Assembly (NCBI GenBank): GCA_046563655.1 | Contig: CM102286.1 | Span: forward strand, 4,526,001 to 4,590,000 | From: Yuukianura sp. NJ FZ-2021 | Lineage: Eukaryota | Reading direction: 5' to 3' | DNA: 64,000 bases | Shown here: one piece after another, positions 1 to 64,000 of the stretch | Position numbering within the stretch: position 1 is the stretch's first letter | Layout: each line of letters opens with the position of its first letter | Position numbers and translations under genes: made by a program | The notes under the pieces: generated by a model | The model's input: only the letters and a program-made list of their open reading frames with translations | What the model was told of the DNA's origin: nothing | Database searches by the model: none

Positions 1-90
1 GTCAGCAGTTTTCATGCACATCTTAGAATACAATCCATCACTCTGTTCTTTTTAATTCTAATTTTTGTTAAACTTTGTTATTTTTTTCAG

Positions 91-3000
91 ATCATCATCC
101 GAATCTCGGGATTAAATGTGCTCCTTATCACATCTTTCCATCCAACGTGGAAGGGCACTGGCGAGGACTTCGATTTGAAAATTCCCGCCACAGAGAAACT
201 TATAGCCACGACAACACCCTCAGAGTCAAGGAGTCACTTTCATCTCTCAAGTACGTCGATTTGTTGTACGCAGGCGTCGGAAATGGCTACAACGTCACTT
301 CAGCCATTGAGACGATTGGAGTTCCACCGTCAATGTCGTTCCTACGCGTTGAATACTCGGCGTTCAACGGCCTCAATGTCACGTACCCGTCGACAAGATC
401 TGCAATCCGAAATTCAACAATCAGCAACAATGCGGGTAAGGAAAATTTTGAATGAAAGGGTGCCAACCGGACCCACCTTGGTCCAGTGTAGCAACCCTCC
501 CGTAACCTCGGCAGTGACTCAAAGAAGGTGAAAGACGTGACCCTGGAATGCGTGCGACGATGAGTTTATTGCGCTGTTCGCCCTAAGGGTCCCTCTGGAC
601 CTCGGTGTTGGATACCAGGACTCGTCCACTCTTCAGCTCCTCCATCATGGTGGAAGATCTGGAGAGGAGACCTACTGACTCTCGGCTACTCTCCTGCTTG
701 ACTCTCTCCCTATCTACTAACTGCCCCGCTCTCCCGCACTCCTCTGCTACTTAAGCTTTCTCTCATGGTCAGGAATGTGACCATGAGAGGAAGCTGCCAA
801 ACCCAAAAGTAGCTCCTCTCACTCGGCCAACATAGGCTCGTGTGCAAAACCTTGAGTCAGTGTGCCAAATCTATGTGGGTAGTGAGGACAGGGTTCCGTG
901 GGCTAACCACGGGATCCTGACCTCACATTCCTCCCGCCAACACCGAATTCCTGGAAGGAATTCCCTTTCTTTACACAGCCTCAATGTTAGTTGTTAGCAA
1001 TGTATCCTATACTCAAAGTCACACATTTTTTGTTTTGATGCACACGACATGAAATAGCTATATAGTATTCTGATAACAATGTCTTATCGGATCTTATGCA
1101 GGAGTTGCTGCTAACATTGTGTTAATTACATACATATACATTACTAATAAATACACTAAACATCTATACATGACTACTTGTCGTTCGTATTTTTGTGTTT
1201 CTGTATTGCTTTTACGGGTCACACATATCTACATATACGCCAGGAAGGGTAGCATTAGTTGAAACAGAGGTAGCAATTTGCGTTACTTCGTAAAACTCAG
1301 TATTAATTGGGATGAAATCTCCAGTATGAGTGAGCGTCCAATCATCGTTGTCCGTATCTCGTGTAGCCGATTTGTTCCACAGAAGTAAGGTCGAAAGAGG
1401 GTAGTAACAACAATTTCGAGATGGGGGCAGAAAATCATAGGTTAGATTCAAATGTACGACGAGGTCACATGTTTTTTCTTGGGTATAGAACGTATAACTG
1501 TCTCCCCATACTAAATATGAATTAATTAATTCACAATGTCCAGGGCAAGCCGTAATAGGCTCTAAATTGTTAACATGAATAAACTTTTTCCTATTATAAG
1601 TTCCTTTATGCACACGAATAATTAGTTACAGAGCTGTAGGACGTGCCGGTCGAGAAATAGTAGGCGAATGTTCGATGTTGAGTTCCATAGATGGTGTCAT
1701 TGAGTTTTCGTAAGACACTGTCATCTGTACTTCGGAAGGGACTAACCAATCTATGGCATTCTGGGAAAGGGACCCGGCTCCGAGTCGTGTAGTACGTGTG
1801 TCCTGTGTGACCAAAGAAATAAACTGTTTTAGATTCGTATGAGATTTCCTTGATACATTCAAATGCCATGAAGATGTCGCCTGATGAAGATCAGTGGTAA
1901 AATTAAGGCATCAGTGGGATGAGTGGTACTACAATATTCATCGGGTTTGGTCAGTTGATAGGGCACTCCATGGTCCAGTGTGAGTTCTGCGCTGTAATGC
2001 TGATCGGGTATCGGTCAATTGACAATTTCTGGTGTTTCTTCCGGTTTCGGCGTAGTCCAATTAATACGAATCAGTTGTTCCATCAAATTTTTGTCATCAG
2101 TGGTCAATTTTTGGCATTTTGTATGTCAGGGCTCCTGTTTTAGGGTCATAGTGGTATAAGGGGTGATCTTCCTTGACCGACATGGATCCGATATACTGAC
2201 GGAATATTGCTTCCTCATTTTTAAGTTTCGCCACGATGACCAGCGTTGAGATGATGATGATGACTGTTATGAGTTGACGGATTCTAAGCTTCATGCTGTG
2301 TTCCTACAGCAATAATTATAAGCAGCACATGCTTCCTTATATTTTTAGTTTTGTTAGTCAATAATGTATAAACTTAACCTATGGTTAGTGAGTTACTTTG
2401 TAGTTTACATTACATTATGTTCAGTTTCATAATTTTTAAGCCATGTGGTCGTAGGCCGTGTCCTTTGGGGACTAATAGCTAGGGATGATTCGTGTTTAAT
2501 TGACCTTGCATGTATGTTATGAGCAATGTCAATTTGTTCTTCAGTCAATGGCGGGAAATTCAAAAAGCAAGTGTTTTAAATCCCGAATCTGATCATGAGT
2601 CAACGCTGTATTTCTGCACACGTATATATGTTCGATATGAGTTTGATACAATGCCTGTGGTAATTGATTTATGTCAAAGTCTGTTCTGGTTTCATCAATC
2701 TCAGAAGTCTCAAGTTGTAAAGGATGGGCGTGAGTAATATTTAGTTTACTTGCTTGTGCCTCCATTTCTGTGGACAAAACGGTACTTTGTGTATCAGTTT
2801 TCCTGTTCCATTTATTCAAAAATGGGGTAACCGTATGTATACCAATTTGATGTAAGACTTGTTTTTCATTGAACTCATTAGTGTCATCGCTACTCTCATT
2901 TTCTTCTCTCATAGAAATACTCACTTCTTCTTTGAATAGAGGAAGTGGCCTGGAACGGATTTCACCTCCTTTCCACTGAGGATCCGTTATAGAAGAAAGT

Positions 3001-6000
3001 GGTGTATTCCAGATCACTTTCTCCTCATGACCGGTCAGTGATGTGAGTATTATTTGTTTACAAAACTGTTGATTTATGCCTGTGTTTGGCTGAATCTCTG
3101 ACTCTGCGTACGGCTTAACCCTTTGTCTCGTGTTTAATTGCTCCTCTTTACTATTAGGAGTGTGATTCCCCCTATCACTCTCCTCCACCTGGGGTGGACT
3201 AAAAACTATTGGTTCTCTCTCTTGATCTCTGTTTCCTAATTCTACAGTAGCGATGTTAACCTGATTGAGTTCATGATTATTGTTGCCGGTAGTGCCCATA
3301 GCCAATACGGTGCTTCCCACCTTGATTGTCTTGTCTAAATAATTAATTTGAATTTTAGCTTTTTCAAGGAAATCTGCTCCCACTAGTGCTTTTAATATGA
3401 AGTCCTCAAGTACAAGCATTGAATGCAGAAATATTTCACTTCCAATTTGAATGGAAACATGAGAGCTACCAGAAGGTTCGATTGATTTGGTGGTAATACC
3501 AGACAATGCTATTTTTTGCTTTAACTGCTGAATATTATGCGGATTGATTAATTCAGATGATACTATGCGAGCACATGCACCTGTACCGAGTAAAATGGGT
3601 ACTTGCATTTGGTTAATAAAACCTGTAATTATTAATAAAGGACCCGTCCCTACTGTCAAGTTAACTATTGATGCGTATTGATGAAAAGTTGACTCATGAT
3701 CTTTTGGCGTATTCGTTAGGATAGTCGCTGCGGTAATCGATTTGTCATAAACAGATTGTGGTTTCGCGGAACATAATTCATACTTGGGTTGAATGGAGGT
3801 CGTTACTGAAATTGAGTCCCGGGGTAGCTTGACCTCTGAAAGTTCCCCCGAGTCCCATTTTTTGCATAAGGCTCCGGCTCCAGCTCAGTAACCGGCTCTT
3901 TCATTGCCACTAAGACTTGCAAATTTTTGACATTTTCCTCAAGGTCTGAAATTTCTTTGTCTTTAATAACGGTAGATTCAAGGGCGTATGTTAAAACATT
4001 GACATCGCGGTGATGCGCAATGATTTGATTGGTGTCTTCAATGCCTCGCCCTATTTTCAAAAATTCCTCCGTCGTTTTTGGGTTTAACAGAGATATTTGA
4101 CTCAAAAACGACGGTCTGGAGTTTTTTATGAGATACTTAACTCTTTTCTCCTCATTCATCGTTGGATCATATTGTTGAATTAATTTTAACAATTCATATG
4201 CATATTTCTCAATGCTTTCATGGATTTGTTGTTTGCGATCTTTATATTTCAATTCAGCGGCTAGTGAATCTTTGTTACCAAAAATGCGGATGAGGTCTGA
4301 TCGAAGTTGATTATACGTTATGGTGACGGCTACTCCTGCCGCTTCGCGTCTCAAGCGATCAATTTCTACAACCGCCCAGGCTTCTGCAGTCCCATCTAAT
4401 TGGCAGGTTAAAGTTATTGCCATTTTCCCTGCAGGTATGTCATTGGCTGCGCATGCAAGCTCAAATTTAGTTATAAACGTAAGCACATCTTCGCCTGACT
4501 CTCCTGAAAATCTAGGTAGCTTAACTTTAGCGGACATGGTTACAGGCTGCAATGCTAAAGCCAGTTGTCCTGTATTTACTGAATCGAATGAGAAAAAGGT
4601 TCGGATTGTACCTTGAAGGTGTTCTAGTATCGTTGGACAATGATACCTGATACCTGGAATTACTCCTTCCGGATTATTGTGAAGTCAAGTTTGGATTTTG
4701 TAAATTGCTGACTGTGTTTTACTGATTGATCCCGTAAAACCCTTGGAGGATTTGACAGAGTTATTGGTTCTGGATCCTAAAAATGCTGTGTTCGGGTATT
4801 TGAAACTTTTTCTAATGATTTCAATCCCATCCCTTTCGTTTTTTCTTAATGTCCCGACAAATTTCCATACTATGAGTTGGGTGTCAAACTTGCATGGATC
4901 CCCGAATCTCCTGTACATGCATGGGGATCGGATAAACTCCCGGTACACTTGCCAGCTTGGACATTATTGGTAGGCCACCCATTGAGGTCAGTAGGCCATC
5001 CCCGCCCTGTCTCCAGTTAGCCAACTCCTTCCCGCATTATTTTGGGCAAAACGACTAAAGAACCTTGCACGCGTCCTGTTTGTTCCATTTATTTGTTTGC
5101 CAATTCAACTTGCCAACTTTAAGTAGGGTAAAGTTGTGTTAAAATTAGAGAATATCAGTGCTGTGCAAAAAGTGGTATGAGCATTTTTCCTTTTATCGCG
5201 CGCTTCCTGGTTTTTCTAGTTGATCCTCGACCTATTTTTGGCATTCTACGCGTGTATGACCTGGATGTAAAATTATTTTTAAAAGAATGAAATCTTTAAA
5301 TAAATTGTACGCTTATTATTTTAAAATAACTAAAATAACAGAAATTAGCTAAGCCCAAATAAAACTCAAACCGTGTATATTTTATCCTTGATCTCGTTTC
5401 CCATGGCAACGGTAATGGTGGTTTCGTACTCCATAGGGTGTAGTATGCTACCATATATAAGTGCTCCGCTCCTGATGTACGGTACTCAAAATATGCATTA
5501 ATTAAAATTTATACCGTTTGATTTTTGTGAGGTTTGAACGAAAAAGATATTTTGTCAAATCTCCTATTTCCCATAGCAACCATATATACCGTAACCCTCC
5601 CCACTGACTGGGCCATCTACCTTATATACGTTAAAAGGATTTACTGTAAGGAACTGGAGATATTTAGTTTTGACTTTATAGATTTTTAAATGACAAATTT
5701 CGTAAAAATCCAAAGTAAATGTAAGCTGCCATTTCGCAAGCAACTGGTTTCGGATGGCTATGTCTGTATGGGAATCCAGTTTACGTAGTCCTGCTTTTGA
5801 ACGGTTCCATGCCATTATTTTAGCTAACTATGTTCAAAACCCAACGGCTCAAAAATTAGGGCGATAACCAAACCTAAAACACACATTGAACCTAATGTTT
5901 CTGAACCACTTAAGCTCCCGAACCAATTAATTTTTGAACCAGTGGCATGCTTACTTTTGAACCACTAGTCTGTAAAATTTTTGTTACTAAATCAGCTGAT

Positions 6001-9000
6001 TTAGTGTGAGAGTGGACACTGGGCTAACTAATGACAATGATAAGTGAATCGTTATTCTATGCTGTCCTCTAAGCCTTAAGGATGCAGGATCCATTATATG
6101 GCAGCCTTGTTATTGCTACAGTACCGTTTTACTATAACATGTGTTATTATATTGCCCTGTAATAGCTATCAAGATTAGAGGGTAACTCGTCATCTCTTGA
6201 AGAATTGAATTAAATGCCAGTGAGTACTTTTTACTAAGGAATTGCAATAAAGAAAAATGATTCAGAAAGTTTTAGATGATATTACATTGTTGGAACAATT
6301 GTTTCTCATCCGTTGACTAAGTCATTTGAAGGTACTTATTTAGTAGAAAATGTCTGCCGGATTGAAAATAAATTTGTTATAGTAGTAAAAGTTGAAAGAA
6401 ACATAGACTATGTTATTAGTCCTTGTCTGAAGGTATTACTCTGTCTGCCTATAGCCTTACTTCTCCCTGATGGATATACTCTCGCCTCTAATTTGACGTC
6501 ATTCTCGAGGCGTGAGTCTATCCACAGCAGAGTATAGTAACGGTTATATGCTGTGCCTAAACACAAAACGGAACCTTCCGCACATAGACTAACTGCACAG
6601 GACTGTGCTGTTGAGTTTTCCATTCCTGACCTTATTACATTTTCTAATTGAATTGTGTTCAGTATACCCTCATTTTCAAAATTCTCATCATGAATCCTTT
6701 ACAAATAAGTGTTTTTAACTTCGTAGTTCTGATTCAGAACTTTATGGATGGTGCAAGTTTTTACCCTCACTAAAGTTTTTACCTAACTAATACTACCAGT
6801 AACAAAAAGGCGCAGACGCAGTGTAGTTGGCCCTATAGCCGCTTATAATCAAGTTATTATTTTGCTTCATTTTGTACTTTTTGATACTAATTATATAAAA
6901 ATCTAGTACTTGTCAATGAGTACATTTCGTTCCCCATGATGCCTAATTACATTAGTAGTGAAATTGGTACCTGATAGAATGGTCCCCCTGCATCGGGCAC
7001 CAATGAAAGGGTGCCAACCGGACCCACCTTGGTCCAGTGTAGCAACCCTCCCGTAACCTCGGCAGTGACTCAAAGAAGGTGAAAGACGTGACCCTGGAAT
7101 GCGTGCGACGATGAGTTTATTGCGCTGTTCGCCCTAAGGGTCCCTCTGGACCTCGGTGTTGGATACCAGGACTCGTCCACTCTTCAGCTCCTCCATCATG
7201 GTGGAAGATCTGGAGAGGAGACCTACTGACTCTCGGCTACTCTCCTGCTTGACTCTCTCCCTATCTACTACTACTCCGCTCTCCCGCACTCCTCTGCTAC
7301 TTAAGCTTTCTCTCATGGTCAGGAATGTGACCATGAGAGGAAGCTGCCAAACCAAAAGTAGCTCCTCTCACTCGGCCAACATAGGCTCGTGTGCAAAACC
7401 TTGAGTCAGTGTGCCAAATCTATGTGGGTAGTGAGGACAGGGTTCCGTGGGCTAACCACGGGATCCTGACCTCACATTGAATATTTCATTTTTTTTAACA
7501 TTATTTAATAGAGTTACAAACATAGGGTTGAAAAATACAATAATAACAATAACAATAAAAGGCAAAGCACAAAGGAAAGCTGAAATTTGACGTTTGGGAA
7601 TGAGAATGTTTGAGTTTTTCTCTTGCTGAAAAACTGACAGGAGAAAGCTTCCAGTGCGAATTGTGTTTACCATGTAATTCGATAAAACAAAAAAGGTTTT
7701 TGGAAAGAGCCCGACTTACCTTTTGTTCATCTTTCATCTTAGAAACAGAGTCTGATCCTATTTCATTTGTGTTCTAGAAACTGTGTATAGCAAGACGATG
7801 TTGTTTTTCTAACGAAACTACTTTGTGTTTTACCCGAATTTTTAGGATTTGGAATCTACGTCAACAGTTCACTAACAACTTTTGAAATTGAGAGTTGCTC
7901 CATCGAGTCTAACGGAGCTGACGGAGTTCGATATGTTCTGCATGATGCAATTCCTGATCAAAAAGTGGATGGAATTGACCAGTTCGACTTCTGCACAATT
8001 CCTATGACAAATCAAATTTACCCGCTCCGGTTGTATTTTGAACAATTACACACTGCTTTCTCGGAGAAAGGATGCCGGAAGGTCTGAAATGATTTCTCAA
8101 AATTCAAGCAAACAAAAATATTGTTTCATGCTTTTGAAAATTCAAAATGTGAAAACTATTTTTGCTTTTAGAGATTCATTGTGAAGCCAGGCTATGTTCT
8201 AACAGTTCATTTTCCGTTCATGTCAAGCCAAGAGCCAGGAGGCGCAGAGTTCTTTGTGTATGATGGCATAGACTCAAGAGGAAACATGCTGGCGACAGTA
8301 TCTGTTCAAAATGAAACTTGGATTCAGTCAGTGACCTCTTTCAAAGACTCAATTTACGTAGAGGTCAAGGCAAAAGCACAAAACAGAGTACTTGTTTACA
8401 TGGACTTGGTCGCTGGAAAAAGTGAGTCATAGTGTATTTTTCAATATACTAAACATTAAATATAAATATTGAATATTTATACCAACACAATCTTCAAATT
8501 CCTAGTCAAAGTTTTTCTTATGCTGTCGAATTCAACAGCCTAAATTGGTTTAAGAAGTAGGAGAAAACCACAAGAAAGTGGCATTCCTTGTTTTTCGAAC
8601 AAAAGCCGATCTTCGGTCCTAATTTGCAATTTCGCGCTGAAAATTGGATTTGGAATTTCTAAAAGCACAGCGTGTTTTAACAATATGTTGTGGTTTTGTA
8701 GGCAAAGACTACGAATTCCGTCTCGCCAATTCCGTCGTGGGATCCAATAACGGTAGAGGTTTAGCCATAGAAAACATGCGGAGTCAAGTGATCGTTGAAG
8801 ATTCTACGGTTAAGGAAAACAGTCACATCGCTGGGATTCACGTTTTGGGTGGAACTGGGCATGTCAATGTAAGCCGTTCCAGCGTGATTTCCAATTTTGG
8901 TGATGGGATTAACATCACTTATGGTGGCGGATCCAGAAATATCTCCCGTTCCAAAATTTTGGCCAACACACAAAAGGGAATCAGCGTCTGGTTCAATGAA

Positions 9001-12000
9001 TCTTCAATTAAGTTGCCCATGGAACAGGAAACTGTTGTGGAATATTCGGAAATTGCTAGAAATCTACATGAAGGAATTTTCGTTGGAAATTTTTGTACAA
9101 ATGGAGTAGTGAATATCTCCGGAAATGTTTTTAGAGAAAGCAAGAAAACGGCTCTGGAAGTCTGGAGTTGTTGGAGTCCACTGCGAAGCAAAACTTTTGG
9201 AAATTTACTCAACCTGGAAATTGGTCACAATCGATTTACTGGAAACGAAGATTTTGGAATCAAGTTGAATCCATTGGTTAACGTTGATGGACTGATTGAA
9301 CACAATTACTTTACGGCAAATAGTGTCAAAGGCTGCCTCGTCATTGGTGGAATGGATAAAAAAGAATTGGAAATTTTACCATCAAAAGTTGAAGTGTCCA
9401 ATAACGTTTTTGAAGGAAATTCTGGATACTTTGTAGCATCTCTCGGCCTGAGCCATTTTTCATCTCGCCAAAAATTACTTTTTACTCAAAATTTTGTCCG
9501 TTTCAACCGAATTCAAGATCCGTCTCAACTAAATCCAAGAAGTCGTGCTCCAGCGCCTATTGTCATATCTTCAGCAAATGTTGACGTTTTTCGAAACATT
9601 TTTCAAAATCCAGATTCCAAGTACGAAGTGGCTTCGCAAATGGAAGATCAAAGTTTTGAGCTAAACTGTACCTACAATTGGTTCGGAGCGACTGAAGAGA
9701 AAATCATTTACTACAGAATTTTTGACAGAAAAGACAGATTCAATTTGGCCAAAGTCAAGTACATTCCATTTTTACTTAATCCAACAGACCCAAATACAGA
9801 AATTGCAATGACTATGGCTCAATTTGTACCGACTTTTGATAATCCTGAGAAGATGATTGGCGGAGAAATTACTGGAAGAGAAACGCTGACGGCTGGGGAG
9901 TATAGAGTTGTGCGTGACATTAGTGTCAGACCGGGCGGGAGACTTCAAATTTCTTTTGGTGTGACACTTAAGTTTTTGCCTTCGGTGGGAATCATGGTCG
10001 GTGGTCAATTTCATTCTGAGGGATACGGATATGGCGATGGAGAAATGGTCAAGATGACCTTGTTTGACCTCGGAAGAATGAATGCTACTGATGCTCCAGT
10101 TAGGCTAGTCGGTGGGAAGACGCGGAAAGACGGCAGACTACAAGTAATTTCGCACATGCTCATTCAATTTTCTGGTCAGTATTTTGCTAACTGCAGCGCA
10201 AATTCCTAATAACAGGTTCGAATTGGGGCCATTTGGGGATCAATTTGTAACTACGGATTTGACGCACAAGCAGCGGCAATCGCTTGTAGACAAATGGGTT
10301 TTGTTCTGAATCCATCTGATTGGCTGCTCGAAGGCTTTGAAGTTCCACAAGCAAGTCCATCGGAACAAATTCTGATGAGGTAAGTTTTTAAAAAAGTAAT
10401 TTAGAAAAGTTTGTTCTTAAATGTTGCTTCAATCTCTTCTGTTGTATTTTTTTATTTCAGCAATGTCCAATGTACTGAATATGACCATGATCTAACCAAA
10501 TGCAAAGCGGAAATGAGCGAAGACATTGAGAATTCATGCGCTTTGGATAACTTAGTTGGTATTCGGTGTTACGACACTTCGTGGGCTGGAATTCGAATGG
10601 CAATTACAGCAGACAAAAGCGTCATGAAATTTACGAGTGTTGAAAAAGCAGGACTTTTGGATCCTCATACAAACGAACACAAACCTGGTGAGATTTATGA
10701 ATGCAAAGGAAAAGATCGAGGAAACTAATTAGAAATTTCACTTTACTTTTTGATACAATTTTTTGAAGCAATTCAACTGGACTTTAGTCACCACGTCTTT
10801 AGTGACATTCAAGTTACGGACAATACGGGTGATGGACTTGGTGTAATTTACTCGGACATTTACTTTCCCGATGCTGTCAACACCGTGGAGAGGTCAGAGT
10901 TCAGCCGAAACTTGGGAAATGGACTGCTACTGCGCCAACTCGGTCTACATCTCAAAGGCACACAAAATTTCATAACACCTCAAAATTTTGAATTTAAATT
11001 CAAAAACAGTTTTCCTAAAATTCCAATTTTTTTTTATAGACTGTTCAATAGAAAATAACAAATTGGCTGGAATTCTGCACGATCCAGCCATTCTTCGAGC
11101 CCACCAACGTGAAATGGCTGGATGGGTCACCGTAGGAAAACGAGACAACATTGTGTACTTGCCAATGCGTGATCGAGACTTATGGTTAGATCCAGACGCT
11201 CACCGTTACCTCATCACCGGAACAGAATCTGATGCCAGTGAAGTGTATAACATTGTAGCCAAGGATCAGAACTACGTCATCTCCATGCAACTTTTGAATC
11301 CCATACACAATGAAAGTACCGAAAACGTATGGATCTACGATAGGATGGACATTCCAGCAAAAGAAGGCGTAGAATACTTCCATGACCTCGAAGTCTGGTC
11401 AGTTCGGCGTGACACCGTTTCGTTTCCAACTGCAAGCAGTTCCTATGGAATCACTCTTTGGATTAAAACTGGACCTAGACCGCGTGGAAATTGTATTTTG
11501 CTGGTTAGGGCAATTCGTGCTCCGGTGAATCGATTCGTACGCTCAGCATACTTACAAGGACCGCTCCCGAAACTTAAGGTTTTTGACACCAAAATTCGAA
11601 ACAATGGGCAAGGAATTGGAACGATTCATTACAATCGTAATGAAAATGAATACGGAGATTTGTATTTAAGAAAAGCCAACGAGTCAATTGAAGTGATACG
11701 GTCTGACATTTCCTTCAACCACGGAGAAGCAGTTCATGCTTACACGCCATTCAGAGAAATTTACGCTTCAAATATTTCTGAAATTACTTTCGTAATTAAC
11801 TCTACCACGATCACGGACAATGCCAAAGTCATTGTGCAGTACAGCAGGTAGGATGAACCTCAATTTTTCTCATTAACTTTGGATTTTCAAAAAAAAAAAT
11901 TTTTTTTGAAAGTTTTCTGATTTTTTTCATTTCTGGGATTTTTGCAGGGACCAACGAAATTCGAATAATTTGTTTCACTGGATCATGCGCGACGATTCAA

Positions 12001-15000
12001 TTGACAGAAACCGGGAAGGTGGATTTCAAATTTCACTTCCCTACGTTTGGCAATACAACGAAAACCATACCCATTCCGTCCACATTCAAAACGTGACGTT
12101 CCGCCACAATCAAAATTTTGAAACTACAATAAGTGGCCATTTTAGTAAAGTGAAAGTTGTGAACACGATTTTTGAAAATAATGTTTGCCGCCATGGTGTG
12201 TTTACACTTTCTGGAATGGAAAAGGAAATGCTAATTTTCAACAACCAGTTTCTGTCTAACCGTGCCAGCTACGTTGTTCAATTTGACGCAGACTCCCAAT
12301 CTGAAATTGTTGGTCAAGTTCAGGCATATTTTGTGAAAAATATTGTCAAGTACAATACGTTCAATACACATCGAAGCCATCGTGATAATAGCAAAGCCAA
12401 ATCAAGGCGTCAGTTGGACACTGCAACTTACCAACCCAGAAGCTACGCAATTGCAATCAAAGGAGTTCAGAAAGTCAATGTCACCAATAATCTTTTCGGA
12501 GACAACCAATTGGATTACGAATTGCTTGCTGGAGTAGCCACGGCCAAATTAGACAACATAGTGAATGTTATTCACAATTGGTAATTTTGAAAAGAAATTT
12601 CAAAACAGTTTTTCAGTTTTTTTTTCTTAAACTTTGGATTTGGATTTTTTTTTATTGGTAGGTGGGGCACATCAGATCCGTTGAAAATTAAAGAACGAAT
12701 TTTTGACTTTGACGACTGGAACAGTTATGCGATTGCGTCGTACCGTCCGTACTACTTGCAAGATAGTTTGGAGTCGTCAATTTCCTTGTCATATGAATCT
12801 GAAAATGATGTGACCTTGGACCACCTTCAGGGCAGACTAATGCACCCATTGACATTGTACAACCGAGATCAGCCTTATGTCATCAGAGCTGACTTGACCA
12901 TCATGCCTACTGCGCAGTTGTCGATAGCCCCGGGGGTTCAGATAGAATTTTATCCCAGTGTCGGCATCCTGGCACTTGGGCCTCTTATGGCTCAAGGAAC
13001 ACCCGAATCACCTATAATCATGCGCCCTATTACTCTTCAGAAGAAGGTGAGAATTGTTTTTAATTAATAAGGCGTCTGGAGTACTATACTGATCAACATT
13101 TTTTAAATTTCAGGAAGTTATTGACTCCATGTTCCGTTCACCAACTATGATGGAGGAAAATACAGTTCGCTTGTGCGCAGAAGACAAGTGTGAACGGAAT
13201 ACTCGACAAGGATTTCTAGAATACTATAACAAAACAACGCTACAGTGGATTCCAATGTGTGACAATAGGTTTACAGAAAGAAATGTGCAAGTTGTATGTC
13301 GTCAGCTAGGTTTTGATCACATGAATATTTTTCTGGATTTTGGACATCGAATTGAGTTTCATTACAACTCGCTGCGGAGAATCCGAAAATGGCCGGAACC
13401 GCTTCAGTGTGTTGGTAAGTGCTATGTTTGCAAAAATACGAAGAATTTCAAATTTTGAATTTCGGATTTCCTGAAATTTTAGGTGATGAGGAAACGTTGG
13501 ACGACTGTCCAATTCGGATGAATGGACAATTATATGGCTATGACTACCCGTGTCAATGGGATGAGCCTTTTATTTTTATCAACTGCGGAGAACGAAATCT
13601 AAACAAAACTATGGAATACTGGGGAGGAATTCGGTAACTAAAAAATGACACCAAAATAAAAAAAAATATTGGCAAAAAATTGTGCAATTTTGTTTCGAAA
13701 TTGTTTTTTCAAGATTCTCTGAACCCGATTTTGAAGAGCATTTGTTCGAATCACGAATGCATGACGCCGTGACGCACAGTTCCTACGAAAGGGAGGAAAG
13801 TATGTTGGAATACGTTAACATATATGGAGCTGGAATTTTACATAACGAAAAAAGTCCCGCCATTTTGAGCGTCCTTCAAAGTCCAACTATTCGTTGCGTC
13901 AATATCACCACTTCAGCTCATCATGGGATTTCTATTGTTTCTGCACACAAGACCTTGAGAATGACTAAGCTCGGGTAAGTTTCTGGATACATTATTTGTG
14001 TATTGCAGTTTATTTAATTTAGTTTATGTCGTACAGATTTATAGACAACCTTGGTATTGGCTTTACCGGAGTATCGCTAACAGGAGAAGCGCAGAGGTCA
14101 GATTCAAGTTCGTTTTTCCCGCTAAAGAAAATTGAAATCCCGTATGGAATGTTTGGCCTCGTTCACATTTGTGACCCCAACAAAGAAATCATTGTTGAAG
14201 AACGGGTCGTTTTGTACTACAAGTACGACAATTTCCCTGTAGACTGCGTCAAAATTTTCAAAAGTGTTTATGGTTCAAAGAATCTCGGGTTTAGGTAAAA
14301 TTATCAAACACAGTTACTGTATTTTTGTCGTAGTCGGTAATTAATTACATGTCATGTATTATATTAGACTCATGCAACTGAATTTGTTCAACTCAACGGG
14401 AAAACCATGGCCTCCTGACTACATCAAATTAATTGATGGCGACATTTACAACTCAACAACTGAGGAAATTTCAACGATTACAATGGACTACGATCCTCAC
14501 GCTTCTAACAAATTTTATCAATCGTCTTGGCCAAGTCTAAGCGTCCAACTACATGCTACAGGAGCAACAGCTTACCACGGTTTTGTAGCAGAAGTTTTAA
14601 CACTTCCAGTTTCTCCGCATGGTCTAGGTAAATATTAAAAGTTCAATTTAAAATAAACATGATTGATTTAAAATATTAACCAAAATAGGATTTTTTTTTG
14701 CATTTTAGATCGTAGCATTCAACACAACATTTCCTACAGCATTTTTCAAAATAATAGTCAAGGAGCATTTTATTATGGATCGGCTGGAGAAATCAGCCCC
14801 GCTGTCACACTTGAACGAAACCGGTTTGAAGACAACTGTGAAGAATTTTACGGAAACTTTACTTCCTGCAACAGCACAATTCGTTTCGATGTCCAAAACA
14901 TGCTAAACATTTACTTCAAAGTAAGTCAATTTTGCTACAAAAATTTAAAACTAAAAAAAAAACATTCTATTTGTTTTGAAACTTTAGAACAATGTCCTGA

Positions 15001-17892
15001 GGCGAAACCAAGGCGGAGTTCATATTACTTCGGATTCAAGCGGAACTGCAACGTCCCTTAAGGGCTATGTTTATAACAACGTATTTGAGAATAACACGAA
15101 CAGAGAAGTGATTCATGTGGAAGGTCGCCGCAGTAGCCCGTACCAAGAAATCGTTTTCTATCGTAACGTCGTTACAAGAAATGACGCCAACTTTGTTGAT
15201 GTCGTTGTTCTAACTCAAGTATAAAATTCATGACCCAGACAATCTTTTATCTTAGATCATGGTGGCTTCATTTTAGTTCATCTGAGTTGCTATTTTTTAG
15301 GTGGTGTCGAATCTTACTGACAATTATTTCAGTGCCAACCGTGGAAATCACATAATGGAAATTACTGGATTCGACAAAGTTCGCTTGCCAATCTACCAGT
15401 CCTGTACACACAACTCCTTCTTCATGTAAGTCTGAAATATATTTAAGACTGTAGTTCAAACTATAGTTTGAACAAAAACTTTGGCGAAAATGTTGGAAAT
15501 TGTTTTTCGTGAGCATTGTGTTGAATTCTACAGGAATATAGCTACAGATTTGGAAAATAAAGCAACAATTGTCGCTGGAAGTACCGGTCAGCAGTACATT
15601 GACAACATTCTTGTAAATCCTGCCAACGATTATGAGCTTAGCACAGTTAACAAATCGAGGTAAAATCCATTCAATTTGTTCGCTTTTCTCGATGTCATTT
15701 TAATTTTCCAAACTGCAATACTAAATGCATGCAATTTTTTCATTTCTTTTCCCTCATCTTATGTTTGGATTTCACCACTGCAATGCCACTTTACTTGTAT
15801 GTTGCTTTGAATTAACAGACCCAGAGCAATGAGGTAAACCACTTTACTAGCAATTCCAATCTTTCGCAATTTCATTTTCATTTCAAAAAAATTTTCATTT
15901 TTTTCCAATCTTTTGATTGAAAAGTTGAGTAACAATTTCTTATTTGCGAATGTAGTTATGAACCACAAAGTGCTGTAGATGCTCGACACAATTGGTGGGG
16001 ATACAAAGAGGACATTCCAGTCATGGGTAGAATCCGAGATGAAAATGACAATATTGACCTACTGCGCGTGCTCTTTCTACCGTATCGAATAGACAATCGA
16101 ACATTGCTCAGTGGAAAGTGTCCACCAGGATATACACTAGTGTCGGATACATGCTACATTTATATTGGTGGATACATGACTTATGCAGAAGCAAAGGAGT
16201 TTTGTCGCCGAGAGAATGCGTCAATGCCCTACGTCGAATCCAGCTACTTCTACGTTACTAACTTTCTGAGAAACCAGCAAGAAGACTACGACTACTACGA
16301 TCGTGTCTGGGTTCAAGATGTCGATAGGTTTGGAGAATGCACGGTGTTTGTCACTGGCACGGTCAAGGCCGCTGACTGTTCTTACAGACTTCCCTTCATT
16401 TGCGAAACAGGTTACAAAAATACGTTTCGATTGAAAAAAAATTTTTTTGTTCAAAATTCTTATGATTTTGTTAATTCTGATTTGATTTTTTGTAGATCCG
16501 AGGATTAGCATTGACCCTCTAGCTTGGACAACCGATTCAGTGACGATTGGAGCCCTCGTGTCAACAATTTTAGCACTTGTTTTAATTATCTTCATTTTAG
16601 TTTTTTGGTACACAAAATCTAAACAGCGTCAATCTGAACGCTTGGAAAGAAGAAACTCTGTTCGGGCGTCCATTCGATCTAGTCGGTCATTTGCTTCTTC
16701 TGGAAGTCTCAACGAATCGGAATACAGGCGGCGCCTTGCAGAATTTGTAAGACTTTTTCACAAAAACATAAGTGAGTAGAAAGTTGCCATTACTTTTTAA
16801 CTTTTTTAATTTTAGCAAAAATCAATTCAAAGAAATCCCGAAACGAGCTTAAACAACTACAACAAAGTGAACGGAAGTTTTGATTCGCTTGAAAAATCCA
16901 ATTCTCAGTTTGACTCTGCTTCGTACGACATGTACGAAACTCAAACACAACGAACGGGAATGTCATCTGATGGAGAGGAGCCATTCGGACTTCCAGTCAG
17001 TCGACATCCAATGGGACGTCCGCGTCCAGTTATTCCCCCAACCATTGGTCTTCCACCTCCGCCTCCAAGTCATCTCAGAAATGTTCGCGCCGACGTGCAA
17101 CCACCGGCACCAAAACCATTTGATCTCACTTTTCAAAATCAAAACTTTCGCGAGACGCCATCTACTGGCTCAACTGCTGTTCCAAATGACTACTGGGACT
17201 CAGCTCCCACACTTCAGAGTAATGGAAATGGTGGCATTAAGTACAAAAATACAAATCCGTCGAACGGTTTCATGGGCACAACTTCCACACTTCCGCTTCA
17301 ACCGTCAACTGATGACGTATCTGAAATTAGCGACTTTTCACCTATCTCTCTCCGCCCGTATCCCGTAGCAACCCATCCAGAACTTCCAAAAATGTCCAAA
17401 AGTGATGACCATTTGGATCATGACCCCTTGACCCGCCCCGTTCCAACATACAGTGAAGCTCCAACGCTCAACTACCGAAGTCGGGATGACGACAACGGTT
17501 TGAAGACAAGTCGGAGTCAACCGATACTTGACTCCGGTCCATTGCAAGAACACGTAGTTCCAGAAATGATCTCATTTACCCCTAACCCCCCAAGACGTGA
17601 CACTATTCATCTCCCTCTACCTAGCAGAGTTAAGGAAACAAGTTTAGATGACTTGGACAACACGACTGAATTGGACTATGAGTTGGACGAAACTGTTCGG
17701 CCAATCAGTACTGCCTACTTAGAAACGAACATGGATGATGACAGTGGTCATCTGCGACCGTTGAGGGGTGCTCAAAGTCAATACATTCCTAGCCCAGCGA
17801 CTCAAGCGCATCAAAATCCTTTCAGAGTGAATGACGATTTTAAAGCACTAAGTAGCAGAAGTAAAAGCATGCCTTTGGAAACGGAAATGTGA
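91..17892 (+). CDS. bark: Bark beetle/anakonda-like septate-junction transmembrane protein (multi-exon, 5' part outside window)
   Basis: Spliced ORFs give parallel beta-helix (NxxxG) repeats, SRCR domains (VRLVGGKTRKDGRLQV...WGSICNYGFD; VRLCAED...VQVVCRQLGF), a CUB-like segment, a C-type lectin (CPPGYTLVSDTCY...LPFICE), one TM helix (16540-16610) and a low-complexity tail ending PLETEM. Exon 91-435 joins in frame to the exon starting at 7846 (NNAG|FGIYVNSS) across the retroelement. Confidence 0.9.
453..927 (-). repeat. 3' LTR (475 bp)
   Basis: Starts TGAAAGGG, ends CCTCACA; differs from the other LTR by about 2 single-base indels and 2 substitutions; minus-strand AATAAA at 565-570. Confidence 0.96.
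928..938 (-). other. Polypurine tract
   Basis: Minus strand GGCGGGAGGAA directly abuts the 3' LTR. Confidence 0.8.
1212..2294 (-). pseudogene. env-like glycoprotein gene, disrupted (about 3 frameshifts, 2 TGA stops)
   Basis: ORF fragments 2294-2097, 1869-1606 and 1613-1212 plus the intervening frame join into about 360 aa. The product has an N-terminal hydrophobic stretch, the Cys pattern AFECIKE...YFFG...FPEC...TNY...CPGHC...LVW...C and N-glycosylation sequons, and sits at the env position between pol and the 3' LTR. Confidence 0.7.
2541..3863 (-). CDS. Truncated pol: retropepsin-like protease (catalytic D>G) plus linker, reached by -1 frameshift
   Basis: LLGTGA (for LLDTGA) and ALVGADFL motifs; the frame is open from about 3884 to 2541 and ends at the pre-RT motif LTHDQIRDLKHLLFEF; no RT, RNase H or integrase motifs seen. 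Confidence 0.85.
   Translation of the reverse strand, partial: KKWDSGELSEVKLPRDSISVTTSIQPKYELCSAKPQSVYDKSITAATILTNTPKDHESTFHQYASIVNLTVGTGPLLIITGFINQMQVPILLGTGACARIVSSELINPHNIQQLKQKIALSGITTKSIEPSGSSHVSIQIGSEIFLHSMLVLEDFILKALVGADFLEKAKIQINYLDKTIKVGSTVLAMGTTGNNNHELNQVNIATVELGNRDQEREPIVFSPPQVEESDRGNHTPNSKEEQLNTRQRVKPYAESEIQPNTGINQQFCKQIILTSLTGHEEKVIWNTPLSSITDPQWKGGEIRSRPLPLFKEEVSISMREENESSDDTNEFNEKQVLHQIGIHTVTPFLNKWNRKTDTQSTVLSTEMEAQASKLNITHAHPLQLETSEIDETRTDFDINQLPQALYQTHIEHIYVCRNTALTHDQIRDLKHLLFEFPAID
3803..4537 (-). CDS. gag: Ty3/Gypsy gag (capsid), no zinc knuckle
   Basis: MSAKVKLPRFSGESGEDVLTFITKFE...LDGTAEAW...RKQQIHESIEKYAYEL: typical retrotransposon gag N-terminal motif and major homology region; uninterrupted ORF. 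The start codon is uncertain. Confidence 0.9.
   Translation of the reverse strand: MSAKVKLPRFSGESGEDVLTFITKFELACAANDIPAGKMAITLTCQLDGTAEAWAVVEIDRLRREAAGVAVTITYNQLRSDLIRIFGNKDSLAAELKYKDRKQQIHESIEKYAYELLKLIQQYDPTMNEEKRVKYLIKNSRPSFLSQISLLNPKTTEEFLKIGRGIEDTNQIIAHHRDVNVLTYALESTVIKDKEISDLEENVKNLQVLVAMKEPVTELEPEPYAKNGTRGNFQRSSYPGTQFQ
6986..7002 (-). other. Primer-binding site (tRNA-Lys-like)
   Basis: Minus strand TGGTGCCCGATGCAGGG, one base after the 5' LTR; its complement resembles the 3' end of tRNA-Lys (...CCCTGTTCGGGCGCCA). The primer identity is tentative. Confidence 0.75.
7004..7476 (-). repeat. 5' LTR (473 bp)
   Basis: Near-identical copy of 453-927, adjacent to the PBS. Confidence 0.96.
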
Positions 17893-18789
17893 TAATTCCT
17901 CAAGGTTAAACTGAATTAGTTTTAAATAAAATAGCTTTAATTGTTAATGTTAAGTTAAACTTATTAGTCTCACTGCTTTTAAATTGTCAATGAAGTTTGA
18001 GATTGCGGAATTTTGACGCGTCATTTAATATTCCGCCGAGTTTTTATACGCATGCTCCCATTCGTATTTAGATTAGATTTTTGGATCTTGCACTTTTTGA
18101 AGTTTAAGTGTTAGGTTAATCTAGGTTATATTTTAATTTTGGACTTATTTTTTGTTAGTGGCACGTCTTACTAGAACAAGAATTTTTACATATCACTTCC
18201 CTAGATTTTAGCAAAGGTGGATTGAAGCACAAAGTTGCACCCTCCATTCCTTTGTACATTAGTTCCAGTTTCTTGTTAAGTGAAAAATGCACTTTGAATG
18301 CAAACTTTTTTTTTGAAATTTTTGGAACTTGAAATTTTGTAGATATACCTAGAATGTCGAAACGCACTTGGCTTTAGAATTAACTTGACTTATGCACTTT
18401 CGAATGTGTAATTATAATTTACTCTTTACCCGTGACCTATAAGCTTCGCGTTTCGTAAAATCGAATTCGTTTATTTAACACTGCCAAATTCTACAACTGT
18501 AGCTATGAAATGTTTTATTTTTATCCGTCTGATTTTCAGACATTCCGTTCCATACTTGTATACTTCATACGTAGTGGGTCCATTGTTATTGTATAATTAA
18601 CAAATTTTCTATAAATGAAAGACTTAAATAAAATTAATTTAAGTTCCCGAAAGTTGTTGTTCCGCAGAAACGTTTGACTCTCCACTGCACTAGAATTGAA
18701 TTAAGATGAAAATAGTGGTAAAGTTTGATTTCAAATGTAATTCATTCATTTTAAATAGAAATGCTAAAGAAGTAACTGCTGTTTTTTTT

Positions 18790-20865
18790 CTAAAGCAATA
18801 CCTCATGATCAAGTTCGATAGTCAAGTAGAATTTCAGTGGCATCCCAGGACGACTTTCGCCATGGAACCGATCCGCGTCCAATCCCATGTTGGCACAACT
18901 GGATCCATCCTCACCACATGAATCGCACAGACCCTGCGCATAACGCACAAACTTTGTTATAGTTACGTCCGTAAGTATAAATTTCACTTTGTAAAAGCGT
19001 GGCATTTGACCTCCTTGTAAGAAGCATAATCAGAGCAAAGGTGTCCAACATATTGGCAATTTGACGACGTAATAGATTCCACAAAGTAGCGAATGGCACG
19101 GCGATGATTACAAGTAATAATTCCTTTCTGACCTTCATCATGAGCAAGGAGATTTGGCAAATCCAATGGCATTTCCGTTTTAGGACAGCCAGGTTGTTCC
19201 CTAAAAACGTTTAGCATAAACAAGAGACAAATTTTTCCACAATTTTCAAATTTTGTAGTCTATTTTTTCATTCAGATTCACAACCTCCCGTTGTTGGGGT
19301 AGAAGTCAATATGACCGCATGGTTGTCTGTCAAACGGAAATTTTTTGATACAACTTCAATTAATTTACAAAAATTTTTTGAATATAATTTTGCCGTGTCT
19401 TACTGCATTCCATAACCTAAAAGCAATACCAAAAGCAAATTTAGAATCCATGAAAACATAACGATTGAAAACTGAAATTACCAAAATGGTTAATGGAGTT
19501 TCCATCAGTGTGAATCACGTCAACGAACCTATAAGAACATTTAATTTGAACATTAAATTTTTCTCCTTAAATTCAACTTTTGAGTTTTTCTAACTTGGCA
19601 TCACTCGGATCCAGTCTGACGGCCTTCGGCATGTATTGAAAATATAACTGAAACAGATTTAAGGAACAATTCAACAAAAAGTAACAAAATTTCAAATTTT
19701 TTAGAACCACAAGAAAGACAAGTTTCACAATTTTAAAATTTGTTTTGTTGTTACTGCTGATGGATCTAAGCCTGTGATGCGACCTAGACCGTCGATCCTT
19801 TCTCCTGCGTATCCCGCAACGTGGCATCCAAGGCAATGCCCAATTAAATGAATCGTCGAAGCGTCAACATTTAGCGCATCCTTTGAAAAAACGTTTATGA
19901 TTTGCCACATTTCACACCACACCACGTTATATTTCTAGAACCTTAACTATTTTTACCTTTAGAAACCTAATGAAGCATGCCACCTCCACACCAACCACGC
20001 GACTATTAGCCGTGGCCTGGACATACAAAGCCCGATTGCCCCAGTCTACGGCAAAAACATTGTAATTCCCAGTGGCTACCAGAAGTTGGGACATTTCTGT
20101 TACCCACGCATGAGTAACGTTTTCTACCCAACCGTGAATGATAATTTTTGTTTGCAATTTTGGATTGAATCCCGCGTTTTTCAAGAGTGTTGCATTTTGT
20201 TCAATTACTACTCCCTAAAAACGGTAACAAAATAATTGATTTAGGAGAGATTATTGCAAAACAGTTAGCATTTGCTAGAGTAATCTTCGTAAAACATTCA
20301 GTTAGCATCGTCTCTAATTGTTTTTTTTTCGAAATTCAATACAATCTGTCAAAAATTAGAAATTTTGTTTTCTTACACTTGGGAACCTGTTGGAATATAA
20401 AACGAAGTTCGTGCTAATTTTTTCTCGATCCCAAGGAACAATGTTTATTGGTCGATAAATGGGGTCACGAAAGTCATCAGTGATGGCGAAACTACTTTCT
20501 AGCAACTCATCCATGCAAACCTCTGCGTGTAGATCCCCAAAGTCGCCCTCTTCTAAAAAATCACAATCAAAATTGTGTTCACTTTTTACACTTCATCTGA
20601 AATTTCTAAGGTTTAAAAAGTAAGTGGTTTAAAAAATTTTGAGAAAAGTTTGCTCATTTTTTTTAATACTTTGCCAGTATGAACAATATTTTTAACAAAA
20701 CTTACCTGCGTTTAACGTAGTTGAGCTTTGAGTTGAGGATCCGGAAGAGATTAATGGTATTGAAATTGCAGAATCTAATGCTGGTAAATCAATTTCAAAC
20801 CCAATTCCAGTCTGTATTGTTAGTTCAATTACAAACAGAAACAAAAGGTATCTGTTGATACGCAT
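18790..20865 (-). CDS. Pancreatic lipase-related protein A (nucleophile Ser>Cys, no PLAT domain), multi-exon
   Basis: Signal peptide, [59 protein letters not shown]; exon layout matches the neighbouring lipase but stops after KFYLT. Confidence 0.88.
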
Positions 20866-21527
20866 TTTAAATTTATTTTCGGCTTCCGTACTCTTGTGTC
20901 ACTATTCTGAAAACTTAAATTTTCTGGCATTTTATAATTTCCTTTAGTCCAGTCGTTGGTGTGAAATTTCAATCCAGGCTAAAGATATGCATACCGTTGA
21001 TTTACTGACGCAAATCTATTTTGGCACTGATATTAAGTGCTATTCCGAGATACGCAGTTTATAATGTTTACGTTAATTGACAGTTGGTGTTTTTGATGTT
21101 AATTTCTTGTTTGTAGAAGTATGAAATGTTCTTGACACGCATGCGATGTCACGTTGCCGAACTTCGGATTTGGGAAACCGCTTCCAAGAGTTAGCTTAAT
21201 CATGAAATTAGGTTCCATGAACCTTAGAATTTAATTTGGCTGGTATGTGCGCGTTTGATTGTAAATTATCAACAAAGCACTACACCGTAACCTATGACCC
21301 GGTGTCTATTGAAAACCAGTTGTTTTGTTTCTTTTGACATTACCAAATTCTACATCTAAATGTACGTGCATAAAATAAATTAGGTATAACTTTGGCGTTC
21401 AATCGATCGCTTCCAAATATATCTAACTTGACGATTAAGCCTAACAGTCCAAAGCGTAATATTCTAACTTTCTAAGTAAAAATTTTATAAAAAGCTTAAG
21501 TATACATTTTTAAGTCTATCCAGTTGT

Positions 21528-24213
21528 TCAGCAGTAGCGTTCAAAGATGGCGAATCCTCCACTATTAATCCCTGTGTACTTTGTACCTTCTTCACCACAA
21601 ATATTGGCTTTGAGTGCATTGGATTTGCCCCTTCCCATGTCATCGATATCCACTACTTGGATCTTCTTCACAAATAATTTATTGTTGCAGAAAAACATCC
21701 AGCACTGGGTTGTCAAGTCCAGATAATTGTTATTGTAGGACCAATCCACTCTGATCTAATTTTATATCAAAGTTTAAGTTTCATAACAATCTTCAAAAAC
21801 TAAAAAATGCAGTATGTTCTAATACCTGTTGGATATTTCCCAATTCTTGATTGTTTTGCAACAGGAATGTAATATTTGTACCATGATCGACGCGTATATT
21901 TCTAAAACAAATGCAAAAATTTTAAAAAGCTAATGAAAGAAAATCTCACGAAGACTAGATTTAAATTCCATTTTCTGAAATTTTTGCATTTCCCAGCAAA
22001 GGAAACATTTTTTGAAATTTTACCCGGAAGGTGAAAGGTCAATGTTTTTTATCGTAGCTAAACTTCCAATGATTGCCATTTTTAGCTTCCCACTGACCCA
22101 AGGCGCTGCTTGTGGTGGAAAAGCAATTTGCAAATTGACTCTATAGTGATGCACTAAAATTCAAACGTTCAAATATTTAAAATATAACTTTGACCGCAAA
22201 CGATTTAATACATTTTCAAATTGTACCGCAAAATGGAGGTGTTTTCCCGGTACTCAAGTAGAAACGCATCAAAGATTTGTTGCTGGCGTTGTACTTGTCC
22301 GCATCAATTCCCATAGTGGCACAACCGGATCCATCATCACCACAAGTATAGCATTGACCCTGCACATTGTCATTTAAAATCTGATGAAACACAATGTTGT
22401 AACGTAGCAAGTTAATCCGTAAAAAGTGTGACTGTTGACCTTTTGGTAGGCTTCATAATCAGAGCAAGCATGTCCAATATATTGGCATTTTGATGAAGTC
22501 ATTGATTCCAAAAAGTAGTAAATTGCACGGTGATGATTACAAGCAAAAATTTCTTTCTGGACTTCATCATATCCTTGGAGATGCAATAAGTTTAACGGAA
22601 TATCCGTAATTGTACATCCCGGTTGTTCCCTAAAAACATTTACTATCATTATTTAAAGAATTATTTTATTAATTGATAAATCATTGAGAAAAATTAGTAC
22701 AGAACCTGCCGTTGTTAGGATAGAAATCAACATGCCCGCATGGCTGCCTGACAAATACAAACTTTTTATGAACAGCACAGAATTTGCATTTTCATGAAGC
22801 ATAGTTTTGTCTTACTGCATCCCATAGCCTAAAAACAATGTCAATGACTCGACTCATTTAGCAACAAATGGGTATAATGTGAAACAAAAGCTCACCGAAA
22901 AGTAAAATTGAGTTTCCGTCGGAATGTATCACATCAACAAAACTAAAAGTATTTCAACATTGGTTAAAAATTGTTGGCTGATTTTTTTTCCATCAATTGC
23001 AATAAAAGTTTTAGAAAGTTTTCCTTACTTTGCATCAGTAGGATCCAACCTCACAAATGCCGGCATGTGTTGAAAGTATGGCTAATAAATTAAAAAAAAT
23101 TAAATAAAAAAAACTGAAAGAGAAAATTTTGAAAAAAATCAAAATTTTTAGTGTACTTCCGCAGGGTCCAGGCCAGTGATACGGCCGAGGCCTTTGATCT
23201 TCTCTCCTGCGTAACCAGCAATATGGCTTCCAAGGCTGTGACCAATTATGTGCATCTTTGAAGCGTCACAATTCAGCGCATTCTTTCAAAATGAAGAAAC
23301 ACGATTTTTTTGCCGTATTTCATGGTACAATTTTTGAAATTTCGAGTGCATTTACCTTTAAAAATGTAATAAATAACGCCAGTTCCAATCCCACTACGCG
23401 TGTGTTGGCAGTGGCTTGAGTGTACAGAGGTAAAGAGCCGCCACCCCAATCTACCGCGAAAACATTGTACTCCCCAGTAGCCGCAAATACTTGGCACAGC
23501 TTTACTACCAAACCGCTGAATCCCGTGTCAATGAAGCCATGAATCACAAATTTAGTTGGTTTCCCAGGGTCGAATCCCGCTTCCTTCAAAATTTGCACGT
23601 TTCGTGTCACTTCAACGCCCTAAAATACAATAACAAAAACATGATTGACGTAAGAGAAATTGCAAAAAAACTGCTTTTCGCTCCAGTAATTTTGATGAAG
23701 CATCCACTTATATTAGTTCTACTTGGTAAATTTCCAACATTTGAAGTTCAACAAAACCAAAAATTGTGAGACCTTACACTTTGTGTGTTGTTGACGGGAT
23801 AGAAAATGAATCTTGTGTTAATTAGATCACGGTCAAGAGGCAGAAGGTTCAATGGCCGATGGATGAGGTCAAACCATTCATCAGTGATGGAGATGCAACC
23901 CAATTCATCGTAGCACTTCGATTGAACTCTGTTTCCAAAATCTTCAACTTGAAAAAATCAAATTCTAAAAGTTACTTAATGCTAAATGCACTTGTTTGAC
24001 ATATTTGATGATTTTTACAGGCTGGTTACCTAAGTTGGACAAAGTTGAATTTTGAATTCCAGAAGAGCGAGAAAGTTTAGGTGAAACTGCTGAAATGACT
24101 GAATCCAAAAACTGTAAATCCAATTTGAAACCACTTCCAGAATGTACTGCCAGTACAATCACAAGGAACAAATATTTGCTCAATCGCACTGTTAGTTTCT
24201 TTCCACTTTCCAT
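21528..24213 (-). CDS. Pancreatic lipase-related protein B with C-terminal PLAT-like domain, multi-exon
   Basis: Signal peptide, [16 protein letters not shown], canonical [30 protein letters not shown], extra 3' exons. Confidence 0.9.
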
Positions 24214-25741
24214 TTCAAAGCAACACAGTAATCAAAAATGCTTCCATTTTCCTACAAATTTCTATTCTTGCTTCGGTTAATCTCTAATAAGGTGAAAGTC
24301 AAACCGCGTCATATTGAGTGTTTCACTGCGGTTATTGCTAAATACGGAAAATTGAAAGTTGGAGTTGAATGATCCCAACGATGAAATGCAGTTGTATGTA
24401 AATGTGTGATTGAGAAATTGCAAGCAACGATGCTGATGTTTTGACTGTGTGGCAGAGGATGCCCAAGGTGTCGTCGACACGCTTACAATGCGCTGTCTCG
24501 TAGCAGTAGGCATTCAGGAAATTGCTTTCAACATTTTTGCTTAGAAATGAAATGCGAAATTAGGCTCCACCCAATGCCCCATCCACAGATACAGGCACGT
24601 ACATTGACAACCCCGTCTTCAAGAGATGTTTTTATGCAGAAAATGCATGGCGTTACTTGAAAGCATGGTGTACAAAATGAGGCCAAAAGATTCCTTTGTT
24701 TGTTAAACCAACAAGCTAATAATACAGAGTAAAAATCAAATAAAACGTAAATGTAATTTAGAAAAAATATTAACAAAACCAGAAACAAAATCCGCATGGT
24801 CATTTTAAGTTCATGAAGCTAAATTTCTTAGTTTTTTTTTCTCTTGATGTGATTAGATCACAATATAGGGTTAATCGAGACTTCAGAATCAGCAGACAGA
24901 AAATTTAATGTTTGCTGAACAAAAGTAGTGAGTTACTAAAAAGAAAATTGAAACCACTGAAAGCAAAGAGTGCTAAATAATGATCTGATTTCAATTATGA
25001 AGATGGCAAATTGTTTAAATCTAAACATTCTGTGATTAGGTGACCTTGAATGATCTTCACCTCGTGTACTCGCCAGAATATGTTGACATTGTGGACTCAT
25101 GTCTCACTTAAACGTTATGCAACTCCAAGAAATTGCGCAAAGATGTGTATGAGATTCCGCAAATTAAGAAATGGATCGAAACTGGACAGAAGACTTTGGG
25201 CTAAACTTTCAATTATTTTCAACAAATTCAAATTAAATTTATCTAGCAAATAAAAGTCTATCTGAAGGTATCGCTTTTGGTTTTGGAAAGGAAATTTCTG
25301 TTGACATTTTGACCCATGTATCTCATTCGCAATTGTGAAAAGCAATTAATTGTACACACGCGTCGACATTGAACACTACAGTTCCCAATCAACTTTCATT
25401 AAACAATCATAGACCGTGTAGATGGCAAACATGTTTATTCCTATTTTAAAAATTTAAACTTAAATTACGTGAAAATGGAAATAACTGGAAACGTTTACTT
25501 TTTTTTTCTTAAAGCAATTACTTTTGAATTCAATTTTCACGGCCTTATAAAACCACTACTCAGATGAACCTAAGCTGAAGCTCGCAGTTTCAGTCACTGG
25601 AAATTTCAGTCGTCCGTTCATTTCACTCGTATTGAACTAAAATTCTGAAAATTGACCGAATCTGGGAACACTGCGGAGTCGAATCATCACAGGCAATCCT
25701 CATTGTTGTGCAGCCGGCAAAGCGCATTGCCTTATTTCGAA

Positions 25742-27023
25742 ATGTTAAGCAAAACTAGTCGCCGAGTTATGATAATTTTGGCAAACACTGGATACAAGCT
25801 AGGTATTCTTCCATTCTACTGGGAGGGAGAATACAAAGTGAAACTATTCAAGAATCATGGCATTTTCGATCCGAAACTAAGTTATAAGAAAATTCTCTTT
25901 TACTTTATTTCGTTTTTGGTATGTGGAAATTCACTTTTGAGTGCCATTAGACTTTGTTTTGGGAGCCATGACAGTCCACTCAAATTTATATTTCATGCAA
26001 CTGTTTTCTTGTGGTATGCCCTCTCTACTGCCATTCAGGTCAACCACATTTACAATCCAATTGTAGTTGCAGAAGCCATGACAGATATTGCCCAGTATGA
26101 CATTCAATTGTCCATGCGCTACCAAGTTCCTGGTGTGCGTGACCGAGGCTTACCGCTCGTTTTGTTCTTTTTTATCGGCATACCATTAGAAGCCATGTCA
26201 CTGTTCGTGCTTTACTTGACGAATCAAAACGCTAGTCAATATATTGGCTCGTTCTGGAGTGAAAACTATTATTTAAAACCAGTATTTATTCTAATGGAAT
26301 TAATAATAGCAGTAGCATTTGGTGTTAACTGTGCGCTATATGCTTGCTGGTGGATCACTGGTCAAAGTATGGTAGCGTTTTGGCTGGAAGAGTTGTGTCG
26401 ACCAAAGGTAAGCGTAAAGGTTACTTAAGTTTACACTAACTGTATTTTTTGAAATATTTGAATTAAAGGGCGGCAAGATTCGAACCGTTGAAGAGTTTCG
26501 ACAAACCGACAACATTTCGGCCACATTTCGGTGTCTACAGCTTATAACTTTCCAAATCAAACGTTCATGTGCCACTCTTGTAATTCCGGTTCAATTTTTC
26601 ACCACTTTCTTCCTCTTAATACTTTCATCATATACCACCATCAGATACTTTAGTTGGGACTACTTTCGATTAGAAAAGTTTCAAACTTTAGAGGGAATTC
26701 AAACGTCGGTGGAATACTTTCTGCATCCCTACAGCGTCCTAGTCCTAATAATTTGGATGTCCCTGACCGTTCCAACATCGGGCAAGATCTACAAAGCTTC
26801 ACTTTTGGCCAGAGATGCTTTAAAAGACGCTTGGGAAAAAGAGAAAAGTGCTTTTGCTGAAGATCAAATTAAAACGAAAGAAGAAATTGTCATGGCAACC
26901 AGAAGGACTTTTCCAACTCTGCATATCGACATTGGAAGTTTGACTCACTACAAAAGAACAACGATGCTCAGCGTGCTTAGCAATGCTTCAGACTCCATTG
27001 TCACTGCGCTCATTACATTCTGA
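25742..27023 (+). CDS. Gustatory-receptor-like multi-pass chemoreceptor (2 exons, intron about 26408-26468)
   Basis: About 400-aa spliced ORF with multiple TM helices, N-terminal GILPFYW and C-terminal HIDIGSLTHYKRTTMLSVL...ALITF, reminiscent of the insect GR/OR superfamily terminus. Confidence 0.65.
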
Positions 27024-28650
27024 AATATGTTTATGAAACACATTTTTAATCCTAATTGAAATATATGCATTGCATCTTTATGTACGTGTAGAAAATGAAT
27101 CGCATCTCGGTTTGCACCTGGCTCAAAATTTTAGGAAGTTTACAAGAGTTATTAATGTAAATACGGAAGTGTTGACGTTTAGTGGGAAATTTCCAAAATT
27201 ATGTCGATATAATAACTTTTGTTCTTTTAAATTGTATAAATTATTTAACTCAGAATTATTGCGCAAACATATAAAAATTGGGAAAACGGTGTTTATAAAG
27301 TTAGTTTTAGGTTGCAGTATTTTTTTCTGTTATACACTATACTATCTTTTTTGTGTACTATCTTTTTTTACAAGCAGTGAATATTGTTTTTGAAAAGTTG
27401 TCAGATTTCCATTGACGATTGCGGAAAGAACAAAAGGTAAATTTTGAAGGTTCTGAAAATTGATTTAATTAGAAATTCAATTTAAAAACAATACAAGGTA
27501 ATATCAGGTCAAAATTGACACAATTCTTGTAAACTCAAAGCCCGATTCCCAAGCCGGGATAAAAATCTAGCCTTGCATTAATGATTTGACCCGATACTGC
27601 TTTCTATGCAATACAATTTAAAAGCGATTAGATTAGTCAGCAATTTAAACTTTAACTTTAAACTTAGCCTTTGTAGTGCCGTATGCTAGAAAATAGTTGG
27701 CCCAAAAATGGCCGAAGGCTAAAAGAGTTTTAATCAACAAACAATTTATGTTCAAACTAATAGAATCCATTAGCCACTTTTTGTCAAGTTTATTTGAGGT
27801 GCTCTGTAATGTTTGACCTTTATGTTGACCCATGTCAAAATTGTCCAAATCACTGGTATGATTTATGTCCACCCTAAAATGCCGTGCAAAATTAAAACCG
27901 CGCTTTGATTTTGGGCGATGTTTTGAATTGCTTACTTCTCATCTTCATATAAACGGGTTCTTAATATTTTCTTCTAGTTTAAGTTCTCTCAGTTTTGAAA
28001 TTTTAGTTGAAAAGGTTTAAATAATTCTTCTAGAATGACCTCTCTAAATCATTGCCAAATATTTGTGAAAAATGAAACAAAAGTTTCCTGTTTACACAAC
28101 GTTTTGGCACCACATGTAGATCAGGCATCATACCATGAAGCTCACTGAACGTTTACTAAAAATCAGCGATTCCAGGAATAAATTTGGAAGGATTATTTGG
28201 ACAGTTATTTTCGTATTTTGAAGTGGCTGGTCGCTTACGAAGTCATGACGCCAAATGGGCAATGATCCTTCCTAAATTAATGGTCACGTTCCTATTAAAT
28301 ACAACTGTTCAAATGTTGGATTGAGGCAGTCAAAAAGGTGCCATAAATATTGCGGTAACTAATAATTCCGTGTTTGATCTCTTAGCTACTCAATATTTTT
28401 CACAGATTAAATAATTTATGGCACAAAAATAGGTAGCTTTTTGACAAGGAAAGAATTGGTGAGAACAAAGCCATCGACAGTCATAAATTAAACAGTTTTC
28501 TTCCAATTTGTAACATTTCCCCACCACACGCGTTCCGTCCAGCTACTCCCCACAATTTCCAGCAACCTCACAAAAATATCATCCAAGGTCACCGTTTTCC
28601 CCTGAAAACTTTTAACTTAAAACTGCGCAAGTCCCACTTCTTCAAAAAAA

Positions 28651-30253
28651 ATGGCGTTCAAGAATAAACGTTCGTTTAAAGTCTACGAAGGGCGAAAGTC
28701 TAAATTGGAGCGCCTTACTCACTTGTTCTTCCAGCAATTCATTATCATCTCCAAAATGTGGTGGCAAGTACTACTGGCAAGTTTATTCACCTTTGTGGTC
28801 GTTGGCCTCAACATTCGCTATAAGCACGTCTTCTACATGGGATGGTCGGATGCACTCGTACCGATTCTGGGATTGGTCGTCGGTTTGCTCCTGGTTTTCA
28901 GAACAAATACAGCCTACGATCGGTATTACGAAGGAAGAAGACTTTGGTCTCAGATGACCCAGGTCATACGAGTACTAGTTCGAGCTATTTGGACAATTGT
29001 ACCGGAGAAAACAGGTCGAGAGGTGGTTGAAAAGAAGTCGGCGACGAATCTGCTAGTGGCATTTACTATTGCGTCGAAGCATTACTTAAGAGAAGAATAT
29101 GCCTATGACCACAAGGACCTCAAAGAACTGATCCACCATTTCCCGCAAATGTTTTCCGAACCTAGGTACGACACTATGAAGAAGCTGAGCGTCCTAAACT
29201 ACGCTCCACCTTCGAACATTCCGCTCCAAATCCTCTACTACTTTGCCATTTTTGTTCAAACGATGAAGGAACGATATGCATGGGGTACTTTACGTTTTAA
29301 ATTTCTCTTAACGTTGACGAATTGTACATAGGGGCACCGCTAATACACAATTTCTTGTTTTCAGATCCCGCTACGTCTTCAATTTTCTACAATGGTAAAA
29401 AAAACTGTTTAAAAATTGTTGATTTTAACGTAACAAGTCATTCGGGCGAATACAGTAAGCGCGAATTCAACAAGCTGGCAACAGTGGAAGTGAGCCTATT
29501 GGAGTGTAAGCCTTGGATTTGTTAAAATGGTGGGTTAGGTTTTCATTGAATGTTAGACTCATTGTTGCCAAGTTCTGGAATTCGAACATATTATTGTTTT
29601 CGCGCTAATGACCTGGAAGCGATTTTAAACATTTTTTTTACATTTTCCTTCTTGGATAAGGTTTGAACACGCTATCGGAAAGTCTATCAGGATTCGAACG
29701 TATAAAGAGAACGCCAATTCCACCCGCCTACTACATCCATTTGTACCATGTGATCTGGCTGTACATTCTATCACTACCATTCCAGCTTGCCGAGAAAATG
29801 GGATGGTGGACCATAGCTGCTGTAGGGATCACAGCATTTACGTTCCTTGGAATCCTAGAAATTGGATCCCAAATTGAAGATCCATTTGGTTATGACGACA
29901 ATGACTTGGTAAGGTGGTGTTCAGTTACTAAAAATTAGTATTAAACATCATGAACAACTGAATGATTTTTAAAATGTTGACAGCCTTTGGAAGACCTTTG
30001 TAGTGTTCTGGGTACAGAAATTGAAGATATCCTCAGCACAACATTGCCATCACACGAAGAACTCTTTGTATCCAACAACTACAAACCCATTCCAAATTGT
30101 AAGATGTCTGCTCAAGAACTTTCGTTAAAGAGTAAAACGGAAGTGAGAAATTTGCTACAAGAACAGCAGCATCGCTACAGGCTGGAGCAACTGTCGATCC
30201 GAAATCTCACCAACTTAAAACCGAATCTAACCAACTTGAGAATCACAGCGTAA
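28651..30253 (+). CDS. Bestrophin-family channel, microbial/fungal (YneE/UPF0187-like) type, 4 exons
   Basis: LGLVVGLLLVFRTNTAYDRYYEGRRLW, ERIKRTPIPPAYYIHL, IGSQIEDPFGYDDNDL; exons 28651-29284, 29365-29394, 29661-29908 and 29984-30253 splice in frame. Confidence 0.9.
29446..29604. mobile_element. Degenerate MITE-like inverted repeat in bestrophin intron 2
   Basis: Left arm CGAATACAGTAA..CGAATTCAACAAGCTGGCAACAGTG imperfectly matches the reverse complement of the right arm CATTGTTGCCAAGTTCTGGAATTCG..TTATTGTTTTCG. Confidence 0.4.
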
Positions 30254-30546
30254 ACGGAGCATATTCCTTCGTGGCGATTGCGAGTTCCTCTTAATGTACA
30301 GCTCAAGTGGACCAGCAAGCTTGAAACAAATAAGCTTACAGCAGTATTTAGCACTTTAACGAAAACTTTGTAACTAGTTCCATACTTACATAGCTTAGGT
30401 TTTAAGGGTAGAATGTTGTCCAAGATCCTGCTGGACATTACTAGATATGTTAGTAGATCTGTTTCGGGTGAATAGAGAAAATTAAAGTTGCGTTTTTAAT
30501 TATGAATATTGGGCAATTAGATTCATTAATTAATTAATTCTTAAGG

Positions 30547-31436
30547 TTATTTTTTGATTAGCGATACAATCCATTCGAGGCCTTGATACAGTCCTTCACC
30601 GGTTAGAGCACAGCAAGGTTGGATTTGCCACCTATGTGTCCGTAGAGCGGTAAGACCGAGTCTATAACATAAAAAAAAAGAATTGCTAAAGACTAAAAGT
30701 CAAAATCCTTCAGAATTTAGAAACTGACGAATATTTCCTTGTGTTTTCAAGGAATACAAATTCCGGGAGTCATTGCTTACTCTTTGGAAATGAGGGCAGG
30801 GCGCATTGAGCCTTTCACATCTTGCTTATTAGCGTAAATGAGGAAGGATGCGGTTTTCAGCTCTTCATGAGCAAAAAGTCTTTCTAATTCTTCTTTTATC
30901 ACGGTAAGTCTCTCTGTATCGGTGGAATCAATCACTACGATGACAAACTGAAAATTAAAAATAGAAAAATTAGGCACATCCTTGGCGCCAGTTGTTAAAA
31001 ATATGCTGCTTGTAAATGAAACTGCGTAGAATACCTCAGTATTTTGGAAATATGTGGACCAACTCTGTCGTAAACTTTGTTGGCCACCGAGATCCCACAT
31101 AAGAAAATTGATATTTTTCCATCTGACCTCTTCAACATTTGACCCAATGGTTGGTGATGTCTGAAAAAATAGACGAATAGTTACATTTAAACTAACTGTA
31201 AACAATTTCTACGTCTCTTCTTACTTGTACTACTTCGTTCATCAGAAACTGATAGAGTATGGTTGTTTTCCCCGCATTGTCCAATCCAACAATAACGATT
31301 TTATGCTCTGCAAAAAAACATTTGTAATGTAAATATGGATTCCAAAATAAAACAGTATTTGCCAATTTCATAATTGTTTGACCAATTTACCTTCAGTTCC
31401 AAACAAACTCCAAATTTTTGAGAAGATGATACCCAT
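30547..31436 (-). CDS. Arl5: ADP-ribosylation factor-like GTPase 5
   Basis: MG start (myristoylation), [52 protein letters not shown]. Confidence 0.93.
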
Positions 31437-32798
31437 TTCTAAAGCTTTGGCATTTGTTGTTTCGGGTTGGATGAGATTGGTAGACAATTTTTTTCGGACG
31501 AGATAGTTTGATTACTTAATTTGACTTCACTTGAAATAGTGGATCGATGAGTCCGTCACTGTTACGGCCGTGTACTCGAATCTCCAGTTTTTCTTGTATC
31601 CATGAATCGTACCTTAGCAAATGGTCCTTTGCAATTGACAATCAGTCGTTCTTGCCCTTGCTCAGATTCAGATTAGGTCTAATAAAATTCCTGATGATGA
31701 CGTTGAGGATGTTTTGAACCACAATATGGCGTTAATAAAATAGACTTCTCTTGCGTAATTGAAGATTGGCATGCATTTGGTTTATAAAATACTTACACGG
31801 AGACGGAATGGAAGTTAATTAATTAGAAGATCTCACGTAATCAGTTCGGAAGTTGCTTGAAGGTGGGGGATAATTGAAATCGGAAAAACTATAAAAGAAA
31901 CTTTTCGGAGCAACAAATTTGGTTGTTATTATGAAACGATAATCAAAACCAGTTTACTTTGAACGTAATGGGAATGTGATTTCAGATGAATCAACAGGGT
32001 ATACATTGGTTGCACCAGGTGGGTTATTAATCTAATCAGACTAAGAACAACTTGACACTTGATGTTAGAGAGAGTGTGATTTCTGAAGTGTGGAATTAGA
32101 CAAAGTGTGTGTAAAAAATGAACTTTCACTTTCATTTTTTTTGTAAAGATAATTTATTTTTTCAAATGTTTAGGTTCTCCCGCCCTCTCGTAGCTTTTCT
32201 GTCTCACAAGTTAACGCATCACAATGAAAGTTGGAACAGTTAATAAAATATTTTTTGTAAAATATTTTATCTCGTTTTAATGACTAAAAAATAATAATAA
32301 ACTAACGTAAGTTGAGAATCGCCTTTTCTTTCATTAGATTTTCTCAACTTGCAAGTTCCATTTGAAGGTAATAGCATTCTAATGGGCTAACATTTTTAAT
32401 GACTGGATTTATTCCATTTATGCTTGCAAAAAAAAAATCTTTTCCGCAGAATTATAAATGCAATTCACGTCGTTGTTGTTGGTTTCACGCTAGTCAAACC
32501 CATTAACTTCATATTACACGCTGAAATTATGAATTAGTAAACCTAAATTCTAAAAGTCAAGACTAACATGACGAACAAGTGACTAAAATTTGTTACTTTT
32601 GACGCTAAGTGCTCTAAAAGTCAAAAGTAGTAGAAGAGGATCGTGGGAGTATTTAGCAAGTAAATTGCGAATTATTTTGGCAATTTTTTCTGCATGTTTC
32701 CGTAAGGATTTACATGGACTTAGTTTGCCGACATTTGAGCTGTGTGTTAGACAATAAATCTCTGTTTAAGAAGAAATTTGCAACAATTTAGTTTTGGA

Positions 32799-33726
32799 AT
32801 GGGTGAAAAGGAGGCAAAACTAACAATTTCCCTGTCCAAATTGATCCGGATTGTGATTCTTTTTGAATTGGTAATTTCAAATTTTGTATGTGAATATATT
32901 TTGTATTTCTGCACAAAGTTCATTGATAAATTCTTATTTCAGTGTGTTCCATTGTTCAGTTTGGTAATTTCTGCCTCAATATTTTTGTTTCATAAAAAGC
33001 CAGAGCAAACTTTACAAAACGAGGAAACAAAAAGGAGAACTGCGTTTGACGAAGAATACAAAGCAATTCGTAAACAAATTATAATTTTTTATTCGTAAAC
33101 CGCAAATAATTTAGGCAACCCATTCACCTTGATTGATTTCAACTTTTTCTGTTTATGCCAAACATTTCGCACACGGCATTACTTTATCACTTTCCTATCC
33201 TATCTCATTTCATAATTTTTAAAAAAATTTCAGTAAGAATTGGACAAAAGTCACGATTTATTTCTATTTTTATTTTCAGAACATGTGAAGGAAATTTTAA
33301 CACTGACGTGCTATTATTCATACATGGTTGTGAAAATGGCGTTGACAATCTTACTCTGGCAAGGAAAGTATCGGGTAAACTCAACTAACCTTCAAAAACA
33401 TTAACACATTTTTTAAAAATTTAGAATTTTATTTTCAGAAAAATTTGTACAAACTAAATGTTTGGCTTGGGACTACGATTATTTTGATACTCGCTGCCGG
33501 CTGTCTTGCTTTCCTCGCTTGGATTGAAAACATTCCGTACCTCGGACTAGTTGAAGCCGTTTTAGTTTTTCAAATTGTAGTTTCTATTTTCTCTGTTGTA
33601 GTAATTGCTTATTTTATTCACAAATGTCGTCTTCGTCAATTATTTGACTACGACGAATGTATATCACTACGATTTGTACCAAGAGCAAGTTCGATACACA
33701 TCAACAAACCACCAGAACCTGAATAA
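32799..33726 (+). CDS. Uncharacterised 4-TM membrane protein (4 exons)
   Basis: Four exons splice in frame with canonical sites; four hydrophobic segments; same exon layout as 34997-35929. Confidence 0.6.
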
Positions 33727-34996
33727 AAAACAATGGTAGCCTAAAATAGAGTAACCCCCTTGCATAGTTTTCGAATTTCAGAATTTCGACTTGGGTTTTT
33801 TATGAAATTTTAAATGTAAAATTGAAATCTGTCTTCTGTTTTAGTATCAGAAGCTTCTTATTCATGGTTGTTTAAGCAGAAAATGAAATTGGGTTGAAAA
33901 CATCCAGAAAGATGAATCATGGGAAGATGATTGAGCCAAACCATAATGGGTTTCCCGCACTTTTTGATGGAGTTGAGTGACACTTTTTGGAAGATTTTGG
34001 CACGTCGAAGGATCATTCATTTGATTTCCTGTCACCCTAAATCCCAAAGGTCGTACGTTAAATGGCGTATTGTTTTTGGCACAGCCAGTGACAATTTTCT
34101 TATCATTTTGATCCAAACTAGAAAAACAAAAGCGGTTCACTAGTCATAAACTTAAACGACACAAGAACCCCTGCCTGTTAAATTTTTTGTATGTAAACAA
34201 ACAAGAAGTCTGAAACTTTTAAAACGCTTTCAGCGTAGTAACATCTGGATCTCATCACAGTCCAATAAATCTTAGTTTTATGTGAATCTTCAAGGGAGGT
34301 ATGATGCGTTTGTAACTTTACTTTAGAAACTAATGGATTTGGGTTTCAAGATCATAGCACGTTGGATGACTTTTCTCGGTTTTGCTATTCTGTGAATGAA
34401 ATTTTACTACAGATTTTACAAAGAAGATAGCAAAAGGCAGGGAGACGCTGAAAGAAACAGACTGTCTTTATCTGTCTAAAAAAATTCTTAAAATTCGGAA
34501 AGTATTTCGGTCGACGCAAAATTTTTGAAAACGAAGCTGCCAACACAAGATAAATTGAAAATGAAAAGCGTTGAAAAGTGGAAGTCCAACCCTCTTCTTC
34601 TTCCTAAAGTAAAAAAAAAATGCTTACGTTTTATTTTCAAAAACGCCTCTTCAATTTTTTATACCCGCCCGCGCACACAAAAACACGAAAATCAAATAAT
34701 TCATTTCAAAATTTCAAATCATAAATTTACTTTTCGCAAGAAAAATGGAATTTAAAGAAGAACAATGCAGGAAATTCCTTTGAGAGGGGAAAAACAACTC
34801 GCGAATTCTAAAATTGGACCTAGTTTTGAATCAGTACACGTCACGACTCCTTCACTTTCTTGTTCAAAAAGATGCGATTGAATAGGAAGCCTTGAACAGC
34901 TTAGTTTAGAAAAAGCAGACTCCGTGAAACAACTTTTTGTAAGAATGGTTTAACAGATTTCCTGAATGGTGATATAAAGTGAAAGTGCTGTTTGGG

Positions 34997-35929
34997 ATGT
35001 TTTCATTTGAAGCCCACGTTAAGCTTTTGTCGCTTTTCGCAATGGTATTTTTTCATTTAAATTTTTAATTCAGAAACCTGTGATAACAGAAATATAGAAA
35101 ATAGGGTTTACATTTAATGAATTTTCAATTTCAGATTATTCCGCTAGTATTTTTATTAACACTTGGAGGCGTAAGATATTACTTTTACCTGCACGACAAT
35201 TCCTTGCCTGGGTGGATTTTGTTTCTAAATAGAGACGTTTTGGGACCAATTGATCTCATGGACGAATCAAATTCCAATCTAGGCGGTGAAAGTACTGGTA
35301 TACATCATAAAATTTTTATTCTACACCAAATCAGGTTCAATCCTCCGAGCTTCCACACTAAAATTGTATTGAGATTAGTACAACTTTTTTGAAACAATTT
35401 TCATGTGCAATGGTGCAACATAAACTTTGTGTAGTGTACTGCATTTATTTACGTGCAGTCGTGTTTAAACGTGCCTGTTTTGTTTATTCAGCAGATAGTG
35501 AACTGATTTTGGCGATTCTGTACTACTGTTATGTCACAACCGAAGTTCTTTTGGGCGTCTTCCTGTGGAGGGCAACGTCTCAGGTCAATAAATCTTATGA
35601 TCAGATTAGGCATTTTATCCGATCTGTAAGTGTAAGTGGATCATTCGTCTCCAATTTTGTCTTGGCAGAAACACACCAAGAAACTGTTCATTTGGATTTG
35701 CCTTTCAGCAACATTTACAATTTTTGGATTTGTGCTATTAATTCCAATGAGGCGTCATCGCATCATCGAAGTAGGTTTAGCAGTTGTGTACACCAAAGTT
35801 AATTCCATTTACTCCATCTATACAATTATTGTTGTGGTGTGCCTAATTGTCAAAATCAAACATCGACACATCCTTAATCCACAAGCAACCGAACCAATTG
35901 TTAGAAACATTAATGAAACTCTTGTGTAA
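34997..35929 (+). CDS. Uncharacterised 4-TM membrane protein, diverged paralog of 32799-33726
   Basis: In-frame four-exon model; YYCY...FLWRATSQ|KHTKKLFIW parallels YYSY...LLWQGKYR|KNLYKLNVW. Confidence 0.6.
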
Positions 35930-36181
35930 TTTCTAAGTTTACTTTCCAAATATCCCAATTTTGTGTTCATCTCGTCTGTGATTTGTCTTCAGTAGCTTCT
36001 ATTTTTCCAGTCTTCTCTGTTGTAATAGAAGAACTGAATTAAAAATAAGTCAGTTTCGGATTGACTGTACTGTCATGATCAAAATTGAAAAGCATATTAC
36101 AATATGGGTGAAAGCTTGATAAACATTTTTGATTGATTATTAAACTAGGAATCATGGTTTTATTTTTGTGACTCATTTAAA

Positions 36182-36931
36182 TTAGAATTGAGAATAGGTT
36201 ACGCGATGCGTAAAATAAGCTAAAACCAACGTGGCCTGAATCCATGTCATTGACAATACGTGTGTAATTGCTGCGTTGCAGTAATTTCCTTTGCAAATGC
36301 AAACTTCCTTTGGATACAAAGTACTTTCAGATTCATCCCAGTAGCATTTTCCAGCAGTGTAATTTCGTCCGCCAAATTTCTTAGGATCCCAACACGATCT
36401 CTGGACAACTACCAAAAATACACGGAAAGAAATATTTTTCAAAATTATTGTAATGCAATTTGCTTAATTAAAAGGTTCTTGGACCTACGTTTTTTGGCTT
36501 CGTATTCTGGTGAAGACTTGTGTTCCAGTTCGTAACGGAACGTTAGTTTGCTACATGCGCTTGACGGACAGCTAAGTTTCATTACGAATTCCATCTCTCC
36601 ACAGGAATTGACATGCTCAGATGAAGCCACAGATGAGTTCGGTTCTGTTACCAGAGACATCCGATCACTACAATGGTAACATTGGACAGAAGCCAACGTC
36701 AAACCTAAAATACAAAAATTTTGATGAAAATATACTGTACCCCGTAGCCGTAATCCCTGTGATGATTTTTAAAATTTTCAAACGTTCCTGGAAACCAAAT
36801 TTTTGAAATTTCGAATTTGCAGTACTTTCGGATTGGAAAGTTCAAAATTCATAACCAACTTGGATATAATGCTTACCGATTTGAAACAAAAGAGAAAGTC
36901 CGACAAAAACTAATTGCTTCACAGCTTTCAT
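36182..36931 (-). CDS. Ly6/uPAR (quiver/sleepless-like) three-finger protein, probably GPI-anchored
   Basis: Signal peptide, VQCYHC...C...CPSSACSK...VQRSC...C...CICKGNYCN, hydrophobic C-terminus. Confidence 0.85.
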
Positions 36932-37784
36932 TTCTCTTGAATCAGCTCAACCTTGTCAAGCTCCCTTCCAAAATTGTAATTTTCGAGTGACTCTTTAACG
37001 CCTGCCAAAATGCAACACACGCTGAATACTTTGTACTCGCGATAGGGTTTTAGATTATAATGCTAATCTACGTGCCTGGATGCACTTTATATAAAAAATG
37101 TCAACGAATTGACATAAATAATGTTAAGTGTGCATTACTATATACATCATTCATGTAAACGCTTCAGCTGCTTTCCATGTTTCCATGCTCTTTAGAAATT
37201 CCGGCGCCAAAGCAAGTCTTCCGGAAACACTGATGGACTTATTAGATTGATTCGTATGCTTCAATGTATGGGTTGAAGATGATGGAGGATGGAGGAAAAC
37301 AGAATTTAAATCACAGCGAATATGTACAATGTTAGAAAAACTGTGGATTTTTGGTTGAGAGTTTATTGAGAATTACGAACTCGGCAAAAGTAGAAAAAGA
37401 ACTGTAAGTTAAATTGAACATAACTAGCGTCCTTGGCCAGTTGCTGAGGGACCTAATCATTAGGAAAAATATTGTGACCTCTGACTCACAAATGGTCAGT
37501 TGACTGGTTGCACAGTTTAAGGCTTAGAGAACAGATAGAGAGAGATAGGGATGTAAAAACAAAGTAATACAGCAGAGAAAAACTAAAACTAAAAAAAGTT
37601 CAGTCTAGTTTTCTAACATACAAGTCCAGAGTTATCACAAACTTTTAAAATTTTGATGCACATGACTTGCGGAAAAATCAAAATGGTCATCCGGAATAAT
37701 GTGTTTTAAGTGCGAACCAAATCAAGTGATTTTTACTTAAACTCTCGTACCAAAAATTTAGAAAAGACCATTGAAGTTCTATTG

Positions 37785-39304
37785 TCACTGTCCAAACATA
37801 ACTTCATAGGTGGCAACGCAGGCGCAAAGGAACGCTCCAGCAATGAAAGGCCAGCACTCCACTTTGTTGTCGTCCATGTGCGCTACCATTTTGAAACTCG
37901 GGATTTGTTTAACTTTTTCAAAATATCTGAAAATGTTCGGCCGTTTTTTCAGAGTCCAAAACCGATTTCCGAAACCAAGTTGCCAAAGACGGTATAGAAG
38001 CATGGAGAAACTGAAATCCACTTGCGTAAGGCGAGAGCCAATGAGCCAAAGTCCTAGGCCAGTACCTTTACAATTTAGGATTAAACTTTTAAAAACGTGA
38101 ATTAAAATTTTGATTTTGGAATTTTGACAATTTTACACTTACTGATTAGTTGAGCTTCACATTCGTCCAAAAGGTTTTCAAATTCCAAGATGACTTGTTC
38201 GTACTTTTCCCTTACGACCATGAAAGGACGCTCTTTTTGAAATGCAACTGCTTTCTGTCGAAGATACTCTGCTGCTTCTCCGTTCACTTTCTGCATCGCT
38301 TTTGATTCCGTCATTAACAAACTCATTCGAATTTTCAAAATTTCTGAAAAAAGTTAAAAGTTTATTTTAAATTCTCAATACATCGACGCTTCTTTAGTTT
38401 ACTTTCATATACCTCTCATTTGATTTCTAACGGCAGCGTTGTCAAATGGATAATTTGGTTTGATTCCGAGTGAACTTTCGTCAAACATGACACTTCCGTT
38501 TGTCAAAGTTTCAATCCGTGCCTTTCGAAACTTTTCGAGGAACAGCGCATGCGTGAGGACCAAGTCACTTACGTTCGGAGGGTTCAGCTCTACGTATTTG
38601 GCTTTTGAAAGATAAATTTACAGCTTGAATGTCAAACATTAATGCATTTCCCAAAAACTGTTTGAACTGATGACCTTACGATGAACACGATAGAGGTACA
38701 ACTTGTTCAGGTTTGCAATTATAGTGTCGGAGTCAACGTAGATTTCCCCGGTACGCCTATCTCTGAGCACTGGAACCTCACCTTTCGGATTCAACTTCAA
38801 AAAGTCCTCGTGAAACTGATGACCTGAAAGGAATTTATAAAAAAAAAATCAAATAAAAATCGAGCATTAAATCATTCCATAATTGAGAAATGTGTCGATT
38901 TGAGTAGGCGAAAGCATGCTTTCGCCTGGGGTAATGCATTACCCAAATTGATGTTAACCAGGATCTTCGTATACGGAATACTTTTCTCGTGTAACGCCAT
39001 CATCACCTGACAAAAACAAATTGCAAATATTTTTGTCATTCGAAAATTTCCTCATTTTTTGGAAAGCACAAGTATGTTTGAATTGCATTTAGGTTAATTC
39101 AAGGCTGTAGAGTGTAGAAGCTGCTAATCCTTAATTAATTACCTTGAGACAATTAATTGAATGTGGATAGTAGTAGAGCATCATGTCAGGCTTGTATCCT
39201 TCCTCTGACGTTCCATCAGCCAAAAGGTATGCATTACTAGGTGACATCCATCCGTGAATAAAACCGCTACCTCTGCCATCTTTGCCAGGAATTTGGAGCG
39301 CCAT
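37785..39304 (-). CDS. GDAP1-like glutathione S-transferase family protein, multi-exon
   Basis: LYYYPHSINCLKVMMALHEK, FLKLNPKGEVPVL, DSDTII, long helical insert, WLIGSRLTQVDF, RPNIFRYFEKV, C-terminal hydrophobic anchor. Confidence 0.82.
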
Positions 39305-39791
39305 TTTTTAATTTTGGGAAAAATTTAGCTTTTTTGTTTTCTGGAACGACTCGATCGAGTGTCCATTTTTTTAAAGAAGGAATGTTTACACACTTTGTAT
39401 AACAAATCAACAACTGTAACTATTGGAAACGCAGGAATTTGAAAATGACGAAAATAATCCGATCCTCGTATATTAATCCAAATCGAATTCAAAATCCCTC
39501 AAAGTTCAAAGTTCAACACAATTTACAAATTATTATTTTATTGATGTAGGAATCGGTGGGAATCGAGTTTAAATTAATAAAGTGAATATGTTGACAAAGT
39601 GTTGAAAATATTTTAAAGAAATTTTTATAATTTATAAATGCAAACGGAAATTAATTAGTAAACCTATCATCACCTGGTTAAGTCTCATAACATTGAAGTA
39701 GTGATTCACTCAAATGTTATGCTGGAATTGATCTAGTTATGGAATCATAAAGCACGACTTCTCTAGTATTTTTAGCAACTACTGGATAATC

Positions 39792-40659
39792 TTAGTTATT
39801 TTCTGCAACAGTTTTTGCAGCGAAGATTTCAATCCAGTATCCATCGGGATCTTTGATGAATGCAAGTCCCTTCATTTTACCTTCGTTCGGTTTCTTGACG
39901 AATTCGATTTCATGTTCTTCAAATCGTTTACAAGCAGCATCTACGTCTGGAACCAAGATACCAATATGACCATAACCCATTCCATCAGCATTCCCAATTT
40001 TGTAGGCAAAGTCTGGCTGGTTTTCAGTTCCCCAATTACTAAAAAATCAATATTTGTAAAATCCGTCCACTTTATGTCAAATCTAAATTAAATAACAACA
40101 TTTATGTCATACTGTGTCAATTCCAGTGTAGCCTTGCGTGTCATGGCCCAAACTGTTCGTTCTTTGTCATCATGTGGTCGATTTGCCCTGTCCTCGTATC
40201 CCATAAAGTACAGAGAGAACTTCATCTCTGGAAAATCCATTTTCTTCAACAGTGTCATTCCAAGCACTTGCGAGTAGAAGATCAACGATCGTCGTGGATC
40301 CTTGATTCGGTACATAGTTTGTTGGAACATAAAGTCCTATGAGCATCAATTGAAAGCGTTAATTAGTACTGTCAATTTAGCCCAACAATCAACAGTTAAT
40401 GACATGCATTAATTTTTACCTTAGTCGACTCATGAGGCGGATGTGCACAAATTTTAGCTGCTTCTTCGTCACTGAGTGGTTGAAGTCCTCTGTCTGAAGC
40501 CATTTTAGTTGAAAACGATTGGTGAACTGGAATGAAATTAACAGATGATTTGGAACGAGCGTCGACGAGCTGTCTAGCCGGTCTGTTGTAGATTCGTAGT
40601 GGGCATGTTAGGCTTATTGTAGGGAGCCATATGGATATGACTCGTTTCAAGGACAGCAT
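39792..40659 (-). CDS. Glo1: Lactoylglutathione lyase (glyoxalase I); alternative ATGs at 40659 and 40503
   Basis: [54 protein letters not shown]. Confidence 0.95.
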
Positions 40660-41459
40660 CTCTAGTGACAATTTTGTGATGCCACGATAGCGTTACTTTC
40701 ACTTTTCACTTTTCAATTTACAGTTATGACCATGTAACAATTTATCACATTATCATTGTTTGGTATCTTTTGTTTCATCACATTCAGCATACTATAAAAA
40801 ATAAACCAACATGTTAAAAATGTAACTGTGGATGCATTTTTACAAGTTGTTATCAATAAAGTTGTATTAATAAAGTTGTATAAATAAAGTATATTACAAG
40901 TTGTCAGCAATAAAGATACATAAATTTGTTTAAAAGAAAAGTTGTTTGATAATTTGTACAAGTTTGGCATGTTTTCGTTTCCAAATCAAAAAGAAAAAAT
41001 TCCGCTTCAAATTTTAACATATCGATTTTTTTTGCTATAAAGCAGTGTAAATGTGAAAGTGATTTTCCAAGTCATCCAACTGCGTAGAACTTAACTGGAT
41101 CCACGGAGCAGATGAATGGACTTGATCTGTCAGACATTGCGGTTGCGGTTGATACGAATGATAAGCTGAAACATGTTCATAACGACGCTGTGATGGCTAA
41201 ATTGTCGTGCTAACCTTAAGCAGCTTATACTGTGTTTGTTTTTAATGCTGAAACTGTTGGCTTAATGAAACTAGCAACTATATTAATCATTCCATACTCA
41301 CATCTTGTCTTTAATTTTTTCAAAATTGAGTGCTTCTGTGCTGTGTAAAGTTCCTTACTTACCTTACTTTGCTTACCGTATTACCGTTAATTTTGAGTAA
41401 TAATTGATGTAATAAATTTCGCTTAAAGGAAGGTCAAACTCTTTGGCGATTTTCCAATC

Positions 41460-43984
41460 ATGTCACAAAACTCTGCAAAATTGGAAGGATTTGACCGTAT
41501 TTTTAACTTGGTCGGTGGAGGGGGATGGTACCAATGGCTTCTGTTTTGTGTTTGCTCTCTACAGGTAACATTTGGGAACTGTAATAATTTTTGGCGTTTC
41601 AAATATGCAAATAGTAATTTCTAAAGTTTTCAGGCCTTTCTGATTTGCTTCCACTCTTTGAGCTATGTCTTCCTTGGAGCTGTTCCAGATCATTGGTGCA
41701 AAATTGACGCCCTCAAAAGTACAAATTGGACGGAAGAACAAATTAAAAACTTGTCAATTCCTATAAGATCGTAAGTTGCTGACATACTGTGCGGAAATTG
41801 CAAAGTTCTTAGAAAATTGTAAACGAATTTTAGTACCGACGCTACAAAATATGACCAGTGCGCAGCGTATAATCTGGATTATACTGCACTTGCGCAAGAA
41901 CCGACGTTTGAGTCAGCTATGAACAAAGCTAATCATTCAGCATCCACTCCCGTCAAGTCCTGTACAAGTTGGACGTATGACACATCAATTTACAAAGAAA
42001 CTACAGTTAGTGAGGTACGAAGCGGACTCAAACCAGACATGAAAAGTTAAAAAAAAAAGATTTCCGGATAGATTTAATTAATTCTACTTGTTCCAAAGTT
42101 TAATTTAGTTTGCGATCGACGCTACTTGGTGGCAACAATTCAAGGAACGTACATGGGTGGTGCTGTTGCTGGGTCTCTGATAATGGGGTCGCTCTCAGAC
42201 AAGTTGGCAAAGAAATTGCAATTTTTGAACATTTTCTCAAAAAATTTTTTTTGCAGCGTGCTAGGTCGACGCAATACGGTGCTACTTTCTTTGTGCGTGG
42301 TAATCTTATTTGGATTTGCATCTTCGCTTGCAAATTCGTACCTAGCATTTGTGTTAGCTCGGTTCTTCATATCCCTTGGAGCTAGCGGATCTTTCCAAAA
42401 CACATTTTCACTCTGTAAGGCAATAAATTGTGTTTTATTTTCTTACACTAAAAACAGAAACTTTTTCACAATTTGAAATTTTTACAGTAACGGAAGTCTG
42501 TGACAAGAAAAATCGGGCCAAAATCGGACTCATCTCTAACGTGCCATTTGCATTTGGTCACATGGCACTTCCAATTTATGCTTACTTTCTTCGAGACTGG
42601 AGAAGCCTCCAAATTGCTATTGCAAGTTCAACGCTACTTCTCCTCAGTTATTTTTGGTTAGCTGAATATCTGCGAAGGCGATTTTTTCCGAATTTTGAGA
42701 AAACTTCAAATTTTTGTGCCAATTTTAGGCTACTTCCAAATTCTCCAAGATGGTTAGCAACCATGGGGAGGTATGAAGAGGCTCTAAAAATTGTCAATCG
42801 CGTTGCAAAGTTAAATCGCAGGCCGAAACCGCATCGTTTGGAAGCAATGGTGATTCTAGAAAGTTGTGCTGACGAAACGCTGGCGGATCGTAGACCAGTA
42901 TCTTGCGGTGCCCATTTTCTACAAACGTTGAAAAAAATTGGAAGAGGTTATGTTAATCTCGTAAGAACGCCTGAACTGCGACGGCGTTCTTTTCTAATTT
43001 GGTTCCTGTACGTTGCTGTGACGCTAGTTTACTACGGACTGTCATTCGATTCTGCGCTGCTGACAAATGACCCGTTCTTACTCGTTTTCTTAGGGCAGGT
43101 TTCGAATTTTTTTTTTAATATTTTTTTGATTTAGATTGTTCAAAATTTTATAATTTTTGATTCTTTTTTTCTTTTAGCGGACTGATGGAGATTCCAGGGT
43201 ATACCATCGTGGTTCCATTTGCGATAAAGTGGGGCAGAACTCCGACTGTGACGACGACTTTTCTGATTACAGGTTCTAGTTCTAATTAACAGATTTCTAA
43301 TGCTAATAATACTTAAGCTACAAATAATATATTAACTGCTGCTAATAACATTTTCATTTTAGGAGTTGTCTGTGGGATGGTAGCAGTGGTACCAGCCGGT
43401 ATAGCATGACAAACACACATTATTTTAAAGCGTTGCATCAATCAATATGTTAAATATTTCAATACAATTGAATTTTAAACTTTTAGAATACAGTTACATC
43501 CGCGTCGTTTTTGCAATGGTTGGAAAATTGTTCATTTCCGGTGCCTTCGGCGTCATCTACTTACTGGCCACCGAACTTTACCCAACGACAGAGCGGGCAA
43601 CAGGACTCGGAAGTGCCGTTTTGATAGGAAGAATCGGATCCATTTCTGCCCCTTACGTCGTTGACTTAACAGTAAGAAAGAAAAAAATATTTTGTAGAAG
43701 TGATAGTAACGATTTTTTTTTGTTCTCAGAGAGCTATACAACCTGAACTGCCCAGCATCATTTTTGGTGTCACTGGAATTCTTGCTGCGTTCGTGACATT
43801 GTTTCTACCAGAGACCAAAGACATGGCCTTGATGGACAACATCAAAAGTGTTGAGCAACAAGGTCAGACAGAAGAGGGTGAAACACAGATCAGGAAAATT
43901 GCAAGGCGTCTTTCCCACCCCTACGTCGATACTTCTGAATCCCAAGGAAATAATCCAACTGTTGACAAAAGTGACGAAAAATGA
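41460..43984 (+). CDS. SLC22 organic cation transporter family, copy 1
   Basis: GGGWYQ, VPDHWCKI, EFNLVCDR, LSDNVLGRR, LPNSPRWL, TELYPTTERATG, LFLPETK. Confidence 0.92.
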
Positions 43985-45048
43985 ATTTGCGTCAATATAA
44001 ACTGTGCAATAACAATTGCGTCAACGAACTGTGAGATCCGTTGTAAGCAAGCTGGAACTATTTTAAGTCTCTTTTCAGGGCAATCTCTAGTGACAACTTT
44101 GTGATATCACGATGGCGTTACTTTCACTTTTCAAGATTTATGACCATGTAACAGTTTACCATTCATTATCGGGGATCCTTATTTTAGTACAGTACACTCC
44201 ATAACATACTCGACTAGATAAAATGAAACTTTGATATAAAGTTTTGATACGCTGTTGTATAATATTCGATATGCTTTTGTATAACTTTTGGTTTGTTGCA
44301 CGTTTTCAGCTCGATTTCCAAGCCGAAAACAAAGACTCTTTAGCTTGAAAAGTTTTTGGAGTTGGAAAATTTTTGTTTGTTTTTTCTAAGAAGGATTTCA
44401 GTGTGAAAGTATCATTTTCCAAGAACGTCAATTGTCCAGAAGTCAACAGGAGACAGGATCCATGGGTCAGATGAATAGACTTGATCTGTCAGAAGTATCT
44501 TCGTGCTGCTGATATGCGGATGATAAGCTGAACATGTTTCTATAACGACTATGTAATGTCTAAGTGCTGGGTGCTAACCATAAGTAGCTTACATGCTTAT
44601 TTGTAATGCTGGAAATGTTAGCTTAATGAAAGTATATCTATATTAATCATTCTGTTCTCACATCATGGCCATAATTTAGCCCAATTCATGATCATACAAA
44701 TGAAGATGGGCCAAGTTTAGTATGCATGTTGACCTTACTTTGATAAGTTCTATTTTTACGTGAATTTCAATTAGTTTCAAAACGATTGTCCCATAGCCTT
44801 TGTTGCATTGTGTGGTGAAAACTGGTTTTTCAAAAACAATTTGATTAGTTCAAATTCTGTGTTTAAGTGTGCCAGGAAAGCATAAAGTTTTCTCTAATGA
44901 CTTTTGTATTATTTAGTGTAGTCTATCAACATATTACCATAATTTTTTTATGAAGTTCATTTTGCTAAGAAAGTGAAGTCATCACACCTTACAATTGGAA
45001 AATAAAAAATTATTAGTAGTAGTATTTCTGAGTAATTTTTTTTGCATC

Positions 45049-47751
45049 ATGTCACAGAAGTTAGTGAAAGTGGAAGGATTTGATCGTGTTTTTAACCTTG
45101 TCGGTGGAGGCGGTTGGTACCAATGGCTTCTGTTTTGTGTTTGTTCTCTGCAAGTATGATGCTCTTTGATCTACAACAGAATTTCTTTGAAATTGAAATA
45201 AAATTTGTCAAAATTAAAATTGAAAAAGAGTGTAACAATTTAAATTTTTTAGGCAATACTTATTTGCTTCCACCATTTGGGCTATGTTTTCCTGGGAGCT
45301 GTTCCAGATCATTGGTGTAAAATTGACGCCCTCAAAAGTACAAATTGGACGGAAGAACAAATTAAAAACTTGTCAATTCCTATAAGATCGTAAGCTGTTG
45401 GCATAATGTGCTGAAATTGTCAAATTCTTAGAAAATTTAAACCAATTTTTAGTACGGACGCTACAAAATATGAGCAGTGCGCAGCATATGATCTGGACTA
45501 CACTGCACTTGCGCAAGAACCAACATTTGAAGCAGCTATGGACAAAGCTAATCGCACAGCATCCACTCCTGTTAAGTCCTGTACGAGTTGGACGTATGAC
45601 ACTTCAATTTACAAAGAAACGACAGTTAGTGAGGTACGAAGTAAACTTAAACATTTCAACAACAAATGAAACATTTTGAATTTTTTTTTCCTAAAGTTTG
45701 CAGAAAAAGTTACGTTAGTTAATTTTTCGTTCATTGTTCCAAAGTTTAATTTAGTTTGTGATCGACGCTATTTGGTTGCAACAATTCAAGGAACTTACAT
45801 GGGAGGCGTCGTTGCTGGCTCATTAATTATGGGGACGCTGTCTGATAAGTATGCAAAAAATTTATGAATTTTGAACACTTTTTTAATAAAAAAAAATTTT
45901 TTTTGCAGTGTTCTCGGTCGCCGAAATACGGTACTACTTTCTGTGTGCATCGTAATCGTATTCGGATTTGCAGCTTCGCTTGCAAATTCGTACGCAACAT
46001 TTGTGCTAGCCCGATTCTTCATAGCAGTCGGAGCTACCGGATCCTTCCAAAACACATTTTCACTTTGTAAGTATTTTTTGGCAGTATTTTTTTATATTCC
46101 ATATTTTACATTCCGCGGAAATCCACCTTATACACAGAAAAATAGCTTGTCTTTTTTTAGTATTAAGCTTAATTCAAGGATTTCCAAAACTTTAATATCT
46201 TCTACAGTGACAGAAGTTTGTGACAAGAAGAATCGTGCCAAAATTGGACTAATTTCCAACATACCCTTTGCATTTGGCTACATGGGTATTCCCATTTTTG
46301 GCTACTTCATTCGAGACTGGAGAAACCTCCAAATTGCGTTTTCTGCTGCAACTTTACTTCTACTCAGCTATTTCTGGTAAAAAGATTGAAATTATCAAAA
46401 ATTAAAATTATTTCGTGAATTTTTTAATATTAGGCTATTGCCAAATTCTCCAAGATGGTTAGCGATGATGGGAAGGCATAAAGAGGCTATAAAAATTTTG
46501 AATCGTGTTGCAAAAGTAAATCGGAAACCAAAACCACATCGCTTGGAAATGATGGTGATTCTGGAAGCTTGTACTGATGAAATGATGGCAGATCGTAGAC
46601 CAGTATCTTGCGGTGCCCATTTTCTTAGAACTTTGGAAAACATTGGAAACGGATATGTGAATCTTGTAAGAACGCGGGAATTGCGTCGCCGTTCTTTTCT
46701 CATTTGGTTCTTGTTCATTGCTGTGACGCTGGTGTACTACGGACTGTCCTTTGATTCTGCGCTGCTGACAAATGACCCGTTTGTGCTTGTTTTCTTAAGG
46801 TATGTATTAATTAATAATTCTTTATCATGTATAATAATTTTGCTATTTTTGGTAAAATCAAAGAACGTTTGCACCTTTTTATTTGAACCAAATGGCGTTC
46901 TCCCGGTTTTACCAATTCGTTTTTGTTCTCAGTGGCATGATGGAAGTGCCTGGGTATACCATTGTGGTTCCATTTGCGATAAAGTGGGGCCGAACGCCAA
47001 CAGTGTCCACTACTTTCCTCATTACAGGTTACCACTAAAGTGATTCCAAAATAAATTTTGGTTAAAAATTATAATCTTAAGAATTATAATTTATAACTGT
47101 AGGCATCGTCTGTGGGATTGTAGCAGCGTTACCAACCGGTAAAAACTTGGAATTTAAAACTAATACGCAGGATGGTCACAAATTCCTTGATTTTGCTGCA
47201 ATTGAATTTTGAAATTTTAGAATACGCCTATCTCCGCGTCGGTTTTGCAATGATTGGCAAATTGTTCATTTCCGGTTGCTTCGGAGTAATTTACCTACTG
47301 GGAGCTGAACTGTATCCAACGACAGAGCGTGCGACAGGTCTTGGATGTGCCGTTTTGATGGGAAGAATTGGGTCCATTTCTGCACCATACGTTGTGGACT
47401 TAACAGTAAGCCGAAAGCTATTTTCAAAATTTCAGAAAAGTAGAAGGAATAAAAACGTTTGTTTTCCAGAGAGCTGTACAAGCGGAACTGCCGAGCATCA
47501 TTTTTGGTGTCACTGGAATCATTGCTGCGTTGATGACACTGTTCTTACCAGAGACCAAAGACATGGCCTTGATGGACAGCGTTAAAAGTGTTGAGCAACA
47601 AGGTGAAATAGAGGAAGGTGATACACAGATCATGAAACTTGCACGGCGTCTATCCCAACCTTACGTTGATACTTCTGGAATCCATGGAACAAATCCAATC
47701 GTTTCTCCAGAAAATGCCACGACTTCTAGAAAAAGTAGTAACGCAAATTGA
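45049..47751 (+). CDS. SLC22 organic cation transporter family, copy 2 (tandem duplicate)
   Basis: Same motifs and intron positions as copy 1. Confidence 0.92.
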
Positions 47752-48627
47752 GGTTTATGACAATCCGAGTTTGTAGCATTGGAAGTTTAAGTTAATCGTG
47801 TCTGCTTTATTTGAAAATAAGTAAACACTAAAAGACGTTATAAACAATGGGCAATTAGATGATACAGCTTAGCATAATTCACATGTAGGCATCAGATATG
47901 TGTTCTTACATAGAAAGGGCAAATTCTACTGCAAATTTCAAATAGTGCAGATTTTATTATGCAAAATTGATTCCAAAGGAATAAGCTAGATGTCTTTTTC
48001 AAAAGAAAGCAATAATAATTTCTCTTTTCATGGAAAGCTTTAGCCCTCATTCGACTTCAGTTTTTTCTATTTTCAGTTTTGTCGTGTTTGATCGTGTCAC
48101 TTTTGACCAAATTGGTTAAGCTCTACGCATGCTGAACGTGAACCCGAATACTATTATGAAAAATGTTTGCGTAGTGCTTAAAGTTCTTTCTATTTTTTCT
48201 CGACCTTGGCCAATTTTTTTCAGAGTAAATTTTTTTTTGCTAGCCAAATGCTTATGCATGCAAGCATTGAAAATTAGTTTATTTTGATTTCCTGCTCGTG
48301 ATCATTCGGAAGAATGAAGTCGAACAATTTAGTAGAAGCAAAAAAAATTGGAATCATCTCCAAGAGTTGTCTATACAGTATACAAGCGAAGTGGATTGCA
48401 CAATTCTTACTATAGAGCACCCTGTGTGCAGTAGTTACGCATTTCAGATAGATATTACAATACAACCAATTAATGTTGTAAGTTGTACATAATAGTACAG
48501 TTTCAGTACTATCAATATTTACCGCAACAAGAGCCTGTACTAATATTTGTTGAAAGTTTGACAAAGCTTTCCGGTGAAAGCACGCTAAAATTTTGCGCAA
48601 ACTTACAAAGGTGTATAGACTTTTGAA

Positions 48628-49036
48628 ATGGAAATTAACATAAATGGGTCCAGCAGTTGCAGAATCACAATTTCCGGAGATGGCAGATGTGTAATTAACC
48701 AAAAACGGAACAAGAAGGACGAGGAATCTCAAAATCAGCCACTGTTTGAAAATAATTCGGAAACGACGGTAACTCGTTAATTCTGGCTTAATTCTAACTA
48801 AATCCTTTCGTATTGTTTGTTTAATTCAGTTTTTAATTGTAATTTAGTTTCAGATTCACAATGCTAAAACCGTGCAGGTCATGGAGGAAGCTGACCCCTA
48901 TCAAAATTGCAAACTGTTTCTTGCGATCTTAGTAGCAGTGTTAATAGTTGTTGCGATTATAGGATTTGTCATTTACTTGTACAGCAACGAGTGCAAGGCT
49001 AAACCATTTCTGAAACAGTGTAAGGGAAGGCAATAG
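48628..49036 (+). CDS. Small single-pass membrane protein (107 aa, 2 exons), absent from the ORF track
   Basis: Exons 48628-48768 and 48854-49036 with a GT-AG intron give MEININGSSSCRITISGDG...KLFLAILVAVLIVVAIIGFVIYLY...KQCKGRQ*. Confidence 0.55.
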
Positions 49037-50207
49037 CGCAAATTGTTTGGCATCAGAAGTGACGCTCTGTCTTCCAAATCCGCTTCATTATAAGCAAATG
49101 CCAACTTGAAAATTTTGTGTTAAATATTATAAGTATTTCAATGTGCTATTTTTATATAGTTTTTAAATACGATTAAACATATTTAGGTTTTAAGCGAAAG
49201 TTATTATTGCATTATGACTAATTTTGCATAAAAATTTATTTTATAAAATAACCAACCGAAACATTGCCATCCAAAAGCTCAATGGAGAATACACGCTTAC
49301 TGACGTTATGCTTATGAAAAAGTGAAATTAAATATTTGATTCATTCATGTTTCTGCCGCAATGAAGATTTATTTGAAAAATTTGAATTCAAACACCTTCA
49401 ACTTGCATTGTAAGAATTTCCTTGACAAGCAAATTCTCGTTAATTTGGTAATTCTCCTAGCAAATGACCATAATTTCAAATAAATCTGAATTCAAATTGC
49501 CAGAAGGCCTAATAAACATACTTGTACGTGTTGTAAATATTGAGCAGACTTGAGCCCCACCCGACATACTTTCTCAATGCCTTTTCAATGATCATCTTCA
49601 AGAAGACGCACGATAGACACGGTTACTAATTCTGGCATGAGTGTGAAGGTTTCTTGCCAAATTTTTGCACAAAACATCAAAGGCTGCGGGGAATCCAGAG
49701 CGTCTGTTTTTATTTCTCTATTTGCAGTTTCATTTCTGTCACAGCCAAGTCAGAAGAGTGTTACAGAGTAATTGCTCTTGTTGTTTTTTCGATTATTGGA
49801 TTCTATAGCTTCAAGGTAAAGGTAAGCAAAACTGTTTCAAAGCAAAAAAAAATCAGAAAATTCTCAGAAAAATTAAAAAGTACTGATTTAGACTTTGTTG
49901 TATGAATGACGCTTTAAAACTAAACAAGTTCGAGTTTCAAAATACAAGCACAATTTCGAAAAATTCAAGAGGATCGATCGAATTGTAAATTTTTATCATT
50001 TATTGATCCAAATCTCAACATGGCAATTGGCAAGCAACGCAACAGGATTGCGTTATGTAGACCTTGTTCTTTGACCTTGAATTTCAAATGTCTGGGGCTC
50101 AAATCTGTATAGGTACTTTTTTTTAGTGTCGATGTGCTAATCTTAATGGATTGTAAGTGGCTAAGAAACATGTGTAACTCTACTTGATGCAATTTTTAGG
50201 AGACGAT

Positions 50208-50944
50208 ATGGAACATAGATTGTGTAAATTCTGTTTTCTGATGTCCTGCATTTTGGCATTGTGCCTGGCTGATGATCTAAAAAGCAGTAACACACAAGGG
50301 CATTCGTCAATGACGCATAGAGCTAAGAGGTCAAAGGTCATCGGTGACTATGGAACTGCTGTGTGTAACAGAACTGTTTGGAAAGCAGTATTTGAACCGT
50401 ACCTTCGAGCTGAAGCGAGATACCAAAGAAATGCCACTGAAGAAATGAGGACGCGGTACGATGTTGCATTGGCGAGAGTCAACAACTGGAAGAACAAAAC
50501 GATCAGTTCAAACCGTAACTTGGCCGAAACGTGTGGGCTTCTATCACACTTGGAATGCGGAGAACAGTCTAGATGCATTTGTGGCACTGGAGGTGTGCCA
50601 TTTAGCTATGTCACCAAAAATGGCGGCGTATGTCGTGCTAAGCGTGGTTCACACTGTCTAGACGAAAGTGACTGCGACGCTGGACTTTTGTGCCAAGACC
50701 GTACGTTGAAACATAAAGTTACATCATGAAAATTATTTACGAGTCTATGAACTGACAAATATACACTTTGGCCTAATATGTTTTAGGATACTGTGGAGGT
50801 GCCGCAGCATTTCTCGAAGAATATGCAAAGTTGACCGAAATTGAAACTGAACCAGAACCAGAGAAAAACATCGCTTCACTCGTTTCTGCTAACTTAGCAT
50901 TGTTTTGTAGTTTTCTCATCACTGTTATGCTACGCCAGTCCTGA
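50208..50944 (+). CDS. Cys-rich secreted/GPI-type protein (EB-module-like)
   Basis: Signal peptide, RAKR furin-type site, Cys-rich module (LECGEQSRCIC...CRAKRGSHCLDESDCDAGLLC), second exon with hydrophobic C-terminus. Confidence 0.65.
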
Positions 50945-51287
50945 CTTCACAAAAACTATTTTTAAATCGTGTGGGGCCACATAAACCCCAATTTCAGCGT
51001 TTTCGCATTGAAACTGTATCTTCTCAACCTCAATTTGCCAGTTTACAACGATTGTACATAACATACCAACGTACTTACTACATCAGCAGCCAAGGTGTTG
51101 TCCGATTGGTTACAATGATATTTGCTTTACCCTGTTCAGCCTTAATTTCTAGTGAAATTAACCTGTAGTTAATGTTAAATAAATATACGAGCTCATAATG
51201 TGACGGAAACGCGTGTATTGATTCCCAAACCGTTTTAATTCTTTTAATAAGTAAAGTAAAATTTTTCATTGTTTAGATTGAAACTTG

Positions 51288-52046
51288 TCAGTGCTTGAAT
51301 TGCTCCAAAATGTTCATAGGGTATGCTCCGCGAAATGGTCCGTGGTACATAAGGTCATCAGTCTGACCAATGGACCAAATAATGTAAGTGTCCTCGTTCT
51401 AAGAACAAGAAATACAGGAATTAAACACTTCACAGTATTTGAAATCCACATTTCTATTTTTTTTTTAAATTTTACTGTAATCGGAACATCTCCCTCAGCG
51501 TCTCCAGTGTCAAATAGGCGTGTAAATGTCAATTGAGTATGCGTCGTGTTTTGACTGTAGGCTAATAATTCCCAGTTTATAATTTGGTCTGGAATGAGAA
51601 ATCCTTGCATTCCCATGTAGTCCTACCAAAATTACCAAAATGTGAAATTGTTCAATGCAACTAAAAATCCAACAGAAGATGTCCTAACCCCATGGTACGA
51701 CGTTCCATCCGACTTAACTCCTCCAGCAAAAATGTCACCTCCTTCAAATCACAAATTTCAATTAATTGAACCACGTACGTAGTAAAAGTAAGAACTAATT
51801 GAACTTACCCCACATTACTCCATCAGGAGAAATTCCAAATCCGACAAACCCGGTTGTTTGCACCTCAACATTGACAGTAATTGTAGTAGCTTCGAAGTCA
51901 ACGTCAATTCGAAACGAATAGCGTGGATCTACTACAATGACCTCGCCTGAATTCTTGGATTTGGACTTATTACCAGAAAGTAGAACGGTACTATGACATG
52001 CTCCAAATAGAACAACACAGAAGAACGCGAACGCGTTGCAATTCAT
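51288..52046 (-). CDS. Stand-alone secreted DOMON-domain protein (DBH/MOXD1-like DOMON), 4 exons
   Basis: Signal peptide, TTGFVGFGISPDGVMWGGDIF, DQIINWELL, LTFTRLFDTGD..GDVPI, YIIWSIG, MYHGPFRG. Confidence 0.85.
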
Positions 52047-53737
52047 GGCGGTTTTAAGCAAAATCCTTTTCGAAGTAATAAGAAGACCGGCAAAAGCAGT
52101 ACTTTTAATTACAAATATTTGCAATTACTCTGACTTTTTCTAAATTATGCTAAATATTAATGGACTATTGTGAGCCTACGCAGAATTATTTATAAATCCT
52201 GTGTCATTTATTTAATCACAAATACACATCAATGTAAGTGTTTCCAGTTTATACCAAGAGTGATAATATTGTCGAATTATCATGGATCCTATAAAGCCAA
52301 GCTAGATAAAAATTAAAAAAAAAAACACTTGATGTAGAGTGTTAAGTTTCAAAATCAAAAGCTCCGAAAAAAATATCCTGAGTTTGAATCAGTTTCAAAA
52401 TAATTTTCCGAAGGAGCGTAGGAGGATTGAATTATTGAATATCTTAGTGTTTGATGCAATAACATTTGTAATTGCGATTGCGTAAATGTTTCTGGGAAGG
52501 AAGGGCAGAGGTTACCCCGTGACCTCTTCCACCACTATTGTAAACTGTTTCTAAAAGAGGAATAAAAAGGAGTTTTAGGTGTAAGAGTTGTGGCAAATTC
52601 TTGAATAGGTTTTGAAATTGTATGTCCATGAACTGGTTAGGTTCAGAGAAAGAAGAAAGTGTCTGAATTAAGTGCCTGTCAGTCGGAGTGATTGTGTGAG
52701 GTGTGAAAAGAGATTTCCCTTTCACACCAGAGGCCGTGTGAACTTTCTCACCTGAGATTTGAGTTGTTCTTAATGGAACTTTTTCCAGGTCGTTTATCCA
52801 AGACCAACTTTCCCTTTAGCAGTCCATTATGGACCAAAGAGGATCTTCCTGGAAGCCCATTACTTCCTATTAAGTGAAAGATCCATTCATAACTCAACTT
52901 TAAGGGAAAAGAGCCTATTATGACAATACTTACCCCATCAAACCACTTTTCACTTTGCTTTCCAAAATGCTCTTTCCCAGGAGAAAGCGTTTAAACAAAG
53001 TATAACATTTCATCAGGCAAATAATGCTTTTCGGTGGGGGTGAAACCAACCCCTGCTGCTTTTCGAATTATAAACCAAATTTTAGCTGGACTTTCTCCGG
53101 TGGTAGAAATAATTTCATTTTCTATAGACGAAGAACAGCAGATTTTGGAATTCTAAAGAAATTTGAAACAATTCGTGTTTTCCTTTTTGTTAACTGAGAG
53201 TTTAAAAGACTGTAGACAATGCAAAAAGAGCGTGATGGGAAATGGACCATGTGCTGGAAAATATGAAGATTGAATTGGATGAAAGATGAAGTGGGAGAAA
53301 GTAGAAAGTGGTGTTTCGGAAGCAATCATGAGGTGGCATCACCCAAAACACGCAAAACACTAATTAGTAACATCCATTAACTGGTAACAAGTGAACAATG
53401 AACACGAAGTTGGAAAAACATAGAAACTAAAAGCAGAATAGCCTTTCTCTTTGGTTTTCAGTTTTTCAAGTTTCTCATTTCGGAAAAAGTTTTAAAAAGA
53501 AGAATTCTCAAGTTGCAAAAAAAAGCACCGGGCGCGAAAATTGAATTGCTGCAAAGAACTTGCAACAATGTGATGCTCTTGAGCGTTCTTGCAAGATTCA
53601 TTAAGCAAACTTGTCGAAGCGTGACCGCAATGACCTGAATAAATTGTAACAATCGCAACAATAAGATATGATTCTTAAGGCGGTTGGTTCTGAACGCCAG
53701 TTCTTATATTGCAAAAAGTGAGCTCTTCTCAACGGGT

Positions 53738-53823
53738 CCTTCGATAGCTCAGTTGGTAGAGCGTCCGACTGTAGTTGCTTATAAGTTATCGGACGGTCAC
53801 TGGTTCAAATCCGGTTCGAAGGA
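53738..53823 (+). tRNA. trnY-GTA: tRNA-Tyr(GTA) with 13-nt intron (53775-53787)
   Basis: Acceptor stem CCTTCGA/TCGAAGG+A, D arm GCTC/GAGC, anticodon stem TCCGA/TCGGA, GTA at 53771-53773, T loop TTCAAAT, downstream oligo-T. Confidence 0.96.
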
Positions 53824-54681
53824 AATTTTTTTGCTAACTTTTTCCCTTATGAAATTAATCCATTCCACAAACCACAAACGATATCTTTTCATTAAAGAAA
53901 ATGGGGAAGCCAAAGCTTAGAATCCTTTATTTTTGGTTTTCGTCATTTTTCCGTAGGCAGGTACTAATTTTTTGTTCAATTACAGCAGTTAGTAGTGGCC
54001 TAATTCATAAGATAATTCATAACGAGAAAATTATTTTATTTATAAATTATGAAAAAGATGGTTACAATTATTATTAGTCGGCTCTGCATTACACTATTAA
54101 TACCATATTCCTTGTTCTTTTATGATTTTCCAGTTTCAAAAAATAATTTCAAAATTGAGAATCTCGAATTTCGGAAATTTTATGAATTATTCAAATTTGT
54201 CGTGCTTAAAACCTTTGTAATTTCGTTTCTTCGAATCTCGAGGTATTAAAATCTTTTTGATTTTTTTTTTCAAAAAAGGTCCTAGGTTTAAAAAGAAATC
54301 ACAAATTTTGTACCGCAGTAAATCAAATGGCGGTTGGGTTGGTTGGAGGGAAGACTTTCACCGAAGTGAAAGTAGCATTACTTAACTTTACTATTAAGCT
54401 CCTAAATTTCACTTTACTGGAGCTGAGTACGGTAGGACTTTCCCCAGGTTTGAATCTAGCCAATTCGAGTGGATCCTGCAAAGTGGACGCTCCCTAAGCT
54501 CCTCCCTTATTTAGCAACTTGGTTTACAGCCTCGCTGGTGATGAAAACGAAGCATTTCAGTTTCAAAGCTTCCTATTAGTTTTTAGTGGTCACTTATCCG
54601 TCCAGGAGCAAGTTCGACCACAAGTTAACACAGATTTTGAAACTTCTTAAGAAACAGCGTTTTAACAGTAGTTTTAACGTA

Positions 54682-56695
<2,014 letters not shown>

Positions 56696-56873
56696 AACAT
56701 AAAAACAGTGAAGAGTGTAGCCAGAAATAAAGTTGAGTAAAATAAATTGATCTCACTTTCGACTAAATTATCATAGAAGACAGGAAGATTGACTGGAAAA
56801 TCAACAAATTTTTATTTATAGTCCCAAACAACTAAATTTTTAGCTACAACGGCGGCAGAAGTCCACGTAAGAT

Positions 56874-57689
56874 TTACAGTTTGGTCTTCTCGTCTTGTTC
56901 AGACTCTGTAGACTCTGGATCGGGCGTGTCTTGATGAGCGTTGTCAATTTCGGGCAAACTGGAAACACGAAACACGATTTCAAACTCAGATCATCTCAAC
57001 AAAAGTTTTCTTTGTCTAAATTAGTTGACTTACGCATGAACTTCTGCCTCTGCTTGCTTTGCAACTTTCGATTGACTGTTAAAGTAATCTTTTCTGGCTT
57101 CTTCCAATAAAACATTGTGTATCAAATTCGGATTTGCTCTGGTATTGACCGGACCGGGAAGTGGTGGATAAGGGTTCCCTCGTAGCTCAAGGACGGCTCG
57201 CTCGTACCTTTCATAGGTTCCATCTAGTGTTATTGAATCAAAGTAAACAAGTTAATTAAGTGAATCAGAGACAATGATTGATAAAATTTCCCTAAAAATA
57301 GCAATACCGAGGTTAGCAGAGGACGGAGCTCGAAGCATTCTAGTGAACGGGACCCCGGCAGGCCAAGATTCATATCTTGGTGCTAAAACTTTGAACAATT
57401 TTGGAACCAACGTTTTGTCTTCCAGCCAGAAGTCGGCTAATTTCATTGTTGGCTGGTGTGTATCACCATATCGAAGGGCTTCCGATATGAGTCTTTCAGC
57501 GTATGGTCTCGCCTCATCTGCACGGTGATAATTCAGTTCGATTCTCTCATGACGTACCAGAGCAGTAACTGTTTTGCGCATAAATTTAAGCCGTCCAAAT
57601 AACCCTTCTACATTCCTGAACCTCCTGTGCTTTGGAAGCACCTTCAACGGCAGTGCCGATACAAGGTGCGCCAGTCGTGATTGATTCAT
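56874..57689 (-). CDS. mRpL17: Mitochondrial ribosomal protein L17
   Basis: RKTVTALVRHERIELNYHRADEAR.YAERLI, LVPKLFKVLAPRY, AVLELRGNPYPPL, LIHNVLLEEARKDY. Confidence 0.95.
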
Positions 57690-57775
57690 CTTATAGAATG
57701 TTCGTCGATTCACTTGGCTTGCAGTGATTGGATTTGATTATAGGCAGATGAATTATTCTCACGCACTGAATGAAA

Positions 57776-58085
57776 TCAATCTTTAGTGTTCGGATTTGAA
57801 TCTTTAGCAAGCTCTGGATATCTAGCACGAAACAGCTCAGCCGCAATTCTTTCGTTCTTGTAACGGCGAGATTGCCTTGAGAAAATAAGATTTATGTAGG
57901 AATTGAATATTTCACACTTGAAAATTGAAATGTTCGCATTTAAACTGAAATAAAAGTTTTTTTTCTTACGCCAGCCAATATCTACCGGTCTGGTAGTAGA
58001 AAACTCCACAAGCAACGGCAGCAGCGATACCCAGAACAAGAGGTATTCGTTTTATTCTGTTCCTCCTCACTTCTTCAGGCGTCAT
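57776..58085 (-). CDS. Orphan 71-aa single-TM microprotein (2 exons)
   Basis: MTPEEVRRNRIKRIPLVLGIAAAVACGVFYYQTGRYWLA|QSRRYKNERIAAELFRARYPELAKDSNPNTKD*; GTAAG donor and pyrimidine-rich acceptor splice in frame. Confidence 0.65.
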
Positions 58086-58102
58086 TGATAACTCATAAGC
58101 GT

Positions 58103-58330
58103 TTACTCCTCTCCCGCACCTCCCTCCGTAGACGCAAACTCCAGGGTCGTGTTGGAAGAAGGTTCGAATTGAAAGGATTCAGTTACAGAATCAGACTCAG
58201 ATGACACAATTTTCTTGTTTTTAGAAGCTTGCTGAAAGATCGGTTTCCAGATGTAGTAGCCAGCGGCAACGCCAACGACAGTAACGGCAACGATATCTAA
58301 AGTTCTTAGTCCCCTTCGACGAATTTTCAT
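58103..58330 (-). CDS. PIGBOS1-like mitochondrial membrane microprotein
   Basis: MKIRRRGLRTLDIVAVTVVGVAAGYYIWKPIFQQ matches the PIGBOS1 pattern (RRL...LGIAGGVYIFQPVFEQ) from memory. Confidence 0.7.
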   Translation of the reverse strand: MKIRRRGLRTLDIVAVTVVGVAAGYYIWKPIFQQASKNKKIVSSESDSVTESFQFEPSSNTTLEFASTEGGAGEE

Positions 58331-59463
58331 AACTGAAAGGACGAGGCTGAGTTGCAGTTTCATTCTACAGTCCAAGGTGGTTGGTGGTTGGTGGAAGGAC
58401 GAAAACAGTGCAGAATATTACATATTTGTGTGGGGACGTGCTGAGATAATAAATAGAAATACTCTTACCAACTCTCCACGAGGAAGGCGACAAATCCGGG
58501 GGCGAAGACCGATAACTAATCCGTCAAAATTGGCAAACTCCTGTTGAAAAGAAATCATATGATTCATAAATTCCACTTCCTCTCTGAACTCCCTTAGCCT
58601 TCACCCTTCCCGTTCCCATTAACCTTTCAAAACTCAATTACAACATGCAAAGTGATATTGGCTGGCTTACCGGGTCAGTAGCTATCTCGTTGTCGGTTGA
58701 CAGATCTTAATTAACTGTAAATCAAGAAACATTAATTGCAAAGACACAAGCAATTAATGATTAAAAGCCGAAAATGTGAATCTAGTTTTTTATGTTGATC
58801 AGCTGACTAGAGTAACGCATACCCACACATCACCGTTATCATCATAGCGGCATGGATGGACATTCCCGTTCCGGAATGATGTTCCCAATACATTATGTAC
58901 TTTAATCCTGTAATTATTCATGTAATTTTGTGGAAACACAAATGAGCGACCAGTATATTTGCAGTAATTGTGTAGTGAAAATTTAATCATTTCAATTCCA
59001 GAGATATACTAGTAATTAACATCTAATAATTAATATAAACTAATGCAATTCAATAATCTCAATATGATGTCTAACCGCCGGCGGGAATATTCTCATCATT
59101 GATATTCAAATTCCATTTGTTGTGTTTATGTTTTGTGAATTGTGAAATTGTTACTGATTGATTGTGGTTTGTCTTTGTTTTGTGGATTACCTTACCGCTA
59201 TAGATTTACATAGTAGGCACGTAATAAATTATAAATTACATAGATACATATTATTAAATAATATTATAAATAATAAAATAATTGGGGTGTTTAATTTAGC
59301 TGTTTTCGAACCTAACCTGTCAAATCGATCAATTATAGCTGCTTGACACTTGCCCCAATCTAGCCCCTAGTGGCTGGCTATTCATCAAGAAATCGGACCG
59401 GAGGGACACTGACACTACAGTAACTACATATTTACATCTGAAGACGGGACAACGTTAACGAAC

Positions 59464-60323
59464 ATGGGAAGCGATGACGAAGTCGGGTATGATAGGGGCT
59501 TATTTGGTGATGATGACGGAGACGGTGCTTCCATAATAGCTTCAGATGACGATACGGATATTCGTCGTCGCAGTGCTGGGGACACTCAGTCGAAGGGGTC
59601 AGACAAAGGGTCAGGAGATGAAGACAATGAAAAAAAGAACGAAGAAAAAGGTGAAAATAAAATCCGACCTTTGAAGCTTAGATGCTATTTTATAATACGT
59701 ATTATTCCTCATTCACATTGATATGCTCGTTTTTCAGATACTAAGAAACCATTAGCAGCTAAACGAAAAGGTCCCGTTAGGCATGTGTTACTGGATGAAG
59801 ACACGTACGGAACTTTTTCGTTAATTTCAATTTATATATGATCAGCAAGGGGGAACACTTGCTAATTTTGTTGTCACATCACAATAGACTTTGCGGAAGA
59901 AACGGATTGATCAAAATTGAAGAAGTATTCAAGGACTTCAAATTCCTTGGAAAGGGGCATGAGCAGCAAGATCTGGACCGGGTTTTGCATAAACTGGAAC
60001 ATTGGGTTCACGTATTGCATCCGAGGTATCCGTTTGATCAGACACTGGAACGTATTGAGTACCTTGGAGCCAAGAAGCCCAGAGTGAAAACATACGTGAA
60101 GAAAATCCGAATGGGACTAATTTCTTCTACTGAGAAAGAAGATGACTTTCTGAATTTAGTCAACGACTTGAGCAGTGACGATAACGCTGACGTTATTGGA
60201 GAGGCACCTCAAGGCCAACAAACTTCTGAACCTACTGCTGGCCTGGAACCAGAGTTTGACGATCAATTTCCGGATGACTTCCCCGATATCCCTGAAGAAA
60301 TGTTGCTGGATGACAACTTTTGA
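59464..60323 (+). CDS. Tipin: TIMELESS-interacting protein (Swi3/Csm3 family)
   Basis: Acidic N-terminus; KFLGKGHEQQDLDRVLHKLEHWVHVLHPRYPFDQTLERIEYLG.KK..VKTYVKKIRMG. Confidence 0.92.
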
Positions 60324-60625
60324 AGTATTTTTGTATGACTCAAAAACGAAAAGGAGAAATTTGGAACACGTAATTACAAACTACCAACAATTAATCATTC
60401 ATTACTGAGCTCGGTATGTTTTAATTTAATGTCAAACACTACTAGTATTTTCTTTTCCCTTATTCAGTTAAGAATTTTCTCTGCCATTAACATAATTCAG
60501 TAAAGAAAAGGCTTCCCACGTATCACAATTGTAATTTCAACCCGGTTTTTTGTTCTTTATAAGACGTTCTTGACCTACGAGAAGAGGTTTATTTTTAACA
60601 ACTTGTGAGTTTTTGTTTTTACAGG

Positions 60626-61412
60626 ATGAACTTTATTTTTTCGAAAATGTTTCTTCAAATATTTCTTTGCATCTGCTGCTGCTGTATGATCAATATTCAC
60701 GCTTCACGATCAAATGCTGCTTACAGTGTTCCAGAACGAAGTGACTTTAGGTTAATTCCTAAACAAATACTGAAAAAAAAAGGTCTTTTAACTCTTTACT
60801 AATTTTGTTTTTTCTTTTTCGTATTTTAGGCCCGAACCCAATACCATCAATGTACTGGCGGAACCCCTACCAACAGCAACTACAGTATTCACATCTACTG
60901 TTTCTCCAGAAGAAACGATGAGGAATCCACCTTTACTAGAAAGGCCTCGTGTCAAAGTGCCGAACGGAGTCCTGAAACGAAGTATCCGAAGTATTCAGCC
61001 GGAAATTGTGAAACGGCAGGGCCGTCAAGGTCTTGGGTTNNNNNNNNNNNNNNNNNNNNNNNNNNNNNNNNNNNNNNNNNNNNNNNNNNNNNNNNNNNNN
61101 NNNNNNNNNNNNNNNNNNNNNNNNNNNNNNNNNNNNNNNTTACTGCCTGGACTATCTACTCCTCAAGCATTGTTACTCATGCGACAGCAAGAGGAGGCAA
61201 TGGCGACTGCCCTTTTGCAACAGCAAATGCTTTCCCTCCGTAACCAGCAACCTTACAACCACGTTGTACGACGACCACATCGCTATCAGGAGTACGACGA
61301 TGATGAAAGCGAAAGCGACGAGGACGATGAGTTTGACAGTGCCGAATTTATGTCATACCCAATTCGTATGGGTTTCATTCCGCCGATGCCCGGATTCCCT
61401 GGAAAACGGTAA
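60626..61412 (+). CDS. Secreted prepropeptide-like protein spanning an assembly gap
   Basis: Hydrophobic signal sequence, in-frame splice to 60830, KR sites, ends ...PGFPGKR*. Continuity across the N gap is unproven. Confidence 0.55.
61040..61139. other. Assembly gap (100 N)
   Basis: Run of 100 N; probably a placeholder of unknown true length. Confidence 0.99.
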
Positions 61413-64000
61413 AAGTTGGCGTTTGGTTCCGGGACTCGTAATGTCGTCATTTTCGTTTTTAATTTAGGTTTTATTGCATGACTTGTTTTTTTTTTTTGTT
61501 ATTTGGAAATTAAAACTGTGTGATTTAGAAAAAATCGTGTCCGTAAATCAACGTCGCATTTGTGTGACACGCCCTTAACATTTTTGCTTCGTATCCAGAA
61601 TCCAATGACCCAATTTTCATGAATCAACTTTCTGCAAAATCGATATCTCCCTAATATTACGCTTCGAAGGCATTTGTTTTACCCAAAATTGATCGTAAGC
61701 GAAAAGTATCTAAAAATACCAGCGAGGCAACAAGTTTGTTTTCAGGTTTGCTTCAGTGATTTTCCTAATAAGCATTTCTCATAGCCAGTTTATTTGCAGA
61801 ATACTAATCCGAAAGTGAGTCGCGTGATGCAATTTCGGTTCACCTAAAAAAAATCCCCGAATTCCTTCGTGCTGATTCGTCTAGTGTGGTTCTTACCCAC
61901 GGTTTTGGTAACCTTACAAGGGGATCCTACTTTGAATCATCCTGTACATTAAAAATCTATACGGACACTAGTGTTACTATAACGGTGAAATCGGTTGGGT
62001 GTCGCGCAATACCCGGCTATAAAGTACCACCCAACCAAAAAAAAATTTTTTTGCAACACTACTTTCGTTTTCATTTCTTTCGTGGCCTACGTGCTGCCAA
62101 ATAATAAGCCTATCTACACAAATTGTGTCTATCCAACACTTTCACTTTTGCAGAATTTCTGAGTGATTTGGTTTGTCGCGTGTTGTTTATAAGCAAAGTA
62201 ATTAAATCCAGGTATTTCACTTTTTTGTTTGGTGTTTGTGCTGTGTCTCTGTGTGCGTAGGGCTTAACAAACTTTCTTTTATACAAAAAGTTACATTTAA
62301 TCGCAGGATTTGGTCAATGTCAGTCAGTAGTACCCACAGGCACACCTTAATTTTCATACAATTTACATGACGCACTAAGGAATTTTCGAGGAGCGGATAC
62401 ACGGAGTGTGAAAAGCACCAAACTTTTAATTTTTAATCACAATTTTATTAAGACTGCTGTAGTCATTAATCAGCTGCTTAGTCATCCTCATTATCTTGTG
62501 ATGAAGTAAACACTGGACGTGTTAGCAGTTAATATTGCGTAAGGTGTGACATAACGTAGGTAGTATAACTTACCTACGCTTAATTCTTATCGAGGAGGCG
62601 TTAGCGTTTAACATTCTTATCGGTCAGCTGAGCTTTAAGGGCACCCACCGACCCACCCATTCCATTGAGTTCGTTGACCTCCACGGCCTTCCTCATCTGT
62701 GTTTCTGTGTCGTCCGTGGGTGGTAGAATTATAAGGTAAGTTTAATTTGTTTACACTTTAGTGTCTACAATTGCAAATTGTGTATTGTTATTTTCCTTCT
62801 TTTGTCCTTTCACATGATGTGTTTTCGATTTTCGTTAGATAATAGTAGTTACTTGAATGAAATGAGATCATTGACCTAACCTAACATATTCATTTATTGA
62901 AACCATTGACAAGTTAAAGTCGTTATGATCACTTTACAAAACGTCACCAGTCGTCGTCGACGGAACATAAAATTCTGCATTATTAATGTTTTGCGTTTTT
63001 GGTTTTACAGGGTTAACGGTTGACTACGTCAGTTCGCTGTTTGTCGGAATCCGGAAATACACTAAACATTCGGAATCGAAACTACCTCCAAGCCCCAGAA
63101 TTAAGGTAAACATCTTAACTGTTTATTAATGATTGTGCCTTGAATATTGGAAAATTGCTACATCTAATAGTACTTACAAATAAACTGATCATCCAGCAGT
63201 GCTGGTCCAGCACGTAGAACGTAATAAGGGGCATAAAATTCCTTGGAGTCAAATAGTTCCTAATTTTATAATGCACTTCACCCAATGCTGCTGCGATCCC
63301 ACCATGAGATGTATTCGTGCATTGGTGAAACGGGGGATGCGATGACTGAAAAACCAAAGTTATCCGGCTAAGACCATAAACTCTAAAACCCACATCCACC
63401 GATGCCTATTTTTGAACCAGTGACATCAATGACTAATTAGCTAGATCTTCCTGTTTTGTCACGTTTTTGTTCCTAGGAAATCAAGGTCGAGAACCGGCTA
63501 GCAACAGACTTCCCTGTTGTGGACGTATCGTTAATCAAAACTACTTTCAAACAATAGGTGGATTGTGTTACGTGTTAACAAAGTTAACTAAACTGTTTCC
63601 TAGTAGTTACAAGCAAAACGAAAGTTTGTTCGAGGTCCAGTTTCTAGAAAATTCCGACTAAAATCCACTAGTTAACCGGGAATGTCCTGTGGAACGGTTG
63701 ATGGTTTTGTTATGATAACAATGCAAATCATTCCTGAATAACTCACTTGCTTTCATTTAATTGACCAAGAATTGCGTTAACTTGTTTTGGCCGGAAAATC
63801 GACTACTAAATTAAATAATTAAAGTTAATTTTACTTTTATTCTTTTCAAACCAAAATTACAGGGTTGGCCATTGTTAGACCACTTCTCATCTCAAAGACT
63901 CAATTTAGGCTCCTTCTCTTGGATTCATGTCAAGATCAACTCAATGTCATTCGCCCGTGCTTACAACCTCCGACTAAAATTCTCTTTTCATTTCTTTTAC

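Follow-up and report, generated by a model that had tools for sequence, protein, structure and literature searches.

The window, a stretch of 64,000 nucleotides from Yuukianura sp. NJ FZ-2021 (contig CM102286.1, positions 4,526,001 to 4,590,000), carries on its minus strand, at 453-7476, a Ty3/gypsy LTR element with LTRs, a target-site duplication, gag and protease. This element is young and non-autonomous, and its env gene is a pseudogene that decays neutrally and cannot make a protein. Very probably, the gene is the dead, chimeric remnant of a lineage whose intact members carry four env genes (env1 to env4) and in which a truncated class III protein, env4, is functional. The window copy, being dead, has little weight alone, and its significance lies in the lineage behind it. 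The features of the element are listed below.

448..452 (plus strand; right copy at 7477-7481): 5-bp target-site duplication TTGAA, the same letters on both flanks
453..927, minus strand: 3' LTR (TG...CA), aligned with its partner LTR at 471 matches, 2 mismatches and 2 gaps
928..938, minus strand: polypurine-tract-like run preceding the 3' LTR, read directly off the sequence
1212..2040, minus strand: probable env4-derived body (class III domains I and II), 215 bits against the env4 profile, at least five frame switches
1810..1821, minus strand: putative first fusion-loop motif YFFG of domain I, aromatic in the env1 and env4 alignments and a hairpin turn in the env4 model
2041..2105, minus strand: junction zone, with a weak likeness to the env4 N-terminal region (one tblastn piece, E 1e-4)
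2106..2294, minus strand: probable env1-derived 5' end, a signal-peptide-like stretch and about 40 residues (env1 profile E 6e-10; env4 profile none)
2405..2470, minus strand: probable remnant of the integrase C-terminal tail, a weak match (best of 264 segments, E 0.2)
2541..3884, minus strand: protease ORF, open (Pfam RVP_2, E 3e-5), stopping just short of the RT start
3803..4684, minus strand: gag ORF, open (Pfam Ty3_capsid, E 0.003), 35% to the gag of an intact element (E 4e-43)
6985..7002, minus strand: primer-binding-site-like stretch starting TGG, read directly off the sequence
7004..7476, minus strand: 5' LTR, from the LTR comparison

The TG...CA LTRs, the target-site duplication and the primer-binding-site-like and polypurine-tract-like stretches place the element in Ty3/gypsy, together with a Ty3-type gag and an aspartic protease, for which the Pfam matches are weak and the gag relatives carry a pol with protease, RT, RNase H and integrase (PR-RT-RH-IN). 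The protease ORF aligns only with residues 75-429 of the pol of relatives, and no match to RT, RNase H or integrase was found in any of the three copies of this family in the genome. The two sister copies are 94-95% identical across the entire 7 kb. A search of the assembly with the LTR gave eight matches, six within the three copies and two single, and a gag search revealed no close full-length parent. Both sisters lie between target duplications of their own, and the two LTRs of each agree without a mismatch; as no such parent was found either, the shortened form itself has moved recently and in trans.

A remnant does occupy the env slot, from an ATG at 2294 to a stop at 1212, as the earlier note had proposed. 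In a frameshift-aware alignment, positions 2040-1215 scored 215 bits against a profile of six intact relatives; the controls reached 13-16 bits in 8/8 shuffles and 19 bits on the opposite strand. The homologous path switches frame near 1969, 1887, 1619, 1440 and 1364 and crosses no stop. Two of the joins proposed before, near 1900 and 1615, correspond to the switches at 1887 and 1619, but the remaining three had been missed, and the read-through of TGAs at 2015-2017 and 1891-1893 is unneeded, as both lie off the homologous frame. The motifs YC, AFECIKE, YFFG, FPEC, TNY, CPGHC, LVW and CDL are all found in the gene, ALIY lies in no single frame, and a conserved Cys-Pro block at about 1438-1364, in another frame within the last "open" ORF, had been overlooked. 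The sister copies have six and three frame switches, partly at different sites. Within its 1083 nt, the env region has 7 indels relative to one sister and 11 relative to the other, a rate of 6.5-10 indels/kb that resembles that of non-coding DNA; in the 2220 nt of gag and protease, the counts are 0 and 1. Assembly error was considered as the cause of the frameshifts and rejected, given that the gag and protease ORFs are open in 3/3 copies.

When two natural pieces of the window gene served as protein queries against the genome, 21 and 17 matches came back. Some of these are open frames of 337-368 aa, and longer frames about 5.9 kb farther upstream gave an additional, weaker match. The window pieces group with env4 in a 22-row tree (support 100/99), and with outside proteins added the row nearest to the window body is P0011 (45% over 203 columns). 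A Pfam search with four pieces of the window env gave no matches.

The beginning of the gene points to a different source. Codons ~9-63 match the start of env1 (E 6e-10) and not the start of env4, and the 38 residues past the hydrophobic stretch beat 1000/1000 shuffles against four of five env1 proteins and none of six env4 proteins. The junction zone at 2041-2105 gave no significant match in the profile search. From env1 start to env4 stop, intact elements measure 6.1-6.9 kb, compared with 1.08 kb in the window; the stop of the putative integrase-tail remnant lies 111 nt upstream of the env ATG, and the gap from pol stop to env1 in intact elements is 113, 133 or ~208 nt. To judge from these homologies, the window gene is most likely a deletion chimera that joins an env1 start to an env4 body, and the position near 2110, previously taken as a simple frameshift, is better read as the junction of two different genes. 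A hydrophobic N-terminal stretch without a C-terminal anchor had been described correctly; the N-terminal helix attributed to the ancestor is present in the window gene but would be the signal-like start of env1 within the chimera.

Two internal deletions are the simplest account of the env1-start and env4-body homologies, the difference in span and the position of the integrase tail. The parent would have had the order gag-pol-env1-env2-env3-env4; one deletion would have taken RT-RNase H-integrase and a second about 5-6 kb, from early env1 to early env4, after which the shortened element would have moved in trans, its env remnant decaying like non-coding DNA. It counts against this account that the assembly holds no full-length parent of the window family on which to lay the junction. 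The lack of a parent that would reveal a deletion, and an arrangement common to all three copies, would also fit a family whose only env is truncated and is naturally one gene that starts like env1 and continues like env4. We regard this as quite improbable, since an env1-like start occurs in 0/6 of the in-genome env4 genes, the element also lacks RT and integrase, as if deletion were its habit, and in the window the two sides of the break near 2110 do not share a frame. Other defective families likewise break off early in env1. A second non-autonomous family (L076:2965-6871 and L077:3853-7661; at least seven matches) keeps gag, protease, the pol tail and, of env1, only the first ~82-91 codons, and this repeated retention of the pol-env1 border suggests a cis signal there.

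In the intact relatives, gag and pol (PR-RT-RH-IN) are followed by env1, env2, env3 and env4 in a row. Five elements of this genome have this order (C3:5.72, C10:0.93, C5:3.62, C4:10.11 and C3:7.98, with env1 split in C5:3.62 and C4:10.11), as does a decayed one (C3:8.13). The four LTR-bounded elements with four env genes measure 17.5, 26.7, 27.6 and 34.3 kb, and their LTRs are 99.3-99.8% identical. On L081, an independent metagenome contig, a pol tail is followed by env1 (a 942-aa frame), env2, env3 and env4, and each of the four ORFs scores best on the profile of its own class. Because L081 keeps the same order at ~30% identity, the sequence comparison indicates that the layout is old and reaches beyond this genome. 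In the in-genome tree of 22 rows, a single branch separates each env position from all others; this still holds for env1, env3 and env4 once outside proteins join, but not for env2 (2 changes, long branches). An HMM search of 1.84 billion proteins, whose query was free of env2 rows, gave 342 matches, with 150 listed; among those listed, 121 reach E<=1e-10, and the class on which these score highest is env1 for 73, env3 for 29 and env4 for 19, many of them fragments. Ten database matches that were looked up come from JGI, ENA or Logan, and one is named "hypothetical protein"; it was one such match that pointed to L081. A word-seeded protein search with intact env4 gave 1223 candidates, none at E<=0.001, and an IMG/VR scan with env4 gave no match.

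Profiles and models agree in presenting env1 as an anchored class III fusogen, gB/Monjiviricetes-type overall. It is ~840-950 aa long from the first Met and matches Pfam Monjiviricetes_fusion (E 1e-11 to 3e-13) as well as Glycoprotein_B. Searched against PDB sequences, the env1 profile matches herpes gB over domains III to TM (E 1e-16) and, over the fusion domain, "Glycoprotein" chains (E 4e-4), which we take to be rabies G. The env1 model has a 46-residue helix, a beta crown and anchor helices, and aligns with gB domain IV (5ys2) at Z 9.3 and rmsd 3.4 over 162 residues; domains I-V and the anchor are thus all represented in env1 of the intact relatives. The rhabdovirus G-like character claimed for the window gene stands in part: the fusion domain is compact and G-like (Pfam Rhabdo_glycop_FD, E 3e-4 to 1e-2 for env1; 22.1 bits in one env1 at a cut-off of 22, 17 in another, none for env4), but the C-terminal half matches Monjiviricetes_fusion and gB, and the family as a whole is gB/Monjiviricetes-type. 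The linker of env1 is long, and two of the three proteins scanned have an RxxR-type site in it.

The three genes behind env1 encode paralogues of its N-terminal half. Env2-4 align with this half with nine invariant columns, seven of them Cys (9 rows), and correspond to the part of env1 that precedes the linker; in the profile comparison of env4 with env1 (probability 99.9%), the match ends at env1 column ~289. A C-terminal hydrophobic helix was found in 3/3 env1 proteins vs 0/15 env2-4 (0/6 env4). The earlier note had called for intact copies in helper elements; intact relatives do exist, with env4 lacking and env1 having a TM anchor. Its truncated ancestor is likewise real as an anchorless form of ~350 aa, with six intact copies in the genome, but it accompanies the full fusogen and does not replace it.

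Intact env2-4 gave no meaningful Pfam match, and the env4 profile gave none against PDB sequences. The modeled env4 is that of an intact relative (L048:8736-9779; pLDDT 72, pTM 0.47), at ~30% identity to the window and not the window's own product. Among the Foldseek matches listed for it in the PDB, there were only gB and vesiculovirus G chains (E 4e-6 to 1e-4), and in BFVD the best was the Keturi virus glycoprotein (E 1e-11), followed mostly by glycoproteins of negative-strand RNA viruses. VIA-align against 48,161 chains placed class III proteins in all of the top ten positions (Z 10.0 to 5.6), ahead of unrelated helices at <=4.7; an unrelated cellular protein had been allowed for as the best match, and nothing cellular exceeded Z 4.7. 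The model matches gB, vesiculovirus G, thogotovirus GP and GP64, which bears out the assignment to class III and not to F-type env; no F-type match was listed in the Pfam and structure searches, where class III fills the top ranks. Alignment with HSV gB (2gum) reached Z 10.0 over 204 residues, and with Chandipura G (4d6w) Z 9.4 over 124 residues (rmsd 3.9). The elongated beta-sheet of domain I, with bipartite hydrophobic fusion loops, is seen in the intact env4 orthologue, to which the window is linked by profile and tree. Domain II (PH-like) is seen as well, with env4 model residues 95-347 aligned to gB 140-496, at an rmsd of 7.0, so that the domain orientation differs. Neither env4 nor the window remnant has the central helix of domain III or domains IV and V; the protein stops at ~350 aa, and no long helix appears in the env4 model. 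Thus, profile and model together show env4 as an anchorless fusion domain plus PH domain, without trimer helix, crown, arm or anchor. Class III fusion requires the trimer core and the anchor, and since env4 has neither, it should be unable to fuse membranes alone. Two further candidates were dropped: the tail of env2-4 as the start of the env1 central helix, plausible by eye and below 2 bits in all rows, and a PLAT match in ESM Atlas, whose best feature score (0.83) is within the chance range.

The aromatic motifs of env1 and env4 are probably fusion loops, given their place in the hairpins of the model, where the turn equivalent to YFFG joins strands 113-129 and 137-145. Loop 1 has at least two aromatics in 23/23 env1, 15/17 env4, 5/23 env3 and 1/9 env2 rows, and all of 20 env4 rows share the loop-2 Trp. 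Env4 lacks the first invariant Cys of env1 (C46) and ends in a near-invariant Cys of its own. Env4 is under strong purifying selection: a pair of twin elements, the source of all our dN/dS values by a simple counting method, differs at 30 synonymous vs 6 non-synonymous sites in its 348 codons (dN/dS 0.05, p 3e-14), and the same pair gives 0.14 for env1, 0.23 for env2, 0.10 for env3 and 0.09 for pol. Env2-4 are anchorless and rich in glycosylation sites, and 6/15 reach the hydrophobicity threshold that was the sole measure of an N-terminal signal. At 12/18 env starts, two of them set a codon off, a YAG resembling a splice acceptor lies no more than 20 nt from the assumed start, which is suggestive only. 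Env2-4 may be secreted and expressed from spliced messages.

The role that we favor for env2-4, with somewhat less than even confidence, is that of secreted accessories in the element's own entry step, as cofactors of env1. Env4 would bind the target membrane or lipid through its retained fusion loops, env2 and env3, which have lost loop 1, would bind a receptor or env1, and env1 would be primed or triggered by the three of them, in the way that gD and gH/gL act on herpes gB. Tentatively, and with less confidence still, this retrotransposon lineage could have duplicated its own fusogen into a multi-component entry machine, in which an anchored class III protein and three secreted domain I+II derivatives divide the labor, as an independent counterpart of gB with gD and gH/gL. 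One observation counts against the cofactor role: in the C3:8.18 element, env3 and env4 have stayed open although an env1 ORF is missing, which fits a role independent of env1. In this element (L066:944-7558), env3 measures 308 aa and env4 360 aa, and an unrelated 160-aa ORF sits between them.

This element is more easily accommodated if env2-4 are secreted decoys, which occupy the env1-type receptor or lipid or absorb host defences and so give the cell or lineage that carries them protection against related elements and viruses. The lack of an anchor and the many glycosylation sites fit such a function, as does the defective element C1:0.54, which lost pol and most of env1 and yet kept remnants of env2-4. 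Known parallels are the solo chuvirus glycoproteins of mosquitoes, proposed for defence (PMC7642597), and the ephemerovirus GNS, a duplicated G that is absent from virions and non-fusogenic (PMC4624662). However, three distinct paralogues in an order fixed from here through L081 exceed what a decoy needs, and env4 evolves more slowly than env1 (0.05 vs 0.14), unlike a protein that tracks changing targets; we therefore hold the decoy function possible but rather unlikely. It is improbable that env4 acts on membranes alone, tethering, destabilizing or marking them for cell-to-cell passage of particles without contact with env1: its aromatic fusion loops and the strongest constraint among the four env genes would suit this, whereas it has no anchor, trimer core or pore-forming fold. 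Very improbable is an exchange of heads, in which env2-4 would replace the cleaved N-terminal half of env1 on its anchored C-terminal half and provide alternative tropisms, as the env1 linker with its RxxR-type site (2/3 scanned) and the extent of env2-4, which equals the part before it, would allow, for env4 lacks C46 and has its own terminal Cys, so that its cysteines can pair internally, whereas in gB the corresponding Cys tie the two halves of the protein together, and env2 and env3 lack loop 1.

With respect to known systems, the main claim of the earlier note, a class III env in a gypsy element, is already published as a gB-type env. Chary and Hayashi (eLife 2026, PMC13524379) described an HSV/gB-type ENV in Ty3/gypsy "ancient errantiviruses" across animals, including a Collembola_C2 group, in which, as here, the gene behind a Ty3/gypsy pol is a class III env that has a signal, domains I-V, an anchor and hydrophobic fusion loops. 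Three Collembola_C2 rows of domains I-II in their supplement show, by eye, the same motif series as the env1-class proteins, a likeness that points to a soil arthropod, for example a springtail, as the probable host. In contrast to the three anchorless paralogues found here behind env1, that study annotated one env per element and removed truncated ENV; its searches covered at most 10 kb, and 3 kb downstream of pol, whereas the present elements measure 17-34 kb. Its main text makes no mention of the terms paralog, secreted, soluble, multiple env or two env. The lineage is thus a variant of the gB-type errantiviruses with three conserved anchorless paralogues, and no description of its four-gene env cassette was found in the literature searched, which covered one row of the eLife element table and had subscription journals and bioRxiv supplements outside its scope.

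More broadly, env4 has the domain I and II fold in common with the class III fusogens (herpesvirus gB, rhabdovirus G, Monjiviricetes/chuvirus/nyamivirus G, thogotovirus GP and baculovirus GP64), at identities of 8-19%, and differs from them, as does the window remnant, in lacking the central helix, crown, arm and anchor. The GNS of bovine ephemeral fever virus is similarly a class III duplicate kept directly behind the original, apparently non-fusogenic and of unknown function in that account, but it is a single protein, full-length and membrane-spanning, encoded by an RNA virus, compared with three anchorless half-proteins of a retrotransposon (PMC4624662). Anakin elements likewise combine LTRs with a class III glycoprotein, in their case that of chuviruses, and solo glycoproteins occur too; however, they belong to BEL/Pao and not Ty3/gypsy, and the abstract on them does not mention truncated paralogues within the element (PMC7642597). 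A further partial parallel is given in PMC6431247.

The entry mechanism of the gB-carrying errantiviruses is unknown, as gD and gH/gL seem absent (PMC13524379). The three conserved and putatively secreted paralogues behind env1 are candidates for gD/gH/gL-like partners of a gB-type env, or for an interference system. Furthermore, env4 offers a naturally occurring and apparently stable fragment, made up of domains I and II with their loops intact, in which membrane insertion could be studied apart from refolding. Surveys limited to 10 kb, or discarding truncated env, would overlook the four-env layout.

Several other ORFs accompany these elements. Upstream of gag, the 26.7- and 27.6-kb elements carry a 598-aa F-box ORF (L047:2212-4005 and L052:7618-9411) in which LRR-like repeats were seen by eye; its two copies give a dN/dS of 0.23. 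Just past the LTR of the 27.6-kb element are duplicated ORF pairs of 281+314 and 275+305 aa (L085:434-6863). A related gypsy element has a single full env and then a 424-aa ORF without Pfam match (L060:1031-4471), and a gypsy-like element has ORFs of 365 and 355 aa behind pol, also without Pfam match (L050:817-7110). In the window, the element is inserted antisense, 16 nt past a GT donor (436-452), in an intron of a large host gene. This gene (8641-15061) carries beta-helix and SRCR domains and presumably resembles the fly gene bark beetle/anakonda. At 40658-47703, the window holds a tandem duplicate of ~3.4-3.75 kb, 76-92% identical, with transporter-like ORFs.

Follow-up and report, generated by a model that had tools for sequence, protein, structure and literature searches.

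Three open reading frames lie close together on the minus strand of the window, the 64,000-nt stretch of DNA analysed here, in the order ORF1 (PIGBOS1-like), ORF2 (a new small ORF, or smORF, of 71 aa) and mitochondrial ribosomal protein L17 (bL17m). Re-reading of the sequence confirmed to the base the coordinates and the common strand given in an earlier note on this DNA, including the gaps of 17 nt and 86 nt between successive ORFs, both of which lack AATAAA as the note had stated and lack ATTAAA as well. The features are listed below from the 5' end of the unit; the entries for the two gaps, the mini-ORF, the ORF2 start codon and the TCAGT word were read from the sequence.

58468..58333, minus strand: possible 5'UTR intron, with a GTAAGA donor at 58468 and, at its other end, a pyrimidine tract plus CAG that stops 2 nt short of the ORF1 ATG
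58330..58103, minus strand: ORF1, single-pass membrane microprotein of 75 aa, stop included, matching Pfam PF23670
58102..58086, minus strand: gap 1, 17 nt
58096..58082, minus strand: mini-ORF of 4 codons, ATG at 58096 and TGA at 58084..58082
58085..58083, minus strand: ORF2 ATG, overlapped by the TGA of the mini-ORF (ATGA)
58085..57970, minus strand: ORF2 part 1, codons 1–38 plus 2 bases, with start, basic N-terminus and transmembrane (TM) helix
57969..57876, minus strand: ORF2 intron, 94 nt, GTAAGA...AAG, phase 2
57875..57776, minus strand: ORF2 part 2, the charged C-terminal half, which includes the stop and a conserved motif containing RYPEL
57775..57690, minus strand: gap 2, 86 nt, without ATG, AATAAA or ATTAAA
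57769..57765, minus strand: TCAGT within gap 2
57689..57308, 57223..57034 and 56958..56874, minus strand: exons of the gene for mitochondrial ribosomal protein L17 (bL17m), 218 aa
56816..56811, minus strand: AATAAA, 58 nt past the L17 stop, likely poly(A) signal of the unit

Comparisons were made with two environmental contigs, L001 and L002, both relatives of the window and of one another. The synteny check proposed in the earlier note returned the full trio in L001, in the same order and with gaps of only 5 nt and 29 nt, and the end of ORF2 followed by L17 in L002, which begins inside ORF2 part 2 and has 33 nt between the ORF2 end and the L17 start. Because these related contigs keep the trio wholly or partly, and because ATG is strongly depleted across the stretch (see below), the arrangement is more than chance.

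The PIGBOS1-like and L17 genes

The identities proposed earlier for the two outer ORFs, PIGBOS1-like and mRpL17, are both upheld by Pfam. ORF1 matches PF23670 at 40.2 bits (cut-off 27; residues 20–51 of an 86-aa reading) and its L001 orthologue does so at 40.8 bits. The two proteins share 26 of 66 aligned residues, with the N-terminus and helix near-identical, and the best 19-aa hydropathy window of ORF1 (mean 1.58, starting at residue 10) points to one TM helix near the N-terminus. An in-frame ATG at 58363, which gives the 86-aa reading, was rejected as the start since it has no in-frame counterpart in L001; the ATG at 58330 is taken instead because the window and L001 proteins align from it. 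A word-indexed search with ORF1 yielded three candidates, none at E ≤ 0.01, from a database evidently without the small proteins of this lineage. Human PIGBOS1 is located in the mitochondrial outer membrane and has a role in ER stress signalling, both known for the human protein only, and its Drosophila orthologue CG34210 is 74 aa long (PMC13240139, PMC10199267). ORF1 falls in the same Pfam family and is close in size to the fly protein (75 versus 74 aa); the tables of the two sources do not say that the gene is linked to mRpL17 or a second smORF. In D. melanogaster, CG34210 (59B-C) and mRpL17 (61B3) are unlinked and lie on different chromosome arms.

The L17 gene consists of three exons separated by introns of 84 and 75 nt. 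Its product matches PF01196 (Ribosomal_L17) at 67.3 bits (cut-off 27), and a protein search placed 256 of 290 candidates at E ≤ 1e-10. Identity to named insect bL17m proteins is 57–65%, and the MNQ N-terminus aligns with that of all five named insect proteins in the alignment.

Start codons and transcript structure

Between the ORF1 start and the L17 start, the spliced window sequence contains three ATGs in 547 nt against 10.2 ± 2.3 expected from 5000 dinucleotide shuffles (P = 0.0012), and L001 contains two in 436 nt against 6.45 ± 1.92 expected (P = 0.012), two tests that are not independent because of the relatedness noted above. The three ATGs of the window are two cistron starts and the mini-ORF; both of those in L001 are cistron starts. 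ATG is the second most depleted of the 64 trinucleotides in the window and L001 alike. Among 547-nt segments lying inside long ORFs of the 64-kb window, 0 of 90 have three or fewer ATGs, and for all 547-nt segments the proportion is 1.6% on the minus strand and 3.3% on the plus strand. ATGs are present in the ORF2 introns (one in the window, four in L001), and L17 exon 1 holds nine. Broken down by part, ORF1 together with ORF2 part 1 has no ATG in L001 where 3.4 are expected (P = 0.007), and ORF2 part 2 together with gap 2 is ATG-free in all three species. The ORF1 segment of the window taken alone does not reach significance (one ATG versus 2.8 expected, P = 0.16), and the depletion is marginal in L001 segment B (P = 0.065) and in L002 (P = 0.085).

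The base at position -3 is G for ORF1 (2/2 species), T or C for ORF2 (2/2 species; T in the window) and A for L17 (3/3 species). The pyrimidine of ORF2 and the A of L17 fit an order of weak then strong starts, whereas ORF1, having a purine at -3, is not clearly a weak start, although the start consensus of the host may differ. Taken together, the ATG desert and the graded start context appear consistent with leaky scanning across all three ORFs, and not merely across the first two, which the earlier note had considered the stronger case. That note had proposed either leaky scanning or re-initiation. The former agrees with the distribution and contexts of the ATGs, but re-initiation through the mini-ORF is no conserved feature: the mini-ORF and its TGA overlapping the ORF2 ATG are present in the window as described, while gap 1 of L001, at 5 nt, has no ATG and hence neither mini-ORF nor ATGA.

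We infer that a single mRNA carries the three ORFs and that all of them are translated, the locus probably representing a conserved nuclear transcription unit of an insect-like arthropod, with one mRNA and three cistrons read by leaky scanning. Such an mRNA would encode the PIGBOS1-like microprotein, the new 71-aa single-pass membrane microprotein ORF2 and bL17m. Ribosomes would scan from the cap and some would initiate at ORF1, with its G at -3; those passing it would reach the ORF2 ATG in a poor context (pyrimidine at -3), and most of the remainder would get to the L17 ATG with A at -3. Between the starts they would traverse about 0.5 kb without any other ATG, except for the one non-conserved 4-codon mini-ORF in the window.

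Poly(A) signals and splice sites bear on how many transcripts the unit may produce. Within 56700..58600, AATAAA or ATTAAA occurs on the minus strand at two places only, 56816 and 58056, the second of which lies inside ORF2 part 1 and was unmentioned in the earlier note. In L001 an AATAAA lies over the ORF2 stop, and the poly(A) words inside the unit sit at different places in the three species. The AATAAA words inside ORF2 (58056 in the window; the stop in L001) could terminate shorter mRNAs. A spliced-leader (SL) trans-spliced operon was rejected because the L001 gaps hold no 3' splice acceptor, gap 1 being only 5 nt long and gap 2 lacking AG. When the DNA upstream of ORF1 was aligned between window and L001, no block stood out as convincingly conserved, and for this reason neither a promoter nor a 5' exon was placed.

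A rather unlikely alternative to the tricistronic mRNA is a mixed arrangement in which ORF1 and ORF2 share a dicistronic mRNA and L17 is made mainly from an mRNA of its own, where its ATG would come first. This mRNA might start in the AT-rich ORF2 intron or in part 2, or might arise by splicing that skips the exon containing ORF1 and ORF2 part 1. The ATG-free ORF2 part 2 and gap 2 in all three species would suit a plain L17 5'UTR equally well, and according to the FlyBase survey in PMC4528330 most polycistronic loci also have monocistronic isoforms formed by alternative promoters or splices. Skipping onto the ORF2 intron acceptor would be permitted by the acceptor-like pyrimidine tract and AG that lie 2 nt before the ORF1 ATG in the window as in L001, in either case with upstream GTAAGA donors. 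The putative 5'UTR intron so delimited in the window (58468..58333) is, however, neither AT-rich nor intron-like at 43% GC, compared with 23% for the ORF2 intron (whose coding flanks have 48% and 43%) and 26% and 33% for the L17 introns, and may only tentatively be regarded as a real intron. The TCAGT word in gap 2 of the window also counts for this arrangement, and the earlier note took it to allow a separate mRpL17 start, but such a start within gap 2 is not conserved: L17 is preceded by a gap of just 29 nt in L001 and 33 nt in L002, and that of L001 has neither TCAGT nor any AG, so that any separate L17 start must be inside ORF2. The mixed arrangement also leaves unexplained the absence of ATG from ORF1 and ORF2 part 1 of L001 (P = 0.007).

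ORF2 as a conserved microprotein

Both structural features that the earlier note had ascribed to ORF2, an intron of its own and a basic-TM-charged layout, are present, and the intron is also conserved in L001, where it is 103 nt long and occupies the same alignment position and phase. The 71-aa product has a single hydrophobic helix (mean of the best hydropathy window in part 1, 1.86). Conservation of the protein, on which the earlier note had made its reading depend, was found: 32 of 65 aligned residues (49%) are identical between the window and L001, and part 1 alone matches positions 743-844 of L001 by BLASTP with 14/20 identities (E 2e-9). Start and stop are kept in L001, and the exon parts differ in length by multiples of three (116 versus 101 nt and 100 versus 97 nt). 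The pN/pS ratio is 0.66 (bootstrap CI 0.45-0.95) in the ORF2 frame and rises to 0.86 and 1.23 when the frame is shifted. In the three-species alignment of part 2, 10 of 32 columns are invariant, and synonymous third-position changes occur within the invariant RYPEL motif. These comparisons identify ORF2 as a coding smORF that is conserved together with its intron.

Homologues were sought with parts 1 and 2 as separate pieces, the ORF being split by its intron. Part 1 gave no candidate in a word-indexed search among proteins of 24–79 aa, for which six upstream codons were included, no match at E ≤ 0.001 by phmmer against 1.84 billion representatives, and no usable match in the Atlas. Part 2 retrieved only unnamed Atlas clusters at 0.91-0.92 with a recognition of 1929, below the yardstick of 2300 reached by 91 of 100 proteins of known families. 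Pfam returned nothing at E ≤ 10 for four of five ORF2 pieces, including part 1 of the window and of L001, and the resemblance of the L002 piece to SpoU_methylas_C (14.5 bits versus a cut-off of 25) was taken as chance. PDB profile searches with the pieces reached best E-values of only 1.3 and 2. Outside the window, L001 and L002, no relatives of ORF2 were found in these piecewise searches. On this evidence ORF2 is a conserved, previously unnamed predicted microprotein without a match to a known family. A tandem duplicate of PIGBOS1, an idea prompted by inspection by eye, was rejected, as hhalign gave a probability of 0.83% when the ORF1 pair was compared with the pair of ORF2 part 1 sequences. 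A complex prediction of ORF1 with ORF2, confined to part 1 of the latter, scored 0.02, which counts neither for nor against a complex. A mitochondrial membrane location for ORF2 may be proposed solely from the company of its neighbours.

ORF2 might instead be a cis-acting conserved-peptide uORF, whose translation or nascent peptide tunes L17 and whose peptide has no function of its own, a role that would agree with its conserved peptide sequence and its position directly upstream of L17 in 3/3 species and that we nevertheless consider very improbable. Stalling peptides that act at termination are expected to be most conserved in the last few residues before the stop. By contrast, the conserved residues of ORF2 lie in the helix and in a motif that precedes the stop by 10-20 residues, and of the last eight columns, those following the invariant K24 of part 2, only one is invariant, so conservation is not highest beside the stop. 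With 65-71 aa, a helix of hydrophobic residues and a conserved intron of its own, ORF2 resembles a membrane protein. A chance frame in a long L17 5'UTR or ORF1 3'UTR, with the layout meaningless, would agree with the lack of any family or homologue in the libraries searched but is scarcely credible against the preserved start, stop, intron position and phase in L001, the indels in multiples of three, a pN/pS that is lowest in the ORF2 frame (0.66 vs 0.86 and 1.23) and a RYPEL motif held through synonymous changes in three species.

Relation to known polycistronic loci

Leaky scanning of a bicistronic mRNA has been shown with reporters for Drosophila sloth1 and sloth2, the orthologues of SMIM4/UQCC5 and Brawnin/UQCC6, which are separated by a 5-nt gap and have a weak upstream Kozak context, as described in PMC9681215. 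The present locus shares with sloth1/2 a pair of single-pass membrane microproteins of ~60-80 aa on one strand with a gap of a few nucleotides (5 in sloth1/2, 5 in L001, 17 in the window), a mitochondrial context, and, as far as ORF2 and L17 are concerned, a weaker start context that precedes a stronger one. It differs in having three cistrons, the last a normal-sized ribosomal protein with its own introns, and in that ORF1 and ORF2 are not detectably paralogues (hhalign 0.83%) and ORF2 carries an intron; leaky scanning, shown with reporters in sloth1/2, is proposed here from sequence. The second cistron's translation in the dicistronic stoned and Snapin mRNAs of Drosophila depends on the absence of AUG from the first (Wall et al. 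2005, J Biol Chem 280:27670, as cited in PMC4528330). By that account this is the same signature as the ATG desert described here, in other genes and with two cistrons rather than three.

FlyBase holds 159 dicistronic pairs and seven tricistronic loci (PMC4528330, File S1). One of the cases described in that source, mRpL53-CG33155, with 8 nt from stop to start, resembles the unit proposed here in that the gene for a mitochondrial ribosomal protein and a small, unrelated gene are transcribed into one mRNA; mRpL53 is polycistronic-only, and for CG33155 an alternative promoter also yields a 3' monocistronic transcript. Neither mRpL17 nor CG34210 appears in the supplementary files of the same paper that were searched, 12 of 13, among them the polycistronic list (File S1). 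Conserved nuclear polycistronic mRNAs translated by leaky scanning are also described in green algae (PMC11892635, PMC7896298), which in these reports share the mode of translation but belong to a distant lineage and involve unrelated genes. A full-text literature search combining PIGBOS1 with '-cistronic' found nothing on this arrangement, as judged by title and abstract.

ORF2 adds an unnamed conserved microprotein to the small set of animal smORFs with comparative support. The locus also offers, in a nuclear gene of an animal, a compact example from nature in which leaky scanning apparently serves three cistrons. An ATG desert bounded exactly by the first and last cistron starts, combined with the tight layout, forms a signature legible in DNA by which unannotated arthropod genomes may be searched for polycistronic units. 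More speculatively, the ATG-free 0.5-kb leader could be a stoichiometry device that fixes the ratio of the two membrane microproteins to bL17m, with ORF2, as a family not yet described, acting at mitochondrial membranes together with the PIGBOS1-like protein, either in the biogenesis of mitoribosomes or in membrane docking, a proposal that we consider quite improbable. Were it true, mitochondrial translation in this lineage of arthropods would involve PIGBOS1-like proteins. If co-translation is confirmed, the unit would link the mitochondrial ribosome, in a testable way, to a PIGBOS1-like protein and a new membrane microprotein.

Anatomy of the unit and its surroundings

Direct reading of the minus strand bore out all coordinates of the earlier note, which had proposed a tricistronic mitochondrial unit at 56874..58330 comprising a PIGBOS1-like ORF (ORF1), a spliced small ORF (ORF2) and the gene for the mitochondrial ribosomal protein bL17m (L17).

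Features of the unit, in window positions
58330..58103, minus strand: ORF1, 75 aa, stop codon TAA
58102..58086, minus strand: gap 1, 17 nt, containing a mini-ORF of four codons; its TGA overlaps the ORF2 ATG
58085 (start) to 57776 (end), minus strand: ORF2, 71 aa, one intron inside
57969..57876, minus strand: ORF2 intron, 94 nt, GTAAGA...AAG, phase 2
57775..57690, minus strand: gap 2, 86 nt
57689 (start) to 56874 (stop), minus strand: L17 gene, three exons, 218 aa

GC content is 23% in the ORF2 intron versus 48% and 43% in the adjoining coding parts, similar to the two L17 introns (26% and 33%). On the minus strand from 58600 to 56700, AATAAA occurs just at 58056, in the ORF2 coding part before the intron (part 1), and at 56816, 58 nt past the L17 stop, and ATTAAA is absent.

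ORF1 matches the Pfam PIGBOS1-like family (40.2 bits, cut-off 27) and the first L17 exon matches Ribosomal_L17 (67.3 bits). This exon is 57–65% identical to named bL17m of mosquitoes, bugs, moths, beetles and locusts, its closest matches being environmental contigs at 80–85%, a pattern indicating that the source organism is an insect-like arthropod with no close annotated species in the database. Its MNQ N-terminus lines up with those of the named insect proteins, which identifies 57689 as the true L17 start. Around L17 residues 107–113, an insertion of two residues and a WPxGxP(Y/F)TRMLRAP motif are common to the window, both related contigs described below and three unnamed proteins from the database, and are absent from all five named insect bL17m in the alignment; they mark a distinct arthropod lineage.

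Upstream on the opposite strand lies a Swi3/Tipin-type gene (59799-60320, plus strand; PF07962 replication-fork-protection domain, 77.9 bits), divergent from ORF1 at a distance of roughly 1.5 kb that may hold a shared promoter region. Downstream, a homeobox gene converges on the 3' end of L17: its last exon lies at 56330-56527 (plus strand; Homeodomain, 43.3 bits), with the stop ~290 nt from the AATAAA at 56816.

Conservation of the trio and coding status of ORF2

A metagenome-contig scan with L17 exon 1 as query returned two loci. The first, L001 (2353 nt, L17 exon 1 84% identical), carries the whole trio, with order and strand unchanged: a 67-aa PIGBOS1-like ORF (40.8 bits), a 5-nt gap, a 65-aa ORF2 with a 103-nt intron, a 29-nt gap and L17. 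The second, L002 (80% identical), begins within the ORF2 coding part after the intron (part 2) and has 33 nt from the ORF2 stop to the L17 ATG. Two details highlighted earlier are not conserved: L001 lacks both the mini-ORF with its ATGA overlap and the TCAGT word of gap 2, its own gap being without any AG.

Neither exon-encoded piece of ORF2, used as separate queries of lower sensitivity, matched Pfam, the word-indexed or exhaustive phmmer protein searches, or the Atlas and PDB profile searches; these blanks say little, since the queries were piecewise and the same databases likewise returned no ORF1 relatives. Between window and L001, 32/65 aligned ORF2 residues are identical (part 1 alone, BLASTP E 2e-9), the intron occupies the identical aligned position in phase 2, and coding-part lengths differ by 15 and 3 nt. 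In frame, pN/pS is 0.66 (95% bootstrap interval 0.45–0.95), against 0.86 and 1.23 in shifted frames. Across three species, 10/32 columns of part 2 are invariant, including a RYPEL motif whose codons vary at synonymous positions. Taken together, this evidence indicates that ORF2 is a real, selected coding sequence.

An ATG desert and the mode of translation

ATGs were counted in the spliced RNA beginning with the ORF1 ATG and ending just before that of L17. The window span (547 nt) holds three, one each for ORF1, the mini-ORF and ORF2, versus 10.2 ± 2.3 expected from dinucleotide-preserving shuffles (P(≤3) = 0.0012), and the L001 span (436 nt) holds two, both cistron starts, versus 6.45 ± 1.92 (P = 0.012). 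In both species, only one of the 64 trinucleotides is more strongly depleted than ATG. Among 90 stretches of 547 nt from long ORFs of the 64-kb window, none has three ATGs or fewer; of all 547-nt stretches, 1.6% (minus strand) and 3.3% (plus strand) have so few. The desert has sharp edges: ATG density is normal immediately upstream (58363 and 58423 in the window; six in L001 330-531), and ATGs occur within the ORF2 introns (1 and 4, respectively) and are frequent in L17 exon 1 (9 and 8). The signal is uneven across segments.

ATGs by segment, observed and expected
Window, ORF1 segment: 1 observed, 2.8 expected, P = 0.16
Window, ORF2-to-L17 segment: 0 observed, 6.8 expected, reached in 0/4000 shuffles
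L001, ORF1 segment: 0 observed, 3.4 expected, P = 0.007
L001, ORF2-to-L17 segment: 0 observed, 2.3 expected, P = 0.065
L002, 126 nt: 0 observed, 1.8 expected, P = 0.085

At -3, ORF1 has G (2/2 species), ORF2 has T or C (2/2) and L17 has A (3/3). Scanning to downstream cistrons is known to require an AUG-free upstream cistron and a weak-then-strong context, as reportedly set out by Wall et al. in 2005 (cited in PMC4528330); re-initiation or an IRES would not need the desert. In PMC9681215, sloth1/sloth2 reporters support the same requirement. A polycistronic reading is well supported for all three ORFs by comparative and compositional evidence, and we consider a tricistronic mRNA translated by leaky scanning the probable arrangement. 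A cis-acting uORF, or chance, is improbable.

Possible transcript structures and known polycistronic loci

A mixed model, with L17 also, or mainly, on its own mRNA, is distinctly less probable than the tricistronic one. A pyrimidine tract and AG end exactly 2 nt before the ORF1 ATG in the window (58333-58350, minus strand) and L001 (512-533), in surrounding DNA that is not alignable, and a GTAAGA donor lies 136 and 202 nt upstream, respectively. This suggests a 5'UTR intron, of which the tract may be the conserved 3' splice site and which would allow an isoform without the exon of ORF1 and ORF2 part 1, hence an mRNA for L17 alone. Two observations speak against this intron: in the window its GC content is 43%, which is not AT-rich, and the DNA upstream is unaligned between species; alternatively, transcription would begin no more than about 30 nt from the ORF1 ATG. 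Use of the donor at 330 in L001 would generate a uORF of two codons, its stop overlapping the ORF1 ATG. The in-frame ATG at 58363 (minus strand) has good context (A at -3) and would lengthen ORF1 by 11 hydrophobic residues; it was rejected as the ORF1 start because no in-frame equivalent exists in L001, and it is probably intronic or precedes the transcript start.

Within the unit, hexamers of poly(A) type (window 58051-58056, minus strand; L001 1039-1044; L002 66-71) fall at non-homologous sites, respectively in ORF2 part 1, over the ORF2 stop and 22 nt before it. We take them as chance occurrences, but they could mark the ends of optional shorter isoforms.

According to PMC4528330, the polycistronic loci in FlyBase comprise 159 dicistronic pairs, seven tricistronic loci and two tetracistronic ones, with small ORFs over-represented and monocistronic isoforms also present at many of the loci; mRpL53-CG33155 in its File S1 has a stop-to-start distance of 8 nt. 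Neither mRpL17 nor CG34210, named as the fly PIGBOS1 orthologue in PMC13240139, occurs in the 12 supplementary files of PMC4528330 searched (File S1 included, one further file lying outside the search). In a full-text search, the papers that mention PIGBOS1 alongside '-cistronic' words all look like reviews. Fly mRpL17 maps to 61B3 and CG34210 within 59B1-59C4, so the PIGBOS1-like/L17 linkage is lineage-specific or was lost in Drosophila. The unit would belong with the insect polycistronic smORF mRNAs. ORF1 and ORF2 each have one hydrophobic helix near a basic N-terminus, and ORF2 is a new, conserved microprotein, for which we infer, from the neighbouring genes only, a mitochondrial role.
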